A DNA stretch of 64,000 nt from Phallusia mammillata (taxonomy: Eukaryota): assembly GCA_965637545.1 (NCBI GenBank), contig OZ281496.1, forward strand, positions 5,146,001-5,210,000. Reading direction: 5' to 3'. Positions 1-64,000 of the stretch are shown in pieces. The position numbers and the translations under genes were made by a program. Numbering within the stretch: the first letter of the stretch is position 1; each line of letters starts with the position of its first letter. The notes under the pieces are model-generated. The model worked only from the letters and a program-made list of their open reading frames with translations, was not told where the DNA came from and searched no databases.

Positions 1-645
1 CCGACTCGTTTTTCAATTAAATGTTTGATGGATTTGAATAAAATTTACACATATGGTAGATACATTCATGTAGATGTGCATCCCACTTGTTTTTGTTGAT
101 AACCCCCTGTATTTACCCCGCTAATTAAACGCTTTGCAGTCTAAAAACAAAACTGCATCACATGACTTGTTATCGAAACCAAAGATATTTTTTTATCTTT
201 ACGAAAATGAATGCAATTTTTGTTTTCAATTTTGTCATCGAACGTTTTTTTTACTGTAGAACATTTTCATGATTGTCTTGTCATCTGTACTTTCGGGTGA
301 TGTTACATCGCACCATATTTGTACAGTACAACATTTTTCAAGTGTCATTTTGAGTCAAAAGGGAACGCAAATATACAAAGTCTTTTGTAAAATGGACAGT
401 CACACAACGCTTGTTTAAAGTGGAATCGAGAGTTTGTGGCAACATCTCTCATTATGTTGCACTCGAATAAATGCTTTTTTTGTTTTCTCTCTTCGAGTGA
501 GCACATCACAGCTGTGCCACTTGTCAGCGGTACGAATTTGTTTGGTTACTTCATTCCATAAACGTATATCTCGTTTGTCTGCAGTCACTATGAGTGAGAT
601 TCCAACGCAATCGTTCTCACTGATATTACCTTGTATTATACATAA

Positions 646-1180
646 TATCCAAGAGCAATCACATGATGCCAGGCCCATTGAAGGCGCCATACCGAATCAG
701 CCGGTCACCAAGCATTCACCACCATATGGCAAGGCGCAGACTGGAAAAAACTAGCCTGCGATGGGATTCGAACCCACGACAGGAGTCTTTCCGGGACTCG
801 CGTTCTACCGACTGAGCTACACAGGCTCAGTGCAGAATCCGCCGAAAGTCAAATCACAAACACCGTTGCCTGCCTTGTATGCTGCACATGTCAGCTTCGT
901 AGTAGGGGATCGCAAGATTGACCAGTATCAGTAAAGATGAACATAAATTCATAACTGACCCTACTACGAAGCTGTTCGAATTCCATCGCAGGCTAGATTT
1001 TTCTAGCCTGCGCCTTGCCATATGATGGTGAATGCTTGGTGACCGGCTGATTCGGTATAGCGCCTTCACTGGGCCTGGTGTACTGTGATTTATATTTGAG
1101 TATGCCGTGATCGCTGGTCTGCATAGACGCTTCAGGGCTGATCCCAGTTATGAATTTATGTTCATCTTATCCCAGAGCAA
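646..1180. mobile_element. Fold-back (inverted-arm) element carrying a tRNA-like gene, copy 1
   Basis: ~110-bp inverted arms (669-776 vs 975-1080). TSD tatcc(a/c)agagcaa at 646-658 and 1168-1180 (13 bp, 1 mismatch). Homologous to 4687-5056, 27701-27984 and remnants at 3678-3846 and 9853-9936. Confidence 0.8.
753..826 (-). tRNA. tRNA-like cloverleaf (non-canonical, TE-borne; loop CC-GGA-AA)
   Basis: Reverse complement GCCTGTG TA GCTC AGTCGGTA GAAC GC GAGTC CCGGAAA GACTC CTGTC GTGGG TTCGAAT CCCAT CGCAGGC. 7-bp acceptor stem, A and B boxes, T6 run just downstream. One extra base before the anticodon stem and C at position 33, so probably not a translating tRNA. Confidence 0.55.
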
Positions 1181-2803
1181 GGGACTTAAACCCTTTTAGC
1201 GAAATCGAAAGCGCTAGTCGCCAATTGGAAGTGTGAAAGCAAAACAAGTTTAATGGAAAACTCCTTACCCTTTTATTTAAAAGATATATCCCGTCACATA
1301 CATAGGCTTAAAAAGTGGCCTCAGTGGCAAATTAAATGCCCAACCTTGCTCTCGAGATCAATAAATACAAACAATCGCCAGCAAATGCAATGCATACAAA
1401 TGGTAGCATGTAAACAGATGCACTTCTTGTCCCTAGAGTTTGTTTGCAATGCAAATAAAATATGTTGTAAATTAAAGTTAGCATCTAACACATTTGGTAC
1501 ATATTTATACAATCAATGTTGAAATCGTGCCCCTTTTAAACTTAAATCACACTCCACATCCAAAAAATTGTTACCATTGGGGGATCAAAACGCTCTCTTG
1601 CAGTCCCCTGTCCTACAGTGATCCGGATAGATTGCCTTTTATATTTTGCTCTCTTCGATAGTGGTGCAATCGTGTATCTGTCCATAGGTAGCATAAATAT
1701 GTAACTTACCGTACGGTGAGAGCTGAATGAATTTGGCGTAAATGAATTTCTGGTAATGTATTTAAATATACGCTTGTAGTACTTTAGCGATTTTCAATTG
1801 CTCAGTTGTGTGACAAGATATAAAGTTCTGATTTAATCCACTATTTGCGTGGTAATAAATTAAACCTTGCATTACAATTTAAATACCTTCGTTTTATCTC
1901 CTGGTTATTACAGAAATACGAATACGGCACTTGAAATATGTTGCACGAAACAATATTGTCAAAAATTGTCATTACTTCTGAGCTGTTGCGTCACAAAAGA
2001 TTTGTTTAGGGTACGTCAGTCTATAAAAAAACCGAAAACCGCACCCAAATTTTTCTTTTCATGATCATACTACGTCACACACACGCCAGTATTGAAAAGC
2101 GTTTAAAGTCGGTTAAGCGTGACGTGATGTAGCCCAAGTTCTGAAGTGTCGTTCTGCGCTGTGCTTGTCTTCAGTTTTTGCGCCCACAGCATTGACAGCC
2201 GTTTGTGTCACAACTTGCAGTGTACGATTGCTTATGCAAAAGCTAGTCTGAAAACCCTAGTATTTTTTGTTGGAAAGGTTTCTTGCGAATCGTGTTAACT
2301 TGGATAGGTACTTAATTGGTAAGTTTGTCAATTAAAAAAGATTGCGCTATTTGTATCACTTACGTGTAGACCAATATGGTAAGTGCATCTTCACAAAATA
2401 ATTACAAATATATAAACATAGTTTTCGTACGTCTACATTTGATACCATAAAACATTACCATGGAACCGTGCTGATCCAAGGAAGAGGTGAACAGTGACGA
2501 TCGGTTTTATCTAATCAAAAATCAAGATTCTTGAAGCGACAAAGCATGTTTCAAGTATGATTGCTTAGACGGACTGTTGCTTAGTGTGGTAGAATTAGCA
2601 AAAAAAAATGTCAGGATCATCAAAGAAAATGCAGAATTCATGCGAAATAGACGCTTGTAGCTATGTTTTTGTTGATGTAAACTTACATTTGTGTCGTTTT
2701 ATACTTAATCAAGTTTTTAAATTTTAAATGTGTGTAGGGTTTGTGCACATGACCCATCTATATTGCGTTTGCTTCTTAAGATAGTATTCTTTACAACAGC
2801 CTT

Positions 2804-5800
2804 ATGGATCAAGGAGGTAATTTGCCTAATTTAATCTTTATCAACAAACATAATGTGTGTATTAAAATGTCTTACTAATGACGTTTAAATATAGATGGAA
2901 AACTAAAGTTTCTTGCTGTGATGAAATCGGTTTAACCCTATATTTGTATTATGACGTGAGTTTGCGTTACCTGAACTCACTTAGTAAACAGCTGCATTTG
3001 AGCGTTTTATAACGTATAGCTCTTACGAGCACTTTGAACTGATTTCCGATTTATTACTGAACTATGTAAAGGTATTTAAAAATGACTTTTGTGTTTATAG
3101 ATTGCCCACAAGAAGCCCATCTAGCACTACCAGACCAGGTAATAATGTTAGCAATTGTTTATTTATGTTTGTGTTCATTTGCTAATCAAGGCAATTTTTG
3201 TTACATTCAGGTTCAACCAAATGCACAAATATCAATCGACAAGACTCAAAGTCCAGGTAAAAAGCATACCTTTGAGGTTTATCTGTAAATGTGGTTTACT
3301 TAACGTTTTTAGGACAAAAAATAAACAAGCGGTTTCATGTCTGCATATGATACCTTAAACCTGTTGTACTGAATTAAGGAAAGCTTAAAGAACGCGAAAA
3401 TACTCAGATAATTGAAAAAAATGAAAAAAAATGTAAATAATATTTAATGTCAGAGCAAACCCAAGTTTCTTTTCTCCTTTTTAATTAATGCAGCGGAAAA
3501 CAACGAGGTGACAGCAGCTTTGGAAGAAGAAACAGAGCAATCTTCAGTACATTCTACATTTCCCAGACGGGTAGTTACTCATTTTTGCCTGTCATAAATA
3601 AATAACAAATATGGTATGGAATCGACCATATACTTCGAAATATAATTAGCTAACAAAATAAGATTAATATATACACACTGGGATCAGCCCTGAAGCGGTG
3701 ATGCAAACCAGCGATCATGTCATACATATCGATAAATCGTAGTACGCCAGGCCTACAAAAAAAGCGTCATACCGAATCAGTCAGTCTCCTAAGCATTCCC
3801 ACATGCATAATGCCTTCGATAGGTCTGGCGTACTATGATTTAGCTAACAAAGTATTATATCGCAAAAAAAAAAATTCTCCAATATCCATTCTATTAAAAA
3901 TTCGGTTAATCCTACGTTGTAAATTTTAAATTTGATTTTCAGGATCTGTCTTCTCCATCATCATCAGGCAATGCTATTGTTCAAGTAAGAAGATTATTAT
4001 TAGTAAAATATCCGAGTTCGCTACTTTATTGTTGTCGTTTTACATTTAGGGAAAGGATGAGTCTCTTTCATCATCAAGACCACCACGGAGAGTTCCATTT
4101 TGGCTACAAAGATCCGAACCATCATCGAGACCATCAGGCATTTCATTTTCGCAGGTGCAAACATTTCTGATAAAATTCGTATCGTAAATATCGCAACAAA
4201 CGTTTCAGTTTCTTTCTATCAGTTTTTTAAAATAAATTTCAGGTTTGCTGTTCTTGACATCCAAAAATGTTTACCTGAAATTTGTATTTTAAATGTAACA
4301 TGTTCAACCAATAAGATTCGCATTTCAATACCCGGTAACTAATTTGTTTAGTTGATAATCACCTAATAAAAATAAAACGTTATAGACATGGTGGTTTGGT
4401 ACAAAAGTAAAACAAAACTTGTTTGATCTGATGTGATAATTTTTAAATATAATACTTTCGATCAGCTTCTTCTGTCACTATCAGACAATGCTAGTCTGCA
4501 AATGAGAATAATGTTGTCATAAAAGTATCCAAAGTAGGTTATTTATTAATATTTTTTCTATTTTGGGTAAGGATGAGTCTTTTTCACCATGAAAACCACC
4601 ATCGGACCCATACAAATCTTATTCTATCCGATACACATCTTATTTCAAGATGAGAATATATTTAATATAATTCCTATAGTAGATAAGATGAACATAAATT
4701 CATTACTGGGATCAGCCCAGAAGCGTCTATGCAGACCAGCGATCATGGCAAACTTATATATAAATCACAGTGCGCCAGGCGCCATACCGAATCAGCCGGT
4801 CACCAAGCATTCACCACCATATGGTAAGGCGTAGTCTAGAAAAATCTAGCCTGCGGTGGGATTCAAACCCACGACAGGAGTCTTTCCGGGACTCGCGCTC
4901 TACCAACTGAGCTGCGCAGGCTCAGTGGAGAATCCGCTGAAAGTCGAATCACATTCGAATCCCACTAGAAATCCCCAGATTTTCTAGCCTAAGCCTTGCC
5001 ATATGGTGGTGAATTCGCTATGGCGCCTTCAATGGGCCTGGCGTAATGTGATTGAACTATAGTAGATAACATAGCAACTTTCAACTTTTAGTTCAAATCA
5101 ATCATAGTTCAAATAAATTTTGTTTATTTATGATTTCTATTACTATTGCGCCGAAAATTTGGATTTGAGTAAAATTTTTGGCAACATGCCATGCACCCAA
5201 TATAGTGGTAAAAAACGATTAATAAAACGTTTATCGGTTGATTTTCGGGGTGTGTTGAACTTAATTCCCCTGAGCCTAAGTAGGTAATGGTATAGATAGT
5301 AAAAAAGAAAATTATGGTTTGGGTTAATATCTGCTGGGTACTTAGTCACTAGTTTTAAATTAACTGAACTTTAAAACCCTCGAAACATAAAACCTTGTAA
5401 TAAAACCCTAATACCATATTTTCTTCCTTTCAACAGGATGTTGATGAGTCCTATGAGAGATATGAGGTAAGCAACAAATTAGGTTTTGCGTTAAAAAAAT
5501 TATTGAGAGAACAGTTGAGAGATATTTTTGGAGCACCAAACAATTTTCTTCAATTAAGATTATATATACTGTATCAAAAATTATGCTTCACATTTGTTGA
5601 CAATCATAAAATTGTCGATGTAATTATAACATTTATGTTCTGTGGTAAAACTGTTATGTCATACATGTTTGTTAGTAATGCGTTATCCCACATGGTATGG
5701 TTTCAACACAGACTTAGACTCAATTCCTTTTTCTACAAAAAGTAATTTCAAAATGAACGCTTTTTCAAAAGTTTCAAATGCACGCTAAACGTTTTGCCAA

Positions 5801-6479
5801 CAAAACCCAGGGTGAAAAAGCAAAATACAGCTTATTTTGTCTTTAGTGTTAACTTTTGTATTTGAATCTCAGGATTTGATGGACTATTGCATGCTTCCCT
5901 CGGAGGTGAGAAAATTGTTGATTAATCCACATCCAAGAATTATGACTCAAAAAATTATATTGTGGTTCTAAATACCCCGGTTAATGTTTGCTGGGTATTT
6001 AGCGACCAGTTTTATATTTACTGAGCTTTAAACCCTCGAAACATAAAACGTTGTAATAAAACCCTAACACCGTGTTTTGTTCCTTTCAGCAGGATGTCGA
6101 TGACTCCGAAGATGATTACGTTTTGCGTTAAAAAATTAAAAATTTATTAAATAAGTGGTTTAAAAACTTAAAACGTATTCAATATTTCAGATCAAATTTT
6201 CTTGTGTAGATGTATTTAGAAAACATCGTGGAACCTCCCCACAACGTAAACCGTCAACCTCCAAACCAGGGTAGAATGTATAATTTATAGATCGCTTGTG
6301 AATCTAGTTAACTGCAACCATTTTCTGCCAATACATGCGTCTTTTTAGGCTTATTTGCATTTAACATTTTCGACCCTAATGGACCCCCAGCAGAAGAACC
6401 GGCACAAATAGATCACGGTGAGGGTCAAAACCCGGACAACCAGTTGCAACCAGAACAAAACCAACCTCATAACAACTAA
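2804..6479 (+). CDS. P1: micro-exon gene, acidic/low-complexity protein of unknown function (~200 aa)
   Basis: Phase-compatible GT-AG exons: 2804-2816, 3101-3138, 3211-3256, 3494-3570, 3943-3984, 4050-4154, 5437-5466, 5873-5905, 6210-6270, 6349-6479. Translation MDQGDCPQEAHLALPDQVQPN...DVDESYERYE...GLFAFNIFDPNGPPAEEP...PHNN*. Exons and frames are conserved in P2 and P3. The 5' exons and start codon are tentative (alternative ATG micro-exon at 2370-2378). Confidence 0.65.
3678..3846. repeat. Internally deleted remnant of the fold-back element
   Basis: ctgggatcagccc start homologous to 4707ff. Short inverted arms tagtacgccaggccta / taggtctggcgtacta; tRNA core absent. Paralogous remnant at 9853-9936. 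Confidence 0.65.
4674..5069 (-). mobile_element. Fold-back tRNA-like element, copy 2
   Basis: Perfect 13-bp TSD ctatagtagataa (4674-4686, 5057-5069). Empty site in the paralogous intron at ~10754-10770 (cctaaagtagataac). Inverted partial arm at 4953-5056. Confidence 0.85.
4848..4921 (-). tRNA. tRNA-like cloverleaf, copy 2
   Basis: GCCTGCG CA GCTC AGTTGGTA GAGC GC GAGTC CCGGAAA GACTC CTGTC GTGGG TTTGAAT CCCAC CGCAGGC, followed by T5. All four stems pair. Confidence 0.55.
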
Positions 6480-7799
6480 TGTTCACTTCAACGTAATTAA
6501 ACCATGCTGCACCAAGCAAACCTGCGGTAACACGTTCTGCATTGAGTTTTTGCCTATATTAAAATATTGAACAAGCAAACCACATAATTCCACAATTAGA
6601 TATTACAGACTTTTCGCAAATCTACGTTTACTTTTTGTCCTGCTGCATGAAAAGAAACTATTGCACATACCTTACGTTCTTAAAACGTCTTAGACTGAAA
6701 GTGTCCTCGACCGACCTGAGGTTTAACCACTCTGATTTAAAGTAGATAAAAATCAAAGATTTATAAATTAATGAGTAAAGATGTACATATGGGTAAGACC
6801 ATAGAAATCCAAACCGCAACAAAAAAATCAACGAAAATAATTCTTTGTTTGTTGTTTTGTAAATATGTTGATTCAACAGATTATAGATGTTTACAGTAGG
6901 TTGGTTTGTATCTGAAACTAAATGAAATATTGGATACAATCGATAAACTATGTGGAAGCATTAAGTTGTACAATCAATCGTATACAGTCATCGAAAGAAA
7001 CAATCCCAACTTGCAAACCAAATCCACCACAAATAAGCTTGTTAAGATTATTTCTTCTCTACATCCAAAAACTTTTTTAATACTTAACCGGTAAATGTTT
7101 TGACAATAAAACTTCATTCCGCCTATGACTGCCATTTCTAATCTTTCAGTTCAGTTCTATTAGTTGTTCCCATACATTGTGCAAATTTAGCAATTATTGA
7201 AAAATAGCTAGATTAACTCATAATTAAGTGTTTTGACTATAAAACTTCATTGTGCCTGTGATTGGAATTTCTAAACATTCATTTCAGTTTTATTTAATGG
7301 TTTCCATGAATTGTGTAAATTCAGCAATTCTTTGAAAAAAGCTCGTTTGAAAGAAAGTAAAATTGTGTAACAGGCAAAAAAGTTGAGAACAATCTTTCAA
7401 ACTTCGTAATATTTCCTATCACAATTTAATTAGGAGACACATGCTACTCTGAACTGCAGTTCCATGGTTAACCATGGTTAATTCAAACGTGTCAAGCGCA
7501 AATGTAACTTTGGTGGACATATACACACACACAGTATCAATTGCATCCGATTATAGTGTTCTACAGTCATACAAACAAAAACACTTTGACAAGCCATTTT
7601 TCGGACAACAAAAAAGCAGTAAATATTACATGTACTGTAATGACTAGTTTTAAAACCTCTAGCAAATTTCACAAGCAACGAATTTTAGAATAAATTGCGG
7701 CCTAATTTGTTGTTTCGAAGAAAATTTTAAGCGTCTTTATGTCGTGAGAAACAATTCAATGTTGAGCATTTCTGACATTTCATCCACAGATCAATTTGT

Positions 7800-9661
7800 T
7801 TATATTCTACTGTAGATCTTGGGCATTTTTGCCCATACGAGATAACCGGCTCCGATAATTATAGCAGCCAGAAGAACAAACATCACAAGTTGGAAGATGT
7901 TGTAAGCGGCATCATTTACTTCATCTCTGTCTCCTGGAGTGTCTGCGATAAAAAGAATGTTTAACTTAGATAAACATATATGTGTGCGAAAGCATTTGCT
8001 ACTGGAACTAAAGATTAACACCTCAGACAGACTAAAAATAATGCCACTCTTGCATACACTTGAAAGTGGGCCAAGCTTGCGAGAGATTGAAAGCCAATAC
8101 GAGAAGTAACTCTAAACTTTGATTCCTGCTTAAGGCAATGTATGTTTCTTACACACAAAACAAAACGAAAAAGTGACTTTAGGAGTCAAGCTATGCATAA
8201 GTTTGCCAAGATGGTCGACTGACAAGTGCAACCGACTTGTATTCAATAGTTTGTGGGTTCTAATCCTGTGACGGCAGCTTGCGTTTCCCTGGGCAAGAAA
8301 CTTTGGAATTGCTCTAACCCAGGGAAACCCGACGGATTGCACTACATTAACGTCCCCTCCGCTATAACGTAGTTGCTATAAATCTAGCAGCTCGACCGTG
8401 GACTGACTGTTAGTTAACGCATCCAGGTGTTGCAGGCTCTTTGAGGATTAAAATAAAACAAACAACAAATTCACTTTAAGGCGCAGTAATGTCAGTCATA
8501 CAAACAGGCGAAATCTTTGATAATTGAGGCCTAAAATAGCCCAAAAAAATATATCCCTAAGAGTTTTAATTGGTAAATACAATGATATGAGTAGTTACAA
8601 CATAGGCAACTAAAGTATTTTGTCCTGAACCAAGTTAATCTGCAAGAAAGAAGAGTTTACTTATTGAGTTGGTACCTTGCGTAAGCAAATACTTGGTAGT
8701 TTGCAAGATGTGCACTGGCCCTGCAGAAAGTCGCTGGCTGCGTCCATTGTTGTCAACAGATCGTCTTTTTCTTCCACCACACATCTGCAGATAAGTTTTA
8801 TATTAACATTTTTTATCATTTATTCAGCTGTGAAAATCAAGAAGCTAGAACCTGAAAAACCTTAGACAAATCGTGTTTTTTCCCCGGTGTATTTCCACTA
8901 AAGCAAACCTATTGAAAACTATTTAAGTCAAATATAATCCACCAAACTGTGCAAGCAGTTCGAGAACGGACTTATCGTGAGCTTATCACAACAAACAAAC
9001 ACAATTCACCTGTCCAGGGCATTGTCCAGTTGAGTTTTGACAGATGGTCACATCGCAGTGGATGTAGATAAATTGTTGACATAAATTTACGCAAGGTGAA
9101 ATACAATCAGCCTTTCAACTTTGTTTAAAAGCATGAGCACACACTTCAAATTAAACATAAGTAATGCTTACCCGCTTTGTACAACCGGGTAGTACAACAA
9201 ACCACTGGAGTTTTCAACGCGTGTCGCCCAACATTCTTCAAGCTGTATACAAACTTGTACTAAAGTCAAATGTACAAACTATGTAGCACCCAAATGATGC
9301 TTGAATTTTTAACATGAAAATAACAACTCAGATGTGTTAACAATTTTAAAATCTTCAGTAAAAAAAGGCAATAAACTTGGGTTGAATGAAAGTTATACAG
9401 AAAGTAATGTAACGAGTGTAAGTTGGATTTCCTATAAAATCAGAACTACAATTTATCAACCTTTGTTGCATCAATGCACTTGTTTTTACCTGGACAATGA
9501 AGTCATCGTGGCTTGGAGAAATCTCATTAAGTTTAATTTCAGCGAAACTGTAGGTGGGCACAGTTACTTCCCCAGGCAAGCTTTCGTTGAAATGTTCGTT
9601 GGTAAAAAGATTTAGAGCAACGTCAAAGTTTCCTGTATTCTCTGCTGAAATTTCAACGTAT
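7800..9661 (-). pseudogene. Z1: 5'-truncated CUB-ZP paralogue (exons 9-13 only)
   Basis: Exons 9490-9661, 9172-9242, 9010-9077 (5' part and acceptor deleted), 8676-8784 (MCGGRKRRS), 7800-7942 (TM; 1-nt deletion alters the tail). Homology to Z2 intron 8 stops at ~9852. Confidence 0.85.
8190..8470 (+). mobile_element. tRNA-derived SINE in Z intron 12
   Basis: A-box-like ttgccaagatgg, B-box gggttctaatcc (8255-8266), central ccctgggcaagaaact motif, A-rich tail. Copies at 34335-34655 and truncated at ~27290-27365. Confidence 0.65.
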
Positions 9662-10039
9662 CTGTAACAAAATTCTACGGTTAAGGAATAAATAGATACA
9701 CTTCTGAGGGTACTATTAGTTTTTTAATATTCTTATCTTAAACGTTTATTTTTTTATCGGCTTAATTGATTAGCACTAATAATAAAACCAAAATGCCATA
9801 TGAAACGTTTTGAGAAACATTGCGTCTATTTGCCATATTTGGCATGTGCTTAAAGGCGTCATGCCAAATCAGTCAGTCTCCTACGCATTCCAAAATGTAT
9901 TACGCCTTTAATAGGCCTGGCGCACTATGATTTAGCTAACAAAATATTATACTCTCTGACTTATATAACTTTTCTACCACACGCATGCTATTCAAAACTC
10001 GGTTAATCATAAGTTGTAAAATTTCAATTTGACTTTCAG

Positions 10040-13000
10040 GATCTGTCTTCTCCATCATCATCAGGCAGTGCTATTGTTCAAGTAAGAATATTAATACTAG
10101 TAAAATAATCGAGTTCGCTACTTTATTGTTATCGTTTTACATTTAGGGAAAAGATGAGTCTCTTCCATCATCAACACCACGACGGACGTTCATATTAAAA
10201 GTTAAAAGACCACAACCACCATCGAGACCATCGCCCATACCATTTTTGCAGGTGCAAATATTTCTGATAAAATTCGTATCGTAAATAACGCAACAACGCA
10301 ACGGATCATTTTTTCAGTTTCTTTCAATCATTTTTTTAAGAATGATCAGGTTTGCTGTTCTCCACATCCAAAAATGTTTACTTCAAATTTACAAAGATGC
10401 ATTTCATTAAATTAACCGGTACTATTATGTTTAGTAATAATCACTCAATAAAAATAATACGTTATACACATGATGATTTGGTACAAAAGTAAAACAAAAC
10501 TTGTTTGATGTTATGTGATAATTTTTAAGTGTATTACTTTCGATCAGCTTCTACTGTCACCATCAGAAGATGCTAGTTTGCAAATGAGAATATTTCTGTC
10601 ATAAAAAAATCTAAAGTAGGTTATTTATGAATATTTTTTCTATTTTGTGTAATGATGAGTCCTTTCCACCATTTCAACCACCATCGAACCCATACAAATC
10701 TTATTCTATCCGATACACATCTTATTTCAAGATGAGCATATATTTGATATAATTCCTAAAGTAGATAACGTAGCAACTTTCAACTTTTAGTTCAAATTAA
10801 CCATTTAAATTTTGTTTATTCATGATTTCTATTACTATTGCGTCGAAAATTTAGATTTAAGTAAATTTTTGGCAACATGATATGCACCCAATATAGTGGT
10901 AAAAAACCATTTATGAAACATTTAAAGGTTGATTTTCGGGGTGTGTTGAACTTAGTTCACCTAAGCCTTAGTAGGTAATGGTACAGATCAGGGGTGTCAA
11001 GCTCGAGGGGTTCGGGGGCCACATTGCAGTTTGGAAATTATGCCGAGGGTCCATGTGATTTTTCATCTAGTTTTATACAGTTAAACAACTTTTCGCTACG
11101 ACGGCCGCATTGCAGATCCTTATTTCACCAACAGACGCCAATTATGTGCTAGTTTTCGTTTTAAAATTACAGTAAAGAAAAAAGGTTTATATCATATATA
11201 TGCCATCTATCGTATATATGCCATCGCCACAAATGCCCACATTAATTTTCAACTTGATGCACAGATTGACCTGCACAATGTGAAGATCAGCTTTAAGTAT
11301 TTATTACGTTATAATCTATATTGTGACGCTTTTCGTACCTGTTTTTTCGCATTGATTGCACACAATAGGCCTACAAAAAGTCCGACGCATATGGCTGCCA
11401 GGCTGGTAATTCTCTTTTCAGTAAGAAAAAATCTGTTTAGGGCAGTTTGAAAATCAAAAGTTTTGGCAAAGGAGTTTCAATTACGCCACAGCCGCCAGTA
11501 CATATATTTTAATGTGGCCGTAGGGCCGCAGGTTGTACATCTTTGACCGAAACTATGAGGAATTGTTTAAGTAGTATCATTTCTATTCATAATATATGAA
11601 CTTGTATTTATGAATTTAATTTCAGTAAATGTCTGTTTAAATAATAGCTTTCACTTTGAAAGGTGAGAAAAAATTGGTATAAGTAGATAAATTCTGACAA
11701 AATACTACAATTGTTGCTGACTGTTTGTGGGCTGCATGCGACCTGCTGGCCTCGAGTTTGACAGGCCTGGTATACATAGTAAAAAAAGAAAATAATGGTT
11801 TGGATTTATATCGCCCTTGGTTAATGTCTGCTGGGTACTTAGTCACCAGTTTTAAATTAACTGAACTTTAAAACCTTCGAAACATAAAACGTTGTAATAA
11901 AACCCTAACATCGTATTTTGTTCCTTTCAACAGGATGTTGATCAGTCCAAAGAGAGTTATGAGGTAAACAACAAATTAGGTTTTGCCTCAAAAAATTAAA
12001 ACAGATATTTTTGGAGCAACAAAAAAATTTCTCCAATGAACGCATTATTAAAAGTTTCAAAATGCACGCTAAAGATTCTGTCAACAAAACCCAGGATGAA
12101 AAAGCAAAATACAGCTTATTTTATCTTTTTAATGTTAACTTTTGTATTTGATTCTCAGGATTGTTTTTTCCCTCCTTCATCATCCTTTCGTTTCTCGGAG
12201 GTGAGAAAAAAAATTGTTGTGTTGTTATATCAAATAATATGCAGTGGCAAATTTTTAAAATGGTTTGTTGATTAATCCACATCCAAGAATTATGATTCAA
12301 AAAATTACATTGTGGTTTTATATATCCCGGTTAATGTTTGCTGGGTATTTAGCGACTAGTTTGATATTTACTGAGCTATACAAACCAGCAAAAAATCAAA
12401 ACGCTAACACCGTGTTTTCTTTTCTTGCAGAAGGTAAGTATCGCAGCCACAATAAGTTCCAATGTATGTTACATGGCTGCGTAAAATATCCAAGCCTAAC
12501 GGATTCATTACGTTCTCATGCAATTATGTTGACAACCTTGGTGGAAATGATACGAGCGTCGCAGACCCGTGGATCAACGATGTCTGAGAGTGCAACCAGT
12601 GGTTTTTAACTGATAACAGTTAATCTTGAGTTTTTTATTTTTAGTCCTGGTTCCGCAGACTACCATCGTCCATTTCGTCCAAAGAGGTAAACACCAAGTA
12701 GTAAACCCTTGGACAAAAAATATGCAGTTTTCAATGGAATGATTTTTTGGTGTGTCTTATTCCGTATTCTTGCTGAAAAAAGTGTTCCTCATATTAAATA
12801 TATTTATCTTCAGTTCATTCACATTTATTTAAAAAATGGTATAAAAAGGCAAACTTAAGACGTATTTAAAATTTCAGATCAAATTTTCTTGTGTAGATGT
12901 ATGATGTAAAACACATCGTGGAACTTCCACACAACGTAAACCGACCACCTCCAAACCAAGGTAGGAAATATAATTTGAAGATCGCATGTAAATCTAGTTG

Positions 13001-13171
13001 AACGCAACCATTTTTTTACCAATTAATGCGTCTTTTTCAGGTTTATTTGCATTTGAAAACTTTGACCCTAATGGACCTCCAGCAGAAGAACCACCTCAAG
13101 TAGACGACGGTGAGGTTCGAAACCCGGACAACCAGTTGCAACCAGAACACAACCAGCCCCATAATAACTGA
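10040..13171 (+). CDS. P2: 5'-truncated duplicate of gene P (frames still open)
   Basis: Exons 10040-10081, 10147-10251, 11934-11963, 12159-12200, (12431-12433), 12645-12686, 12897-12960, 13041-13171 (GLFAFENFDPNGPPAEEPP...HNN*). No equivalents of the P1 5' exons upstream of the 9853 breakpoint. Confidence 0.6.
10989..11769. mobile_element. hAT-type non-autonomous element (MITE)
   Basis: TIRs caggggtgtcaagctcgagg / cctcgagtttgacaggcctg. 8-bp TSD gtacagat / gtatacat. Empty site gtatagat in the P1 paralogue at ~5290. Confidence 0.85.
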
Positions 13172-14675
13172 AACTTGATTTAATGGATAAAAAAAACATT
13201 TACATAGCTTTATAGCACTCTGTCTGCAGAACTAGATCTGCTAATTATTTATTGTCTACCAGGCAGAAAAATCCGGACAACCAGTTGCAACCTGAACAAA
13301 ACCAGCCTCATAACAACTAATGGTTGCTTCAACGTAATTAAACAATGCAGCAATAGGCAAACCTGCTAAAACATAAAGTTCTTTATTGAGTTTTGGCTCT
13401 TATGAAAATAGAGCTACGCAATTGTACAATTTGGCACGAACTGCAGCACCATGCGCACCTGTCGTTCCTTGTAAATGTTGCGTTGCATTTTTCAGTAGTG
13501 CACTAAGCGAAATTTTTTGTACGTACCTTAACAGCTCACAATTTTTTTCCGACTGAAAGTGTTCTTGATTGACCAGAGGTTTAGCCACTTTGGTTCAAAG
13601 TAGTACAAATATCAACAAATACCCATTTGATTAATGCAACATGAACAAAACCAGCCTCATAACTAATGTTTGCTTCAACGAAATGAAACCATTTGAATAA
13701 TAAAGATGTAAAAATGAATCAGACCACAAAAATCCAAACCGTTAAAGTTAATAAAAGCAACAAATCTCATTTGGATTTTTTTCGAAACAATAACATGTAA
13801 AAAAAATTTTTTGTGCATATAATATAACATGAAAAATGATTGTTTATTGTTTTGTTAATATAATAATTTAACAGATTATATATGTTTACAGTAGGTTAGT
13901 TTGTATCAGAAACTAAATAAAACGTTTGATACAATCGATACACTAGGTGGAAGCATTAAGTCGTACACAAAATCGTATTCAGTCATCAAAATAACAATCC
14001 CAGCATGGAAACCAATTCCACCAGAAATAAGCTTGTTAAGATTATTTGTTCTCGACATTCAAAAACTTTTTTAATACTTAATCAGTAGATATTAATACTA
14101 TAAAACTTCTTTCAGTCTATGATTCTGTGATTGTCATTTTCCAAACATTTCAGTTTTACTTAGTGGTTCTCGTGAATTGTGTCGATTTAGCAATTGTTTG
14201 GAAAAAACAGCTCGTTTTGACTTGCCAACTCAAACCTCTAAAGAAAGTCAAATTGTGAAACAAGAAAAGTGGCTAGCAAACTTTATAATATTTGCTCCTA
14301 AAATGTAATTAGGAGAGACATGCTACACTAAATTGGTTAACTCAAACGTGGCAAGCACCAATGTTATTTTGGTGGTCATATAATCAACACACACACCGTT
14401 TTAACATTGCATCCGATTATATTGTAGTACAGTCATATAAACACAGAATCGCTCGCTTTGAAAGTTATTTTTCAGACAGAAATAAACGTGAAATTTTGAA
14501 TGCACTGCAGCTAATAATAGCTAGTTTTGATTGCTCTGAAAACTTTAACAAGCAACAAAGTTCAAAATAAAATGGTGCCGAAGTTGTTGTTTATGGGACA
14601 AATGCAAAATGTATCGTATAATCTAAGCGTCTTTATGTGGAAGGAACCATACAATGTTTGAGTATTTGAGAAAAT

Positions 14676-17600
14676 CTACAGACCAATTTGTTTGAACTTG
14701 AGATCTTGGGCAATTTTAGCCCATACAAGGTAGCAAGCACCTATAATTACAGCAGCCAAAAGAACAAACATAAAAAGTTGAAGGATGTTGTCCTCTGCTT
14801 CATTTTCTTCACCTCTGTCTCCTGGAGTGTCTGCGAATAAAAGATAGTTTAGCTTAGATAAACATATGTGTACGCGAGCATTAGCTAGTGAAGCTATAGC
14901 TTAACACTTCATAGAGCCTAAAAACAATACCATTCGCATATGCTTCAAAGTGCGGCAATCTTGCAAGAGTTTGAAACATGAATCCAGCTGATTCTCAACA
15001 CACTTCAGATTAAACAACCAGTTGATGGTGGGATTCTAATTCACACCATAACATTATTTAGACAGGATTAAAACAAACAAATCAATTGACATCAAGGCAC
15101 AGTAATTTTAGTCACAGAAACGGACAAAATGTTTGATGATTGAGGCTTAATATAGCTTAAGTTACATGTTTTAGTGTATAAAAACAATACTTTGAGTAGT
15201 TAAAACATAGGCAACTGCAGTATTTTGTTCTGAACTAAGTTATTATGCAGGAATAAAGAGTTTTTCTTCTGTGTTGGTACCTTGCATAAGCAAATACTTG
15301 GTAGTTTGTAAGATGTGAAGTGGTCCTGCAGAAAGTCGTTGGCTGCGCCCATTGTTGTTAACAGATCGTCTTTTTTTCCCACCACACATCTGCAAATCAG
15401 TTACATATTAATATTTTTTTCATGTATATATGTATGTATTAATAAGGATAAACAAAGCAGCTAAATAGAATCAGAAAAAAAACTTGTATGTAATGTTTTT
15501 TTTCCTGTTTATTTCAACTAAAGCAAACTCATTGGAGAATAAATTAATCGAATATAATCCACTTTACTTGCAATGATGCAAGCAGCTTGACAGCGGACTT
15601 ATTATTAGCCTTACACAACACACAAACTCAACTCACCTGTCCAGGGCATTGTCCAGTCGAGTTTTGACAGATGATCAGATCGCAGTGGATATAGATAAAT
15701 TGTTCTGCATCAGTAAAGTTTGTCCACACAAAGCTCATCAGCTTGAAAGTTGCAAAGTTGGATTCGTAATTTCGTATCAACATTTTTGCGCCGGCAACCT
15801 CACTTCCGCTGGGTGGCGCAACACATCTAATAATATTCACAAAAATTTACATAAAGTCAAGTATAATGTGCCGTTCAATATATTATGAAAAACAAGATCA
15901 CACGCTGCAAATCAAATACAAGTAATGAAGTAAAGCTTACCCGCTTACTACAACAGGGTAGTTTGGCAAACCACTGGAGTTATCAACGCGTGTCGCCCAA
16001 CATTCTTCAAGCTGTATACAAAATGGTAAATAAATCAAATGTAGAAACTCTATAGCACCTAAAAGATGCTTAGTGTAATGCAACAAGTGTAATGTGCATT
16101 TTTTTTATGAAACACGAACTAACATTTAGCAACCTTTGTTACCTTAATGATTTTGTTTTTACCTGGACAATGAGGTCATCGTTGCTTGCTGAAATTTCAT
16201 CAAGTTTCACTTTAGCAAAAATGTAGTTAGGCACAGTAACTTCCCCGGGAAAGCTTTCGTTGAAATATTCGTTGGAAAAGAGATTAAGAGCAACGTCAAA
16301 GTTTCCTGTATTCTCAGCAGAAATTTCAAGTGATCTGTAACAAACTTCTACGTTTAAGAAATAAATGGACACGTTCATGAGGAATTAGTCACATCAATAG
16401 ACGTCATTTACTGTTTTTGACTTCACCGTTTATTTTCCGAGTTGTTTGACTAGCACTAATAATAGAATAAAAATTAATCAACAGACCGTTGGAGTCTCTG
16501 TGCCATGTTTGGCATGTGCTTACACATGCAATGAAATGTGTCATGATTATAGTTTGCATTCTACGTGCTTTGCAGCATGTTACATCTGCCCTTGCATTAC
16601 ATGACAAGTATTATGTATATGTTTTGCATATTGTGCGCTTTGTTGACATGTGACATGTTTGGCACGTGCCGTAGATGTCTTCTTACCCGGCTTGTGATTG
16701 GACGTTGGATGACGAGAGAAGTAGTTCCGAGTCAAACAGACAAGTGACATTGAGCTTGTTTTGAACGTCGCGTTGGATCACTGCTGGGGACGGAGCTAGG
16801 AATCTCCAGATAAGGAAGGACACCGACACCTTTCCGTTCTCATTCTGTTAATAAATAAATAAAAAATATTTTTAGAAGAGTAGCAAAAAAGTTGACAGCA
16901 AGAAAAAGCACCAAAACTTAATCGTAACTTCTGTGGACGAAATGAATATGTGTCGATACATGGTGATGCCTGCCTGTATTTTTACTAAATGACATGTTGG
17001 GTGGAAGTGGCTCGATGAAGAAAACAGACATGAGTTTTACCTGATAGAGGCCTTCGCATTGGTCAATGTCAAACACGAACACCGGGTCTGACCCCGTGAC
17101 CTTGCAGTTATCATTAAGTTGAGAAAGGGGAGTTTCCCTGTCCAATGCGATGTAAAGTGTGTCACCGAGTTCGTAATCTAATGTGTTCTGTTCATCAGCT
17201 GTTACTCTGCGAATGATGGCTTTATTAGTTTACATGAACAACTGAACAATACTGGAAACACGCCATCGCATAATAAACTGACTATTTATCAGTATTTAGT
17301 CAGTTGCGCTGCGTTAAAACGTCATGGAGTGGAAGACCGTGAGGATTCAACTGCTGGACAATTACTGAGCGCGCAGTAGCTTGTAATGAATGTATCGTTC
17401 TATTAAGTGACTTATTGTTCAGGATTTCAAAAATAAACAAAAACATGCATAAAAGCAAAGACAAACTTACGCAATGGTCAAGTCTTTGGTCCTGCACACA
17501 CTCATTGATTGTTCCATTCCTACAAAAAAACTTTTAGTTTGCATGTAAGCTTGTGGCTCTTAACCAATTTAGTTTCGTTACCCATTAGCAGAAACCGGGA

Positions 17601-20600
17601 AGTTTTAACAACGTAAAAAAATTACGGCTTGTCGAAATATGTTAAATGACTACATACTGGAAAATCCATAAGTTTAAATTCCTGAAAAAGACTCGGTTTT
17701 TATTTTTCCAACATATAAACTGTTACAAACTGTCCCTCCTACAAATTACTGCTCAAACTAAGATTTTTCCTGTTGTTGAAATTTGAGTTCTACCTGATTC
17801 ATTGTTGACTGTCGCATTAAATCCCTGTGCTTGACCGCTTGCGTCGCTGACAAAGATTAATGTAAGAATTGTTGCAGTAACTGTATGATTCAACCCCCCA
17901 GTATGATTTCCAGTCAATCTTTCCACATTACCTTCTTCATTCTGGAACTGAAAATAAAATCACCGACCAATGTATAAACCAGTGAACAAGTGTGATGTAT
18001 GTTGTTGTTATAAAAGCTCAAATGTATTTTTTGGTTTGGGTTCAGTTTTTGTTTCGCATCTAAATTCATGCTCAGTCAAATTAATTTCATCGTTTTATAT
18101 TGGCAGATCTAACTTTAAACAAAAATTCTGTCTTGTTTAAAAATCGGGTGATGCCTGGTTTTTTGGTTCTTTAGTGGGATTTAACGAAAATGACAAAACG
18201 ACAATCACTTACGTAAAGAAAGTCGAATCCATCCTCGGTGTTATAAGTGGAGAATTGAAACATCAAGGACGAGCTGCTTTGCAATTGAAATCTCCAAACA
18301 CACCCAGCAAAAGCGGAGTAGTCACCCGGAAACATAGGAGATAACAAATTATACGGCAGGCTGTCAACATCTTCACCACACTCTTCAGCTGAATTGCACA
18401 TAAAGCGTCAATGGTTGATAGTTACGCTGCGGACGGACAGTGCAGATGGTGCACAAAACTTTGGTTTCTAAACAATTGCCAAATTACTTATGCTTTAAGA
18501 TCTACTCCGCGTTATGTAAGCTGGGTTGCCGTTTGGCCAATCTCTTGTCACCAGCTGCACTGAAGAGACGACAAAGGTTAAAACAGAATTAACAAGCTGG
18601 ATCTAAATACACAAAATACATTTTGCAGACTCCAAAATGGTGGGTGGTCAAGTTCATGATCTCATATTTTAGATTAACACATAGTTAAGCTTTTCCGTAT
18701 ACATCCGACTTACCGGGACTTATAAACACTTCTATTTCGACTGTTGTCAGGTTGAGGACACATGATACATAGACAGACGAGCTTTCAACGATAACCGGAA
18801 AAGATAAGCCTCCACCTAACAACGTACCAGCCAATGTGCCCGAATTGTCGATTCCCTCGTATATCTAGATTAAACCTAGATTGTATCTTAGTCAAAAAAC
18901 ATTTACAATTTTAGCAAAAAACATTTAACGCTCTTTTGGTTTGATGTGCTACTTCAATGTAGGTTTTTTCTAGCCTTTTTTGTCCACTTAGATCTTACCT
19001 AATGGCACAATAGTAGGTCAGAGGCAATCACATACATACATTAGCAAACATAGGATATCACAAGTTACTTGTGTGGGTTCCAAAATCAACCAAATTAATG
19101 CCCATGTTCCAAGTTATCCAATGCAAAAGTGCGTAAATAAGCATAAAGTGAAGATGTTAAACATTTGAAAGATTAAAATCACAAATTTAGTAATAGATCA
19201 AAACCATCAACAACATGGCTTAAACTGACGATCACTGTTTGCCTTTTTAACTAGAGTACAGTAAAACCAATGGACGATAAAATCCTTGGTTTAGCATTAC
19301 ACCAGTTGAACGACAAATTTGGTAAAATGCAACCTGGTGGACGAAACACTTGTTCGGTATTTTCTGAGGATCTTAATGCAACTTACAAACAAAACCATTA
19401 CCGACCCAAGTCATAATATACGAAATTCTACCTGACAAAAGTTGTTTGTAGCAAGCTCTCCTGAAGGAAAATAAGCAACCAATCTAGGGAAGTCGTCTCG
19501 GGAAACAAAACTAATAGTCCACGTGTCACATATAGCTGGAATATATTCAGTCAGTCGTGAAGAGATTGCTAGCCCAACATCACACCGTGCATCTGAAACT
19601 TAACATTGCATTTGCCAATAAGACAAAATTGAACCAATCCAAAAAATGTATATTAAGGTTAAACGAAATATGCCCTTTTCGTATTTTTATGGTTAAACGA
19701 ATATGCCCCTTTTCGTACGTTTCGTATTTGTTTACAAATATTTCAACAGTTTTGATACAATTAAACATTTCTACGTTTAAGAACAGATATTGATTAGTTT
19801 TTCTTTTCAATTTTGTTTCCTGGTACCGCAGAGCACTAAAATTTCTAAGATTGAAACAGTATGGGTGCATTGTGCTGTTGTCAAACGAGGATTGTCTTCT
19901 CAATTTCGGGATTTTAGTTAAGAAACGGATTAAATATAGGTAATATTTATTGGGAATGGAACGTTCAATACTAAAAGAAAAAGGAATTTGAATCGAAAAC
20001 GCCGCATAAGACGAGAGTGAAATAAAGAGAAAAGAACCGTTTGAGGGTGAAGGTTCGTGATGTTCTGGGCGAAAAAAATCACCAGGAACGGTGATGGCAC
20101 AACCGTAAACAAGTTCGGCCGATGAAGCCAGCAGGTATTTTTTTGGAGCTGTGCGAATACCAAACTCAACTTAACCTATGGTGGTCCCCTTGCCGACACC
20201 AAATCTTCTATGGTTTCGTTTATGCCCATGAATCTGTCCCTCCGTGTCACTCTCAAGATTGTTCTGAGGCATTTCATTTTAAACTCCAGCAGAGCTGTTA
20301 ACTCCTGTTCTCTGAGAGTTCAAGACTCAGAACCGTATATGGCTATACGGAGGATTAAAGCCTTATATAACCTAAGTTTTAGGGTTCTGGTCATGTCACT
20401 GGAGGTCCAGATAGTGCTCCTTAGACCACCACATGCCTGTGACGCCATGGATATTTTCTGGAGGACGTCAGAGGTACAGTTCGGGATCAAACTTCCGAGG
20501 AACTTGAACAATTTAACTTTTGCAAACTTGACGTTGTACTTGCATATCGTGCCAAACAAAATTTGAAGCGACAAGTTTGCGTGTTCACCGTATAGATGGG

Positions 20601-23129
20601 TGTAATGAAACGTGTATGAGATCAAAAACTTTAAGTTGCCATGATGTTGGGACAATTGGACGAGGCGACTCAAAAGGAAACGTCCCAAATGATTGTAGCT
20701 CTAGATCAGGGGTTCTTAACCAGGGGAGTACGCACCCCAAGGGGTGCAAGAACTGTTCCTAGGGGGTGGCGGGAATGCTGAATCATTAAGGTTGGTTAGG
20801 TCTTTTTTAAACACAAAACCCAGGTGGGTGCTAAAATTGGTTGGTGATTTGAAAGGGGTGCAGCAAGGAAAAAAGGTTTAAGAACCACTGCTCTAGTTTG
20901 ATCGATCTACATGTCATTTAGTTGAGGGTTAGTGACTGAAGTACGGTGTGCTTGAACCTCTGGGCCAACCTGAGCAGCTGCCAGTGACAAATAATCAAAA
21001 TCAGATAGGAATCAAACTGCATCGATGAAAACGCGGGAGAGGGCGTCGGCCAAGTGTTTTTGTTTGCCTTCGATGTGTCGCACATCTGTGGTAAACTCCG
21101 AAATGGCGGTTAAATGACGTTGTTGGTGTGCTGACCACGGAGCCCACACTTCGGTTAATGCAAAGGTCAACGGCTTGTGATGTGTGTACGGTCAACCAAA
21201 AAACCAACTCTAACTGGTCATCCAAAGAACGTTGTAGGTTTACCCATAGGTCTCGTATAAATAGGAGACCTGATGCGTGCAGCGCCAGAAATAAAACGAT
21301 GGCACAAGTTTACGATACCTGCAAATTACTGAAGCCCGTTAGCAGCAGAGGGGTGCGGAAAAGTTTGAAAAGCTTCGACTTTGTTGGGAAGGGGTCGGGC
21401 ACGGGTATTGTCAACTCGATGTCCCGTCAAAGTACCTCCCTGGAAGGTCCTTATGTTTTATGTAATAAGGTCCAAATACCTCCCTGGAGGTCCTCGGTTT
21501 GCGACGGCGTTTACAAGTCCAAATGCCTCCCTTGAAGGTATAAGTTGCGCCAGCGCAGCTACCGCGGAGCAACGGAGAGGAGCAACGGCGCGGCCCGGAG
21601 CAACTGAGCAACTCAAGCGTTGCAAAGGGAAAAAAGGCGTTGAATTCTATGCAACAAAAACCTGGGTATTGCTTTGAGCTGTATCATACGCTTCAAAGTT
21701 ACAAACGGTGACTTTTATGTGCAATATCATTGTTTACTTTTGTTGACTGAACAATAAACTTCATGTTTTTTGTTTGGTGTATTAATGGTCGTAGTTCTCG
21801 GAAAGTGACTTGCTCGCGACGAGCTCCCACCATGACTTAAGCCGAATGACATGCTAAGGAATCCAAAAAGGCCAAAAGGAGTAATGACCGCGGTTTTCGC
21901 AATCTCACCTGGGCCACAGGTACCTGGTGGTAACCACGAAAAGTCTTGAATGTGAGGAATTGGCAGAACGATCAGGCCGGGTAGCTGCGTTAAGACCGGG
22001 TAGCTGCGTTAAGATCGGGTAGCTGCGTAAATCATTGCGGTCACAAAGCCCATGGACTGGAAGAACGTCTAATAATACCCCGTTGCAGCACGTTTTATAT
22101 TCTTTTTTAGCGAAGCCGAGTTTCCCGGGAGGGCGAAATCGAGCGCGAAAGTGCACGAGTGGGCCATTAGCTGGGAAAAATGCTGAAGTCCATGCTTGGG
22201 TTACGTCTGTGAAAAAATGGGAAAAAGTAATTCCTTGCAATTTGGCCGACAACCGAGCATGAGCCGAAGAGCGCGCGGAAACGGTGTTGGTTCGATGCTT
22301 TGTCCAGTGCAACGATGGAGAAGGTGTCGGCATTGATGAGACGTCGATGCTTGAGGTCCTTGCAAAAAATGAGCCCTTGGACAAGCATAAACTGTCATTG
22401 AAGTTTGCCGGAAGGTAAATGCATAGTTAACAGACGTGACCCGGATATGGGTGCCATTCGCAGCAACGAGGTTTTTTTAGGAGGATTGTTGCGGCGCTTC
22501 AATCCTATGGCTGTATTGACGCTTACCTCGGAGTAGCGAGATGTTTATTCGAGGTACATGAAAATAGAATAAGACAAGGTACTAATACGTCGCACAGGAC
22601 GAGAGTGAAACAAAGAAAGCATTCTGTCCGGTTCACTGTAGGTATACAAGAACACGATAATCATAGTGAGAGAAGCCAACACATATGTAGACTTTTTCAG
22701 CTCACTAAAACGAGTCCAAATCGTATTTCTATTTGCTTTTTGCATGCGATAAGTGAAACATGATCAAATAAGGGATTCTCTGCATGAACGAAATGCATAA
22801 GCTGTTAGGGTACGTAAAATAAAATTATACCACACAGCCAAAGTAACCATTTAAATCCGACTGTAGTTTCCACTGTATGTTGTCATACTGTTTATTTGTT
22901 CGCAACTATTTTGCTTCATTGGTCTATGTATACCCGTGTGCAGAAAAACGGCAAAACGTTTGCAAAATAATTAGTTCTTTAACCAAAAACGAGCATTTGG
23001 TGAAACTTTATGCCAGTTAAAGGAGAAACGTTACTAAATTAAAAAAAATATTTACCAAATCAACTTACCTTTGTGCAAAAAACTAATCGAACAGACAAAC
23101 AGAGCCAGTTTCAATAGCCCTTGTGACAT
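14676..23129 (-). CDS. Z2: CUB-like + CUB + ZP-domain type I membrane protein (CUZD1-like architecture), 590 aa, intact
   Basis: 13 phase-compatible exons: 23069-23129 (signal MSQGLLKLALFVCSISFLHK), 19432-19592, 18714-18864, 18213-18388 (CUB: CGEDV..LLSPMFPGDY..CVWRF..TEDGFDFLY), 17794-17947, 17471-17519, 17041-17206, 16687-16844, 16163-16334, 15941-16011 (LEECWATR), 15637-15826 (FIYIHCDLIIC), 15281-15389 (CGGKKRRS..LSAGPLHI), 14676-14830 (TM, stop). No stops or frameshifts seen. Confidence 0.9.
20170..20620 (-). mobile_element. RTE-like LINE reverse-transcriptase C-terminal fragment nested in the gypsy remnant
   Basis: FKFLGSLI...IWTSSDMTRTLKLRLYKALILRIAIYGSES*TL...FKMKCLRTILRV matches the conserved RTE/CR1-type RT C-terminus. 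Absent from the paralogous gypsy copy. Confidence 0.7.
20707..20890. mobile_element. hAT-type MITE (184 bp)
   Basis: TIRs caggggttcttaacc / ggtttaagaaccactg. TSD ctctagat / ctctagtt. Empty site ctccagat at ~48129. Confidence 0.85.
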
Positions 23130-23284
23130 TTTTATACAAATGAATTAACTGTATTACCATAAATTGTAACTGTAACAAGACAGTAAGTACATATCACGAA
23201 AACTAATTTCACACCCACAAGAATCTTATCATGTTGCAAAAATCAAACAAAGTTATTGAATCAAGGGTGCCGAAAACTTAGTCT

Positions 23285-24300
23285 ACATCGTTTCAGCAAT
23301 GCCAGTATCATAACGTTAATACCTCTCAGCTAATACGCTTCGTAGGCTTCAGGTTTTCTCATATACATCAGAACACACTGCTGCTTACATAGAGCTTACC
23401 AACGTAAACACTGCAAACGCCGCAACACAATGCAGGTGATTCAAACCGGATCAATACAGTTCCATTGTTTGTTCTATAACCATGCAGTTCTATCTAAGCG
23501 TGTTAGGCGCTTGTTACGTTATTCACGTGAGTCGTCAGCGTTCTTTGTCACACTCTGTGGAAGCAAGCTGCAGATAGTGCACACTGTTTTGATCTATTAA
23601 GTCCTACCATTGCAACTGCTGTTCCAACTAACAACACTCCATTTTGATGGGAGCAACAGGCTGAAGCAAATTGTTACTTTAAGGACTCTTGCTATATATA
23701 TGTACTAAATCCCAAACTGGTAGTTAATTAATAAGATTCGCAGAATATATTTTCGGGTTTTAGCAGTTCCTGTCATTTGTATGTTTTCTTTAACATATGC
23801 TACGTCTCATTCAATGCTTAATCATATAAACAACTTAATATATCTCAATCAATTTTCATATTTATTTTCAACAATTAATTAGATTCACAAGTTTTTGTAG
23901 AAAGTCTACCTAAAACTTAAAGATGCATTCAGTCGCTAATTGATGCCGTGGGGGTTGAAACACGGACAACCAGTTGGGAAACTCCTATAGCCAGCCCGCA
24001 GACAGTGCACAGTGTTTTAAACTGTCTGTGCAGCTGGTGACAAGACGTAGACCGTATTGACTCGTGTAGCCATCTAACGACACTTCAGTTTGTTGGGATT
24101 AACAGGCTGAAGCAAATTGTTACATTTAAGACTTCATCTATATGTACGAAAACCAGAACTACAAGTTAAACAATAAGCGTCGCAGATAATATTTTCGGGT
24201 TTTCTGCAGTTTGTACCATAGTTAATTTCATTAGGCAAGACAGCATTTTGCCTAAATTCTACAAAAAGAACTTGCATATGAACTCGCAAATCGTTTGGCG
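23285..24300. promoter_or_regulatory. Conserved non-coding block upstream of Z exon 1 (internally duplicated)
   Basis: Homologous blocks lie upstream of Z4 (51398-51800, 52925-53300) and Z5 (61150-61560). 38 bp are identical between 23424-23461 and 61283-61320. Function is inferred from position only. Confidence 0.45.
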
Positions 24301-24635
24301 CGCAAATTTAGATTTGAAATGGATAATTACACATAATTTTATATTGGTGTTTAGTACTTGAAAAATACTGCTGTTAATTGTTAAGTAGAGCATATTTTGA
24401 AGCAAATCAGAAATGTGGCTGAATTTAGTAAGACACCAAAAAATTGTTGACGCAAAGTTTGAAAAAGTTTAACAGGAATTTTTCTTCGACTCTCACAGAC
24501 TTATTTAAGATTTTTCAGTTGCATACCCCTGTTCTTTTGTTTAAAGGTATTTGTAGAGGGAACACTATGCACGGACTTGAAAAGTAGTTTAATCATAAAC
24601 ATTACTGCCAAGGTAGTGGTGTATATGGAATACAT

Positions 24636-24679
24636 CGTGTAGACGTTTCGACAATCTCTGTTGTCATCATCAGTACATG
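24636..24679 (-). ncRNA. Inverted copy of the same hammerhead ribozyme
   Basis: Exact reverse complement of 25417-25460 in the inverted arm. Confidence 0.7.
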
Positions 24680-24892
24680 TTTTCAATCAAGCTGTAGAAC
24701 ACGGTACATAAAGCACTAAGGAAAAAAAAAGAAAAGAAAGGGAAGCCAGATGTGTGAAGTGACGTCACAGACGATAACAGGGAACGACGTTTAGAACGGT
24801 AGCGTAGACGAAAAGATAAGAACCGGAGATATGGGTCAGGTGTTGAACAGACGCAAGGGCATGGAAACTGTGTCGATGTTGAGCTCGGGTTC

Positions 24893-25279
24893 ATGCATTT
24901 GAAACAAAACCGCTTACGTCTTGTCCATGAAACGAACAAACTTTCACGGCATTTTCCTATAAAAGAGCGCCAGGAACACATCAAAAGAACTAACGTTGTT
25001 TACCGGTTGGTTTGCAACTGCGGCGCTTCATATATTGGGGAAACGCGGCGAAATCTCGCTGTAAGAATTAAAGAACATCGCATGGACCAAAAATCAGAAG
25101 TGTGCCGGCACATTTTATCGAATCCGACACATAAAGTTAATTTTGCCGAGCCGGAGATTTTGGACGCAAACCAAGACCGCGTGAGACTGTTGTTTCTCGA
25201 ATCGCTTTTTATTCAAAGGCATGAACCCGAGCTCAACATCGACACAGTTTCCATGCCCTTGCGTCTGTTCAACACCTGA
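24893..25279 (+). CDS. Penelope/Poseidon-type GIY-YIG endonuclease C-terminal fragment
   Basis: NVVYRLVCNCGASYIGETRRNLAVRIKEH...LFLESLFIQRHEPELN; the RT part is missing. Confidence 0.85.
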   Translation: MHLKQNRLRLVHETNKLSRHFPIKERQEHIKRTNVVYRLVCNCGASYIGETRRNLAVRIKEHRMDQKSEVCRHILSNPTHKVNFAEPEILDANQDRVRLLFLESLFIQRHEPELNIDTVSMPLRLFNT

Positions 25280-25416
25280 CCCATATCTCCGGTTCTTATC
25301 TTTTCGTCTACGCCACCGTTCTAAACGTCGTTCCCTGTTATCGTCTGTGACGTCACTTCACACATCTGGCTTTTCCTTAGTGCTTTATATACCGTGTTCT
25401 ACAGCTTGATTGAAAA

Positions 25417-25460
25417 CATGTACTGATGATGACAACAGAGATTGTCGAAACGTCTACACG
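25417..25460 (+). ncRNA. Minimal type I hammerhead ribozyme in the PLE pseudo-LTR
   Basis: catgta CTGATGA t gacaa-cagaga-ttgtc GAAA cgtc tacacg: core, 5-bp stem II, palindromic ACGU stem III, GUC cleavage triplet, stem I tgta/taca. Confidence 0.75.
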
Positions 25461-25972
25461 ATGTATTCCATATACACCACTACCTTGGCAGTAATGTTTA
25501 TGATTAAACTATTTGTAGAAGGCTTCTAACTTTAACTGCTTATTTTTGCACCCAAATTACTGTTGTTAAAATCTGCATCAAATTTTGATAAGTTACATTT
25601 TCAAGTTTTTCTGATTTTTGCAAATCAACTCATTTGAACTCATCGTATCAGAACGATTGAATAAGCAGCAGAAAATTGTTATAGTGCACGTGGGCCAACA
25701 ATCGCTTTAGTATTACTTGAAAAAAATGTATGCTGGTTTTCATGAAAAAACTACTAGTGTGACATTAAATCCTTTCTGTCTCGGGTTTATGTCGCTGACA
25801 AACAAAACACTGTACGTTGTGACATTCCAAGACGGTTGTTTAGTGTGGGATGTCCTTATGTGCAACATTGTTGTTTGTTGTACAGGTTTTTTGTTGCAAA
25901 AATCTGTTTATCGATGACATCAGCTTTTGATTTAAATCTTTAAATCTCTTGCTATACTAGGGTACATATCAG

Positions 25973-25999
25973 TGTAGACTGTAGACTGTAGACTGTAGA
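25973..25999. repeat. (TGTAGAC)x~4 tandem repeat
   Basis: Read directly from the sequence. Confidence 0.8.
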
Positions 26000-26775
26000 G
26001 CTACTTTACTAAGTTGTAATTGGTGGTGTTAAGAGCACAGTTATTTAAATAAGCAGAAGGACTGGGATAGAGTTACGAATTAAATTTAACATGAGAACTA
26101 TGTTTACAGGTTAAATTTATTTTTTATTATAAAACCTCACCCCAACCCTAATCGCCCTAGCCATCAGCGCTTTCATACAATCTACTTTGAATATTTACAA
26201 ATGCTCTTTGCGCCATCTATCGGTATATAGGGCAGATGCACTGAGATTTGTTACAAGACAACTACAGAAAAACATTACAATTCTTTTGTATCTTTAAGTA
26301 TTGGCCGAATTAGGTGAAGATATGTATATTAAACGACTGCGCGTTGGGCGCAGTTTATTGCCCTTAAAGCAAATAAAAAATGTCTTTGCTGTTCATGTAA
26401 AACTAGAGTTACGAAAATCTACACAATTTTCTAAACTTTCTAATGTTCTATCTTGTATTTTAAATAGGATACTTATGTTACCATAAACTTCCTCATTGAA
26501 ACAGAAACCATTTAACTCTTGTAAGGCTCAAAATGAACACACACAGTTTCAATTGCATCCGATTATATTGTTCTACAGTAACAGAAGTCTTTGACAAGGT
26601 ATATTTTTGACAACAACAAAGTAAAAAATGTTGCATGTTCTGTAATAGATAGTTAATGTTGCATGTTCTGTAATAGATAGCTTAAACTGTTAAATGTAAA
26701 AAGGATAAATGTAAAAATTTGTAGTATTTTTAAGCGTTTATAAGTCGACAGAAACAATACAATTTTAAGTTTCGT

Positions 26776-27600
26776 CTACAGACAAATTTGTTTATGTTTT
26801 GGACCTTGGGCATTTTTGCCGCATAAAAGGTAACCAGCTCCGATAAATACAGCAGCCAGAGGAACAAACATCACAAGTTGGAAGATGTCCTCAGCTGCTT
26901 CATTTACTTCATCTCGGTCTCTTGGAGTGTCTGCGATAAAAAAATGTTTAACTTATATATATATGGGTGCGAGAGCATATTTTACTGGAGCTTAGCTCAT
27001 CCAACAGACTAAAAAATACCACTCTTATATATACTTCGATGTAAGCTTGCAAGAGATTTATTATCAATGCATTTCATTGCGACAAGACATAGACTAAAAT
27101 CAGCCGATGGTGGGATTCGAACCCACAAAATAATATTATTTATTATATTAATATTTTTTAAATAAATGTTTTGTATTTTGGTAGAAACTTTAATTTCTAT
27201 TTCCTGGTTAAGGCATAGCCGAGTCTATTTCTTATGAACTGTGTAAGAAAGCGAAACACAAATCCGACTTTAGAAGTCAAGCCAAACAAGTTAATATTTA
27301 ATTTCGTTAAATGTGTTTGGGCGACAGACTTGTATTCGAAAAATCGCGGGTTCTAATCCAGTCTAAACGACAAGTCCCAATAGGTTTGACTTGATCAATA
27401 CCATAATTTGCTTTGTGAAAACACAAGCAACTGCAGTAGTAGTTACTGAAATAAGTTAAAGCGTACGAAAAGATACTTATTGTGTTGTTACCTTGCACAA
27501 GCAAATATTTGCTGGTTTGCAAAATGTGAACTGGTCTTGCAGAAAGTCGTTGGTTGCGTCCATTGTTATCAACAGATCGTCGTCCCACACCTCCACATGT
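26776..27600 (-). pseudogene. Z3: orphan last two exons of a CUB-ZP paralogue
   Basis: Exon 12 at 27492-27600 (TCGGVGRRS..LSARPVHI) and exon 13 at 26776-26930 (TM, stop), both in frame. Upstream homology ends at ~27690, where the TE cluster begins. Confidence 0.8.
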
Positions 27601-27700
27601 CTGCGAATAGGTTAATATTAATGCTTACCTAATAAGAAAAATGTTTATGGTCAAGAAGTTAGCACAAATTTGAAGTTATCGTAACATAAATGCATTCAAA

Positions 27701-27984
27701 CTGGGATCAACACTGAAGCGTCGATGTAGAGCAGCGATAATGGCATAATTATCGATAAATCATAGTACGCCAGGCCTAATCAGCCGGTATCCCATACATT
27801 CACATATGACAAGGCCTTAGGTAGAAAATTCTAGCCTGCATTGGGATTCGAACCCACGTCATGACTCATTCCGGGAATCGCGCTCTACAAACTGAGTAAC
27901 GCAGGCTCAGTGGAAATTCCGACAAAGTCGAATCTCGAGCACCGTTGCATGCTGCATGCTGCATATGTCAGCTTCGTAGTAGGG
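27701..27984 (-). mobile_element. tRNA-like-carrying element, copy 3 (older, single arm)
   Basis: Tail, tRNA-like core (27834-27906) and upstream leader ending cttcgtagtaggg, all homologous to copy 1. Confidence 0.75.
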
Positions 27985-28330
27985 CAAGGGGCGGCAACCT
28001 TTTGCATGCAACGGGCCAAAACAATGATTTGATGAGTCTCGGCGGGCCGTATGACTTTTTACCTTTAAATTGCGCTCAATTCTAGTAATGTCGTTGGAAC
28101 CTCTGAACGTCGTTGGAACTCTCTCTACAGCTTATTTTGATGGGGTTTGTCCCGGTATTTCGCAATGTATATTTGGCAAAGCAACCGACATCGCAATCAA
28201 TAAACAAAAATCCTTTCTTAACACTTGTATTACTAATACTGGATGAAAAGCGCCAAAGACGCCCATCACGATAACAAAAATGTTGGTCGCACTACAAAGT
28301 ATTTGCGGATTGAGTTAGGGCACTTAAAAC
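27985..28330. mobile_element. Left part of a CAGGGG-type hAT MITE, interrupted
   Basis: caaggggcggcaacc terminus plus gggcc/ggcgggccg subterminal motifs. A matching-type right terminus ggttggtcacccctg ends at 28624, but no TSD match was found. Confidence 0.5.
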
Positions 28331-28843
28331 TAGGGTTGGCAAGCTGGTCAATTGACCGGTCAAATACGGTCAATTGACTGGCCAATTGACTGCACTTTAT
28401 TTGACCAGTCAAATACTATTTTTTATTTTTAAAATCAAATGTGGTAAATTTTCTTGGACTTGCTTATTGGTTGTTGGAACGGGTAAATTATTTCTAATAA
28501 CCCTAAGGAATAACATTTTAGGGCATACTCCTGTATTAATAACGGCTTTCAAAGCCAATATAGATGTGTTTTGTTCATTTGAAATCAATGCCAAAACAAT
28601 CGAGCCGCGGGTTGGTCACCCCTGTTATAGTTGATCAAAAAACTGTTTGTAGCTATATATTTAGCTTATAATTGTCATGACTATATTTTTGTGGATAAGT
28701 TATTGCGATAAAGTACGTACACATCAAGCTTTTGTATTTTCCTTTTTAGTCATGAATGGGCAACAGCGTAACAGCATAAATTACGACTTTAACAGGATAA
28801 CCGAGTTTTGCAGTTAAATCTCAGTCATTTTTGTAGTTAAACC

Positions 28844-29720
28844 TGTAGATTCCTTTCTTTCGTGGTTAACGTGAGAAGCCGTGGAAACGATGTAGCCCAA
28901 GCTATTCTATGTTGGTCTGTTTTTTTTTCTTTAGGCGGCGCGAAACGCTGTACCCATTCTCTTACATTGCTCCGTAATTAATGCAGAAAAACCGGAACGA
29001 TGGCACTTCTCGCGAACTCTTTCTAGGCTTCTCACGTTAACCACGAAAGAAAGGAATCTACAACCGCTCGCTAAAATCGTTCACAAAAATGTTTTAACCA
29101 TCGGGAATGTTCTTACCAACTACAGAGGCTTGGCACATGGACGTATGAAACAGGTTGCCAACGGCCAATCGGGTCCATGCAAAAAGTGCGCGTTGTGTGG
29201 AAACCATGGCGTACATATGGCGATGGTGTATGAGCAGTGTAATTTTGCCACACGCGGCAAAGATATTAGATTAAAACAGGTACTGATGGACTGCAAAAAC
29301 TATGGTGTGTATGCGGCCACTTGCAGCATGTGTAAAGAACAACACATCGGCCAAACAAAAAACCGGTTTAGCACCCGATTTCATTTGGACTGGGTTGTTT
29401 GTTTGCCAACTTCAGGGTTTTTTCGTTGCCTCTGGACTAGACGGTTACATCGTCTCTCCGCTTTTCCTTATTTTTTAACTGGTTTGCACTGTTCCCATAT
29501 CGCTTGTTGCAGTGTGTGCCTTTCGCGTAGCTTAGGCGAAGTTCTGTTGCAGATCTTGCATAGTTAGCAAGAGCTTGTAGCAGGTTGCCGTTTCTCTTTG
29601 GTGTGTTTAATATGGAATTAGTTCATTGCTTGGTTTGTTTTACTTTTGCACCCATTGTTTCACAGAACGACTGAAGATGCCCTTTGGGGTGAAATATATA
29701 TCGTTTAACAACTTTGTTGA
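28844..29720 (+). mobile_element. Second Penelope-like fragment (Cys-linker, Neptune-like)
   Basis: GPCKKCALC...YGVYAATCSMCKEQHIGQTKNRFSTRF (GIY-YIG start). 37-bp perfect inverted repeat at 28844-28880 / 29026-29062. Hammerhead in the downstream pLTR. Confidence 0.75.
29666..29705 (+). ncRNA. Minimal hammerhead ribozyme of the second PLE
   Basis: aacga CTGAAGA t gccc-tttg-gggt GAAA tatata tcgtt: stem I aacga/tcgtt, stem II, palindromic AU stem III, AUA triplet. Confidence 0.7.
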
Positions 29721-30304
29721 CTGATTTTCATTAGAAAGCACTGCGTCATTTATTCTTACATATAATTTTATACATAATCAGTGGTCGTCGACAAAAAAGA
29801 TGCCTACTACTTGCGGGATAGATCCTGTACCAAACACTAAATGTTAATCTGATGTAAGTTATATATTAAAACTAAAATTGCAATTTAATAATGTGTACAG
29901 TATTTGACCCATTTTTGACCTATTTGACAAGTATTTGACCGGTCAATTAACCAGATTTTATTTGACCGGTCAAATGCCCAACCCTACTTGAAACACTATC
30001 GCAACAATTCAGTTCTTGTGCTTACAATGTATGAAGCATTTTGTTTGCGAGCTTTACAGTTCAAGGTTTCTTTGCAGGCGTATTTTTTGCTGAAGTTGAT
30101 TTTGTAACTTTGTCATTAAGTTTCGGTCTGGGATTTTATCGTGTTTCAAATTTTCAACTTTTTGACTTTTCAGGAATTAACTACAAAACCTAAATAGCCA
30201 ACACCATATTGGCAAAGTCATTTATTGCGTATTAGTGTTCACTTTATTTAGTCTTTTGAATTAAATTATGGCTGCATGTTTTTCAAAACGATCGCAAATA
30301 CAAG

Positions 30305-32786
30305 AAGCTTTGGAAGATATGGAGGAATCAACCAAACAAAGTCAGTATATTCTCATGTTGTTCGCAATAAGTTGAACACATTCTATATGATCAAAAGTTG
30401 TTTATTGAAAAGCAAAACTTTGGTTAATGTAAGCATTAAAAAGTAAACTTTTTTTGTAATATAGAGAAAAAGAAAACGGTGAAATTAACTTTAAACGATC
30501 AAGTGGAACAACCAATCATCATTGCGAATGCTGGTACCGAAAGTGTTGAAGTAGAACCGGTAAAGAAATTAAAATAATGACACTAATAATTAACAATCAT
30601 GCTTCATTTGTTTTCATTCCACCTTCACGTATAATAATGAACAAGTAAAATTTAATACTGCGAGGTCCTACGTTGCTTATTAAATTACCAAAACAATCAT
30701 CCATGGTAACGGTATAAAATTATTTTAAGCAATTACCCTTTGTCATAAAATACTTGTTTTATTTACGATTGTTGGAAACATATCATAAAAAGTAAAAAAA
30801 GTGGGTGCATTTACATAAAAGTAAAGATCTGCCAGGAAACGACTGTACATTCTAATGCGGCAACAAATATTCTGTATAGCAATACAGAAAAATAATCAGC
30901 ATTTACAATATTAAATTTCTTTTTTATACCAATTCCCATTCCACTTTTGTAGAAAATCAGAAAACATAATATAAATTGCCACGATTGAGTTAAAACTCAT
31001 CAAAGAATGGGTGTTGGTAGAACATACAATCTACCAAACAAAAAAACATGCAACCTATGATTTGTGTCACGATCCAATGATTTCAATCAAATAGAAACCA
31101 TACAATAGAAAACACGACTTTGATCATGAACTTTCATTACATGTGGAAGAACATTTCTGACAGTTTACAAGCAACTCGCGAAGCACAAAACTTTCTAATA
31201 TAAGCGTTAATACCATGTTTTATTCCAGTGTATGAACATGGTACGATTTCTGCACCAACCAATTTTCGTTTTCTTAGAAACATGATCGAGTTAATGCACG
31301 CTGAATGTTTTTCCCACAAATTTAAATTGTCTTTAGTGTAAACGTTTGCATTTGCCAAGCCTTCCACTCAATGGTAAATATCCGAATGTTTTTTTGTTGT
31401 TGAGGGTTTCCAGAATTTTGATGTAAAAGATTAAATTGTTTTGGCATAGAACCAAAAATTTAGACCAGAGTTTTGGTGGGAAACGAAAATAATATGCGGT
31501 AGAAACATTGTTAAACCTAAAGCTTTTGTGGCATTGAAGTGAATGTCCTAAATCGAACATAAGTTATATGATCCAAATATAAGTATCCAACAAAAAACGA
31601 AATGGCTCGTTTGTTAAAACATTTCTATCATACCAATTTTGTTGTGAACCACTCAACCGAGAAAACCGAATGTTGAAAAAAATATTCGTCAAAAAATAAT
31701 TAGCTGAAATTCGGTGGTTTTTGTATTTTAAATGTATGTTCATGTTCAACCAAATTAACTGCAAAAAAGACGTGTTGAATTCTACATAAACCCCTAATAA
31801 ATGCCCCCCACTGTGTTATGTTGTGTTCAGATGAGAAATTCGGGACATATGTAAAAAATACGTTAAAAAATACGTAGAGGGTAAGTAAAAAATACGTTAA
31901 AAATATGCTTTAAAACATGCAACACTGTTGAGATATAAAGTTAAATTCAAAGAAGAATATGACAAAAAAGTATGATTGGGACTAATAACCTCCGGTAAAT
32001 GTTTGTTGTCTATTTGGTCACCAGTTTTATATTTGCTGACCTTTACAAACCCGCAACAGAAATTTTGTTTTGATCATTGCGTGTTTTGCTCCTTTTAGGA
32101 ATCTAGAGTGACGGTAAGTAGAGAATTTATGTTGTGTAGAATTTATGTACTGTAATTTATGTTCTGTATCAAAAAATACAAGTCTGTTGGAAGATAACTA
32201 GGTCACAGGACGATTTTCTTTTTCTTTTTTCTTTCGCGTTAAAAGACAACGGCATGCAGTCACGAGAAAAAAATACAATAAACAAAGATTTAATGGCAAT
32301 ATGATACATAAAAAAGACAATAATATTTAACTGATGTTACCTACAATATTTGCGCTATACTTTGAAGCACGAATAAGCGACGGATGGATTTGTAAACTTG
32401 TATTGTAGACTGAAAAGAGATATTTCTAAAAATTTTAATGTAAGTGTATCACAGTGAATATCAAAAGTCAAACCTCAATAGGCTTTCTTTAGACCCGGTT
32501 TCAATTGGAACAAAATCGCCCAATCTTAAATCGACCACCACAAAACCCAGGTAGGAAATTTTAGTTTTGGATTTTCTGTCTATTTAGTCAGAGTACACTT
32601 TGTTATGTGACAAAGCAAACGCTACATTTGTCAGCTCGAGTTGCATTTGACAATTTCGACCCTAATGGACCTCCAGCAGAAGAAGCAGCACACCATGTTA
32701 GCGTTCAACTTTTTGTATTATCTAAACAATTGACAATGCCGTATCAAGCAAAAGTAGATTTGGCCATGGAGCGCTGTTCGCGCTAG
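30305..32786 (+). CDS. P3: divergent, probably partial paralogue of gene P
   Basis: Candidate exons 30305-30340, 30465-30559, 32099-32113, 32493-32550 (ILNRPPQNP), 32635-32786 (ARVAFDNFDPNGPPAEEAAHH...). The intron before 32099 is homologous to the repeated P1/P2 intron. Start not found. Confidence 0.5.
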
Positions 32787-34334
32787 CCATACCTTGCAAA
32801 TATGCTATTACATTTTGTTCTACCAAATAAAGAAAAATTTTCTAGACTAAAGGTGTTCTCTTAACTCGGTCACTTAATTGGTCCAAAGTGGCGGTCCAAT
32901 TAATGTAAATCAACAATTTAACAATTCAATAAGTAAAGATGTAACAACCGAAGTGACCATAAAAACTAACACGTTGAATTTAAAGTTTAATTAAAGAACT
33001 AAATTCATTTTAAATGTCTCCTTCACAACTATCTACAGGAGCATTTGTCTTTTGAGTATTTGTTTTAAAGATTTTAAATGTTTTCAGTAGGTTGGTTTGA
33101 CTACGAAACTGAACAACTGTTAAAAACAGATACACTAGGTGGAGGCATTGAGTCGCCCATAAATTCGATTTTGACATCGTACTTTGTCATCGTGCAAACC
33201 AAGTTTATTACATCCACTTAAATTTTTACTATTAACCTGTATTAAACAACAATTTTAAATGCTTTTTAACTAACTGTTTTTACAAAAAAAATCTATGTTG
33301 ACTGTGAATGTTTTATCAAGTGTTAATTGTAAATGGTGCAAATTGGAAATTGTTTTTCAAAAAAAGCTCGTTTCGACTTGACAGCTCAACCCTCGCGAGG
33401 AAGTCAAATTATGTAAACAGGAAATTTCTGCTAATTGCCAACAGTCTTCTGGGCTGTTTGAAACTTCCTATCACATTTTATTTAGGTTGCAGATGATACT
33501 CTAAACTGATTTCTTGAACCTAACAATACACGACTGTAAATTCGGTAGTCATATAATCAACACAGCCACAGATGTAATTGCATCCGATTATATTGTTCTA
33601 CAGCCATAAAAGCACAAAACACTTTGACAAGATAATTTCCTGACAACAATTAACATGAAATGTTGCATGTTGTGTAAAAGTTAGTTTTAATGCGCCTGGA
33701 AAATTTACGTCAACGAATTTCAAAATAAAACGCTGAAAAAAATGTTGTTTATAAGACAAATTCAAAACTTTATTGTATTTTATAGGCGTTTTTGTGTCAA
33801 CAAAAAGCCATAAAATGTTGAGTATTTGAGAAATTTCATCTACATGCCAATTTGTTTAGATTTTGGATCTTGGCTAATTTTGACCCACACAAGGTAACCA
33901 GCTCCGATAATTAATTATAATTAGAGCAGCCAGAAGAACAAACATCACAAGTAGGAAGATATTTTGAGCTGCTTCATTTACTTCATCTCTGTCTACTGCA
34001 TTGTCTGTGAATAATAGAATGTTTAACTTAGATATATATGGGTGCGAGAGCATATTTTACTGAAACTTGAACTTAACACATCATACAGACTAAAAATAAT
34101 AACACTCTTATATATACTTTGAAGTACGCCAAGCTTGCAAGAGATTTAAAGCCGACTCCAGACAATTATCAATACACTTGAGATTAAAGAACCTGTTGAT
34201 GGTGGAATTCGAACCCACCGCATACCACCGTTCAGTATTAAGTTTTTCGTTTTTATTGCAACTTTAATTTTGTTTTCTGGTTAAGGCAATGTCGAGTCTG
34301 ATTCTTATATGCAGCTTAAAAAACGAGCAATCAA

Positions 34335-34655
34335 CTTTAGGAGTCAGTGCATGCATAAGTTTGCCAAGATGGTCGAGTTGTAAGCAAAACCGACTTGTGT
34401 ATAATAGCACGTGGGTTCTAATCCTGACTTGGCAGCTTGCGTTTTTTTCTGGGCAAAATACTGAATTGGCATTGATCCAACCCAATAAAACCCGACGGAT
34501 GACACTACATTAACGTCCCCTACGCTAAAAGTCTCAAATAATACATATTCAACTGAGTTGCAACAACTCTGGCAGCTCGACCGTGGACTCACTGTGAGTT
34601 AACGCATTCAGGCGTTGCCGGCCTATCCAGGATTAAATAAAAACAAAAACAAACC
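34335..34655 (+). mobile_element. tRNA-derived SINE (paralogous copy of 8190-8470)
   Basis: Same A/B boxes, ctgggcaaaa core and A-rich tail at the same intron position. Confidence 0.65.
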
Positions 34656-35768
34656 AATTCACTTTAAAGCGCAGTAGTTTCATTCATAAAAAAAGGCGAA
34701 ATCTTTGATAATTGAAGCATAATATAGCTTAAGTAAATAGCATATTTCCCCAAGGGTTTTCGTTGATAAATACAATAATTTGAGTAGTTGAAATATAGGC
34801 AACTAAAGTATTTGGTCCTGAACTAAGTTAATATGTAGGAAAGATGAGTTTGCTTATTGTGTTGTTACCTTGCATAAGCAAATACTTGCTAGTTTGTAAA
34901 ATGTGCACTGGTCCTGCAGAAACTCGTTGATTGCGTCCATTGTTGTCAACAGATCGTCTTTTTTTCCCACCACACATCTGCAAATAAGTTTAATATTAAT
35001 AAATTTTTTCATGAATATAAATATTATTAAGGATAGATCAGGAAGTTAAATGCAATATAAAAAAACTCATGTATCCCGTTTTTTCTCTGTTAATTTCAAC
35101 TAAAGCAAACTTATTGAAGAATAAATAAATTAAACATAATTGCAATGATGCAAGCAGCTCGACGGCGGACATATTCTAAGCCTAGCACAAGAAACAAATT
35201 CAACTCACCTGTCCAGGGCATTGTCCAGTTGAGTTTTGACAGACGGTCACGTCGCAGTGGATGTATAGATAAATTGTTCTGCGTCGGTAAAGTTTGTCCA
35301 CACAAAGCTCATCAGCTTGAACGTTGCAAAGTTGGATTCGTAATTCCGTATCAACATCGAGTCGGCAGACTCGCCTCCACTGGGTGGAGAAACACATCTA
35401 ATAATATTGACTCAAATTAATATGTGCCGTTTAATTTCAGAAAAAACAAGAGCACACAGTACAAATTCAATCAAAGTAAAGCTTACCCGCTTCCTACAAC
35501 CGGGTAGTTCGGCAAACCACTGGAGTTTTCAACGCGTGTCGCCCAACATTCTTCAAGCTGTATACAAAATGGTAAATAAATCAAATGTAGAAACTCTATA
35601 GCACCTAAAAGATGCTTACTGTAATGCAACAAGTGTAATGTGCATTTTTTATGAAACACGAACTAACATTTAGCAACCTTTGTTACCTTAATGCTTTTGT
35701 TTTTACCTGGACAATGAAGTCATCGTTGCTTGCAGAAATTTCATCAAGTTTCACTTCAGCAAAATGTA

Positions 35769-36646
35769 TGTTACATCGCCTTGTACATATGTTTATGTTT
35801 TCTGTGTTTCCCGCCAGTAGTCTTGATTCCTGTGTATGACGCAGTGTTGTGCCACCTGCAACATTGTTTGTCACACTATCGGTGATTGTGATGTCACAAC
35901 TTTGGCATTGTTTATTGGTATCACGTCTTGTAGGCGAGACCGCCTCGTGTTTATTAGTGACTGGAACTTACAGCGTCTGCATGCGTTTTTTAAACTGGTC
36001 AATTATGTTTGTTTTTTGTGTAACGAACAGGAAAATTATGCTGTTTAGAAACTGAATCGTCCAATGTTTGACTTGAATATTTAGTGATCGGTAAGCATAT
36101 GTTAAACCTTGTTGTTAAACTTTTGGATTTGAATTTATGTGAAACCTGTATTCAGACGTGAATTCCGCCGTCGTCCAACCCGTGTTATTCTGAACCGAAC
36201 TGTGTTATTCCGGTAAGATTGTTGTTGCTTAAAGTTTGCCGTCCGTCACTAGTGTGATTAAGTGATGTTTATGTGTGATGTTATTAGATGCTGTGTTTAC
36301 ACCTTCTACTGATCGCTTGAATTTAAACGACTCCAGTCCTCTAATAGTTTGGTAAGCGTAAATGTCATTGAAATTCGACTTTTGTTGCCTTGTCTTAATT
36401 TGAACGTTTTTTTTTTGTAGAAACCGCCTTTTGACCCTTGTACTTGCCGTGCTGTCGTACTCTCGAGCGCCATCTATCGGCCATATTGTAGAATAAAAGA
36501 GTTCGTTATATAGCTCTTGGCGTCTTGGAGTTTGAGCGCAAGGAAAGGCGCGTTAAAGACAGTTTTAGGACACAAGCGATCGCCCCTGCTGTGCTGTCTG
36601 GAGGCGCATGGAGTCACGCCTTCCGATAACAAAAGACAGCGCAACA
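35769..36646 (+). repeat. 5' LTR
   Basis: Differs from the 3' LTR by 3 substitutions and one homopolymer length (by eye). AATAAA at ~36492. Confidence 0.95.
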
Positions 36647-36701
36647 TCGTTTCAAACTTCTGGACACTTGAACACCCACGGCTTGTTGATCGACGTCAAG
36701 C

Positions 36702-38990
36702 TTGGAAAACTTCACAATGGAAACTCATAAAGGCGCCATTCCTGCGCCTGAGTCACATGACTCACTTTCCACTGTCGAAATCACTGACAAGGACAAAATT
36801 TCCAGTTGTTCATACGCTTGGCAACAAGCTTGTTTGCGAATTGAAGAATTAATGCTAAAAACCGAAAATGTCACCCTCGTAAAGGAGTTTGTTCTAGTGA
36901 TTGAAAGAACCTTCAGCGATCTCGTCGCCGCGTATGCCCCTTTTGAGGAAGGTAACGAAGCCATGTCTCAAGCACGACGGGCATGTCAACAGGATAAACG
37001 TGAACTGGATTCCCGTGTACAGGAATGGTTCGTAAACGTCGAGAAATCCATGGGTCGCCACGAAACTCGATCGAGTTACACGTCCAGCTCCCATCTCGGT
37101 TCGGCAAGTACTCGAACGTCCGGTTCGACGGAAAGTTGCCGAAAAGCGGCCAGGGTACGGATGCGCGTAGCTCGCTTGTCGAGCCAGCAACTCGACGAAG
37201 ATGTCGCCTTAGAGACCCAACAAGCTGACATGCAAGCCGCTTTCGCTAAGCAGCAGGCCGCAATCGATGCCAAACGAAGAATAAAAAATAGGGACAATGA
37301 AGTCGCGTTGGCCGAAGCTGAGGTCCTTGCTTGGGACGAGGAGTTGGAGAACGAAGGTAGACCGGTCGTCCACAAACCACAGATTAATGACTTGTCGCCA
37401 CCGGTTGCGTCACTTGGCAATTGTTCCAGGGAGCCCGTGTATTCTCCACCACGGTCATCCGCTGTGGCCCAGACTCCGACAAATCCCGTAAAAATGTCAC
37501 GCCCGCAAATTTCGAAAATGGATATAAAGCCTATACTCGCTCCTGCTGTTGTTCCACCTGTCGAAAGGTCGCGTACCGATTCCGACCCCTATCCTCCATA
37601 CATGAACAAACCGCGTGCTTCTTCCCCGCCTCGATGTGCTCCCGACACCGATTTCGTTCAACAACAAATAGTCCTGCCTCAGCCGGCCATCAAGAAGTTC
37701 GACGGCGACCCGTTGAACTACTGGTCGTTTGTTCGAGCCATTGAGTCGCATGTTCACCGCAGAACAAAATCTGAAGAATCGCGACTGGTTTGCTTGCTCC
37801 AATACTGTGAAGATTCTGTTGCAGACAAGCTCGAAATCTACAGCAAGGATACAGTCTCTGGTTACTCAAAGGCGCGTTCCCGACTGCATTATGATTACGG
37901 TCAACCACATATTGTTGCCAATGCTTGCGAACGCCGGTTAAAGCTTTTTCCGCCCGTTAGACAAGGTCGACCAAAGGAACTTATGGATTTTTCTGACTTG
38001 CTTGAAAAATGCCGTAGTTCTCTGGAAGACATCCAAGAGTTCGCAAGTTTAAACTCACTAGATACGTTGAAGCAACTCATCCGGAAACTTCCATTTCAGT
38101 ATCGAGAGAGATGGGTGGAACACTCTTTCCAGGTGCTTGAGGAAACCGGGAGACAAGCTGGATACCTTGTGTTTACAAGTTTCGTTGTGCGGTGCGCCCG
38201 TGTGGCCAATTCACTGTTTGGGTCCGAAGCGGTCTACGAAGTCGTGCGCGAAAAAACGCCAATCGAGCCAAAACGGAGTTCAAGAGCCGCTACGTGCAAC
38301 GTCTCATCATCAAAGTTTAATAGGGCACGTTCTGACACACCACCTGTTCCCGCTCCGTGTTGTGTCTGTTGTAAACTGTCACATGATTTGTCAACGTGCC
38401 CGGACTTCGACAAAATGACCTTACAAAAACGTCGCGAGGTTGTAACCTCTAATGGCCTTTGTTTCAAATGTCTCTGTTCAGGGCATCGTTGCGGGAATTG
38501 TCCCTGTCGAGAATCGTGCTCCGTTGAAGGTTGCATTAGCACCTTTCATCATACGAAGCTGCATGGTGCATTTCAAAGGAAACAGGTCGTCGGAAATGCT
38601 GAGAACCCTGTCATGGAAACGACTACCCAAACGGTTTCTAGTATGAAGGCGTCCACCAATAACTGCGGAGTCTACCTCAACGTCGTGCCGGTGACGGTCA
38701 GACATAACGGTATCGAGGTAAATACGTATGCCTTCATTGATCAAGGGTCTACTTCAACATTTTGCGAACAACGACTAATTGACAAACTCGGCCTACAGTG
38801 TAAGGGTCGAAAAATATGCTTAAGCACGCTTACCGATCAATCTAGAGTGTATCAAGGTTCCACGATCTCTTTCACTGTTACTCCGCTTGGTGGAGGAAAG
38901 CCTCTGGTCCTTAACGAAGTTCTGTCTATTGATAAAATTCCTGTATCGCCAAATTGCTTCCCTACGCCAAATGTTCTTCACAAATATTAA
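36702..38990 (+). CDS. gag: BEL/Pao Gag + aspartic protease
   Basis: IKKFDGDPLNYWSF motif. Three Cys/His knuckles (CVCCKLSHDLSTC, CFKCLCSGHRCGNC, CSVEGCISTFHHTKLH). Protease motif YAFIDQGSTSTF. Confidence 0.92.
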   Translation: MENFTMETHKGAIPAPESHDSLSTVEITDKDKISSCSYAWQQACLRIEELMLKTENVTLVKEFVLVIERTFSDLVAAYAPFEEGNEAMSQARRACQQDKRELDSRVQEWFVNVEKSMGRHETRSSYTSSSHLGSASTRTSGSTESCRKAARVRMRVARLSSQQLDEDVALETQQADMQAAFAKQQAAIDAKRRIKNRDNEVALAEAEVLAWDEELENEGRPVVHKPQINDLSPPVASLGNCSREPVYSPPRSSAVAQTPTNPVKMSRPQISKMDIKPILAPAVVPPVERSRTDSDPYPPYMNKPRASSPPRCAPDTDFVQQQIVLPQPAIKKFDGDPLNYWSFVRAIESHVHRRTKSEESRLVCLLQYCEDSVADKLEIYSKDTVSGYSKARSRLHYDYGQPHIVANACERRLKLFPPVRQGRPKELMDFSDLLEKCRSSLEDIQEFASLNSLDTLKQLIRKLPFQYRERWVEHSFQVLEETGRQAGYLVFTSFVVRCARVANSLFGSEAVYEVVREKTPIEPKRSSRAATCNVSSSKFNRARSDTPPVPAPCCVCCKLSHDLSTCPDFDKMTLQKRREVVTSNGLCFKCLCSGHRCGNCPCRESCSVEGCISTFHHTKLHGAFQRKQVVGNAENPVMETTTQTVSSMKASTNNCGVYLNVVPVTVRHNGIEVNTYAFIDQGSTSTFCEQRLIDKLGLQCKGRKICLSTLTDQSRVYQGSTISFTVTPLGGGKPLVLNEVLSIDKIPVSPNCFPTPNVLHKY

Positions 38991-41900
38991 AATATCTAAA
39001 CCTGCCTCATTTGGAAGGAGGAACAGTCACGATTCTCATAGGCGCTGATGTTCCTGCAGCCTTTAACGTGCTGTGTACGCGTTCAGACCCACAGGGGTGT
39101 CCGTGTGCTGTAAAAACCCCTCTTGGCTGGTCACTCTTTGGCCCTACATTTGATTCGTCCGCTACAGATGAGGCTCACGTTCGATACATGAAAGTGGCTC
39201 GGGTCATGCACCAACAGGAGGTCAAGTGTCTGTGGGAAAACGAATTTAGTGACGGGACCTCGGTATTCGATGCGCCTACATCCAGAGAAGATCGGATGGC
39301 ATACGACTTAATGAAAAGGTCTGTCAAACACCGCGATGATCATTTTCAACTTCCGTTGCCGTGGAAGGCTGGGGTAGAAACGCTACCAGCCAGCCGCACA
39401 ATGGCTGACAAACGTCTGGCCAGTTTAAAAGGACGGTTGTTGCGCAACGAAGACCTCTGTAAAAGGTATGTAGATACAGTGCAGACCTACATATCAAGGG
39501 GCTATGCGGAAGAGGTCCCTGAAAAGGAAATATCTATTGGCAAGCACATCTGGTATTTACCACACCATCCCGTGTTTAATCCCCATAAGCCGGACAAGCT
39601 GCGTGTTGTTTTCGACTGTGCTGCTCAGAGTAAAGGAGTCTCCCTTAATGACAGTCTTATGCAGGGTCCTGACTTAGTGAATAACTTGGTAGGAGTTCTG
39701 ACCCGTTTTCGAACACATCCCGTTGCCCTAATTGCCGACATTGAGGCAATGTTCCATCAGGTGCGCGTGGAACCCACTGATCGCGATGCTCTCCGTTTCC
39801 TGTGGTGGCCTGATGGGAATTTGAGCTGCTCCCCGACACCTCATCGGATGAAAGTGCACTTGTTTGGCGCGACATCGTCCCCTAGCTGCGCTTCTTTCTG
39901 TTTAAGACAAACTGCGGAAGAATTTGGCAGTGACTTCGACAGTCGTGTTCGTTCGACTGTTCTACGTAATTTTTACGTTGATGATTGTCTAACATCTGTT
40001 GACAGTGCAGATGTAGCGATTGTTGTTCGTCAACAGCTAAAGGATCTTTTATCCAGAGGAGGATTTCGCCTTACGAAGTGGCTTTCTAACGAAACTCTGG
40101 TTTTAGATTCGATTCCCGAGGATGATCGTGCGAAGATTGTAAAATTACACTGCCTTGACGACACGACGCAGCAACGAGTTCTCGGGGTGCATTGGTCCGC
40201 GTTCGATGATGAATTTGGGTTCAAAATTGAACTACCGAGGAGGCCACATACGCGCAGAGGAATTCTCTCGACTGTCAGTTCACTATACGATCCACTGGCA
40301 TTTGTTGCTCCTGTGGTTTTAACTGCAAAATTGCTACTGCAGGAATTGTGTAAACTGCAGTTGGATTGGGATGATGATATTCCTGAAATGGTTTCATGTC
40401 AATGGAAAAAATGGCTCGACGACCTTCCGAATTTGCGTGACGTTGCCATCCCACGCTGTTTTAAGACATTGGTCTTAAGGGCACCACTCACATACGAGCT
40501 GCATCATTTTGCCGACGCTTCGAGGTTAGCATACGGCGCTGTGTCATACATGCGAATCGAAGACCGGAACAGAGCAGTCAAATGCTCATTTCTTATTGGA
40601 AAATCCAGACTGGCTCCGCTGAGTACCACGACAATCCCGCGACTTGAATTGACCGCCGCTGTGCTTGCTGCAAAACTTGATCGCTTGATGAGAAAGGAAC
40701 TGGACTTGCCAATTACCCGTTCAACCTTCTGGAGTGATTCCACTGCTGTTTTACATAGCATTCGTAACGCTACGAAACGTTTCCCTGTGTTTATAGCCAA
40801 CCGTTTGGCCGAGATTAAGAGGTTGACTGACGTTTCTTGCTGGAGGTACGTTCCAACTAAAGAAAACCCTGCAGACGATGCTTCCAGAGGATTACCTGCC
40901 ACATCTTTCGTCGGGTCATGTCGTTGGTTAAAAGGGCCGTCGTTCCTTTTTGAGCCTGAAGAAAATTGGCCTGTGCAATCAGTTCCAACCCCTGAACTTC
41001 CCGCAGAATTTAAGCCTCTTATCGAAAGGACTGCTGGGTCCTTTGCAGTCGATGTTTCAAGATCGACTTTTCCTGTTGATCGCATTGTCGATCATTACTC
41101 AAATCTGCATCGGCTAAAGAAAGCAGTGGCTTGGTTGATCAGATTTAAGGCTTATCTGAGTCCTGGGATCAGACAGTCAATCAAACGCACTGCTCTTGAT
41201 GTGTGTGAACTTGAAAATGCTGAATTGGAACTTGTCAAGTATGTGCAACGGAAACACTTCGGCTCACTGCTATCGTCTTTGACTCAACGAGGCTGTCCGA
41301 AAAGGTCCGATTGCAGTTCCGCAGTGTACAAGCTAAACCCTATCCTCAAAGATCAACTCATGCGTGTTGGAGGGCGCTTAGCAAAGGCTCCTGTTGACTA
41401 CAATTCCCGCCACCCGGCAATTCTGCCTGATTCTTCACATCTTACTGACCTATTGATTCAGGCGCACCATGAAAGCGTAGGACACTCTGGTTTAGCGCAC
41501 ACTTGGACATCTATTAGAAAAAAATACTGGATTGCAAAGGGCGGCGTTGCAGTTCGTCGCGTTCTTGGAAGATGTTTGTCCTGTCGTCGTCGCAGTGCTA
41601 GACCCGGACAGCAAATAATGGCTGATCTACCACCGGCCCGTCTTGGTGTTGCTGAACCTCCGTTCTCAAATGTCGGAATTGATTATTTTGGACCATTTTT
41701 TGTGAAACAAGGGCGCAGTGAAATTAAACGGTACGGCTGCATATTCACTTGTCTTACAATCCGTGCTGTACACTTGGAAGTCGCCCACAGTTTGTCTACC
41801 GATTCGTTTATTGCTGCTTTTCGTCGTTTCATCGGGCGCCGTGGAGCACCCGTTCACGTCTACAGCGATAACGGTACAAACTTTGTTGGCGCAGAGCGCA

Positions 41901-42601
41901 TCCTGCGAGAGTCACTACGAGCCTGGAACCAGTGTCAAATTACTGAATTTCTCCACCAGAAAGGAACGTCGTGGACTTTTAATCCCCCTGCTGCGAGCCA
42001 CATGGGTGGTGCATGGGAACGGATGATACGGTCTGTTCGCCGAATCCTGTCTTCAATTACGTCCTCCCAAGTGATGACTGACGAAGCTTTGGAGACATTG
42101 CTTGTGCAAGCTGAGGCTATAATCAATTCTAGACCCCTGATACCTGTGAGGTTTGATCACAGGGATGAAGAGCCGCTGACACCGAATCATCTGTTGCTGA
42201 TGAGAAGTTCCCCGAATATGCCAACGACAATTACCGATGAGAAGGACTGCTACACAAGACGTCGGTGGCGGCAAGTACAGTTTCTAGCCGACCAGTTCTG
42301 GCGCCGATTTGTGCAGGAGTACTTGCCCGCCGTTGCTACTCGTTCCAAATGGCACGAGAGCCAGCCGAACTTTAAGGAGGACGACATCGTTCTACTGGTG
42401 GACGATTCCAAATGCCGTTCAAAGTGGTTGATCGGCCGTGTTGTCCGCACTTATCCCGACGAATCTCAAAGAGTACGCACTGTGCTTGTACGGACGAGCG
42501 GTGGTGTGCTTCAACGGCCGATCGCCAAGCTTTGCCGCATCGTTGATTCTGACGAGAGCTTAACACCGACCTCACCGAGCATTCGCAGCTCGGACTGCTA
42601 G
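38954..42601 (+). CDS. pol: BEL/Pao Pol (protease C-term, RT, RNase H, integrase); -1 frame relative to gag
   Basis: WYLPHHPV..KLRVVFD, FYVDD, LHHFADAS, FWSDS, integrase HHCC, GIDYFGPF, SDNGTNF, GGAWERMIRSV, RWRQVQFLADQFWRRF. Confidence 0.95.
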   Translation: MLPYAKCSSQILKYLNLPHLEGGTVTILIGADVPAAFNVLCTRSDPQGCPCAVKTPLGWSLFGPTFDSSATDEAHVRYMKVARVMHQQEVKCLWENEFSDGTSVFDAPTSREDRMAYDLMKRSVKHRDDHFQLPLPWKAGVETLPASRTMADKRLASLKGRLLRNEDLCKRYVDTVQTYISRGYAEEVPEKEISIGKHIWYLPHHPVFNPHKPDKLRVVFDCAAQSKGVSLNDSLMQGPDLVNNLVGVLTRFRTHPVALIADIEAMFHQVRVEPTDRDALRFLWWPDGNLSCSPTPHRMKVHLFGATSSPSCASFCLRQTAEEFGSDFDSRVRSTVLRNFYVDDCLTSVDSADVAIVVRQQLKDLLSRGGFRLTKWLSNETLVLDSIPEDDRAKIVKLHCLDDTTQQRVLGVHWSAFDDEFGFKIELPRRPHTRRGILSTVSSLYDPLAFVAPVVLTAKLLLQELCKLQLDWDDDIPEMVSCQWKKWLDDLPNLRDVAIPRCFKTLVLRAPLTYELHHFADASRLAYGAVSYMRIEDRNRAVKCSFLIGKSRLAPLSTTTIPRLELTAAVLAAKLDRLMRKELDLPITRSTFWSDSTAVLHSIRNATKRFPVFIANRLAEIKRLTDVSCWRYVPTKENPADDASRGLPATSFVGSCRWLKGPSFLFEPEENWPVQSVPTPELPAEFKPLIERTAGSFAVDVSRSTFPVDRIVDHYSNLHRLKKAVAWLIRFKAYLSPGIRQSIKRTALDVCELENAELELVKYVQRKHFGSLLSSLTQRGCPKRSDCSSAVYKLNPILKDQLMRVGGRLAKAPVDYNSRHPAILPDSSHLTDLLIQAHHESVGHSGLAHTWTSIRKKYWIAKGGVAVRRVLGRCLSCRRRSARPGQQIMADLPPARLGVAEPPFSNVGIDYFGPFFVKQGRSEIKRYGCIFTCLTIRAVHLEVAHSLSTDSFIAAFRRFIGRRGAPVHVYSDNGTNFVGAERILRESLRAWNQCQITEFLHQKGTSWTFNPPAASHMGGAWERMIRSVRRILSSITSSQVMTDEALETLLVQAEAIINSRPLIPVRFDHRDEEPLTPNHLLLMRSSPNMPTTITDEKDCYTRRRWRQVQFLADQFWRRFVQEYLPAVATRSKWHESQPNFKEDDIVLLVDDSKCRSKWLIGRVVRTYPDESQRVRTVLVRTSGGVLQRPIAKLCRIVDSDESLTPTSPSIRSSDC

Positions 42602-42752
42602 ATGGAAGACGAATTGAGTTTTCACAACAGAAACTGTTCGACAAGAAATCATCGCCTCATTGCGATGCACGCGCGATTGGCGATGTTGTTTTTGAAAAAA
42701 TGTGTCACGTTGCTTGCAGAAATTTCATCAAGTTTCACTTCAGCAAAATGTA

Positions 42753-43629
42753 TGTTACATCGCCTTGTACATATGTTTATGTTTTCTGTGTTTCCCGCCA
42801 GTAGTCTTGATTCCTGTGTATGACGCAGTGTTGTGCCACCTGCAACATTGTTTGTCACACTATCGGTGATTGTGATGTCACAACTTTGGCATTGTTTATT
42901 GGTATCACGTCTTGTAGGCGAGACCGCCTCGTGTTTATTAGTGACTGGAACTTACAGCGTCTGCATGCGTTTTTTAAACTGGTCAATTATGTTTGTTTTT
43001 TGTGTAACGAACAGGAAAATTATGCTGTTTAGAAACTGAATCGTCCAATGTTTGACTTGAATATTTAGTGATCGGTAAGCATATGTTAAACCTTGTTGTT
43101 AAACTTTTGGATTTGAATTTATGTGAAACCTGTATTCAGACGTGAATTCCGCCGTCGTCCAACCCGTGTTATTCTGAACCGAACTGTGTTATTCCGGTAA
43201 GATTATTGTTGCTTAAAGTTTGCCGTCCGTCACTAGTGTGATTAAGTGATGTTTATGTGTGATGTTATTAGATGCTGTGTTTACACCTTCTACTGATCGC
43301 TTGAATTTAAACGACTCCAGTCCTCTAATAGTTTGGTAAGCGTAAATGTCATTGAAATTCGACTTTTGTTGCCTTGTCTTAATTTGAACGTTTTTTTTTG
43401 TAGAAACCGCCTTTTGACCCTTGTACTTGCCGTGCTGCCGTATTCTCGAGCGCCATCTATCGGCCATATTGTAGAATAAAAGAGTTCGTTATATAGCTCT
43501 TGGCGTCTTGGAGTTTGAGCGCAAGGAAAGGCGCGTTAAAGACAGTTTTAGGACACAAGCGATCGCCCCTGCTGTGCTGTCTGGAGGCGCATGGAGTCAC
43601 GCCTTCCGATAACAAAAGACAGCGCAACA
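42753..43629 (+). repeat. 3' LTR
   Basis: Near-identical to the 5' LTR. Preceded by host-derived sequence rather than a polypurine tract. Confidence 0.95.
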
Positions 43630-46600
43630 ATGTAGTTAGGCACAGTGACTTCCCCGGGCAAGCTCTCGTTGAAATATTCGTTGGTAAAGAGATTTAGAGC
43701 AACGTCAAAGTTTCCTGTATTCTCAGCAGAGATTTCAATGGATCTGTAACAAGCTTCTATGTTTAAGAAATAAATGGACACGCTCCTGAGGAATTAGTCA
43801 CATGAATAGACGTCATTTACTGTTTTTGACTTTACCGTTTATTTGCCGAGTGGTTTGACTAGCACTAATAATAAAATAAAAATTTCTCACGAAAATGTGG
43901 AGAAATATATATGCCATGTGCTTACACATGCAATGACATGTGTCATGTTAAAGCTGGCATGTTGCGTGCTTTGTAGCATATGGTATATTACATGTGCTCT
44001 TGCATTACATGACACATATTATGTTTATGTTTTGGATATCGTGCGCTTTGTTGGCACGTGGCATGTGCCGTAGATGTCTTCTTACCCGGATTGTGGTTGG
44101 ACGTTGGATGATGAGATAAGTAGTTCCGAGTCGAACAGACAAGTGACATTAAGCTTGTTTTGAGGGTCGCGTTGGATTACTGCAGGGGATGGAGCTAGGA
44201 ATCTCCAGATCAGGAAAGACACCGACACCTTCCCCTTCCCATTCTGTTAATAAATCAACAAAAATATTTTTTTTGAAAGTTGACAGCAATAAAAAGCACC
44301 AATCCCCTGCAGTAATTTTTTGACAGTTGACAGCAATTAAAAAGCATCGTAATTACTGTGGACCAAATGAATATGTATCGATACATGGTGATGCCTGTCT
44401 GTACAATTTTACTAAATGACATGTTTGGTAGAAGTGGCACGATAAAGAAAACAGAAATGATGAAAACAGCTGTCGAGTTTTACCTTATAGAAGGCTTTGC
44501 ATTGGTCAATGTCAAACACGAACACCGGGTCTGACCCCGTGACCTTGCAGTTGTCATTAAGTTGAAAAAGGGACGTTTCCCGGTCCAATGCGATGTAAAG
44601 TGTGTCACCGAGTTCGTAATCTAATGTGGTTTGTTGATCAGCTGTTACTCTGCGAAAATTGGCTTTACTAGTTTACATGGACAAATGAAAATTACTCGAA
44701 ACACACCATCGCCAAATAAACTGACTATTTATCAGTATATTGTCAGCTGCGCAACGTCAAAATGTTATGCAAGACAGTGGGAACTCAATTGCTGGACAAT
44801 AATTAAACGCGCCACAGCTTCTAATAAATGATTCCTGCTTAAAGGCAAGAGTTCTAATACATCCTTAATTGTTCAGGATTTCAAAAACCCAAAAATATTT
44901 TTCTCCTTTGGTTTATTTTTTGTTACCACAGACAAATAAAACAAAGAAAAACTTGCGCGATGGTCAAGTCTTTGATCCTGCACACACTCATTGATTGTTC
45001 CGTTCCTACAAAAACACATTAGTTTGCATGTAAGCTTGTGGTTCTTAATTTATTTTCGTTACCCATAAGAAGAATCTGGTAAGTTTTCTTTTTTTTTCTT
45101 TTCAACAACGTTAAAAATTACAGCTTGTTGAAAAATGTTAAATAACCACATAGTGGTAAAACCTTAAGTTTAAATTCGAGAAAAAGACTCTTATCAACAT
45201 ATAAACTGTTACAAACGGTTTCCCCTACAAATTCTGCGCAAAAAGATTTTTCTTGTTGTTGAAATTTGAGTTCCATTCACCTGATTCAATGTTGACTGTC
45301 CCATTAAATCCCTGCGCTTCAGTGCGTGCGTCGCTGACAAAGACTAGAGTAAGATTTGTTGCAATAACTGTGTGATTCAAACCCCCAGTATGAGTCCCAG
45401 ACAATCTTTCCACATGACCTTCTTCGTTCTGGAACTAAAAATAAAGCCTTCGACCTATGTATGAACCAATGACAAGTGTGATGTATGTTTAAATAGAAGC
45501 TCCACTAGCTTTTGGGTTGGGTTCGGTTTTTGTTTCACATCTAAATTCACACTCAACCACATTAGTGTCCACTTCAAATATTGGCAGATCTAACTTTTGA
45601 CAAATTTTTTGTCTTGTTTAAAATTGGGAGTGCCTGTTTTTTGGTTCTTCAAAGGGATTTAACAAAAAACCGAAACAACAATAACTTACATATAGAAAGT
45701 CGAATCCACTCTCGGTGCGAAAAGTGGAGAATTGAAACACCAAGGACGCGTTGCTTTCCAATTGAAATCTCCAAACACAACCAACTTCAGCGGTGTAGTT
45801 ACTCGGAAACATTGGAGAGAACAAATTATACGGTAAACTATCGACATCCTCCCCACACGCTTCAACTGAAGTATACATGAAGTGTCAATGGTTAAGTTTA
45901 TGTGGACGGACAGTGCTGATGGCGACAATACTTTTGTTGCTAAACGATTGCCTGACCAATATGTTTTCAAATCTATTCTGTGTTATGTCAAGTTGTGGCT
46001 TCGAACAGATGTGGTTAAACTTGACTTTTTAACATGTACTTCATACAAGCTGAAGTGCCGTATGGCAAATCTATTGGCACCAGCTGCACTGAACAGACGA
46101 CAAAGGTTAATTTAGAATTAACTAGTTGGATCCAAACACACAACACACATTTTGCAGACTCCAAAATGGTGGGTTTCTAAGCTCAAGATCCGACACTTTG
46201 GATTAACATATAATTGAGCTTTTCTGCATTAATCCGACTTACCGGGACTTATATAAACCTGCATCAAGACTGTTGTGAGGTTGAGGACACATGATACATG
46301 TACAGACGAACTTTCAATGATAACCGGAAATGATAAGCCTCCACCTAACAACGTACCAGCCAATGTACCCGAATTGTCGATTCCCTCGTATATCTAGATT
46401 GAAAACAACAACTTGAAAGGTGACAAGTTGAGCATAAACACAGAATGAACCTTCCTAGTAAAAGAACAGAAAATACAATGTGGTTTGAAACAAATACAAA
46501 TATTTTTTGCACAATTTAGAACAACATAACTAATAAAATTTTAGTTACGTGCTTGAACATTTTACGTTGCTTGACGTTAAGTAACAATAATTCAATGGGC

Positions 46601-47459
46601 GTACATTTAGGATGGCACATTTTTGAGCTAATTGTGTAAAAAACGTTCTCTTTCCCGTCTTAAAGTTGAGGCCCGAACCTTTCCCAAATGTCCTTGATCT
46701 ATATCAAAGCGACTTCGTTTTCCAGAGGAGAACAAAATCGACCAAAAATATGAACCAACCGCTAATAACATTTCATTGTGAGCATAACACAATCCGACAT
46801 TTATCGTCCAACAAGGATCTTAGTGCAGCATAAAAACAAACCCATAACCGACCCAAGTCAATGCACAAACGAAATTCTACCTTACAATAGTTGTTTGCAG
46901 CAAGCTCTCCTGAACGCAAATAAGCAGCCAATCTAGGGGAGCCGTGTAGGGAAACAAAGGTGCTATTCCACGTGGCATAAGTAGGTGAAATAAATGCAAC
47001 CAATCGTAAAGCTGTTTTCTGTCCATCATCACACTGTGCATCTGAAACTTAACATTGAATTTACAATTAAAACAAAATTGCATCTATCCAAAAAACGTTT
47101 TTATACATCCTGGCAACAATAAACTACATAGCGCGTTGTATTTGTTTACAAATATGTCAACATTTTTGATACCATCAAACATTTCTAAGTCTTTGAACGG
47201 ATATTGAAAAGTTTTCTTTTTTTATTTTGTTTTCTGGCACCGCAGAGGACAAAAATTTCTAAGATGTAAATATTAGTTCCGCATTATGCTGATGTCAAAC
47301 GAGGATTATCTACTCAATTTCGGGATTTTTGTAAAGAATCGAAATAAAACATAGGTAACATTTGTGTTAGGAATGGAATGCTCAATACTGAAAGAAACAA
47401 ATTAAATACAAGTCTGACGGGTGAAAAACTGTCCATTTAATGTTTGAATATTTGTCCGG

Positions 47460-50400
47460 TGTGAATCGAAATACGCCGCATAAGACAAGAGTGAAAAAAG
47501 AAGGCGATCTTTCCGGTTCGCTGTAGGTATGTAAGAATACGATAATCGTAGTGAGAGAGGCCACTATATGCCTGGTACCCTGGGTGGGCTTTAGACGGTT
47601 GATGGAAATGAGCTGGTTGCTTTCGCTGATGGCAAGCGTCAAGCTCTTGCTGTTTCGAATAATGACGCGGAACGGGCCGTCGTTAGACGACGTAAGGAGG
47701 AGTCTGTAAGACCGCCAATGCTGCGATGACCGTTGTGCGGACCGTGACATGACATTAGAGTCGGCATAAGTTGACGCACTGTAGCCTTCAACGACGGGAC
47801 GTTCGTGATGTTCTGGGCGAAAAAAAATCGCCAAGAACGGTGATGGCAGAACCGTAAACTAGTTTGGCTGATGAAGCTTTGCTTTCCAAGAAGCTGGGTG
47901 AAAACCGTCCTGTAGCATCTGGCATTGGAATTGCTCCCGGCCATCGAGTAAAACTGTCGACCGAGGTAAGGTATCTGTTTCTCTGCGAAGGCGCAAACGG
48001 TCCAACATTGTCGACGTTGATATGTTGAAATTCAACAGTTGAATGCGTACATGGGAGGGCGGGTAGCTTGGTAGAGGCGCACGTACGTGGACAAGGCGAC
48101 TCATAGGAAACGTCACAAATGATTGTTGCTCCAGATTGATCGATCTGTATGTCCTTTAGTTTGAGGTTAGTGACAGAAGTACGGTATGCTTGAACTTCTG
48201 GGGCGACCTAAACAGCTGCAAGTGCCGAATAACTCAAGTCAAGTGGAAATCGAACAGCAATAATAGAAACGCGGGAGCGCGTCCACCACGTGGTTTTGCT
48301 TGCCTTCGATGTGTCGCACATCAATGGTAAACTTAGAATTGGCGGTTTAATTATGCTGTTGCTGTGTTGACCACGGAGCCAACACTTTGGTGAAAGCAAA
48401 GGCCAAAGGCTTGTGATGGATGTAAGCGGTGAACACGCGAACTTTCCAAAAATGGCGAAATTGGCGAATAGTGTGATGCAAGGCGAGCAGTTCCCTGTCA
48501 AAAGCGCTTTATTTTTCTCCGGTGGTCGCAGGCGTATTTTAAAATATGCTAATGGCCGCCAGGCTTTATTGATAAATTGCTGGATAAAGCCTCGATTTTA
48601 TGTTGTGATGCATCGCTAGATGTGGACGCAGTTGGTGCTTTAGGCAAGAGATGATGCAACAGCGTGACGTTCGCTAGGGCGGTTTTTGCCACTGAGAAAG
48701 CCAAATCTAACTGGTCTATAAAAGAACGTTGTAGTATTACCCATAAATCTCTGGAAAATAGGAGTCATAATGCGTGCAGCGCCAGGAATGAAACGGTGGT
48801 AAAAATTTGCTATATCTGCAAGCCAGTGAAGCCCTTTGGCAGTAGCGGGGCGCGGAAAAGTTTAAATAGCTTCTACTTTGTTGGAAATGGCCCGCGCACG
48901 GGTACTGTCAACGCAATATTCCAGTAAATCAATTTGTGAAATTAAAAACTAGCACTTTGATGTCAAGACCATGGTAAAAAAAGCAGCATCAAATAGCGCT
49001 TTAAAGGGTCGTAGTGTTGGGAAAGTGACTTGCTCGCTACGAGTATATCATCCAGATAGACGAACACAAAGTCCAAAGATTGACTTAAGCCGAATGACAT
49101 GCGTAGAAATTCAAAAAGGTCAAAAGGGGTAATGACCGCAGTTTTTGCAATATCATGTGGGCCACAGCTACCTGGTGGTACCCGCAAAAAAAGTCAAATT
49201 TGGAGAAATAAGCTGTAGAACCTGCCAATCGAGCCGAAAAGTTTTGAATGTGAGGATTTGGCGAAACGTTCAGGGTGGGTTCGTTAAGACGGCGGTAATC
49301 GCAACAGGGGCGCCACCCACCGGACGATTTTGAAACCATGTGCAGTGGTGAAGCCCATGGACTGGAAGAACGTATAATAATGCTCAGTTGCAGCATGTTG
49401 AAAAATTCATCTTTTTGCGTGGTCGAGTTTCTCGGGAGGGAAAAGTGGCGCGCAAAACTGCACGTGAAGGCCAATCGCTGGAGTAAAATGCTGGTCCCCA
49501 TGCTTGGGTAGCGACTGTAATATAATGGGAAGTAGTAATTTCTTTGAAAATTGACCGATAATCGATCATGAGGGGACGTGCCCACAGAAACGGTGTTAAG
49601 GTTTGGTTGAAAGCTTTGTCCGGTGCTTGTCCAGCTTTATCGATGAGGCGTCAAAGCTTGAGGTCAATGCAAAGAGAATGTGGTATAAACTGCCATTAAA
49701 GTTTGCCGGAAGGTAAATGCGTAGTTACCAGACGTGAACCGTATGTCCATATCTGGGTGCTATTCGCAGCAACGAATTTTTTTTTTCTGGAGGTTGGTGC
49801 ATCGATCTTATCCCGTGGGTGGTGTGACGCTTATCTTGTCGCCAGTATCAACAAGAAAATTCCGACCTGCTCAGCAATCCCAGACAAAGAAAGGGTTGTC
49901 ATTTGCGCCGGCCATCGTAGTAGTTTGTTTTCCTGCTGTGCCAATGCGCAAGGGCGACAGACACTTTATCGCATCTTTGCCAAATCGACGATGATAAAAG
50001 CAGAGGGACTTTGAGTCACGCATTTCCTGTGGTGAAGCGGATCGAGACTCCCTACCTCTTTTTTTATGCTTGTTGGAAGAAAACGCACTGCGCCGAACGT
50101 TGGACAGTGCAAGTTCCGTAGGCCTATGATTTCCTGACCATATCGCATCAGCTTTGTAGGCCAAAAGCCGCGGATCGCTAATTTCCTCTCCGCTCAGGCC
50201 TGTGCAGATAAACTCAGGCTATCGATCCAAAAACAGCTGTTGGAAAACAAAACATTCCTTTGCATCGCCAAGTAATGCAAGCACGTCATCCATTAAAGCG
50301 GATGGCATTCTGTCGCCCAAAGGAGGCATGTTAAGTAACCGCATGGCCCTCTGTGGGCGCGAAAGACAAAAGGTTTCTACCAAACGTGCCTTGATTGCTT

Positions 50401-50807
50401 CGTATTTATCTGCGTTTGGAGGATTTTCTAGCAGATCGATACGACGATTAGTTGTGTCCTGATCCAGAGCCAAAACAGCCCAATAGTATTATCTCCTGTA
50501 ATGCTTTTAAAGCGAATTGCGCCTCCGCTTGCTGAAACCAAACTTGTGACTGAGCTGTACAATACGTAGGTAACTTAATGGCTACAGTATTTTTTGAGTT
50601 TACGGTTTCATAATGCAAATATAATGTTTTTGTACGCTTCAGGTCACCAAATGTAGAGAGGTGTTTATTCGAGGTACGTGAAAATAGAACAACACAATGT
50701 GAATCGCAATACGCCGCATAGGTCGAGAGTAAAAGAAAGAAGGCAATCTGTCCGGTTCGCTGTAGTTATACAAGAACACGAGAATCGTAGTGAGAGAAGT
50801 CGCCACA
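47460..50807 (-). mobile_element. Decayed Ty3/gypsy element of the CsRn1-like lineage in Z4 intron 1
   Basis: 5' LTR 50652-50807 (TG..CA) and PBS tggtgacct (tRNA-Trp type). Gag fragments with CFYHRRFGKDAIKC (CHCC-like), protease FLVDTG, RT SPWASPLHMV..WRPCCDYRRLN and VYLDDIL, integrase end ISINRLKP. 3' LTR remnant 47460-47566. Many frameshifts and deletions. Confidence 0.85.
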
Positions 50808-52039
50808 GGTGTAGACTTTTTCAGCTCACCAAATCAAATCTTATTTCTATTTGCTTTTTGCATGCGATAATTGAGACATGAATAAACTGGGTATTCTCTG
50901 CATGGACGAAATGCATAAGCTGGTAGAGTGCGTAAAATAACATTACACCAACCAGCCAATACATCCTTTTATATCCATTTAATGAAATGCTATAAACTAT
51001 CGATTCCACTGTATTTTGTCACACTGTTGATTTGCTCGCCACAATTGTGCTTCATTGCTGTATTTATGCCCGTTGTGCAGGGTTTTTAAGTAAAAACGTT
51101 TATTTGTGTAACTTTGTGACAGTTAGAGGAAAAACTTTACTAAATTAAAAGAAATATTTACCAAATCAACTTACCTTTGTGCCAAAAACTAATCGAACAG
51201 AAGAACAAAACAGGTTTTAATGGCCCTCGTAACATTTTTAGCATTTTATGCAAATAAACGAACTGTGTTACCATAAACTTTAACTGTTAAAAGACAATAA
51301 GTATATATCACTAAAAATTATTTCACACCCACAAGAATCTTATCATGTTGCAAATATCTAACATAGCTAGTTAAATCAAGTGTGCCGAAACTTAGTCTAA
51401 ATCGTTTGGGCAATTCTAGCATCATAATGCTACCTCTCAGCTGAAACGCTTCGTATGCTTCAGGTTTTCTCATATACATTAGAACGCACCGCGGCCTACT
51501 TAGAGATTACCGGCACAAACCATCGAAAACATCGTAACAAAATGCAGGTGATTAAAAAAACCGGATCAATACAGCTTCGTAGCTTATCCTGCAGCCATGC
51601 CGCTTTATGCATCTGTTTTATACACGTATTATGTATCACGCCTGCGTCGTCAGGATCCATTTTGAAAACCTGTGTTGAAACAAGATGCATACAGTGCACA
51701 CGGTTTCGACCTATGAAATCTTATCAGTGCAGCTGGTGACAAGACACGAGCCGTATTGGCTGGTGTGGCCATCCAACGGCAATCCAGTTTGTTCGGTGTA
51801 ACAGGCTAAAAACCCATGTCTCACCAACTTGTTCGATGTTTTTGACTTGCTGCTCCCTACAAACTGGAGTGCCGTAAGAAGCTACTTTAGCTCATACGGG
51901 CGATCTCTTGTAACCGGCTGCACTGATGAGATTTCATCGGTCGAAACAGTGTGTACTGTCCGCAAGTTTCCTTTTTGTTCATCCGGCAAATACAGCTCAG
52001 CGGTTAACCCGTCGCAAGTCAACTAACCATTAGCATAAT

Positions 52040-53710
52040 TACTTGTTAGCCACATTGTGGACTGTTACTGTACAATGCAACTAAGTAAAAATGTTTGAAT
52101 TCCCAGGAGCCAATCTAAAATATGTTTGGTGAAATAAAATGAAGCCAAGTACTAAATTCAGGCCTGTGATATTGCATTCATTGGGTTTGTCCTAAATCTG
52201 TTGGCTGGTACAAAGTCCAAAATAACAAGGTACACAGTGTTACAATGCATACGGTACGGCAGGATATATATTGCTTAATAGAAATATGATTAACACATTT
52301 TCGAAGAAACGGTCTCTGTGGTACCTACAGAACAATAGGGTGCGATCACGTGACAATAAGCCAGCTTCCTCTTCATAGTAACGTAGGAAAAAGGCAAATG
52401 TTTGTCAGCTCTCATTGCACGAAATATAAAAGCAAAAACGAGTGGGCCGCATAACAGGGCCCTTTTCGCAAACGGTCATCAAGTGTCTTCATGTTTTTTG
52501 GGGGTTTCCAAATGACAGTTGTAAACATATTTATCTCATGACACCCTATCTGCTAGTGTGTACTTAGTGTCAGGGCTGATTTGTGACTTCATTCATAGTT
52601 TAAGCCCAATAATTTGTCGCATATACGTATTCAAGCCAAACAGATAGCACCAACTTTTTATTTAGCCTTCAGTCCATAATGCAAATTCATGACGTCACAT
52701 TCAGTACTTGCAAACTGCTGAATGACCAAACTTTTAGAAACTGCTGCTTTAGCTGATACTTGTTACGTATAGTGTAGCAACCGAGGAGATTTAGCAAAAA
52801 CTAGTGGAAATTACCAGAAGATTTGCAGTTTTTGTCTGAATCAGTGTGTTGGAGAGGGCCACACTAAACAGCTTGGCGGACCCGATTGTGGCCCGCGGGC
52901 CGCCTGTTGCATACCTCTGGTCTGAATCGTTTCAGCATTACCAGTATCCTAATGGTGCCTCTCAGCTAAAACGCTTCGTATGATTCAGGTTTTCTCATAT
53001 ACTACAGAACATAGTGTGACATACTTAGATCTTACCGGCGCAAACCATCACATACCCTGTAACACAAGGCAGTTGATTCAAACAGAATACAGTTTTGTGG
53101 CTTATCCTGTAGCGATGACGTTTATGCAACTGTTTTAAACTCATATTATGCATCACGCCTCGCCAGCGTCCATTTTGAAAACGTGTTGGAACAAGATGTA
53201 GACACAGCGGCACCATTTCAACTTGTGAAATCCCATCAATACAGCTGGTGACAATACATTGGCCGTTTTGGCTGGTATAGCCATCTAACGGCTTAGCGGT
53301 GAGCCCGTCGAATACCGACTGAACATAAGCAGGATTTTTTGGTCGCCACAATGTGGACTGTTAAAATGCAACTAAGTAAAGATGCTTGAATTCCCAGGAG
53401 CCAATCTAAAATACGTTTGGTAAAATTAAACAAAGCCTTTATTTTTTTACCAGTCACTAAAATACAGGCCTGTAGTATTGCATTCATTGGGTTTGTCTTG
53501 AATCTGTAGGCTGGTTGAAAGACCAAAAAAAAACAAGGTCCACAGAGCTAGAATGCATGTAGTACGGTAGGATATATATTGCTTAATAGAAATATGACTA
53601 ACACATTTTCGAAGAAACGGTCTCTGTGGAACCTACAGAACAATAGAGTGCGATCACGTGACAATACGCCAGCTTCCTCTTCATAGTAACGTAGGAAAAA
53701 GGCAAATGCT
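52040..53710. repeat. Local direct duplication (~370 bp: 52040-52410 and 53347-53710)
   Basis: Shared tgtggactgtta...ttcccaggagccaatctaaaata...aacgtaggaaaaaggcaaatg. Confidence 0.8.
52842..52919. mobile_element. 78-bp minimal hAT MITE
   Basis: Perfect 8-bp TSD gtctgaat (52834-52841, 52920-52927), CAG..CTG ends, ggcccgcgggcc subterminal palindrome. Confidence 0.75.
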
Positions 53711-54516
53711 GTTAGCTCGCACGGTGTAAGGTTGAATTGTGCAGCATAATTAGGAAACAAAAAATGATTTTCTGTACCGTTGTAAATTGCTCTGCTTTTA
53801 AATTGCTCCGCTCTCGCCCACACCACGCATTTGACGGCTTTTAATGGCAAAATATAATTTTAATGTTGAGCTCCTTTTATTTACTTTGCAGATCTAACTC
53901 ATCTGCTCGATCTGTAACTCTTCCATCTTTTAGAAATGCTTAAGCACACTGTTAGATATAACGGAACGTCTGGAGTTAGTCCACCTTTTTAAGCGCGTTA
54001 AATCGTTGATGATTTAGTACCACAAAACTCTAATGATGACTTTATTTTAACTGAATACCGTACTTGATCGGGTTTCGGAATTTTGCTTTTAAGTTTGGAA
54101 TCAAATTCCGGACGGCTTAATGCAATGGGACAGTTTTTGTAGGACAGAGTTTTACAACTTTAACACTACGCTTGTTGTTAAAAGAAAATGATGTTCAAAT
54201 TAAAATCCAATTTTCTTGTCTAATACCCCAAGTAATCGAAACATAATAAACACACACAATGTGAATTAAGCTTGAGTATATTGCACTAACATTACAGACA
54301 CAATGTACTGTTTCGACAACGTAATTTTCTAAAAACACAAAGCAATTAACTAAACTACCCAATGCACAATCTTTTTAAAACGATTTGCTCAATTACATTT
54401 TCAAACATAAAGTTTTGGATTTATCTTTAAACAAATGATTTTTCTTCAATGAGCTATATAACGACAGTTATACGCTGAGCGTTGTCGATCGAGATCGAAA
54501 ATACGTGAAAATCCAT

Positions 54517-57500
54517 CTACAGACGAATTTGTTTCGCATTTAGATCTCGGGCGTTTTTGCCCCATACAATGTAACTTGCTCCCATCACTACAGCAGCCAG
54601 AAGAACAAACATCACAAGTTGGAATATGTTGTAGGCTGTTTCATTTGCTTCGCCCTTTTCTTCAGTTGTATCTGCAAGAAAATTGAATGTTAACACAGAT
54701 ATGAACATTTAATTGATTGTGTTGTTACCTTGCACAAGCAAATACTTGGTAGTTTGTAAGATGTGTACTGGCCCTGCAGAAAGTCGTTGGTTGCGCCCAT
54801 TGCTGTCAACAGATCGTCGTCCTACACCTCCACACATCTGCAAGTAAGTTGACATTCATATGTTACAGCGTGATTCTTATTAATAATTCAAAGATTTTAG
54901 GTCACGTGTTGTGTTTTAAATCTTAACATATTTGAGCATAGGCGTCAAGTTGGCGGTGGCGGGGTGGCGGGGTGGCGCCGCCACCTTGGGTTTTTGAAGG
55001 CCCTAGGCGGCCACCGCGGATATTTTGATTTGTTTCTAGCGGTATCGTGCGAAACACCGTAAAATCTGATAAAATTTGAGAAAAATTTTGCGTTTAAACA
55101 AAGCGAAAATTCAACAAAACGTGCCGAAACTGCAACCTGATTTGGTTAGTGCTTTGTTTATGACGTCAAACACACAGTTGTTGGCAATGAATGCATAGCC
55201 ATTATTGTGCACAATGCGATTGTACTGTAACAAATGGTTATTTTAGGAGTTACAAGAGCAACAAGATGACGAAACATTTTCTAAACGTTTCAAATCCAAT
55301 AATAACGTTAAAGCAAAGTGTTTCAAATGAATATTATTACAAATTTTTTTTTAAAGAATTTGACGAACATTACATTCTATTGATTTGGCTTTGAGTTGGA
55401 GCTCGTGTGATTGCACGCATTAGTGCCGTCACATGAAGTAACGTCATAATTTACGTCCGTTACCTTGCATTTTTGTAAAAGTCGACGCCCATGTATTTGA
55501 GTACAAAATAAACATTTGTTTTTAGTCCATCAAGACTTTGATACTTTGCCGAACTCAACTCACCTGTCCAGGGCATTGTCCAGTTGAGTTTTGACAGACG
55601 GTCACGTCGCAGTGGATGTAGATGAATTGTTCTACGTCGGTAAAGTTTGTCCACACAAAGCTCATCAGCTTGAACGTTGCAAAGTTGGATTTGTAATTTC
55701 GTATCAACGTCTTTGCGTCGACAGCCTCACCTCCACTGGGTGGCGCAACGCACCTAATATTTTTGAGACAAAGTTGCGCATTGCGGAACACTAACTGCCG
55801 TTCAACTTTAGCATAGAAATAACATAAAAACGCAATCCATCCCAAGCATAGCTTACCTGCTTTGTACAATCTGATAGTTTGGCAAACCACTGGAGTTTTC
55901 GACGCGTGTAGCCCAACATTCTTCTACCTGTACAAATGTGTCAAAATACTGGATCAAGAAATAAGGTTTGTTTCAAATCAGTTTATTTTTTAAATTCGGC
56001 CTAAGATTACATTGTGGTCAAAAACCTTTGAAAACTTTAAAGGTTTCTGACACTTTAAATATAATGCCTAACAACCCTAAAGCTTTCATGTTTAAGCCGT
56101 TCGTACTATTTTGTATGTTCTGAACTTTTTGTAGGCTTTTATGTAAAAGCCTGTCAATTGAACTAACGGGCCAAAATAAGCTATTTAAAACCGAATTGTC
56201 GGGCTTCGGGCTTTGGGCTTGTGCTTTGGGCTTGTGCTTTGGGCTTGTGCTTTGGGCTTGTGCTTTAGGGTACGTGTCGAGTTCGGGCTTGAATTTCGGA
56301 CCAGCTCTCAACTGTGCAAACACTTAATACAGGGTGTGTTTAGGAGAGTTTGTAATCCATTTTCCTTGAATGAGTTTGTTTTTACTTTCTACCTGGACAA
56401 TGAAGTCATCGTTGCTCGGAGAAATTTCATCGAGTTTAACTTCAGCAAAAATGTAGTTGGGTACAATGACTTCCCCGGGCAAGCTTTCGTTCAAGTGTTC
56501 GTTCGAAAAGAGATTTAGAGCAACGTCAAAGTTTCCTGTATTCTCGGTCGAAATTTCAGCAGATCTGCACATAGTTTATTAAAAAAATTAAACAGATTTC
56601 CAAGACATTTAAAACTGTAGATTTATTTTCGTGTTTTTATTGGTGACTTTGCAATAATGTTTTGCTAGCAGTGATGATGAAACTAACATCCCAAATGTGA
56701 AACAACCATCAACTGCGACGAAAAAATTGCTTTCGTGTGCCATGTGCCATATGACATGTGACATGTGCCCTTGTTGTTTTCTTACCCGGCTTGTGGTAGA
56801 ATTTTGGATGACGAGAGAAGTTGATCGGCTTCAAATAGACAAGTCATATTGAGCTTGTTTTGAACGTCGCGTTGGATCACTGCAGAAGATGGAGCTAGGT
56901 ATCTCCAGATCAGGAAAGACACCGACACCATATCGTTCTCATTCTGTTCATACACACAATATACGTAAACATTTTTTATACACACGCAATAAAGTTTACT
57001 AAACAAAACTATGGTACAACAAATTCAAATACATTTGATCTTGGCTAACTATCTTTTTTCATTGTTCAAAAAAGTAACCGATGATTTTTCCAAACGTTAT
57101 AATTTTTTTTATACTGCGTTAATATATAAAATCGCATGTTACCTTATAGGCACCTTCACACTGACCAATGTCAAACACAAACACCGGATCTGACCCCGTG
57201 ACCTTGCAGTTGTCATTGAGCTCAGAAAGGGGGGTTTCCCTGTCCAATGCGATGTAAAGTGTGTCACCGAGTTCATAGTCCAATGTGTTTTGTTGATCAG
57301 CTGTTACTCTGCGAATATTAGACTGTAGAGTTTTTGTAGAGATGAACTGGCTACTAAGTGAACAACACATTTTAGCAATTATATCCTATTTTTGCTGATG
57401 TTAAGATGCGTTAAGTTTTTGTTGTTGCTTAGTCGCTTCGTGAATCAGCTGTTATCCTAAGAATATCTGACAGTAGAGTTTTAGTATAGCAACTTAAACA

Positions 57501-60500
57501 TCACTTTTAATGCAGCGTCTTCACATAAACTGCCTACTACGTTAACAACACTGTTTAGCAGTTAAACTGATTTTTGTTGCGTTAAATTTTTGTTTAATCG
57601 CTTGGTGAGAGAACACATGTAGCGACATAATTGCACTAAAACAAATCACGGAATAGCAGGACAACGCAAAATGTTATCAAGCGTAGAACGGTGGCTGTAA
57701 TGAGTATTATATAGCGGTGACATTTCAATAGATTTAATACGTATCTGCTTTTATTAATGTGCAACATAACTGCACTTCGAAATATTTGATTCTGACATTT
57801 CAAATTATTATCCACTTCTTCCTTCATTATTCCTTTGAAGCCAATATTTAGTTTCTATAAACGACTTATATGTACAATGTGAAAAACACCATGCCAAAAT
57901 ACATTTTTAAATCACCCAATCATTATAGATCTGTTAAGGTTTATTTAACGTTAACCTAAACAAATAAATTAACGAAGTACTTACTGGATGGTCAAACCTT
58001 CGGTCTGGCACACGTTCATTGATTGTTCCGTTCCTACAAAAAAACATTACATTACTTTCAGTTAGCTTACACTTTCGAAGCAAAGAACAAGCACTTTGCT
58101 GCATCATATAGATTAAAAGCCTGTGTTTTAAGAAGTAAAATATTGTCGTTACACATAAAAGAACCTGATGGATTTTCTTTTTTCTTTTCTACAACAATTA
58201 TAGCTTGATGCCACTGAATTAACAAAACGACAAATAACCAACATGATTTGGTGTAAATCAATAAAAACTAATCTCATTAACCTGGAGGGAAAACCGCAAA
58301 GTTTAAAATTATTTCCATCCGCGTATTAACTTTCAAAAATGATTGAACCTAAGAAACTACTTGCTTTACGATTTCTTTTTCAGTAAGATTGGGTTTATTT
58401 TAATTTTTTTCGGTTGTCGTGTGAAAGCAAATTGCACCAACCTGATTCAAGATTGACTGTCGCGTTAAATCCCAACAGACCAAAGTCAGTATCGCTGATA
58501 AAGATAAGAGTAAGATGTGTTGCAGTAACTGTGTGATTCAATCCCCCACTATAATTCCCAGTCAATCTTTCTACATTTCCTTGGTCGTCTTTGAACTGAA
58601 AATAATGTTGAACCAGTGTAAAATTCTAGATTAAATCGGGGCTTATAAGGCGCGGCAGAGCTGACGAAAGTATGAGGCCGTAAAAATACATGTACAGGGG
58701 GTTATTAATGGTTTATAACTTTTTTGCAAGACATTGAGGTTTGACCGCTCTGACCGGCTGACGTGGGGCTGGAAAGATTTATTACCTGCTTAGTAACCAT
58801 TGTGTGCAAATAACTAACAACGTACAATACATAAACAAACAACGTACAACGTGCAGTGTAGATAATGACGTTATAAACAGTTTGGTCTGGTTGCCCTCTC
58901 ATTAACTTTTGTGTAATAATAGAGTCAATAGGGAAAAGGTTGTGCACGCCTGGATTATATAACAGTTTATTTTGGGCCAGGCTTATCTGGACCTAACTGC
59001 AATCTCAGCCACATTTGTTTCCTCAATTTATAACCAGGCCCCAAAATTTTATATTGGAAAATCTGAACTCGGAACAGACTGATGCTTGATAAAAACCTGG
59101 TTCGGTCTGTTTTGGTTCTGCAATGCAATTTAACAAGAAATAACCACTCACTTACGTATAAAAAGTCAAAGTCTTCCTCGGTGCTAAAAGTGGAGAATTG
59201 AAACACCAAGGACGTGCTGCTTTCCAATTGAAATCTCCAAACACAAGCATGCGAAATTGGGTAGATGCTCGGAAAGTTAGGAGACTGTAAATTATAAACC
59301 GGTCCGGTAGCGTCTTCCCCGCACAAAGTAGCTAAAATACACAAAAAGCGTTAATTGTTTCTGTGCAGCTACATAATCATTTTTAAACTGTTCCTCATAA
59401 AACGCAACACAGCCTAGCTGCACGAATCTGCGCACATAATGTTTTGTCACCAGTTTCACTGATGAGACTATACAGAACGAAAGTAACGCTCTGACTACAG
59501 CTTACTCATCACAAAAGAACACACAATAAACTCAAACTCTTGAACTTGGAGAATGGCCAAGTTCAAGAATTGACATTTTAGATTTTCACAGAATTAAATC
59601 TTTTTGGGAAACCAGTTAAATTCGACTTACCGGCGTGCAAAACAATGTTTGTATTTCCCGTTGTGAGGTTCGTGACACAAGATATATAAGCAGACGGGCT
59701 TTCAACGAAAACTGGAAAAGATAAGCCTCCACCTTCCAACGTTCCAGCTAATGTGCCTTCCTCGTTGGATCCCTCGTAAATCTATTTACACAATAATGGC
59801 AATTAGTTTAGTTAAGAGTTGTTACCGAGCCCGAACGCCTAAACCTTAAATACCAAACCCGAACTTTTTTCAAAGAAATCTGGTTAGATTTTAACCAATT
59901 CAAAAATACGACAGAAATGTGGCCGAGTAAAAGGTCAGTAAAACGTGTTATATGCGCACATGTGTAAAAACGTATACATACTGCTCATCCAAATAAACTG
60001 TTTTTTTTTTTGATAAAATATCGACAAAAAAAGTAACCAACGTCTAGCAATATGATACAGGCAGCTCGACAGCGGACTCATTGTGTGCATGACGTCCGCT
60101 GCAGAGGTTAAAAAGAAATACGCCAAAAAATCTCCTACGGAATTCAAAGGCTATACCTTACAAAAGTTGTCTGCAGCAAGTTGTCCACTTCGAAAATAAG
60201 CAATCAATCTTGTGGCAGCCACTCCGGGGATAAAACGTCGAGTCCATGTGGAACATTCAGGTAAAATGTTTGAAGAAAGCCGACTTAAGGTTACATCCCC
60301 TTCGTGACACTGACCGTCCGACACTTAACATGAAATTCACCATTAGAAATCAAATCATTTTACCAATTGTACGTCCTATACAATTCTGACACCAATAAAC
60401 TGCTACATAGCGAGTCCGCTTGTCGCGGTTTATGACAGCGCAACTTTGCGTCGCTACTCTAGGCCTGGTGATTCTTTTTTACCAGTTTACAGACACAGTA

Positions 60501-60901
60501 TTTTGCACCGAACCTATTAGACCTGACTAAAATGGTTTTGTTAAAGTATTTGTGAGATTTCAATCGTTCGAAATGATTAAAACTTAATTGATTCTGCAGC
60601 GACTAAATAGTTTGCTTTATAATCTTGTTTTTGATGACGGGAGGTTCTTCTGCAAACAACTCAAAACTGCTCGCGCAAATGCATTATTTAAACTAACACA
60701 CTTTAGGTTTCATTTGATAAATTACAGTAAAATGTCATCTAAGTCTATGAAGTTTGTAAATTTTATATGCCGCCATAAAAACAAGGTAGTTTTGAATGGC
60801 TATGTTTTATTGCTGATGTTTTATGCCAAACCTTCCTTACCTCGATGTAATAAACCCATTAAGCAGACGAAAAGAGCAACCTTTACCAGCGGAATTGACA
60901 T
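54517..60901 (-). CDS. Z5: CUB-like + CUB + ZP-domain type I membrane protein, 592 aa, intact
   Basis: Exons 60841-60901 (MSIPLVKVALFVCLMGLLHR), 60157-60323, 59631-59781, 59156-59331, 58442-58595, 57985-58033, 57143-57308, 56786-56943, 56393-56564, 55857-55927, 55564-55753, 54729-54837 (CGGVGRRS), 54517-54671 (TM). Exon sizes and phases match Z2 (exon 2 is 6 nt longer). Confidence 0.9.
56201..56270. repeat. (GGGCTTGTGCTTT)x4 minisatellite in Z5 intron 9
   Basis: Four exact 13-mers at 56215-56266, inside an insertion that Z2 and Z4 lack. Confidence 0.85.
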
Positions 60902-61583
60902 TTTGATCGTTTTGTTGGACAAAAGACAAATGTTTTATATCATCTACTATACCTGCTAATATAAGTTACAATACAAATAAATTATTAAAAATACTAACTT
61001 AATGCTACCAATATAACTTACAACAAATGTATTTGCAAATAAACTAGTACATAAGCACATTTTTGCCTCTATATTTAACATTTTCTATTGAAACTTTGTT
61101 GAGGTCGGCACGCTTAATAATTTAAGTATGGCAACAACTTTGTCTAAACCATTTTAGCAATACCAGCATTGTAATGCTATTCTCAGCTGCAACACTTCGC
61201 ATGTGTCAAGCGGGTTTCCTTTTCTACATTATAACACACTGTGGCCTAATTAGCTCACAGTCGTAAACACCGCAAGCCCCGTAACACAATGCAGGTGATT
61301 CAAACCGGATCAATACAGTTGCGACGCTTATCCTGTAACGGGCCGCTACATCTAACTGTGTTAAACACGTATTACGTTACTCATGTGAGTCGTCAGCGTC
61401 CTTTTGTCAAACTACGTTGAAGCAAGCTGCAGCTGCTAACATTTACGATTTTAACCATCTACTAAAACTCATAACTTACTAAAAGTTTTACAGTAAGCTT
61501 CGTAGAATATATTTTCGGGCTCCCAGTAGTTTGTACGCATTTTAATTCATTTGGCCAAGACAGCATTTTGTCTTGATCTACAT

Positions 61584-61919
61584 CAGGGGTGGCCAAACTT
61601 TTTTACCAGAGGGCCAAATTTGCAACTGTCTTACCACTGGAGGGCCGGATTAAATGAGATTTACGTAAAATTTGTCTTAACTGGTTGCCATCTTTATTAA
61701 AATATATATTATTGTAGTAGAATGACAATTAAGGTTTATATATCAATGAGATAAATGCAACTGTCCACAATTTTGAACAAGCCTTTTAAAGTCTGGAGTA
61801 AAAACTTCACAGTGGTAAATATGGTGCTTGGAAAAAAACCAGGCAAGGTGTTTGGCGGGCCGGATGAAACAGGACTGGGGGCGGGATGCGGCCCGCGGGC
61901 CGTAGTTTGGCCACCACTG
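61584..61919. mobile_element. hAT-type MITE (336 bp)
   Basis: TIRs caggggtggccaaact / agtttggccaccactg. Perfect TSD atctacat. Confidence 0.9.
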
Positions 61920-62334
61920 ATCTACATTATTCGAAAAGAGCGTGTGTACAAACTCGCACATCGTTCGGGCGCGCAAGTTCAAAATTGAAATTGGCAATTA
62001 CACCTAATGTTATATTGTTGTTTAGTAGCTGAAAAATACTGCTTGAAATTGCTGAGTAATGCATTTTGTGATGTTAATAAACAACTATCAGGGTGTGGTT
62101 GTAGGTCTTCCAAACATGTAACTTATACAGTTCCGTCAAACCTCACCCTTTTTCCTAACACGAGTGGTCCACGACTGGTCAAATCAATACGAGTGCTTAC
62201 GTTAGTAGAATTTCCAAAAAATAAGAGTGCAACTGTTTTGGTCTTTTCCTAACTGTTTTGGTTAAGTATAATAACGATCCTTTACTGCGTTTACAGATTC
62301 CTTGCGTACAAAGATAGCCCATGACTACAGCATA

Positions 62335-62372
62335 CCGGACAGATTGCCTTCTTTCTTTTATTCTCGTTTAAT
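62335..62372 (-). repeat. Short remnant of the CsRn1-like LTR (another at ~1616-1645)
   Basis: Reverse complement aaaagaaagaaggcaatctgtccggt matches the LTR at 50731-50756. Confidence 0.45.
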
Positions 62373-63224
62373 GCAGCGTATTCGTACATTGTGGGCATTC
62401 TAATTGGTTGTACCTTAAATAAACAATTTGCAACAACAAAGCATTTGCAAAAAGTATCTTTGTTTGAAATCTGATTAGTTGTTTGTGTGACGTAACAAAT
62501 TAATCCACAAACGCGATTTGTCATTCGAAAACTATATTCCTAACATTGTATTTAAACCCAACAAGCATAGTAAACTCTAATCTGGTGTAGTTTTCTGTGA
62601 AAGGTAAATGCTTTCTCGTTGCATCTATAATGCCGCGCATGTTAAGTTGAATTATTCTATTTTACTTCGATTACTTCTGTTCATCAATACAACTACATAA
62701 AGAAGACAACACCTGTTCTATTACAAAAAAAACATCGAACTATAATAGAAGAAGGAAACAACATTTTAATAACATTACAAATTGTAAGCTTCATGACTTT
62801 ACGCAACAAGTAAACCACCAAAACAATGAAAATAGTTTCAAAAAACTAAGCATTGAGGCTTAAATTACAAAAAGGTTTTGAAAGAAGGTAAACATTTTTG
62901 CGAACGTTTTGAGCGGAGGTATCTTTTTCGTTAAAGTTGTGTAAAAGGCAAAGTATAGCACCAATTAATCTATCTCAGACAAAGTAAATACGATTCTAAT
63001 ACGCATAGGAATATCCGCTCAATGGAACATTACAAATTAAATTTAAAACATTTATACAAGTGTTCCGAAAACCACATACGAAAGTATAAAACAACTCACA
63101 AAACAATATTGTATCGTAATTATAAGAGGATTACATGATATGGAATGGTTTAAAAGGATTACATTAATAATTGAGAATAAGACATTTTCTTCATATTCAG
63201 GTTTCATAAAATTTTAGGAAACTT

Positions 63225-64000
63225 TTATTTCACTATTTCAATTACTCTGTCGCTTTCAGTGGCTCCGCCAGCCTCGTACCTTACGGTAAAATCTGATGAG
63301 CGAATCATGGATTCCCGCAAAGACGACAATTTGTCTTTAACGCTATTTTTGGCTTTGTTTAAATGATCTTGAATTGATTTGGAATAAATCAAAGGATTAA
63401 GGGCGCTGTTGATTGGAAGCAACAGACAAGCGCTCAACACATAAGCATCTGGTGGCATTTTGATTCCTCCAAGATTCAAATATCCCATGATACAAATTGG
63501 AATCCAGCAACAGAAGTCGGTAACAATCAACCTCGAGATTCTTTTCTGCATACTTGAGCTGATATCGGTGTTTCTGGATCCTTTCATGCGATTGCTCTGT
63601 TTGTAGATGAGAACATATGCAACCACCATGTAGATGAACATTAGGAAGTTGATTGTGATGAGAAAAGTTGAATATTCCCAAGCAAATTCATTGGTAGTGA
63701 CAAACAAACGTGGCAAACAGACGCTCGTTTCTCCATAATATCCGAACCCTCCTTTAATTGGACTACGAGGAAATGCCTCTTTAATTGTTTGTATAACATC
63801 GTTCCAACCCTCCGGTTCTTTGCGTTTGATTCTTGTAGCAAGCAATGACATGTTTTTTCTTGAAACAAAATCGTTTTCAAAGAAATGGTTTGGAAACCAA
63901 ACGCCATTTGCAAAATATTCTGAGGAGACCTGAAGTAAAGGAACAATCGCCAAAACAACAGCTGAAAGCCAACAAACCAATTCCACAAGCACTATGGTGC
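63225..64000 (-). CDS. GRL101/RXFP-like (LGR class) rhodopsin GPCR, TM4 to C-terminus; runs off the window edge
   Basis: GYYGETSVCLP (ECL2), TDFCCWIPI (TM6), LPINSALNPLIYS (TM7). The frame is open to 64000. Confidence 0.9.
   Translation of the reverse strand, partial: TIVLVELVCWLSAVVLAIVPLLQVSSEYFANGVWFPNHFFENDFVSRKNMSLLATRIKRKEPEGWNDVIQTIKEAFPRSPIKGGFGYYGETSVCLPRLFVTTNEFAWEYSTFLITINFLMFIYMVVAYVLIYKQSNRMKGSRNTDISSSMQKRISRLIVTDFCCWIPICIMGYLNLGGIKMPPDAYVLSACLLLPINSALNPLIYSKSIQDHLNKAKNSVKDKLSSLRESMIRSSDFTVRYEAGGATESDRVIEIVK

What the first reader, a model, noticed from the sequence alone, without database searches (positions are those of the whole stretch)
19432..19592. Hypervariable exon 2 of the CUB-ZP paralogues: signature of diversifying selection
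Z2 vs Z4 exon 2 (53 codons) differ at 28 codons by amino-acid replacement and at only 2 silently. The next exon (50 codons, same domain) shows 6 replacement and 6 silent; ZP exon 7 (55 codons) shows 8 and 4. Z5 exon 2 is a third, very different variant on the same C...RL...W...RL.AY..SG.LA..N.C frame. These are hand counts from the sequence. The exon encodes the membrane-distal N-terminus. In other systems this pattern marks gamete-recognition, allorecognition or pathogen-binding surfaces (e.g. ZP-domain egg-coat proteins); applying that here is inference.
Basis: partly seen in the sequence, partly recalled or inferred. Interest (0 to 1): 0.78.

Follow-up and report, generated by a model that had tools for sequence, protein, structure and literature searches.

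The report
Fast-evolving head exon, CUB-ZP gene array
The flagged stretch is a real, transcribed exon encoding the outermost tip of a CUZD1-like (CUB-CUB-ZP-membrane anchor) surface protein; the tip changes its amino acids about as fast as neutral DNA while the rest of the gene is conserved, but proof of adaptive "diversifying" selection is only partial.

Summary
The "2 silent" understates silent change. Nei-Gojobori gives 7 silent and 30 replacement substitutions, dN/dS 1.45 (p=0.26), and 0.78 and 0.72 against Z5. By maximum likelihood, exon 2 has omega 1.05, which is not above 1 but is above the rest of the gene (0.44, p=0.002).

Z4 is a pseudogene: a BEL/Pao retrotransposon sits in a ZP exon and there are two frameshifts. 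Z2 is intact and transcribed. Spliced RNA contigs from three studies join exon 2 to exon 3, and the exon starts at 19598, not 19592.

Partial support for selection:
- On the Z2 lineage, all 13 assignable exon-2 changes are replacements (p about 0.005-0.013).
- A site class with omega about 3.5 fits the CUB exons (p=0.003), densest in exon 2, and is absent from the ZP-anchor part.
- Exon 2 alone is not significant.

Silent and intron divergence match the flanks, so distant gene conversion is excluded. Four runs show no allelic hypervariability. Earlier scan notes describe the same pattern at other loci of this genome. This is a new member of a known kind.

The parts
19432..19598 (-). Exon 2 of Z2. 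It encodes the first ~55 residues of the mature protein, the N-terminal half of the membrane-distal CUB-like domain.
   Evidence: AG acceptor at 19600-19599 and GT donor at 19431-19430. RNA contigs cover 19432-19601 with 0 differences and are spliced to exon 3.
23069..23129 (-). Exon 1 of Z2: start codon plus signal peptide (20 codons plus 1 base), donor GTAAGT.
   Evidence: Homologous exons sit upstream of Z4 (51175-51235) and Z5 (60841-60901). Its end...AAAG, explains why the RNA contig matches as far as 19601.
18714..18864 (-). Exon 3 of Z2: C-terminal half of the CUB-like domain 1, conserved.
   Evidence: hhalign against the CUB repeats of P0003 gives probability 92.7%, E 4e-7. The 18864->19432 junction is seen in RNA. 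Omega is 0.26-0.67.
17794..18388 (-). Exons 4 (18213-18388) and 5 (17794-17947) of Z2: the second CUB domain.
   Evidence: Pfam CUB scores 27.9 bits against a cut-off of 21.4 on exon 4 alone. Junctions are seen in RNA.
14676..17519 (-). Z2 exons 6-13: 17471-17519, 17041-17206, 16687-16844, 16163-16334, 15941-16011, 15637-15826, 15281-15389, 14676-14830. They encode the ZP module, a basic cleavage site (KKRRS), the membrane anchor and the stop codon.
   Evidence: All splice sites are GT-AG and the ORF is intact. Pfam ZP-C scores 26.8 bits against a cut-off of 24.6. Every junction is seen in RNA-like contigs and none in DNA contigs.
46881..47047 (-). Exon 2 of Z4, the pseudogene copy. The second cysteine is replaced by Tyr.
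60157..60323 (-). Exon 2 of Z5. The ORF is intact through to the stop. The proximal AG is lost but the upstream AG is kept.
35769..43629 (+). BEL/Pao LTR retrotransposon inserted in a ZP-C exon of Z4. LTRs are 35769-36646 and 42753-43629. The 5-bp target duplication is ATGTA. Both long ORFs are open.
   Evidence: Self-BLAST of the repeats gives 99.5% identity. The exon is split. Pfam finds Peptidase_A17, RVT_1, integrase, DUF1759 and DUF5641.
33840..35758 (-). 3' half of pseudogene Z4, with a 2-bp insertion in the ZP-C exon and a 10-bp insertion in the anchor exon.
7475..9709 (-). Z1: a 3' gene fragment (ZP-C to anchor exons only).
26537..27622 (-). Z3: a 3' gene fragment (last two exons only).

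Best explanation
The interval is exon 2 of an intact, transcribed gene (Z2). The protein has a signal peptide, a divergent CUB-like domain, a canonical CUB domain, a ZP polymerisation module, a basic cleavage site and a membrane anchor. This is the architecture of vertebrate CUZD1.

Z2 belongs to a tandem array:
- Z2 is intact and expressed.
- Z5 has an intact ORF.
- Z4 is a pseudogene.
- Z1 and Z3 are 3' fragments.

Exon 2 encodes the tip of the mature protein, the N-terminal half of the distal CUB-like domain.

Since the duplications, about a third of exon-2 positions have been held fixed as a scaffold: cysteines, RL, TW, RL.AY, SG.LA, N.C. The positions between them have been replaced at or above the neutral rate. 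The ZP-anchor stalk has been under ordinary purifying selection.

The most likely cause is a mixture. One part is relaxed constraint on a surface-exposed head, plus plain decay in pseudogene Z4. The other part is episodic positive selection on the head of the functional copy. The result is paralogues with different binding tips on a common polymerising stalk.

Shown here: the gene model, transcription, the rate contrast, and the absence of gene conversion in exon 2. Inferred: that the excess of replacements is adaptive and that the tip binds a ligand.
For: Gene model: all splice sites are GT-AG and the ORF is intact. Every junction is confirmed by spliced contigs in three studies and is absent from DNA contigs.

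Domains: Pfam CUB and ZP-C. Exon 3 matches the C-terminal half of CUB repeats (hhalign 92.7%).

Rate contrast:
- Exon-2 omega is 1.05 against 0.44 for the rest (LRT p=0.0024).
- The ZP exons have omega 0.23-0.48.

No difference in age between exon 2 and its surroundings: exon-2 dS is 0.21, the rest of the gene 0.25, and introns K 0.21-0.27.

Z2 lineage:
- 13 replacement and 0 silent changes in exon 2, against 31:34 in the rest of the gene (Fisher p=0.0003).
- Branch LRT against omega=1 gives p=0.013.
- Neutral simulation gives P=0.004-0.006.

Site classes:
- CUB exons, M2a vs M1a LRT 11.9, p=0.0026, with 23% of sites at omega 3.5.
- 19 of 53 exon-2 codons have posterior above 0.5, against 8/50, 12/59 and 7/51 in the other CUB exons.
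- The ZP-anchor part gives LRT 0.5, p=0.77.

Within exon 2 there are more invariant and more three-way-different columns than a single-rate neutral model gives (joint P=0.001).

Read depth in a DNA run, counting contigs at least 90% alike: ZP-C exon about 20x, ZP-N about 9x, exon 3 about 7x, the exon-2 bin 1x. The family is therefore large and shares its stalk but not this exon.
Against: - Exon-wide omega is not above 1 in any pair or in the one-ratio model.
- Exon 2 alone fails M1a vs M2a (p=0.16), and CUB domain 1 alone is borderline (p=0.063).
- Only three sequences were available, and one is a pseudogene.
- The codon models are my own implementation. They ignore multi-nucleotide mutations and recombination, both of which inflate such tests.
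- The Z2-branch result rests on 13 changes and is one of three branches tested.
- No allelic variation is seen in exon 2 in four runs (0, 0, 1 differences, and 2 in 653 nt).
- The N-terminal half of exon 2 has no detectable match to CUB or to any solved structure. Neither the fold nor surface exposure of the variable residues is shown.
Confidence: 0.55

Rival explanations
1. Pure relaxed constraint. The tip exon tolerates almost any residue between a few scaffold positions and drifts neutrally. Nothing adaptive is involved, and part of the Z2-Z4 signal is simply pseudogene decay.
For: - Exon-wide omega is 1.05, indistinguishable from 1.
- Exon-2 dN (0.30) is about equal to intron K (0.21-0.27).
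- The Z4 branch has 12N:5S and the Z5 branch 26N:13S, both near neutral.
- Z4 is a pseudogene that has lost a scaffold cysteine.
- Exon 2 alone fails the site test.
Against: - The Z2 lineage, which is the intact and expressed gene, has 13N:0S, P=0.004-0.013 under neutrality.
- The site class with omega 3.5 is significant over the CUB exons.
- Invariant and triple-different columns are over-dispersed (joint P=0.001).
Confidence: 0.33
2. Mosaic history. Exon 2 looks divergent because it was converted from a distant paralogue, or because the other exons were homogenised by gene conversion.
For: - In comparisons with Z5, silent divergence is lower in the ZP exons (0.18-0.31) than in the CUB exons (0.45-0.80).
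- In the ZP-C exon, Z4 is closer to Z5 than to Z2. This hints at some conversion in the stalk.
- An earlier scan note on another locus reports patchy conversion (s1-380845, unchecked).
Against: - For Z2-Z4, exon-2 dS (0.21), whole-gene dS (0.25) and flanking-intron K (0.21-0.27) agree.
- The nucleotide identity of exon 2 (77-78%) equals that of its flanking introns.
- The exon-2 tree ((Z2,Z4),Z5) is the tree of the 27-kb segmental duplication.
Confidence: 0.04
3. An allelic recognition locus: exon 2 is hypervariable between individuals, as in self-incompatibility or allorecognition genes.
For: - The variable tip sits on a ZP protein.
- Polymorphic ZP proteins are reported in Ciona oocytes and follicle cells (Kurn et al. 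2007, as cited in PMC8849226).
- Overall polymorphism at the locus is high. The best DNA runs hold only about 0.5-0.57 of the 31-mers.
Against: - Exon 2 shows 0, 0 and 1 differences in RNA contigs of three studies, and 2 differences in 653 nt in a DNA run.
- The DNA contig depth there equals the single-copy baseline.
- The variation seen is between paralogues, not between alleles.
Confidence: 0.05

Closest known systems
[quoted passage not shown]
   Same: - Same order of parts: signal peptide, two CUB-type domains, ZP module, membrane anchor.
- Similar size: about 592 aa here against 607 aa in human (PMC3654630).
   Different: - This is a tandemly expanded family, at least 3 copies in this window and roughly 10-20 by read depth. 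CUZD1 is reported as highly conserved among species (PMC3654630).
- The first domain is so divergent that Pfam does not call it CUB.
- Orthology was not tested.
DMBT1 / GP2 / uromodulin: secreted or anchored ZP-module proteins that bind microbes
   Same: A binding head (CUB, SRCR or others) is carried on a polymerising ZP stalk that is released at a basic cleavage site. Known family biology; PMC3654630, PMC7887276.
   Different: No SRCR or EGF domains here. No binding data and no tissue information.
Egg-coat ZP proteins with fast-evolving N-terminal recognition regions (abalone VERL, mammalian ZP2; ascidian HrVC70/120, CiVC57, polymorphic Ciona ZP proteins)
   Same: The N-terminal region ahead of a conserved ZP module carries the variation (PMC8849226, PMC9265791).
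   Different: - In the ascidian egg-coat proteins named in those reviews (HrVC70/120, CiVC57), the region ahead of the ZP module is EGF-repeat or vWF-based, not CUB.
- The variation here is between paralogues, not shown between alleles or species.
- Expression in the oocyte or follicle is unknown.

Membership tests
CUZD1-like (CUB-CUB-ZP-anchor) proteins | N-terminal signal peptide | tested here: met
   Exon 1 has a hydrophobic core and is conserved upstream of all three full copies, with a GTAAG donor. The RNA contig runs 74 nt beyond exon 2. No signal-peptide predictor was run.
CUZD1-like (CUB-CUB-ZP-anchor) proteins | Second CUB domain | tested here: met
   Pfam PF00431 scores 27.9 bits (cut-off 21.4) on exon 4 alone. 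Exon 5 matches the end of the profile, positions 68-109.
CUZD1-like (CUB-CUB-ZP-anchor) proteins | First CUB domain (exons 2+3) | tested here: inconclusive
   - The C-terminal half matches CUB repeats (hhalign 92.7%, E 4e-7).
- The intron splits the domain at the same place and in the same phases as in CUB2.
- The exon-2 half has no hit in Pfam, PDB, the ESM Atlas or against CUB2.
- The fold was not predicted, because the spliced sequence has no reference.
CUZD1-like (CUB-CUB-ZP-anchor) proteins | ZP module (ZP-N + ZP-C) | tested here: met
   Pfam ZP-C scores 26.8 bits (cut-off 24.6) on one exon. The ZP-N exons gave no Pfam hit when scanned singly.
CUZD1-like (CUB-CUB-ZP-anchor) proteins | Basic cleavage site followed by a C-terminal membrane anchor | tested here: met
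   KKRRS in exon 12, and a run of about 20 hydrophobic residues before a short basic tail in exon 13, read directly from the translation.
CUZD1-like (CUB-CUB-ZP-anchor) proteins | Orthology to vertebrate CUZD1 by phylogeny | not tested
   No full-length reference could be handed to the search tools. The representative library held no family member.
Genes under diversifying (positive) selection | dN/dS significantly above 1 over the region claimed | tested here: not met
   Pairwise 1.45 (p=0.26), 0.78 and 0.72. ML omega 1.05, p=0.88 against 1.
Genes under diversifying (positive) selection | A site class with omega>1 by likelihood-ratio test | tested here: inconclusive
   CUB exons p=0.0026 and whole gene p=0.0008. 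Exon 2 alone p=0.16 and CUB1 p=0.063. Three sequences, own code.
Genes under diversifying (positive) selection | Lineage-specific excess of replacements in a functional copy | tested here: met
   Z2 branch 13N:0S. LRT p=0.013, neutral simulation P=0.004-0.006. Not corrected for three branches.
Allelic recognition loci (self-incompatibility / allorecognition) | Many divergent alleles of the variable segment in the population | tested here: not met
   0-1 differences in exon 2 in contigs of four runs from four studies. The sample is small and contigs drop rare variants.
Egg-coat ZP recognition proteins | Expression in oocyte or follicle cells, and presence in the egg coat | not testable with these tools
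   Run identities are coded. Transcripts are present in three studies and absent from two others.

The most novel reading that the evidence does not exclude
The CUB-ZP genes of this genome (roughly 10-20 copies by read depth) form a germline-encoded repertoire. Exon 2 would be the specificity-determining segment of a variable CUB-like head mounted on a constant polymerising ZP stalk. That would make it a recognition system for microbes, gametes or non-self, diversified by positive selection after each duplication.
Probability: 0.22. Interest if true: 0.65.

Novelty: new member of a known kind. Interest (0 to 1): 0.38.

Why it matters
If the excess of replacements is adaptive, this family is a candidate recognition repertoire in a close invertebrate relative of vertebrates. 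It would also hint at what the poorly understood vertebrate CUZD1 head binds. As it stands, it is a clean, transcribed example of domain-specific rate contrast in a tandem array. It also shows that counting only silent-only codons overstates dN/dS, and that a comparison partner can be a pseudogene.

Tried and rejected
- **Library search.** The exhaustive HMMER search with exon 3 returned three hits and no family member. Two were unrelated repeat proteins and the third a multi-CUB protein. More paralogues could therefore not be fetched.
- **Fold or family of exon 2.** Profiles of exon 2 and exon 3 against PDB sequences found nothing. The ESM Atlas feature search of exon 2 gave no usable hit. 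hhalign of domain 1 against CUB2 found no match.
- **Structure prediction of the exon 2+3 domain.** Left out.
- **Word search (search for homologous proteins).** Not used. Single exons only reach proteins of 30-110 aa.
- **Start codons just upstream of exon 2 (19870, 19760).** Rejected as exon 1. They have no signal peptide, are not conserved in Z4, and are in the wrong phase.
- **The proximal AG at 19594-19593 as acceptor.** Rejected in favour of 19600-19599.
- **Gene conversion as the cause of exon-2 divergence.** Rejected.
- **Organism identity.** I did not test it.

Full report
**What is at the coordinates**

The interval lies on the minus strand. A GT donor follows 19432 and AG acceptors lie upstream. 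tblastn finds exactly three copies in the window, at 19.6, 47.0 and 60.3 kb, 44-50% identical as protein.

**Array structure**

Self-comparison of the window shows a tandem array on the minus strand:
- Z2 (14.7-23.1 kb), Z4 (33.8-51.2 kb) and Z5 (54.5-60.9 kb) are full-length copies.
- Z1 (7.5-9.7 kb) and Z3 (26.5-27.6 kb) are 3' fragments.
- Z2 and Z4 belong to a roughly 27-kb segmental duplication.

**Gene model**

I built a 13-exon model for Z2 with GT-AG at every intron and an uninterrupted reading frame. Pfam calls CUB on exon 4 (27.9 bits) and the end of CUB on exon 5. It calls ZP-C on exon 11 (26.8 bits). The translation shows a KKRRS site and a hydrophobic anchor.

Exon 1, a 20-codon signal peptide with a GTAAGT donor, lies at 23129-23069. 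It has homologues upstream of Z4 and Z5. [quoted passage not shown]

The first domain (exons 2+3) is only half recognisable:
- Its C-terminal half aligns to CUB repeats (hhalign 92.7%, E 4e-7).
- Its intron sits at the same place and in the same phases as in CUB2.
- The exon-2 half matches nothing in Pfam, PDB or the ESM Atlas, and does not match CUB2.

**Transcription**

Contigs from three RNA-like runs, each from a different study, skip every intron of the model. This includes 18864->19432, the exon 3-exon 2 junction. The DNA run shows none of these joints.

One 883-nt contig carries exons 5-4-3-2 with 0-2 differences. Exon 2 has 0 differences, and the contig continues 74 nt upstream. The contigs match the genome up to 19600/19601. 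Because exon 1 ends in ...AAAG, the acceptor used is the AG at 19600-19599. This explains why Z5 is not broken although its proximal AG is GG.

**Status of the copies**

Z4 is a pseudogene:
- A 7.9-kb BEL/Pao LTR retrotransposon sits inside a ZP-C exon. It has 878/877-bp LTRs, an ATGTA target duplication, open gag-like and pol ORFs, and Pfam Peptidase_A17, RVT_1 and integrase.
- There is a 2-bp and a 10-bp insertion in later exons, and a GC donor.
- The second scaffold cysteine of exon 2 is Tyr.

Z5 has an intact ORF and canonical sites.

**The counts**

The codon alignment has no indels in exons 2-5. Counting only silent-only codons hides silent changes inside replaced codons.

| Measure | Exon 2 | Rest of gene |
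|---|---|---|
| Z2-Z4 Nei-Gojobori Sd / Nd | 7.0 / 30.0 | - |
| Z2-Z4 dS / dN | 0.21 / 0.30 | - |
| Z2-Z4 omega | 1.45 (Fisher p=0.26) | 0.33 |
| Z2-Z5 omega | 0.78 | 0.34 |
| Z4-Z5 omega | 0.72 | 0.40 |

**Likelihood tests**

These use my own GY94/F3x4 code on the three-taxon tree.
- Exon 2 has omega 1.05. This is not different from 1 (p=0.88) but is different from the rest of the gene (0.44, p=0.0024).
- Introns diverge by K=0.21-0.27 between Z2 and Z4. That equals exon-2 dS and is slightly below exon-2 dN.

The exon therefore has the same age as its surroundings, which excludes conversion from a distant copy. Its protein sequence changes at about the neutral rate.

**Evidence beyond neutrality**

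Branch assignment against Z5:

| Branch | Exon 2 (N:S) | Rest of gene (N:S) |
|---|---|---|
| Z2 | 13:0 | 31:34 |
| Z4 | 12:5 | 44:27 |
| Z5 | 26:13 | 114:77 |

- For the Z2 branch, exon 2 against the rest gives Fisher p=0.0003.
- The branch LRT for Z2 against omega=1 gives p=0.013.
- Simulation under neutrality gives P(0 silent and at least 13 replacements)=0.004-0.006.

Site classes, M2a vs M1a:

| Region | LRT | p | Note |
|---|---|---|---|
| Whole gene | 14.3 | 0.0008 | - |
| Four CUB exons | 11.9 | 0.0026 | 23% of sites at omega 3.5 |
| ZP-anchor part | 0.5 | 0.77 | no omega>1 class |
| CUB2 alone | - | 0.041 | - |
| CUB1 alone | - | 0.063 | - |
| Exon 2 alone | - | 0.16 | - |

Exon 2 holds 19 of the 46 codons with posterior above 0.5. 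Within exon 2, 18 invariant and 17 three-way-different columns occur together more often than a single-rate neutral model gives (joint P=0.001). This shows a constrained scaffold plus a fast class.

**Family and population context**

In a DNA run, contig depth at 90% likeness or more is as follows:

| Region | Depth relative to single copy |
|---|---|
| ZP-C exon | about 20x |
| ZP-N exon | about 9x |
| Exon 3 | about 7x |
| Exon 4 | about 3.5x |
| Exon-2 and exon-5 bins | 1x |

Many paralogues therefore share the stalk, but none shares this exon 2. Exon 2 itself shows 0, 0 and 1 differences in the three RNA runs, and 2 differences in 653 nt in the DNA run. There is no sign of allelic hypervariability. 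Transcripts are present in three studies and essentially absent from two others. Tissues are not known.

Earlier notes of this scan describe the same pattern at other loci of the same genome (s1-380845, s1-364020, s1-375440). I used them as leads only.

**Limits**

- Only three sequences were available, one of them a pseudogene.
- The codon-model code is my own and does not model multi-nucleotide mutation or recombination.
- The branch result rests on small counts.
- The representative protein library held no family member, so the sample could not be enlarged.
- The distal domain could not be folded, because a spliced sequence has no reference.

**Verdict**

Exon-wide dN/dS above 1 is not shown. 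Adaptive diversification of the CUB heads, densest in exon 2 and clearest on the functional Z2 lineage, is the best-supported reading but is not proven. Pure relaxation remains a serious rival.

Noticed in passing
window 35769-43629 (+), especially 42708-42752: The BEL/Pao element in Z4 has both long ORFs open and near-identical LTRs. In addition, 45 bp of the host exon that flanks the left LTR is repeated exactly just inside the element, upstream of the right LTR, where the polypurine tract should be. This looks like an LTR-to-LTR conversion tract that ran into the flank. If so, LTR identity (99.5%) may not date the insertion.
   Followed up: partly
window 19125-19430 (intron 2 of Z2); also 18401-18581: Read depth in the DNA run jumps to 6,000-15,000 against a baseline of about 180. 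Many loose ends and an opposite-strand joint occur at 19289/19327. These are high-copy short repeats (MITE/SINE-like) sitting in the introns next to the variable exon.
   Followed up: no
window 20000-22500 and 48100-50800: Intron 1 of Z2 and of Z4 holds decayed retroelement ORFs (reverse-transcriptase and integrase-like fragments, GC 46%). They predate the Z2/Z4 duplication. Z5 lacks them, and its intron 1 is only about 0.5 kb.
   Followed up: no
window 17794-17947 (exon 5 of Z2): The second half of CUB2 is also single-copy at 90% likeness or more in the DNA run. It carries a small cluster of high-omega codons (the ASGQAQ stretch). The variability is therefore not confined to exon 2.
   Followed up: partly
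window 15637-15826 vs 35209-35397 vs 55564-55753 (ZP-C exon): In this exon Z4 is closer to Z5 (dS 0.18) than to Z2 (0.29). That is the opposite of the tree for the rest of the locus and is a hint of gene conversion within the stalk.
   Followed up: no
window 3760-9709 vs 9852-16382: A roughly 6-kb tandem duplication carries the 3' gene fragment Z1 and its downstream region directly behind Z2.
   Followed up: no
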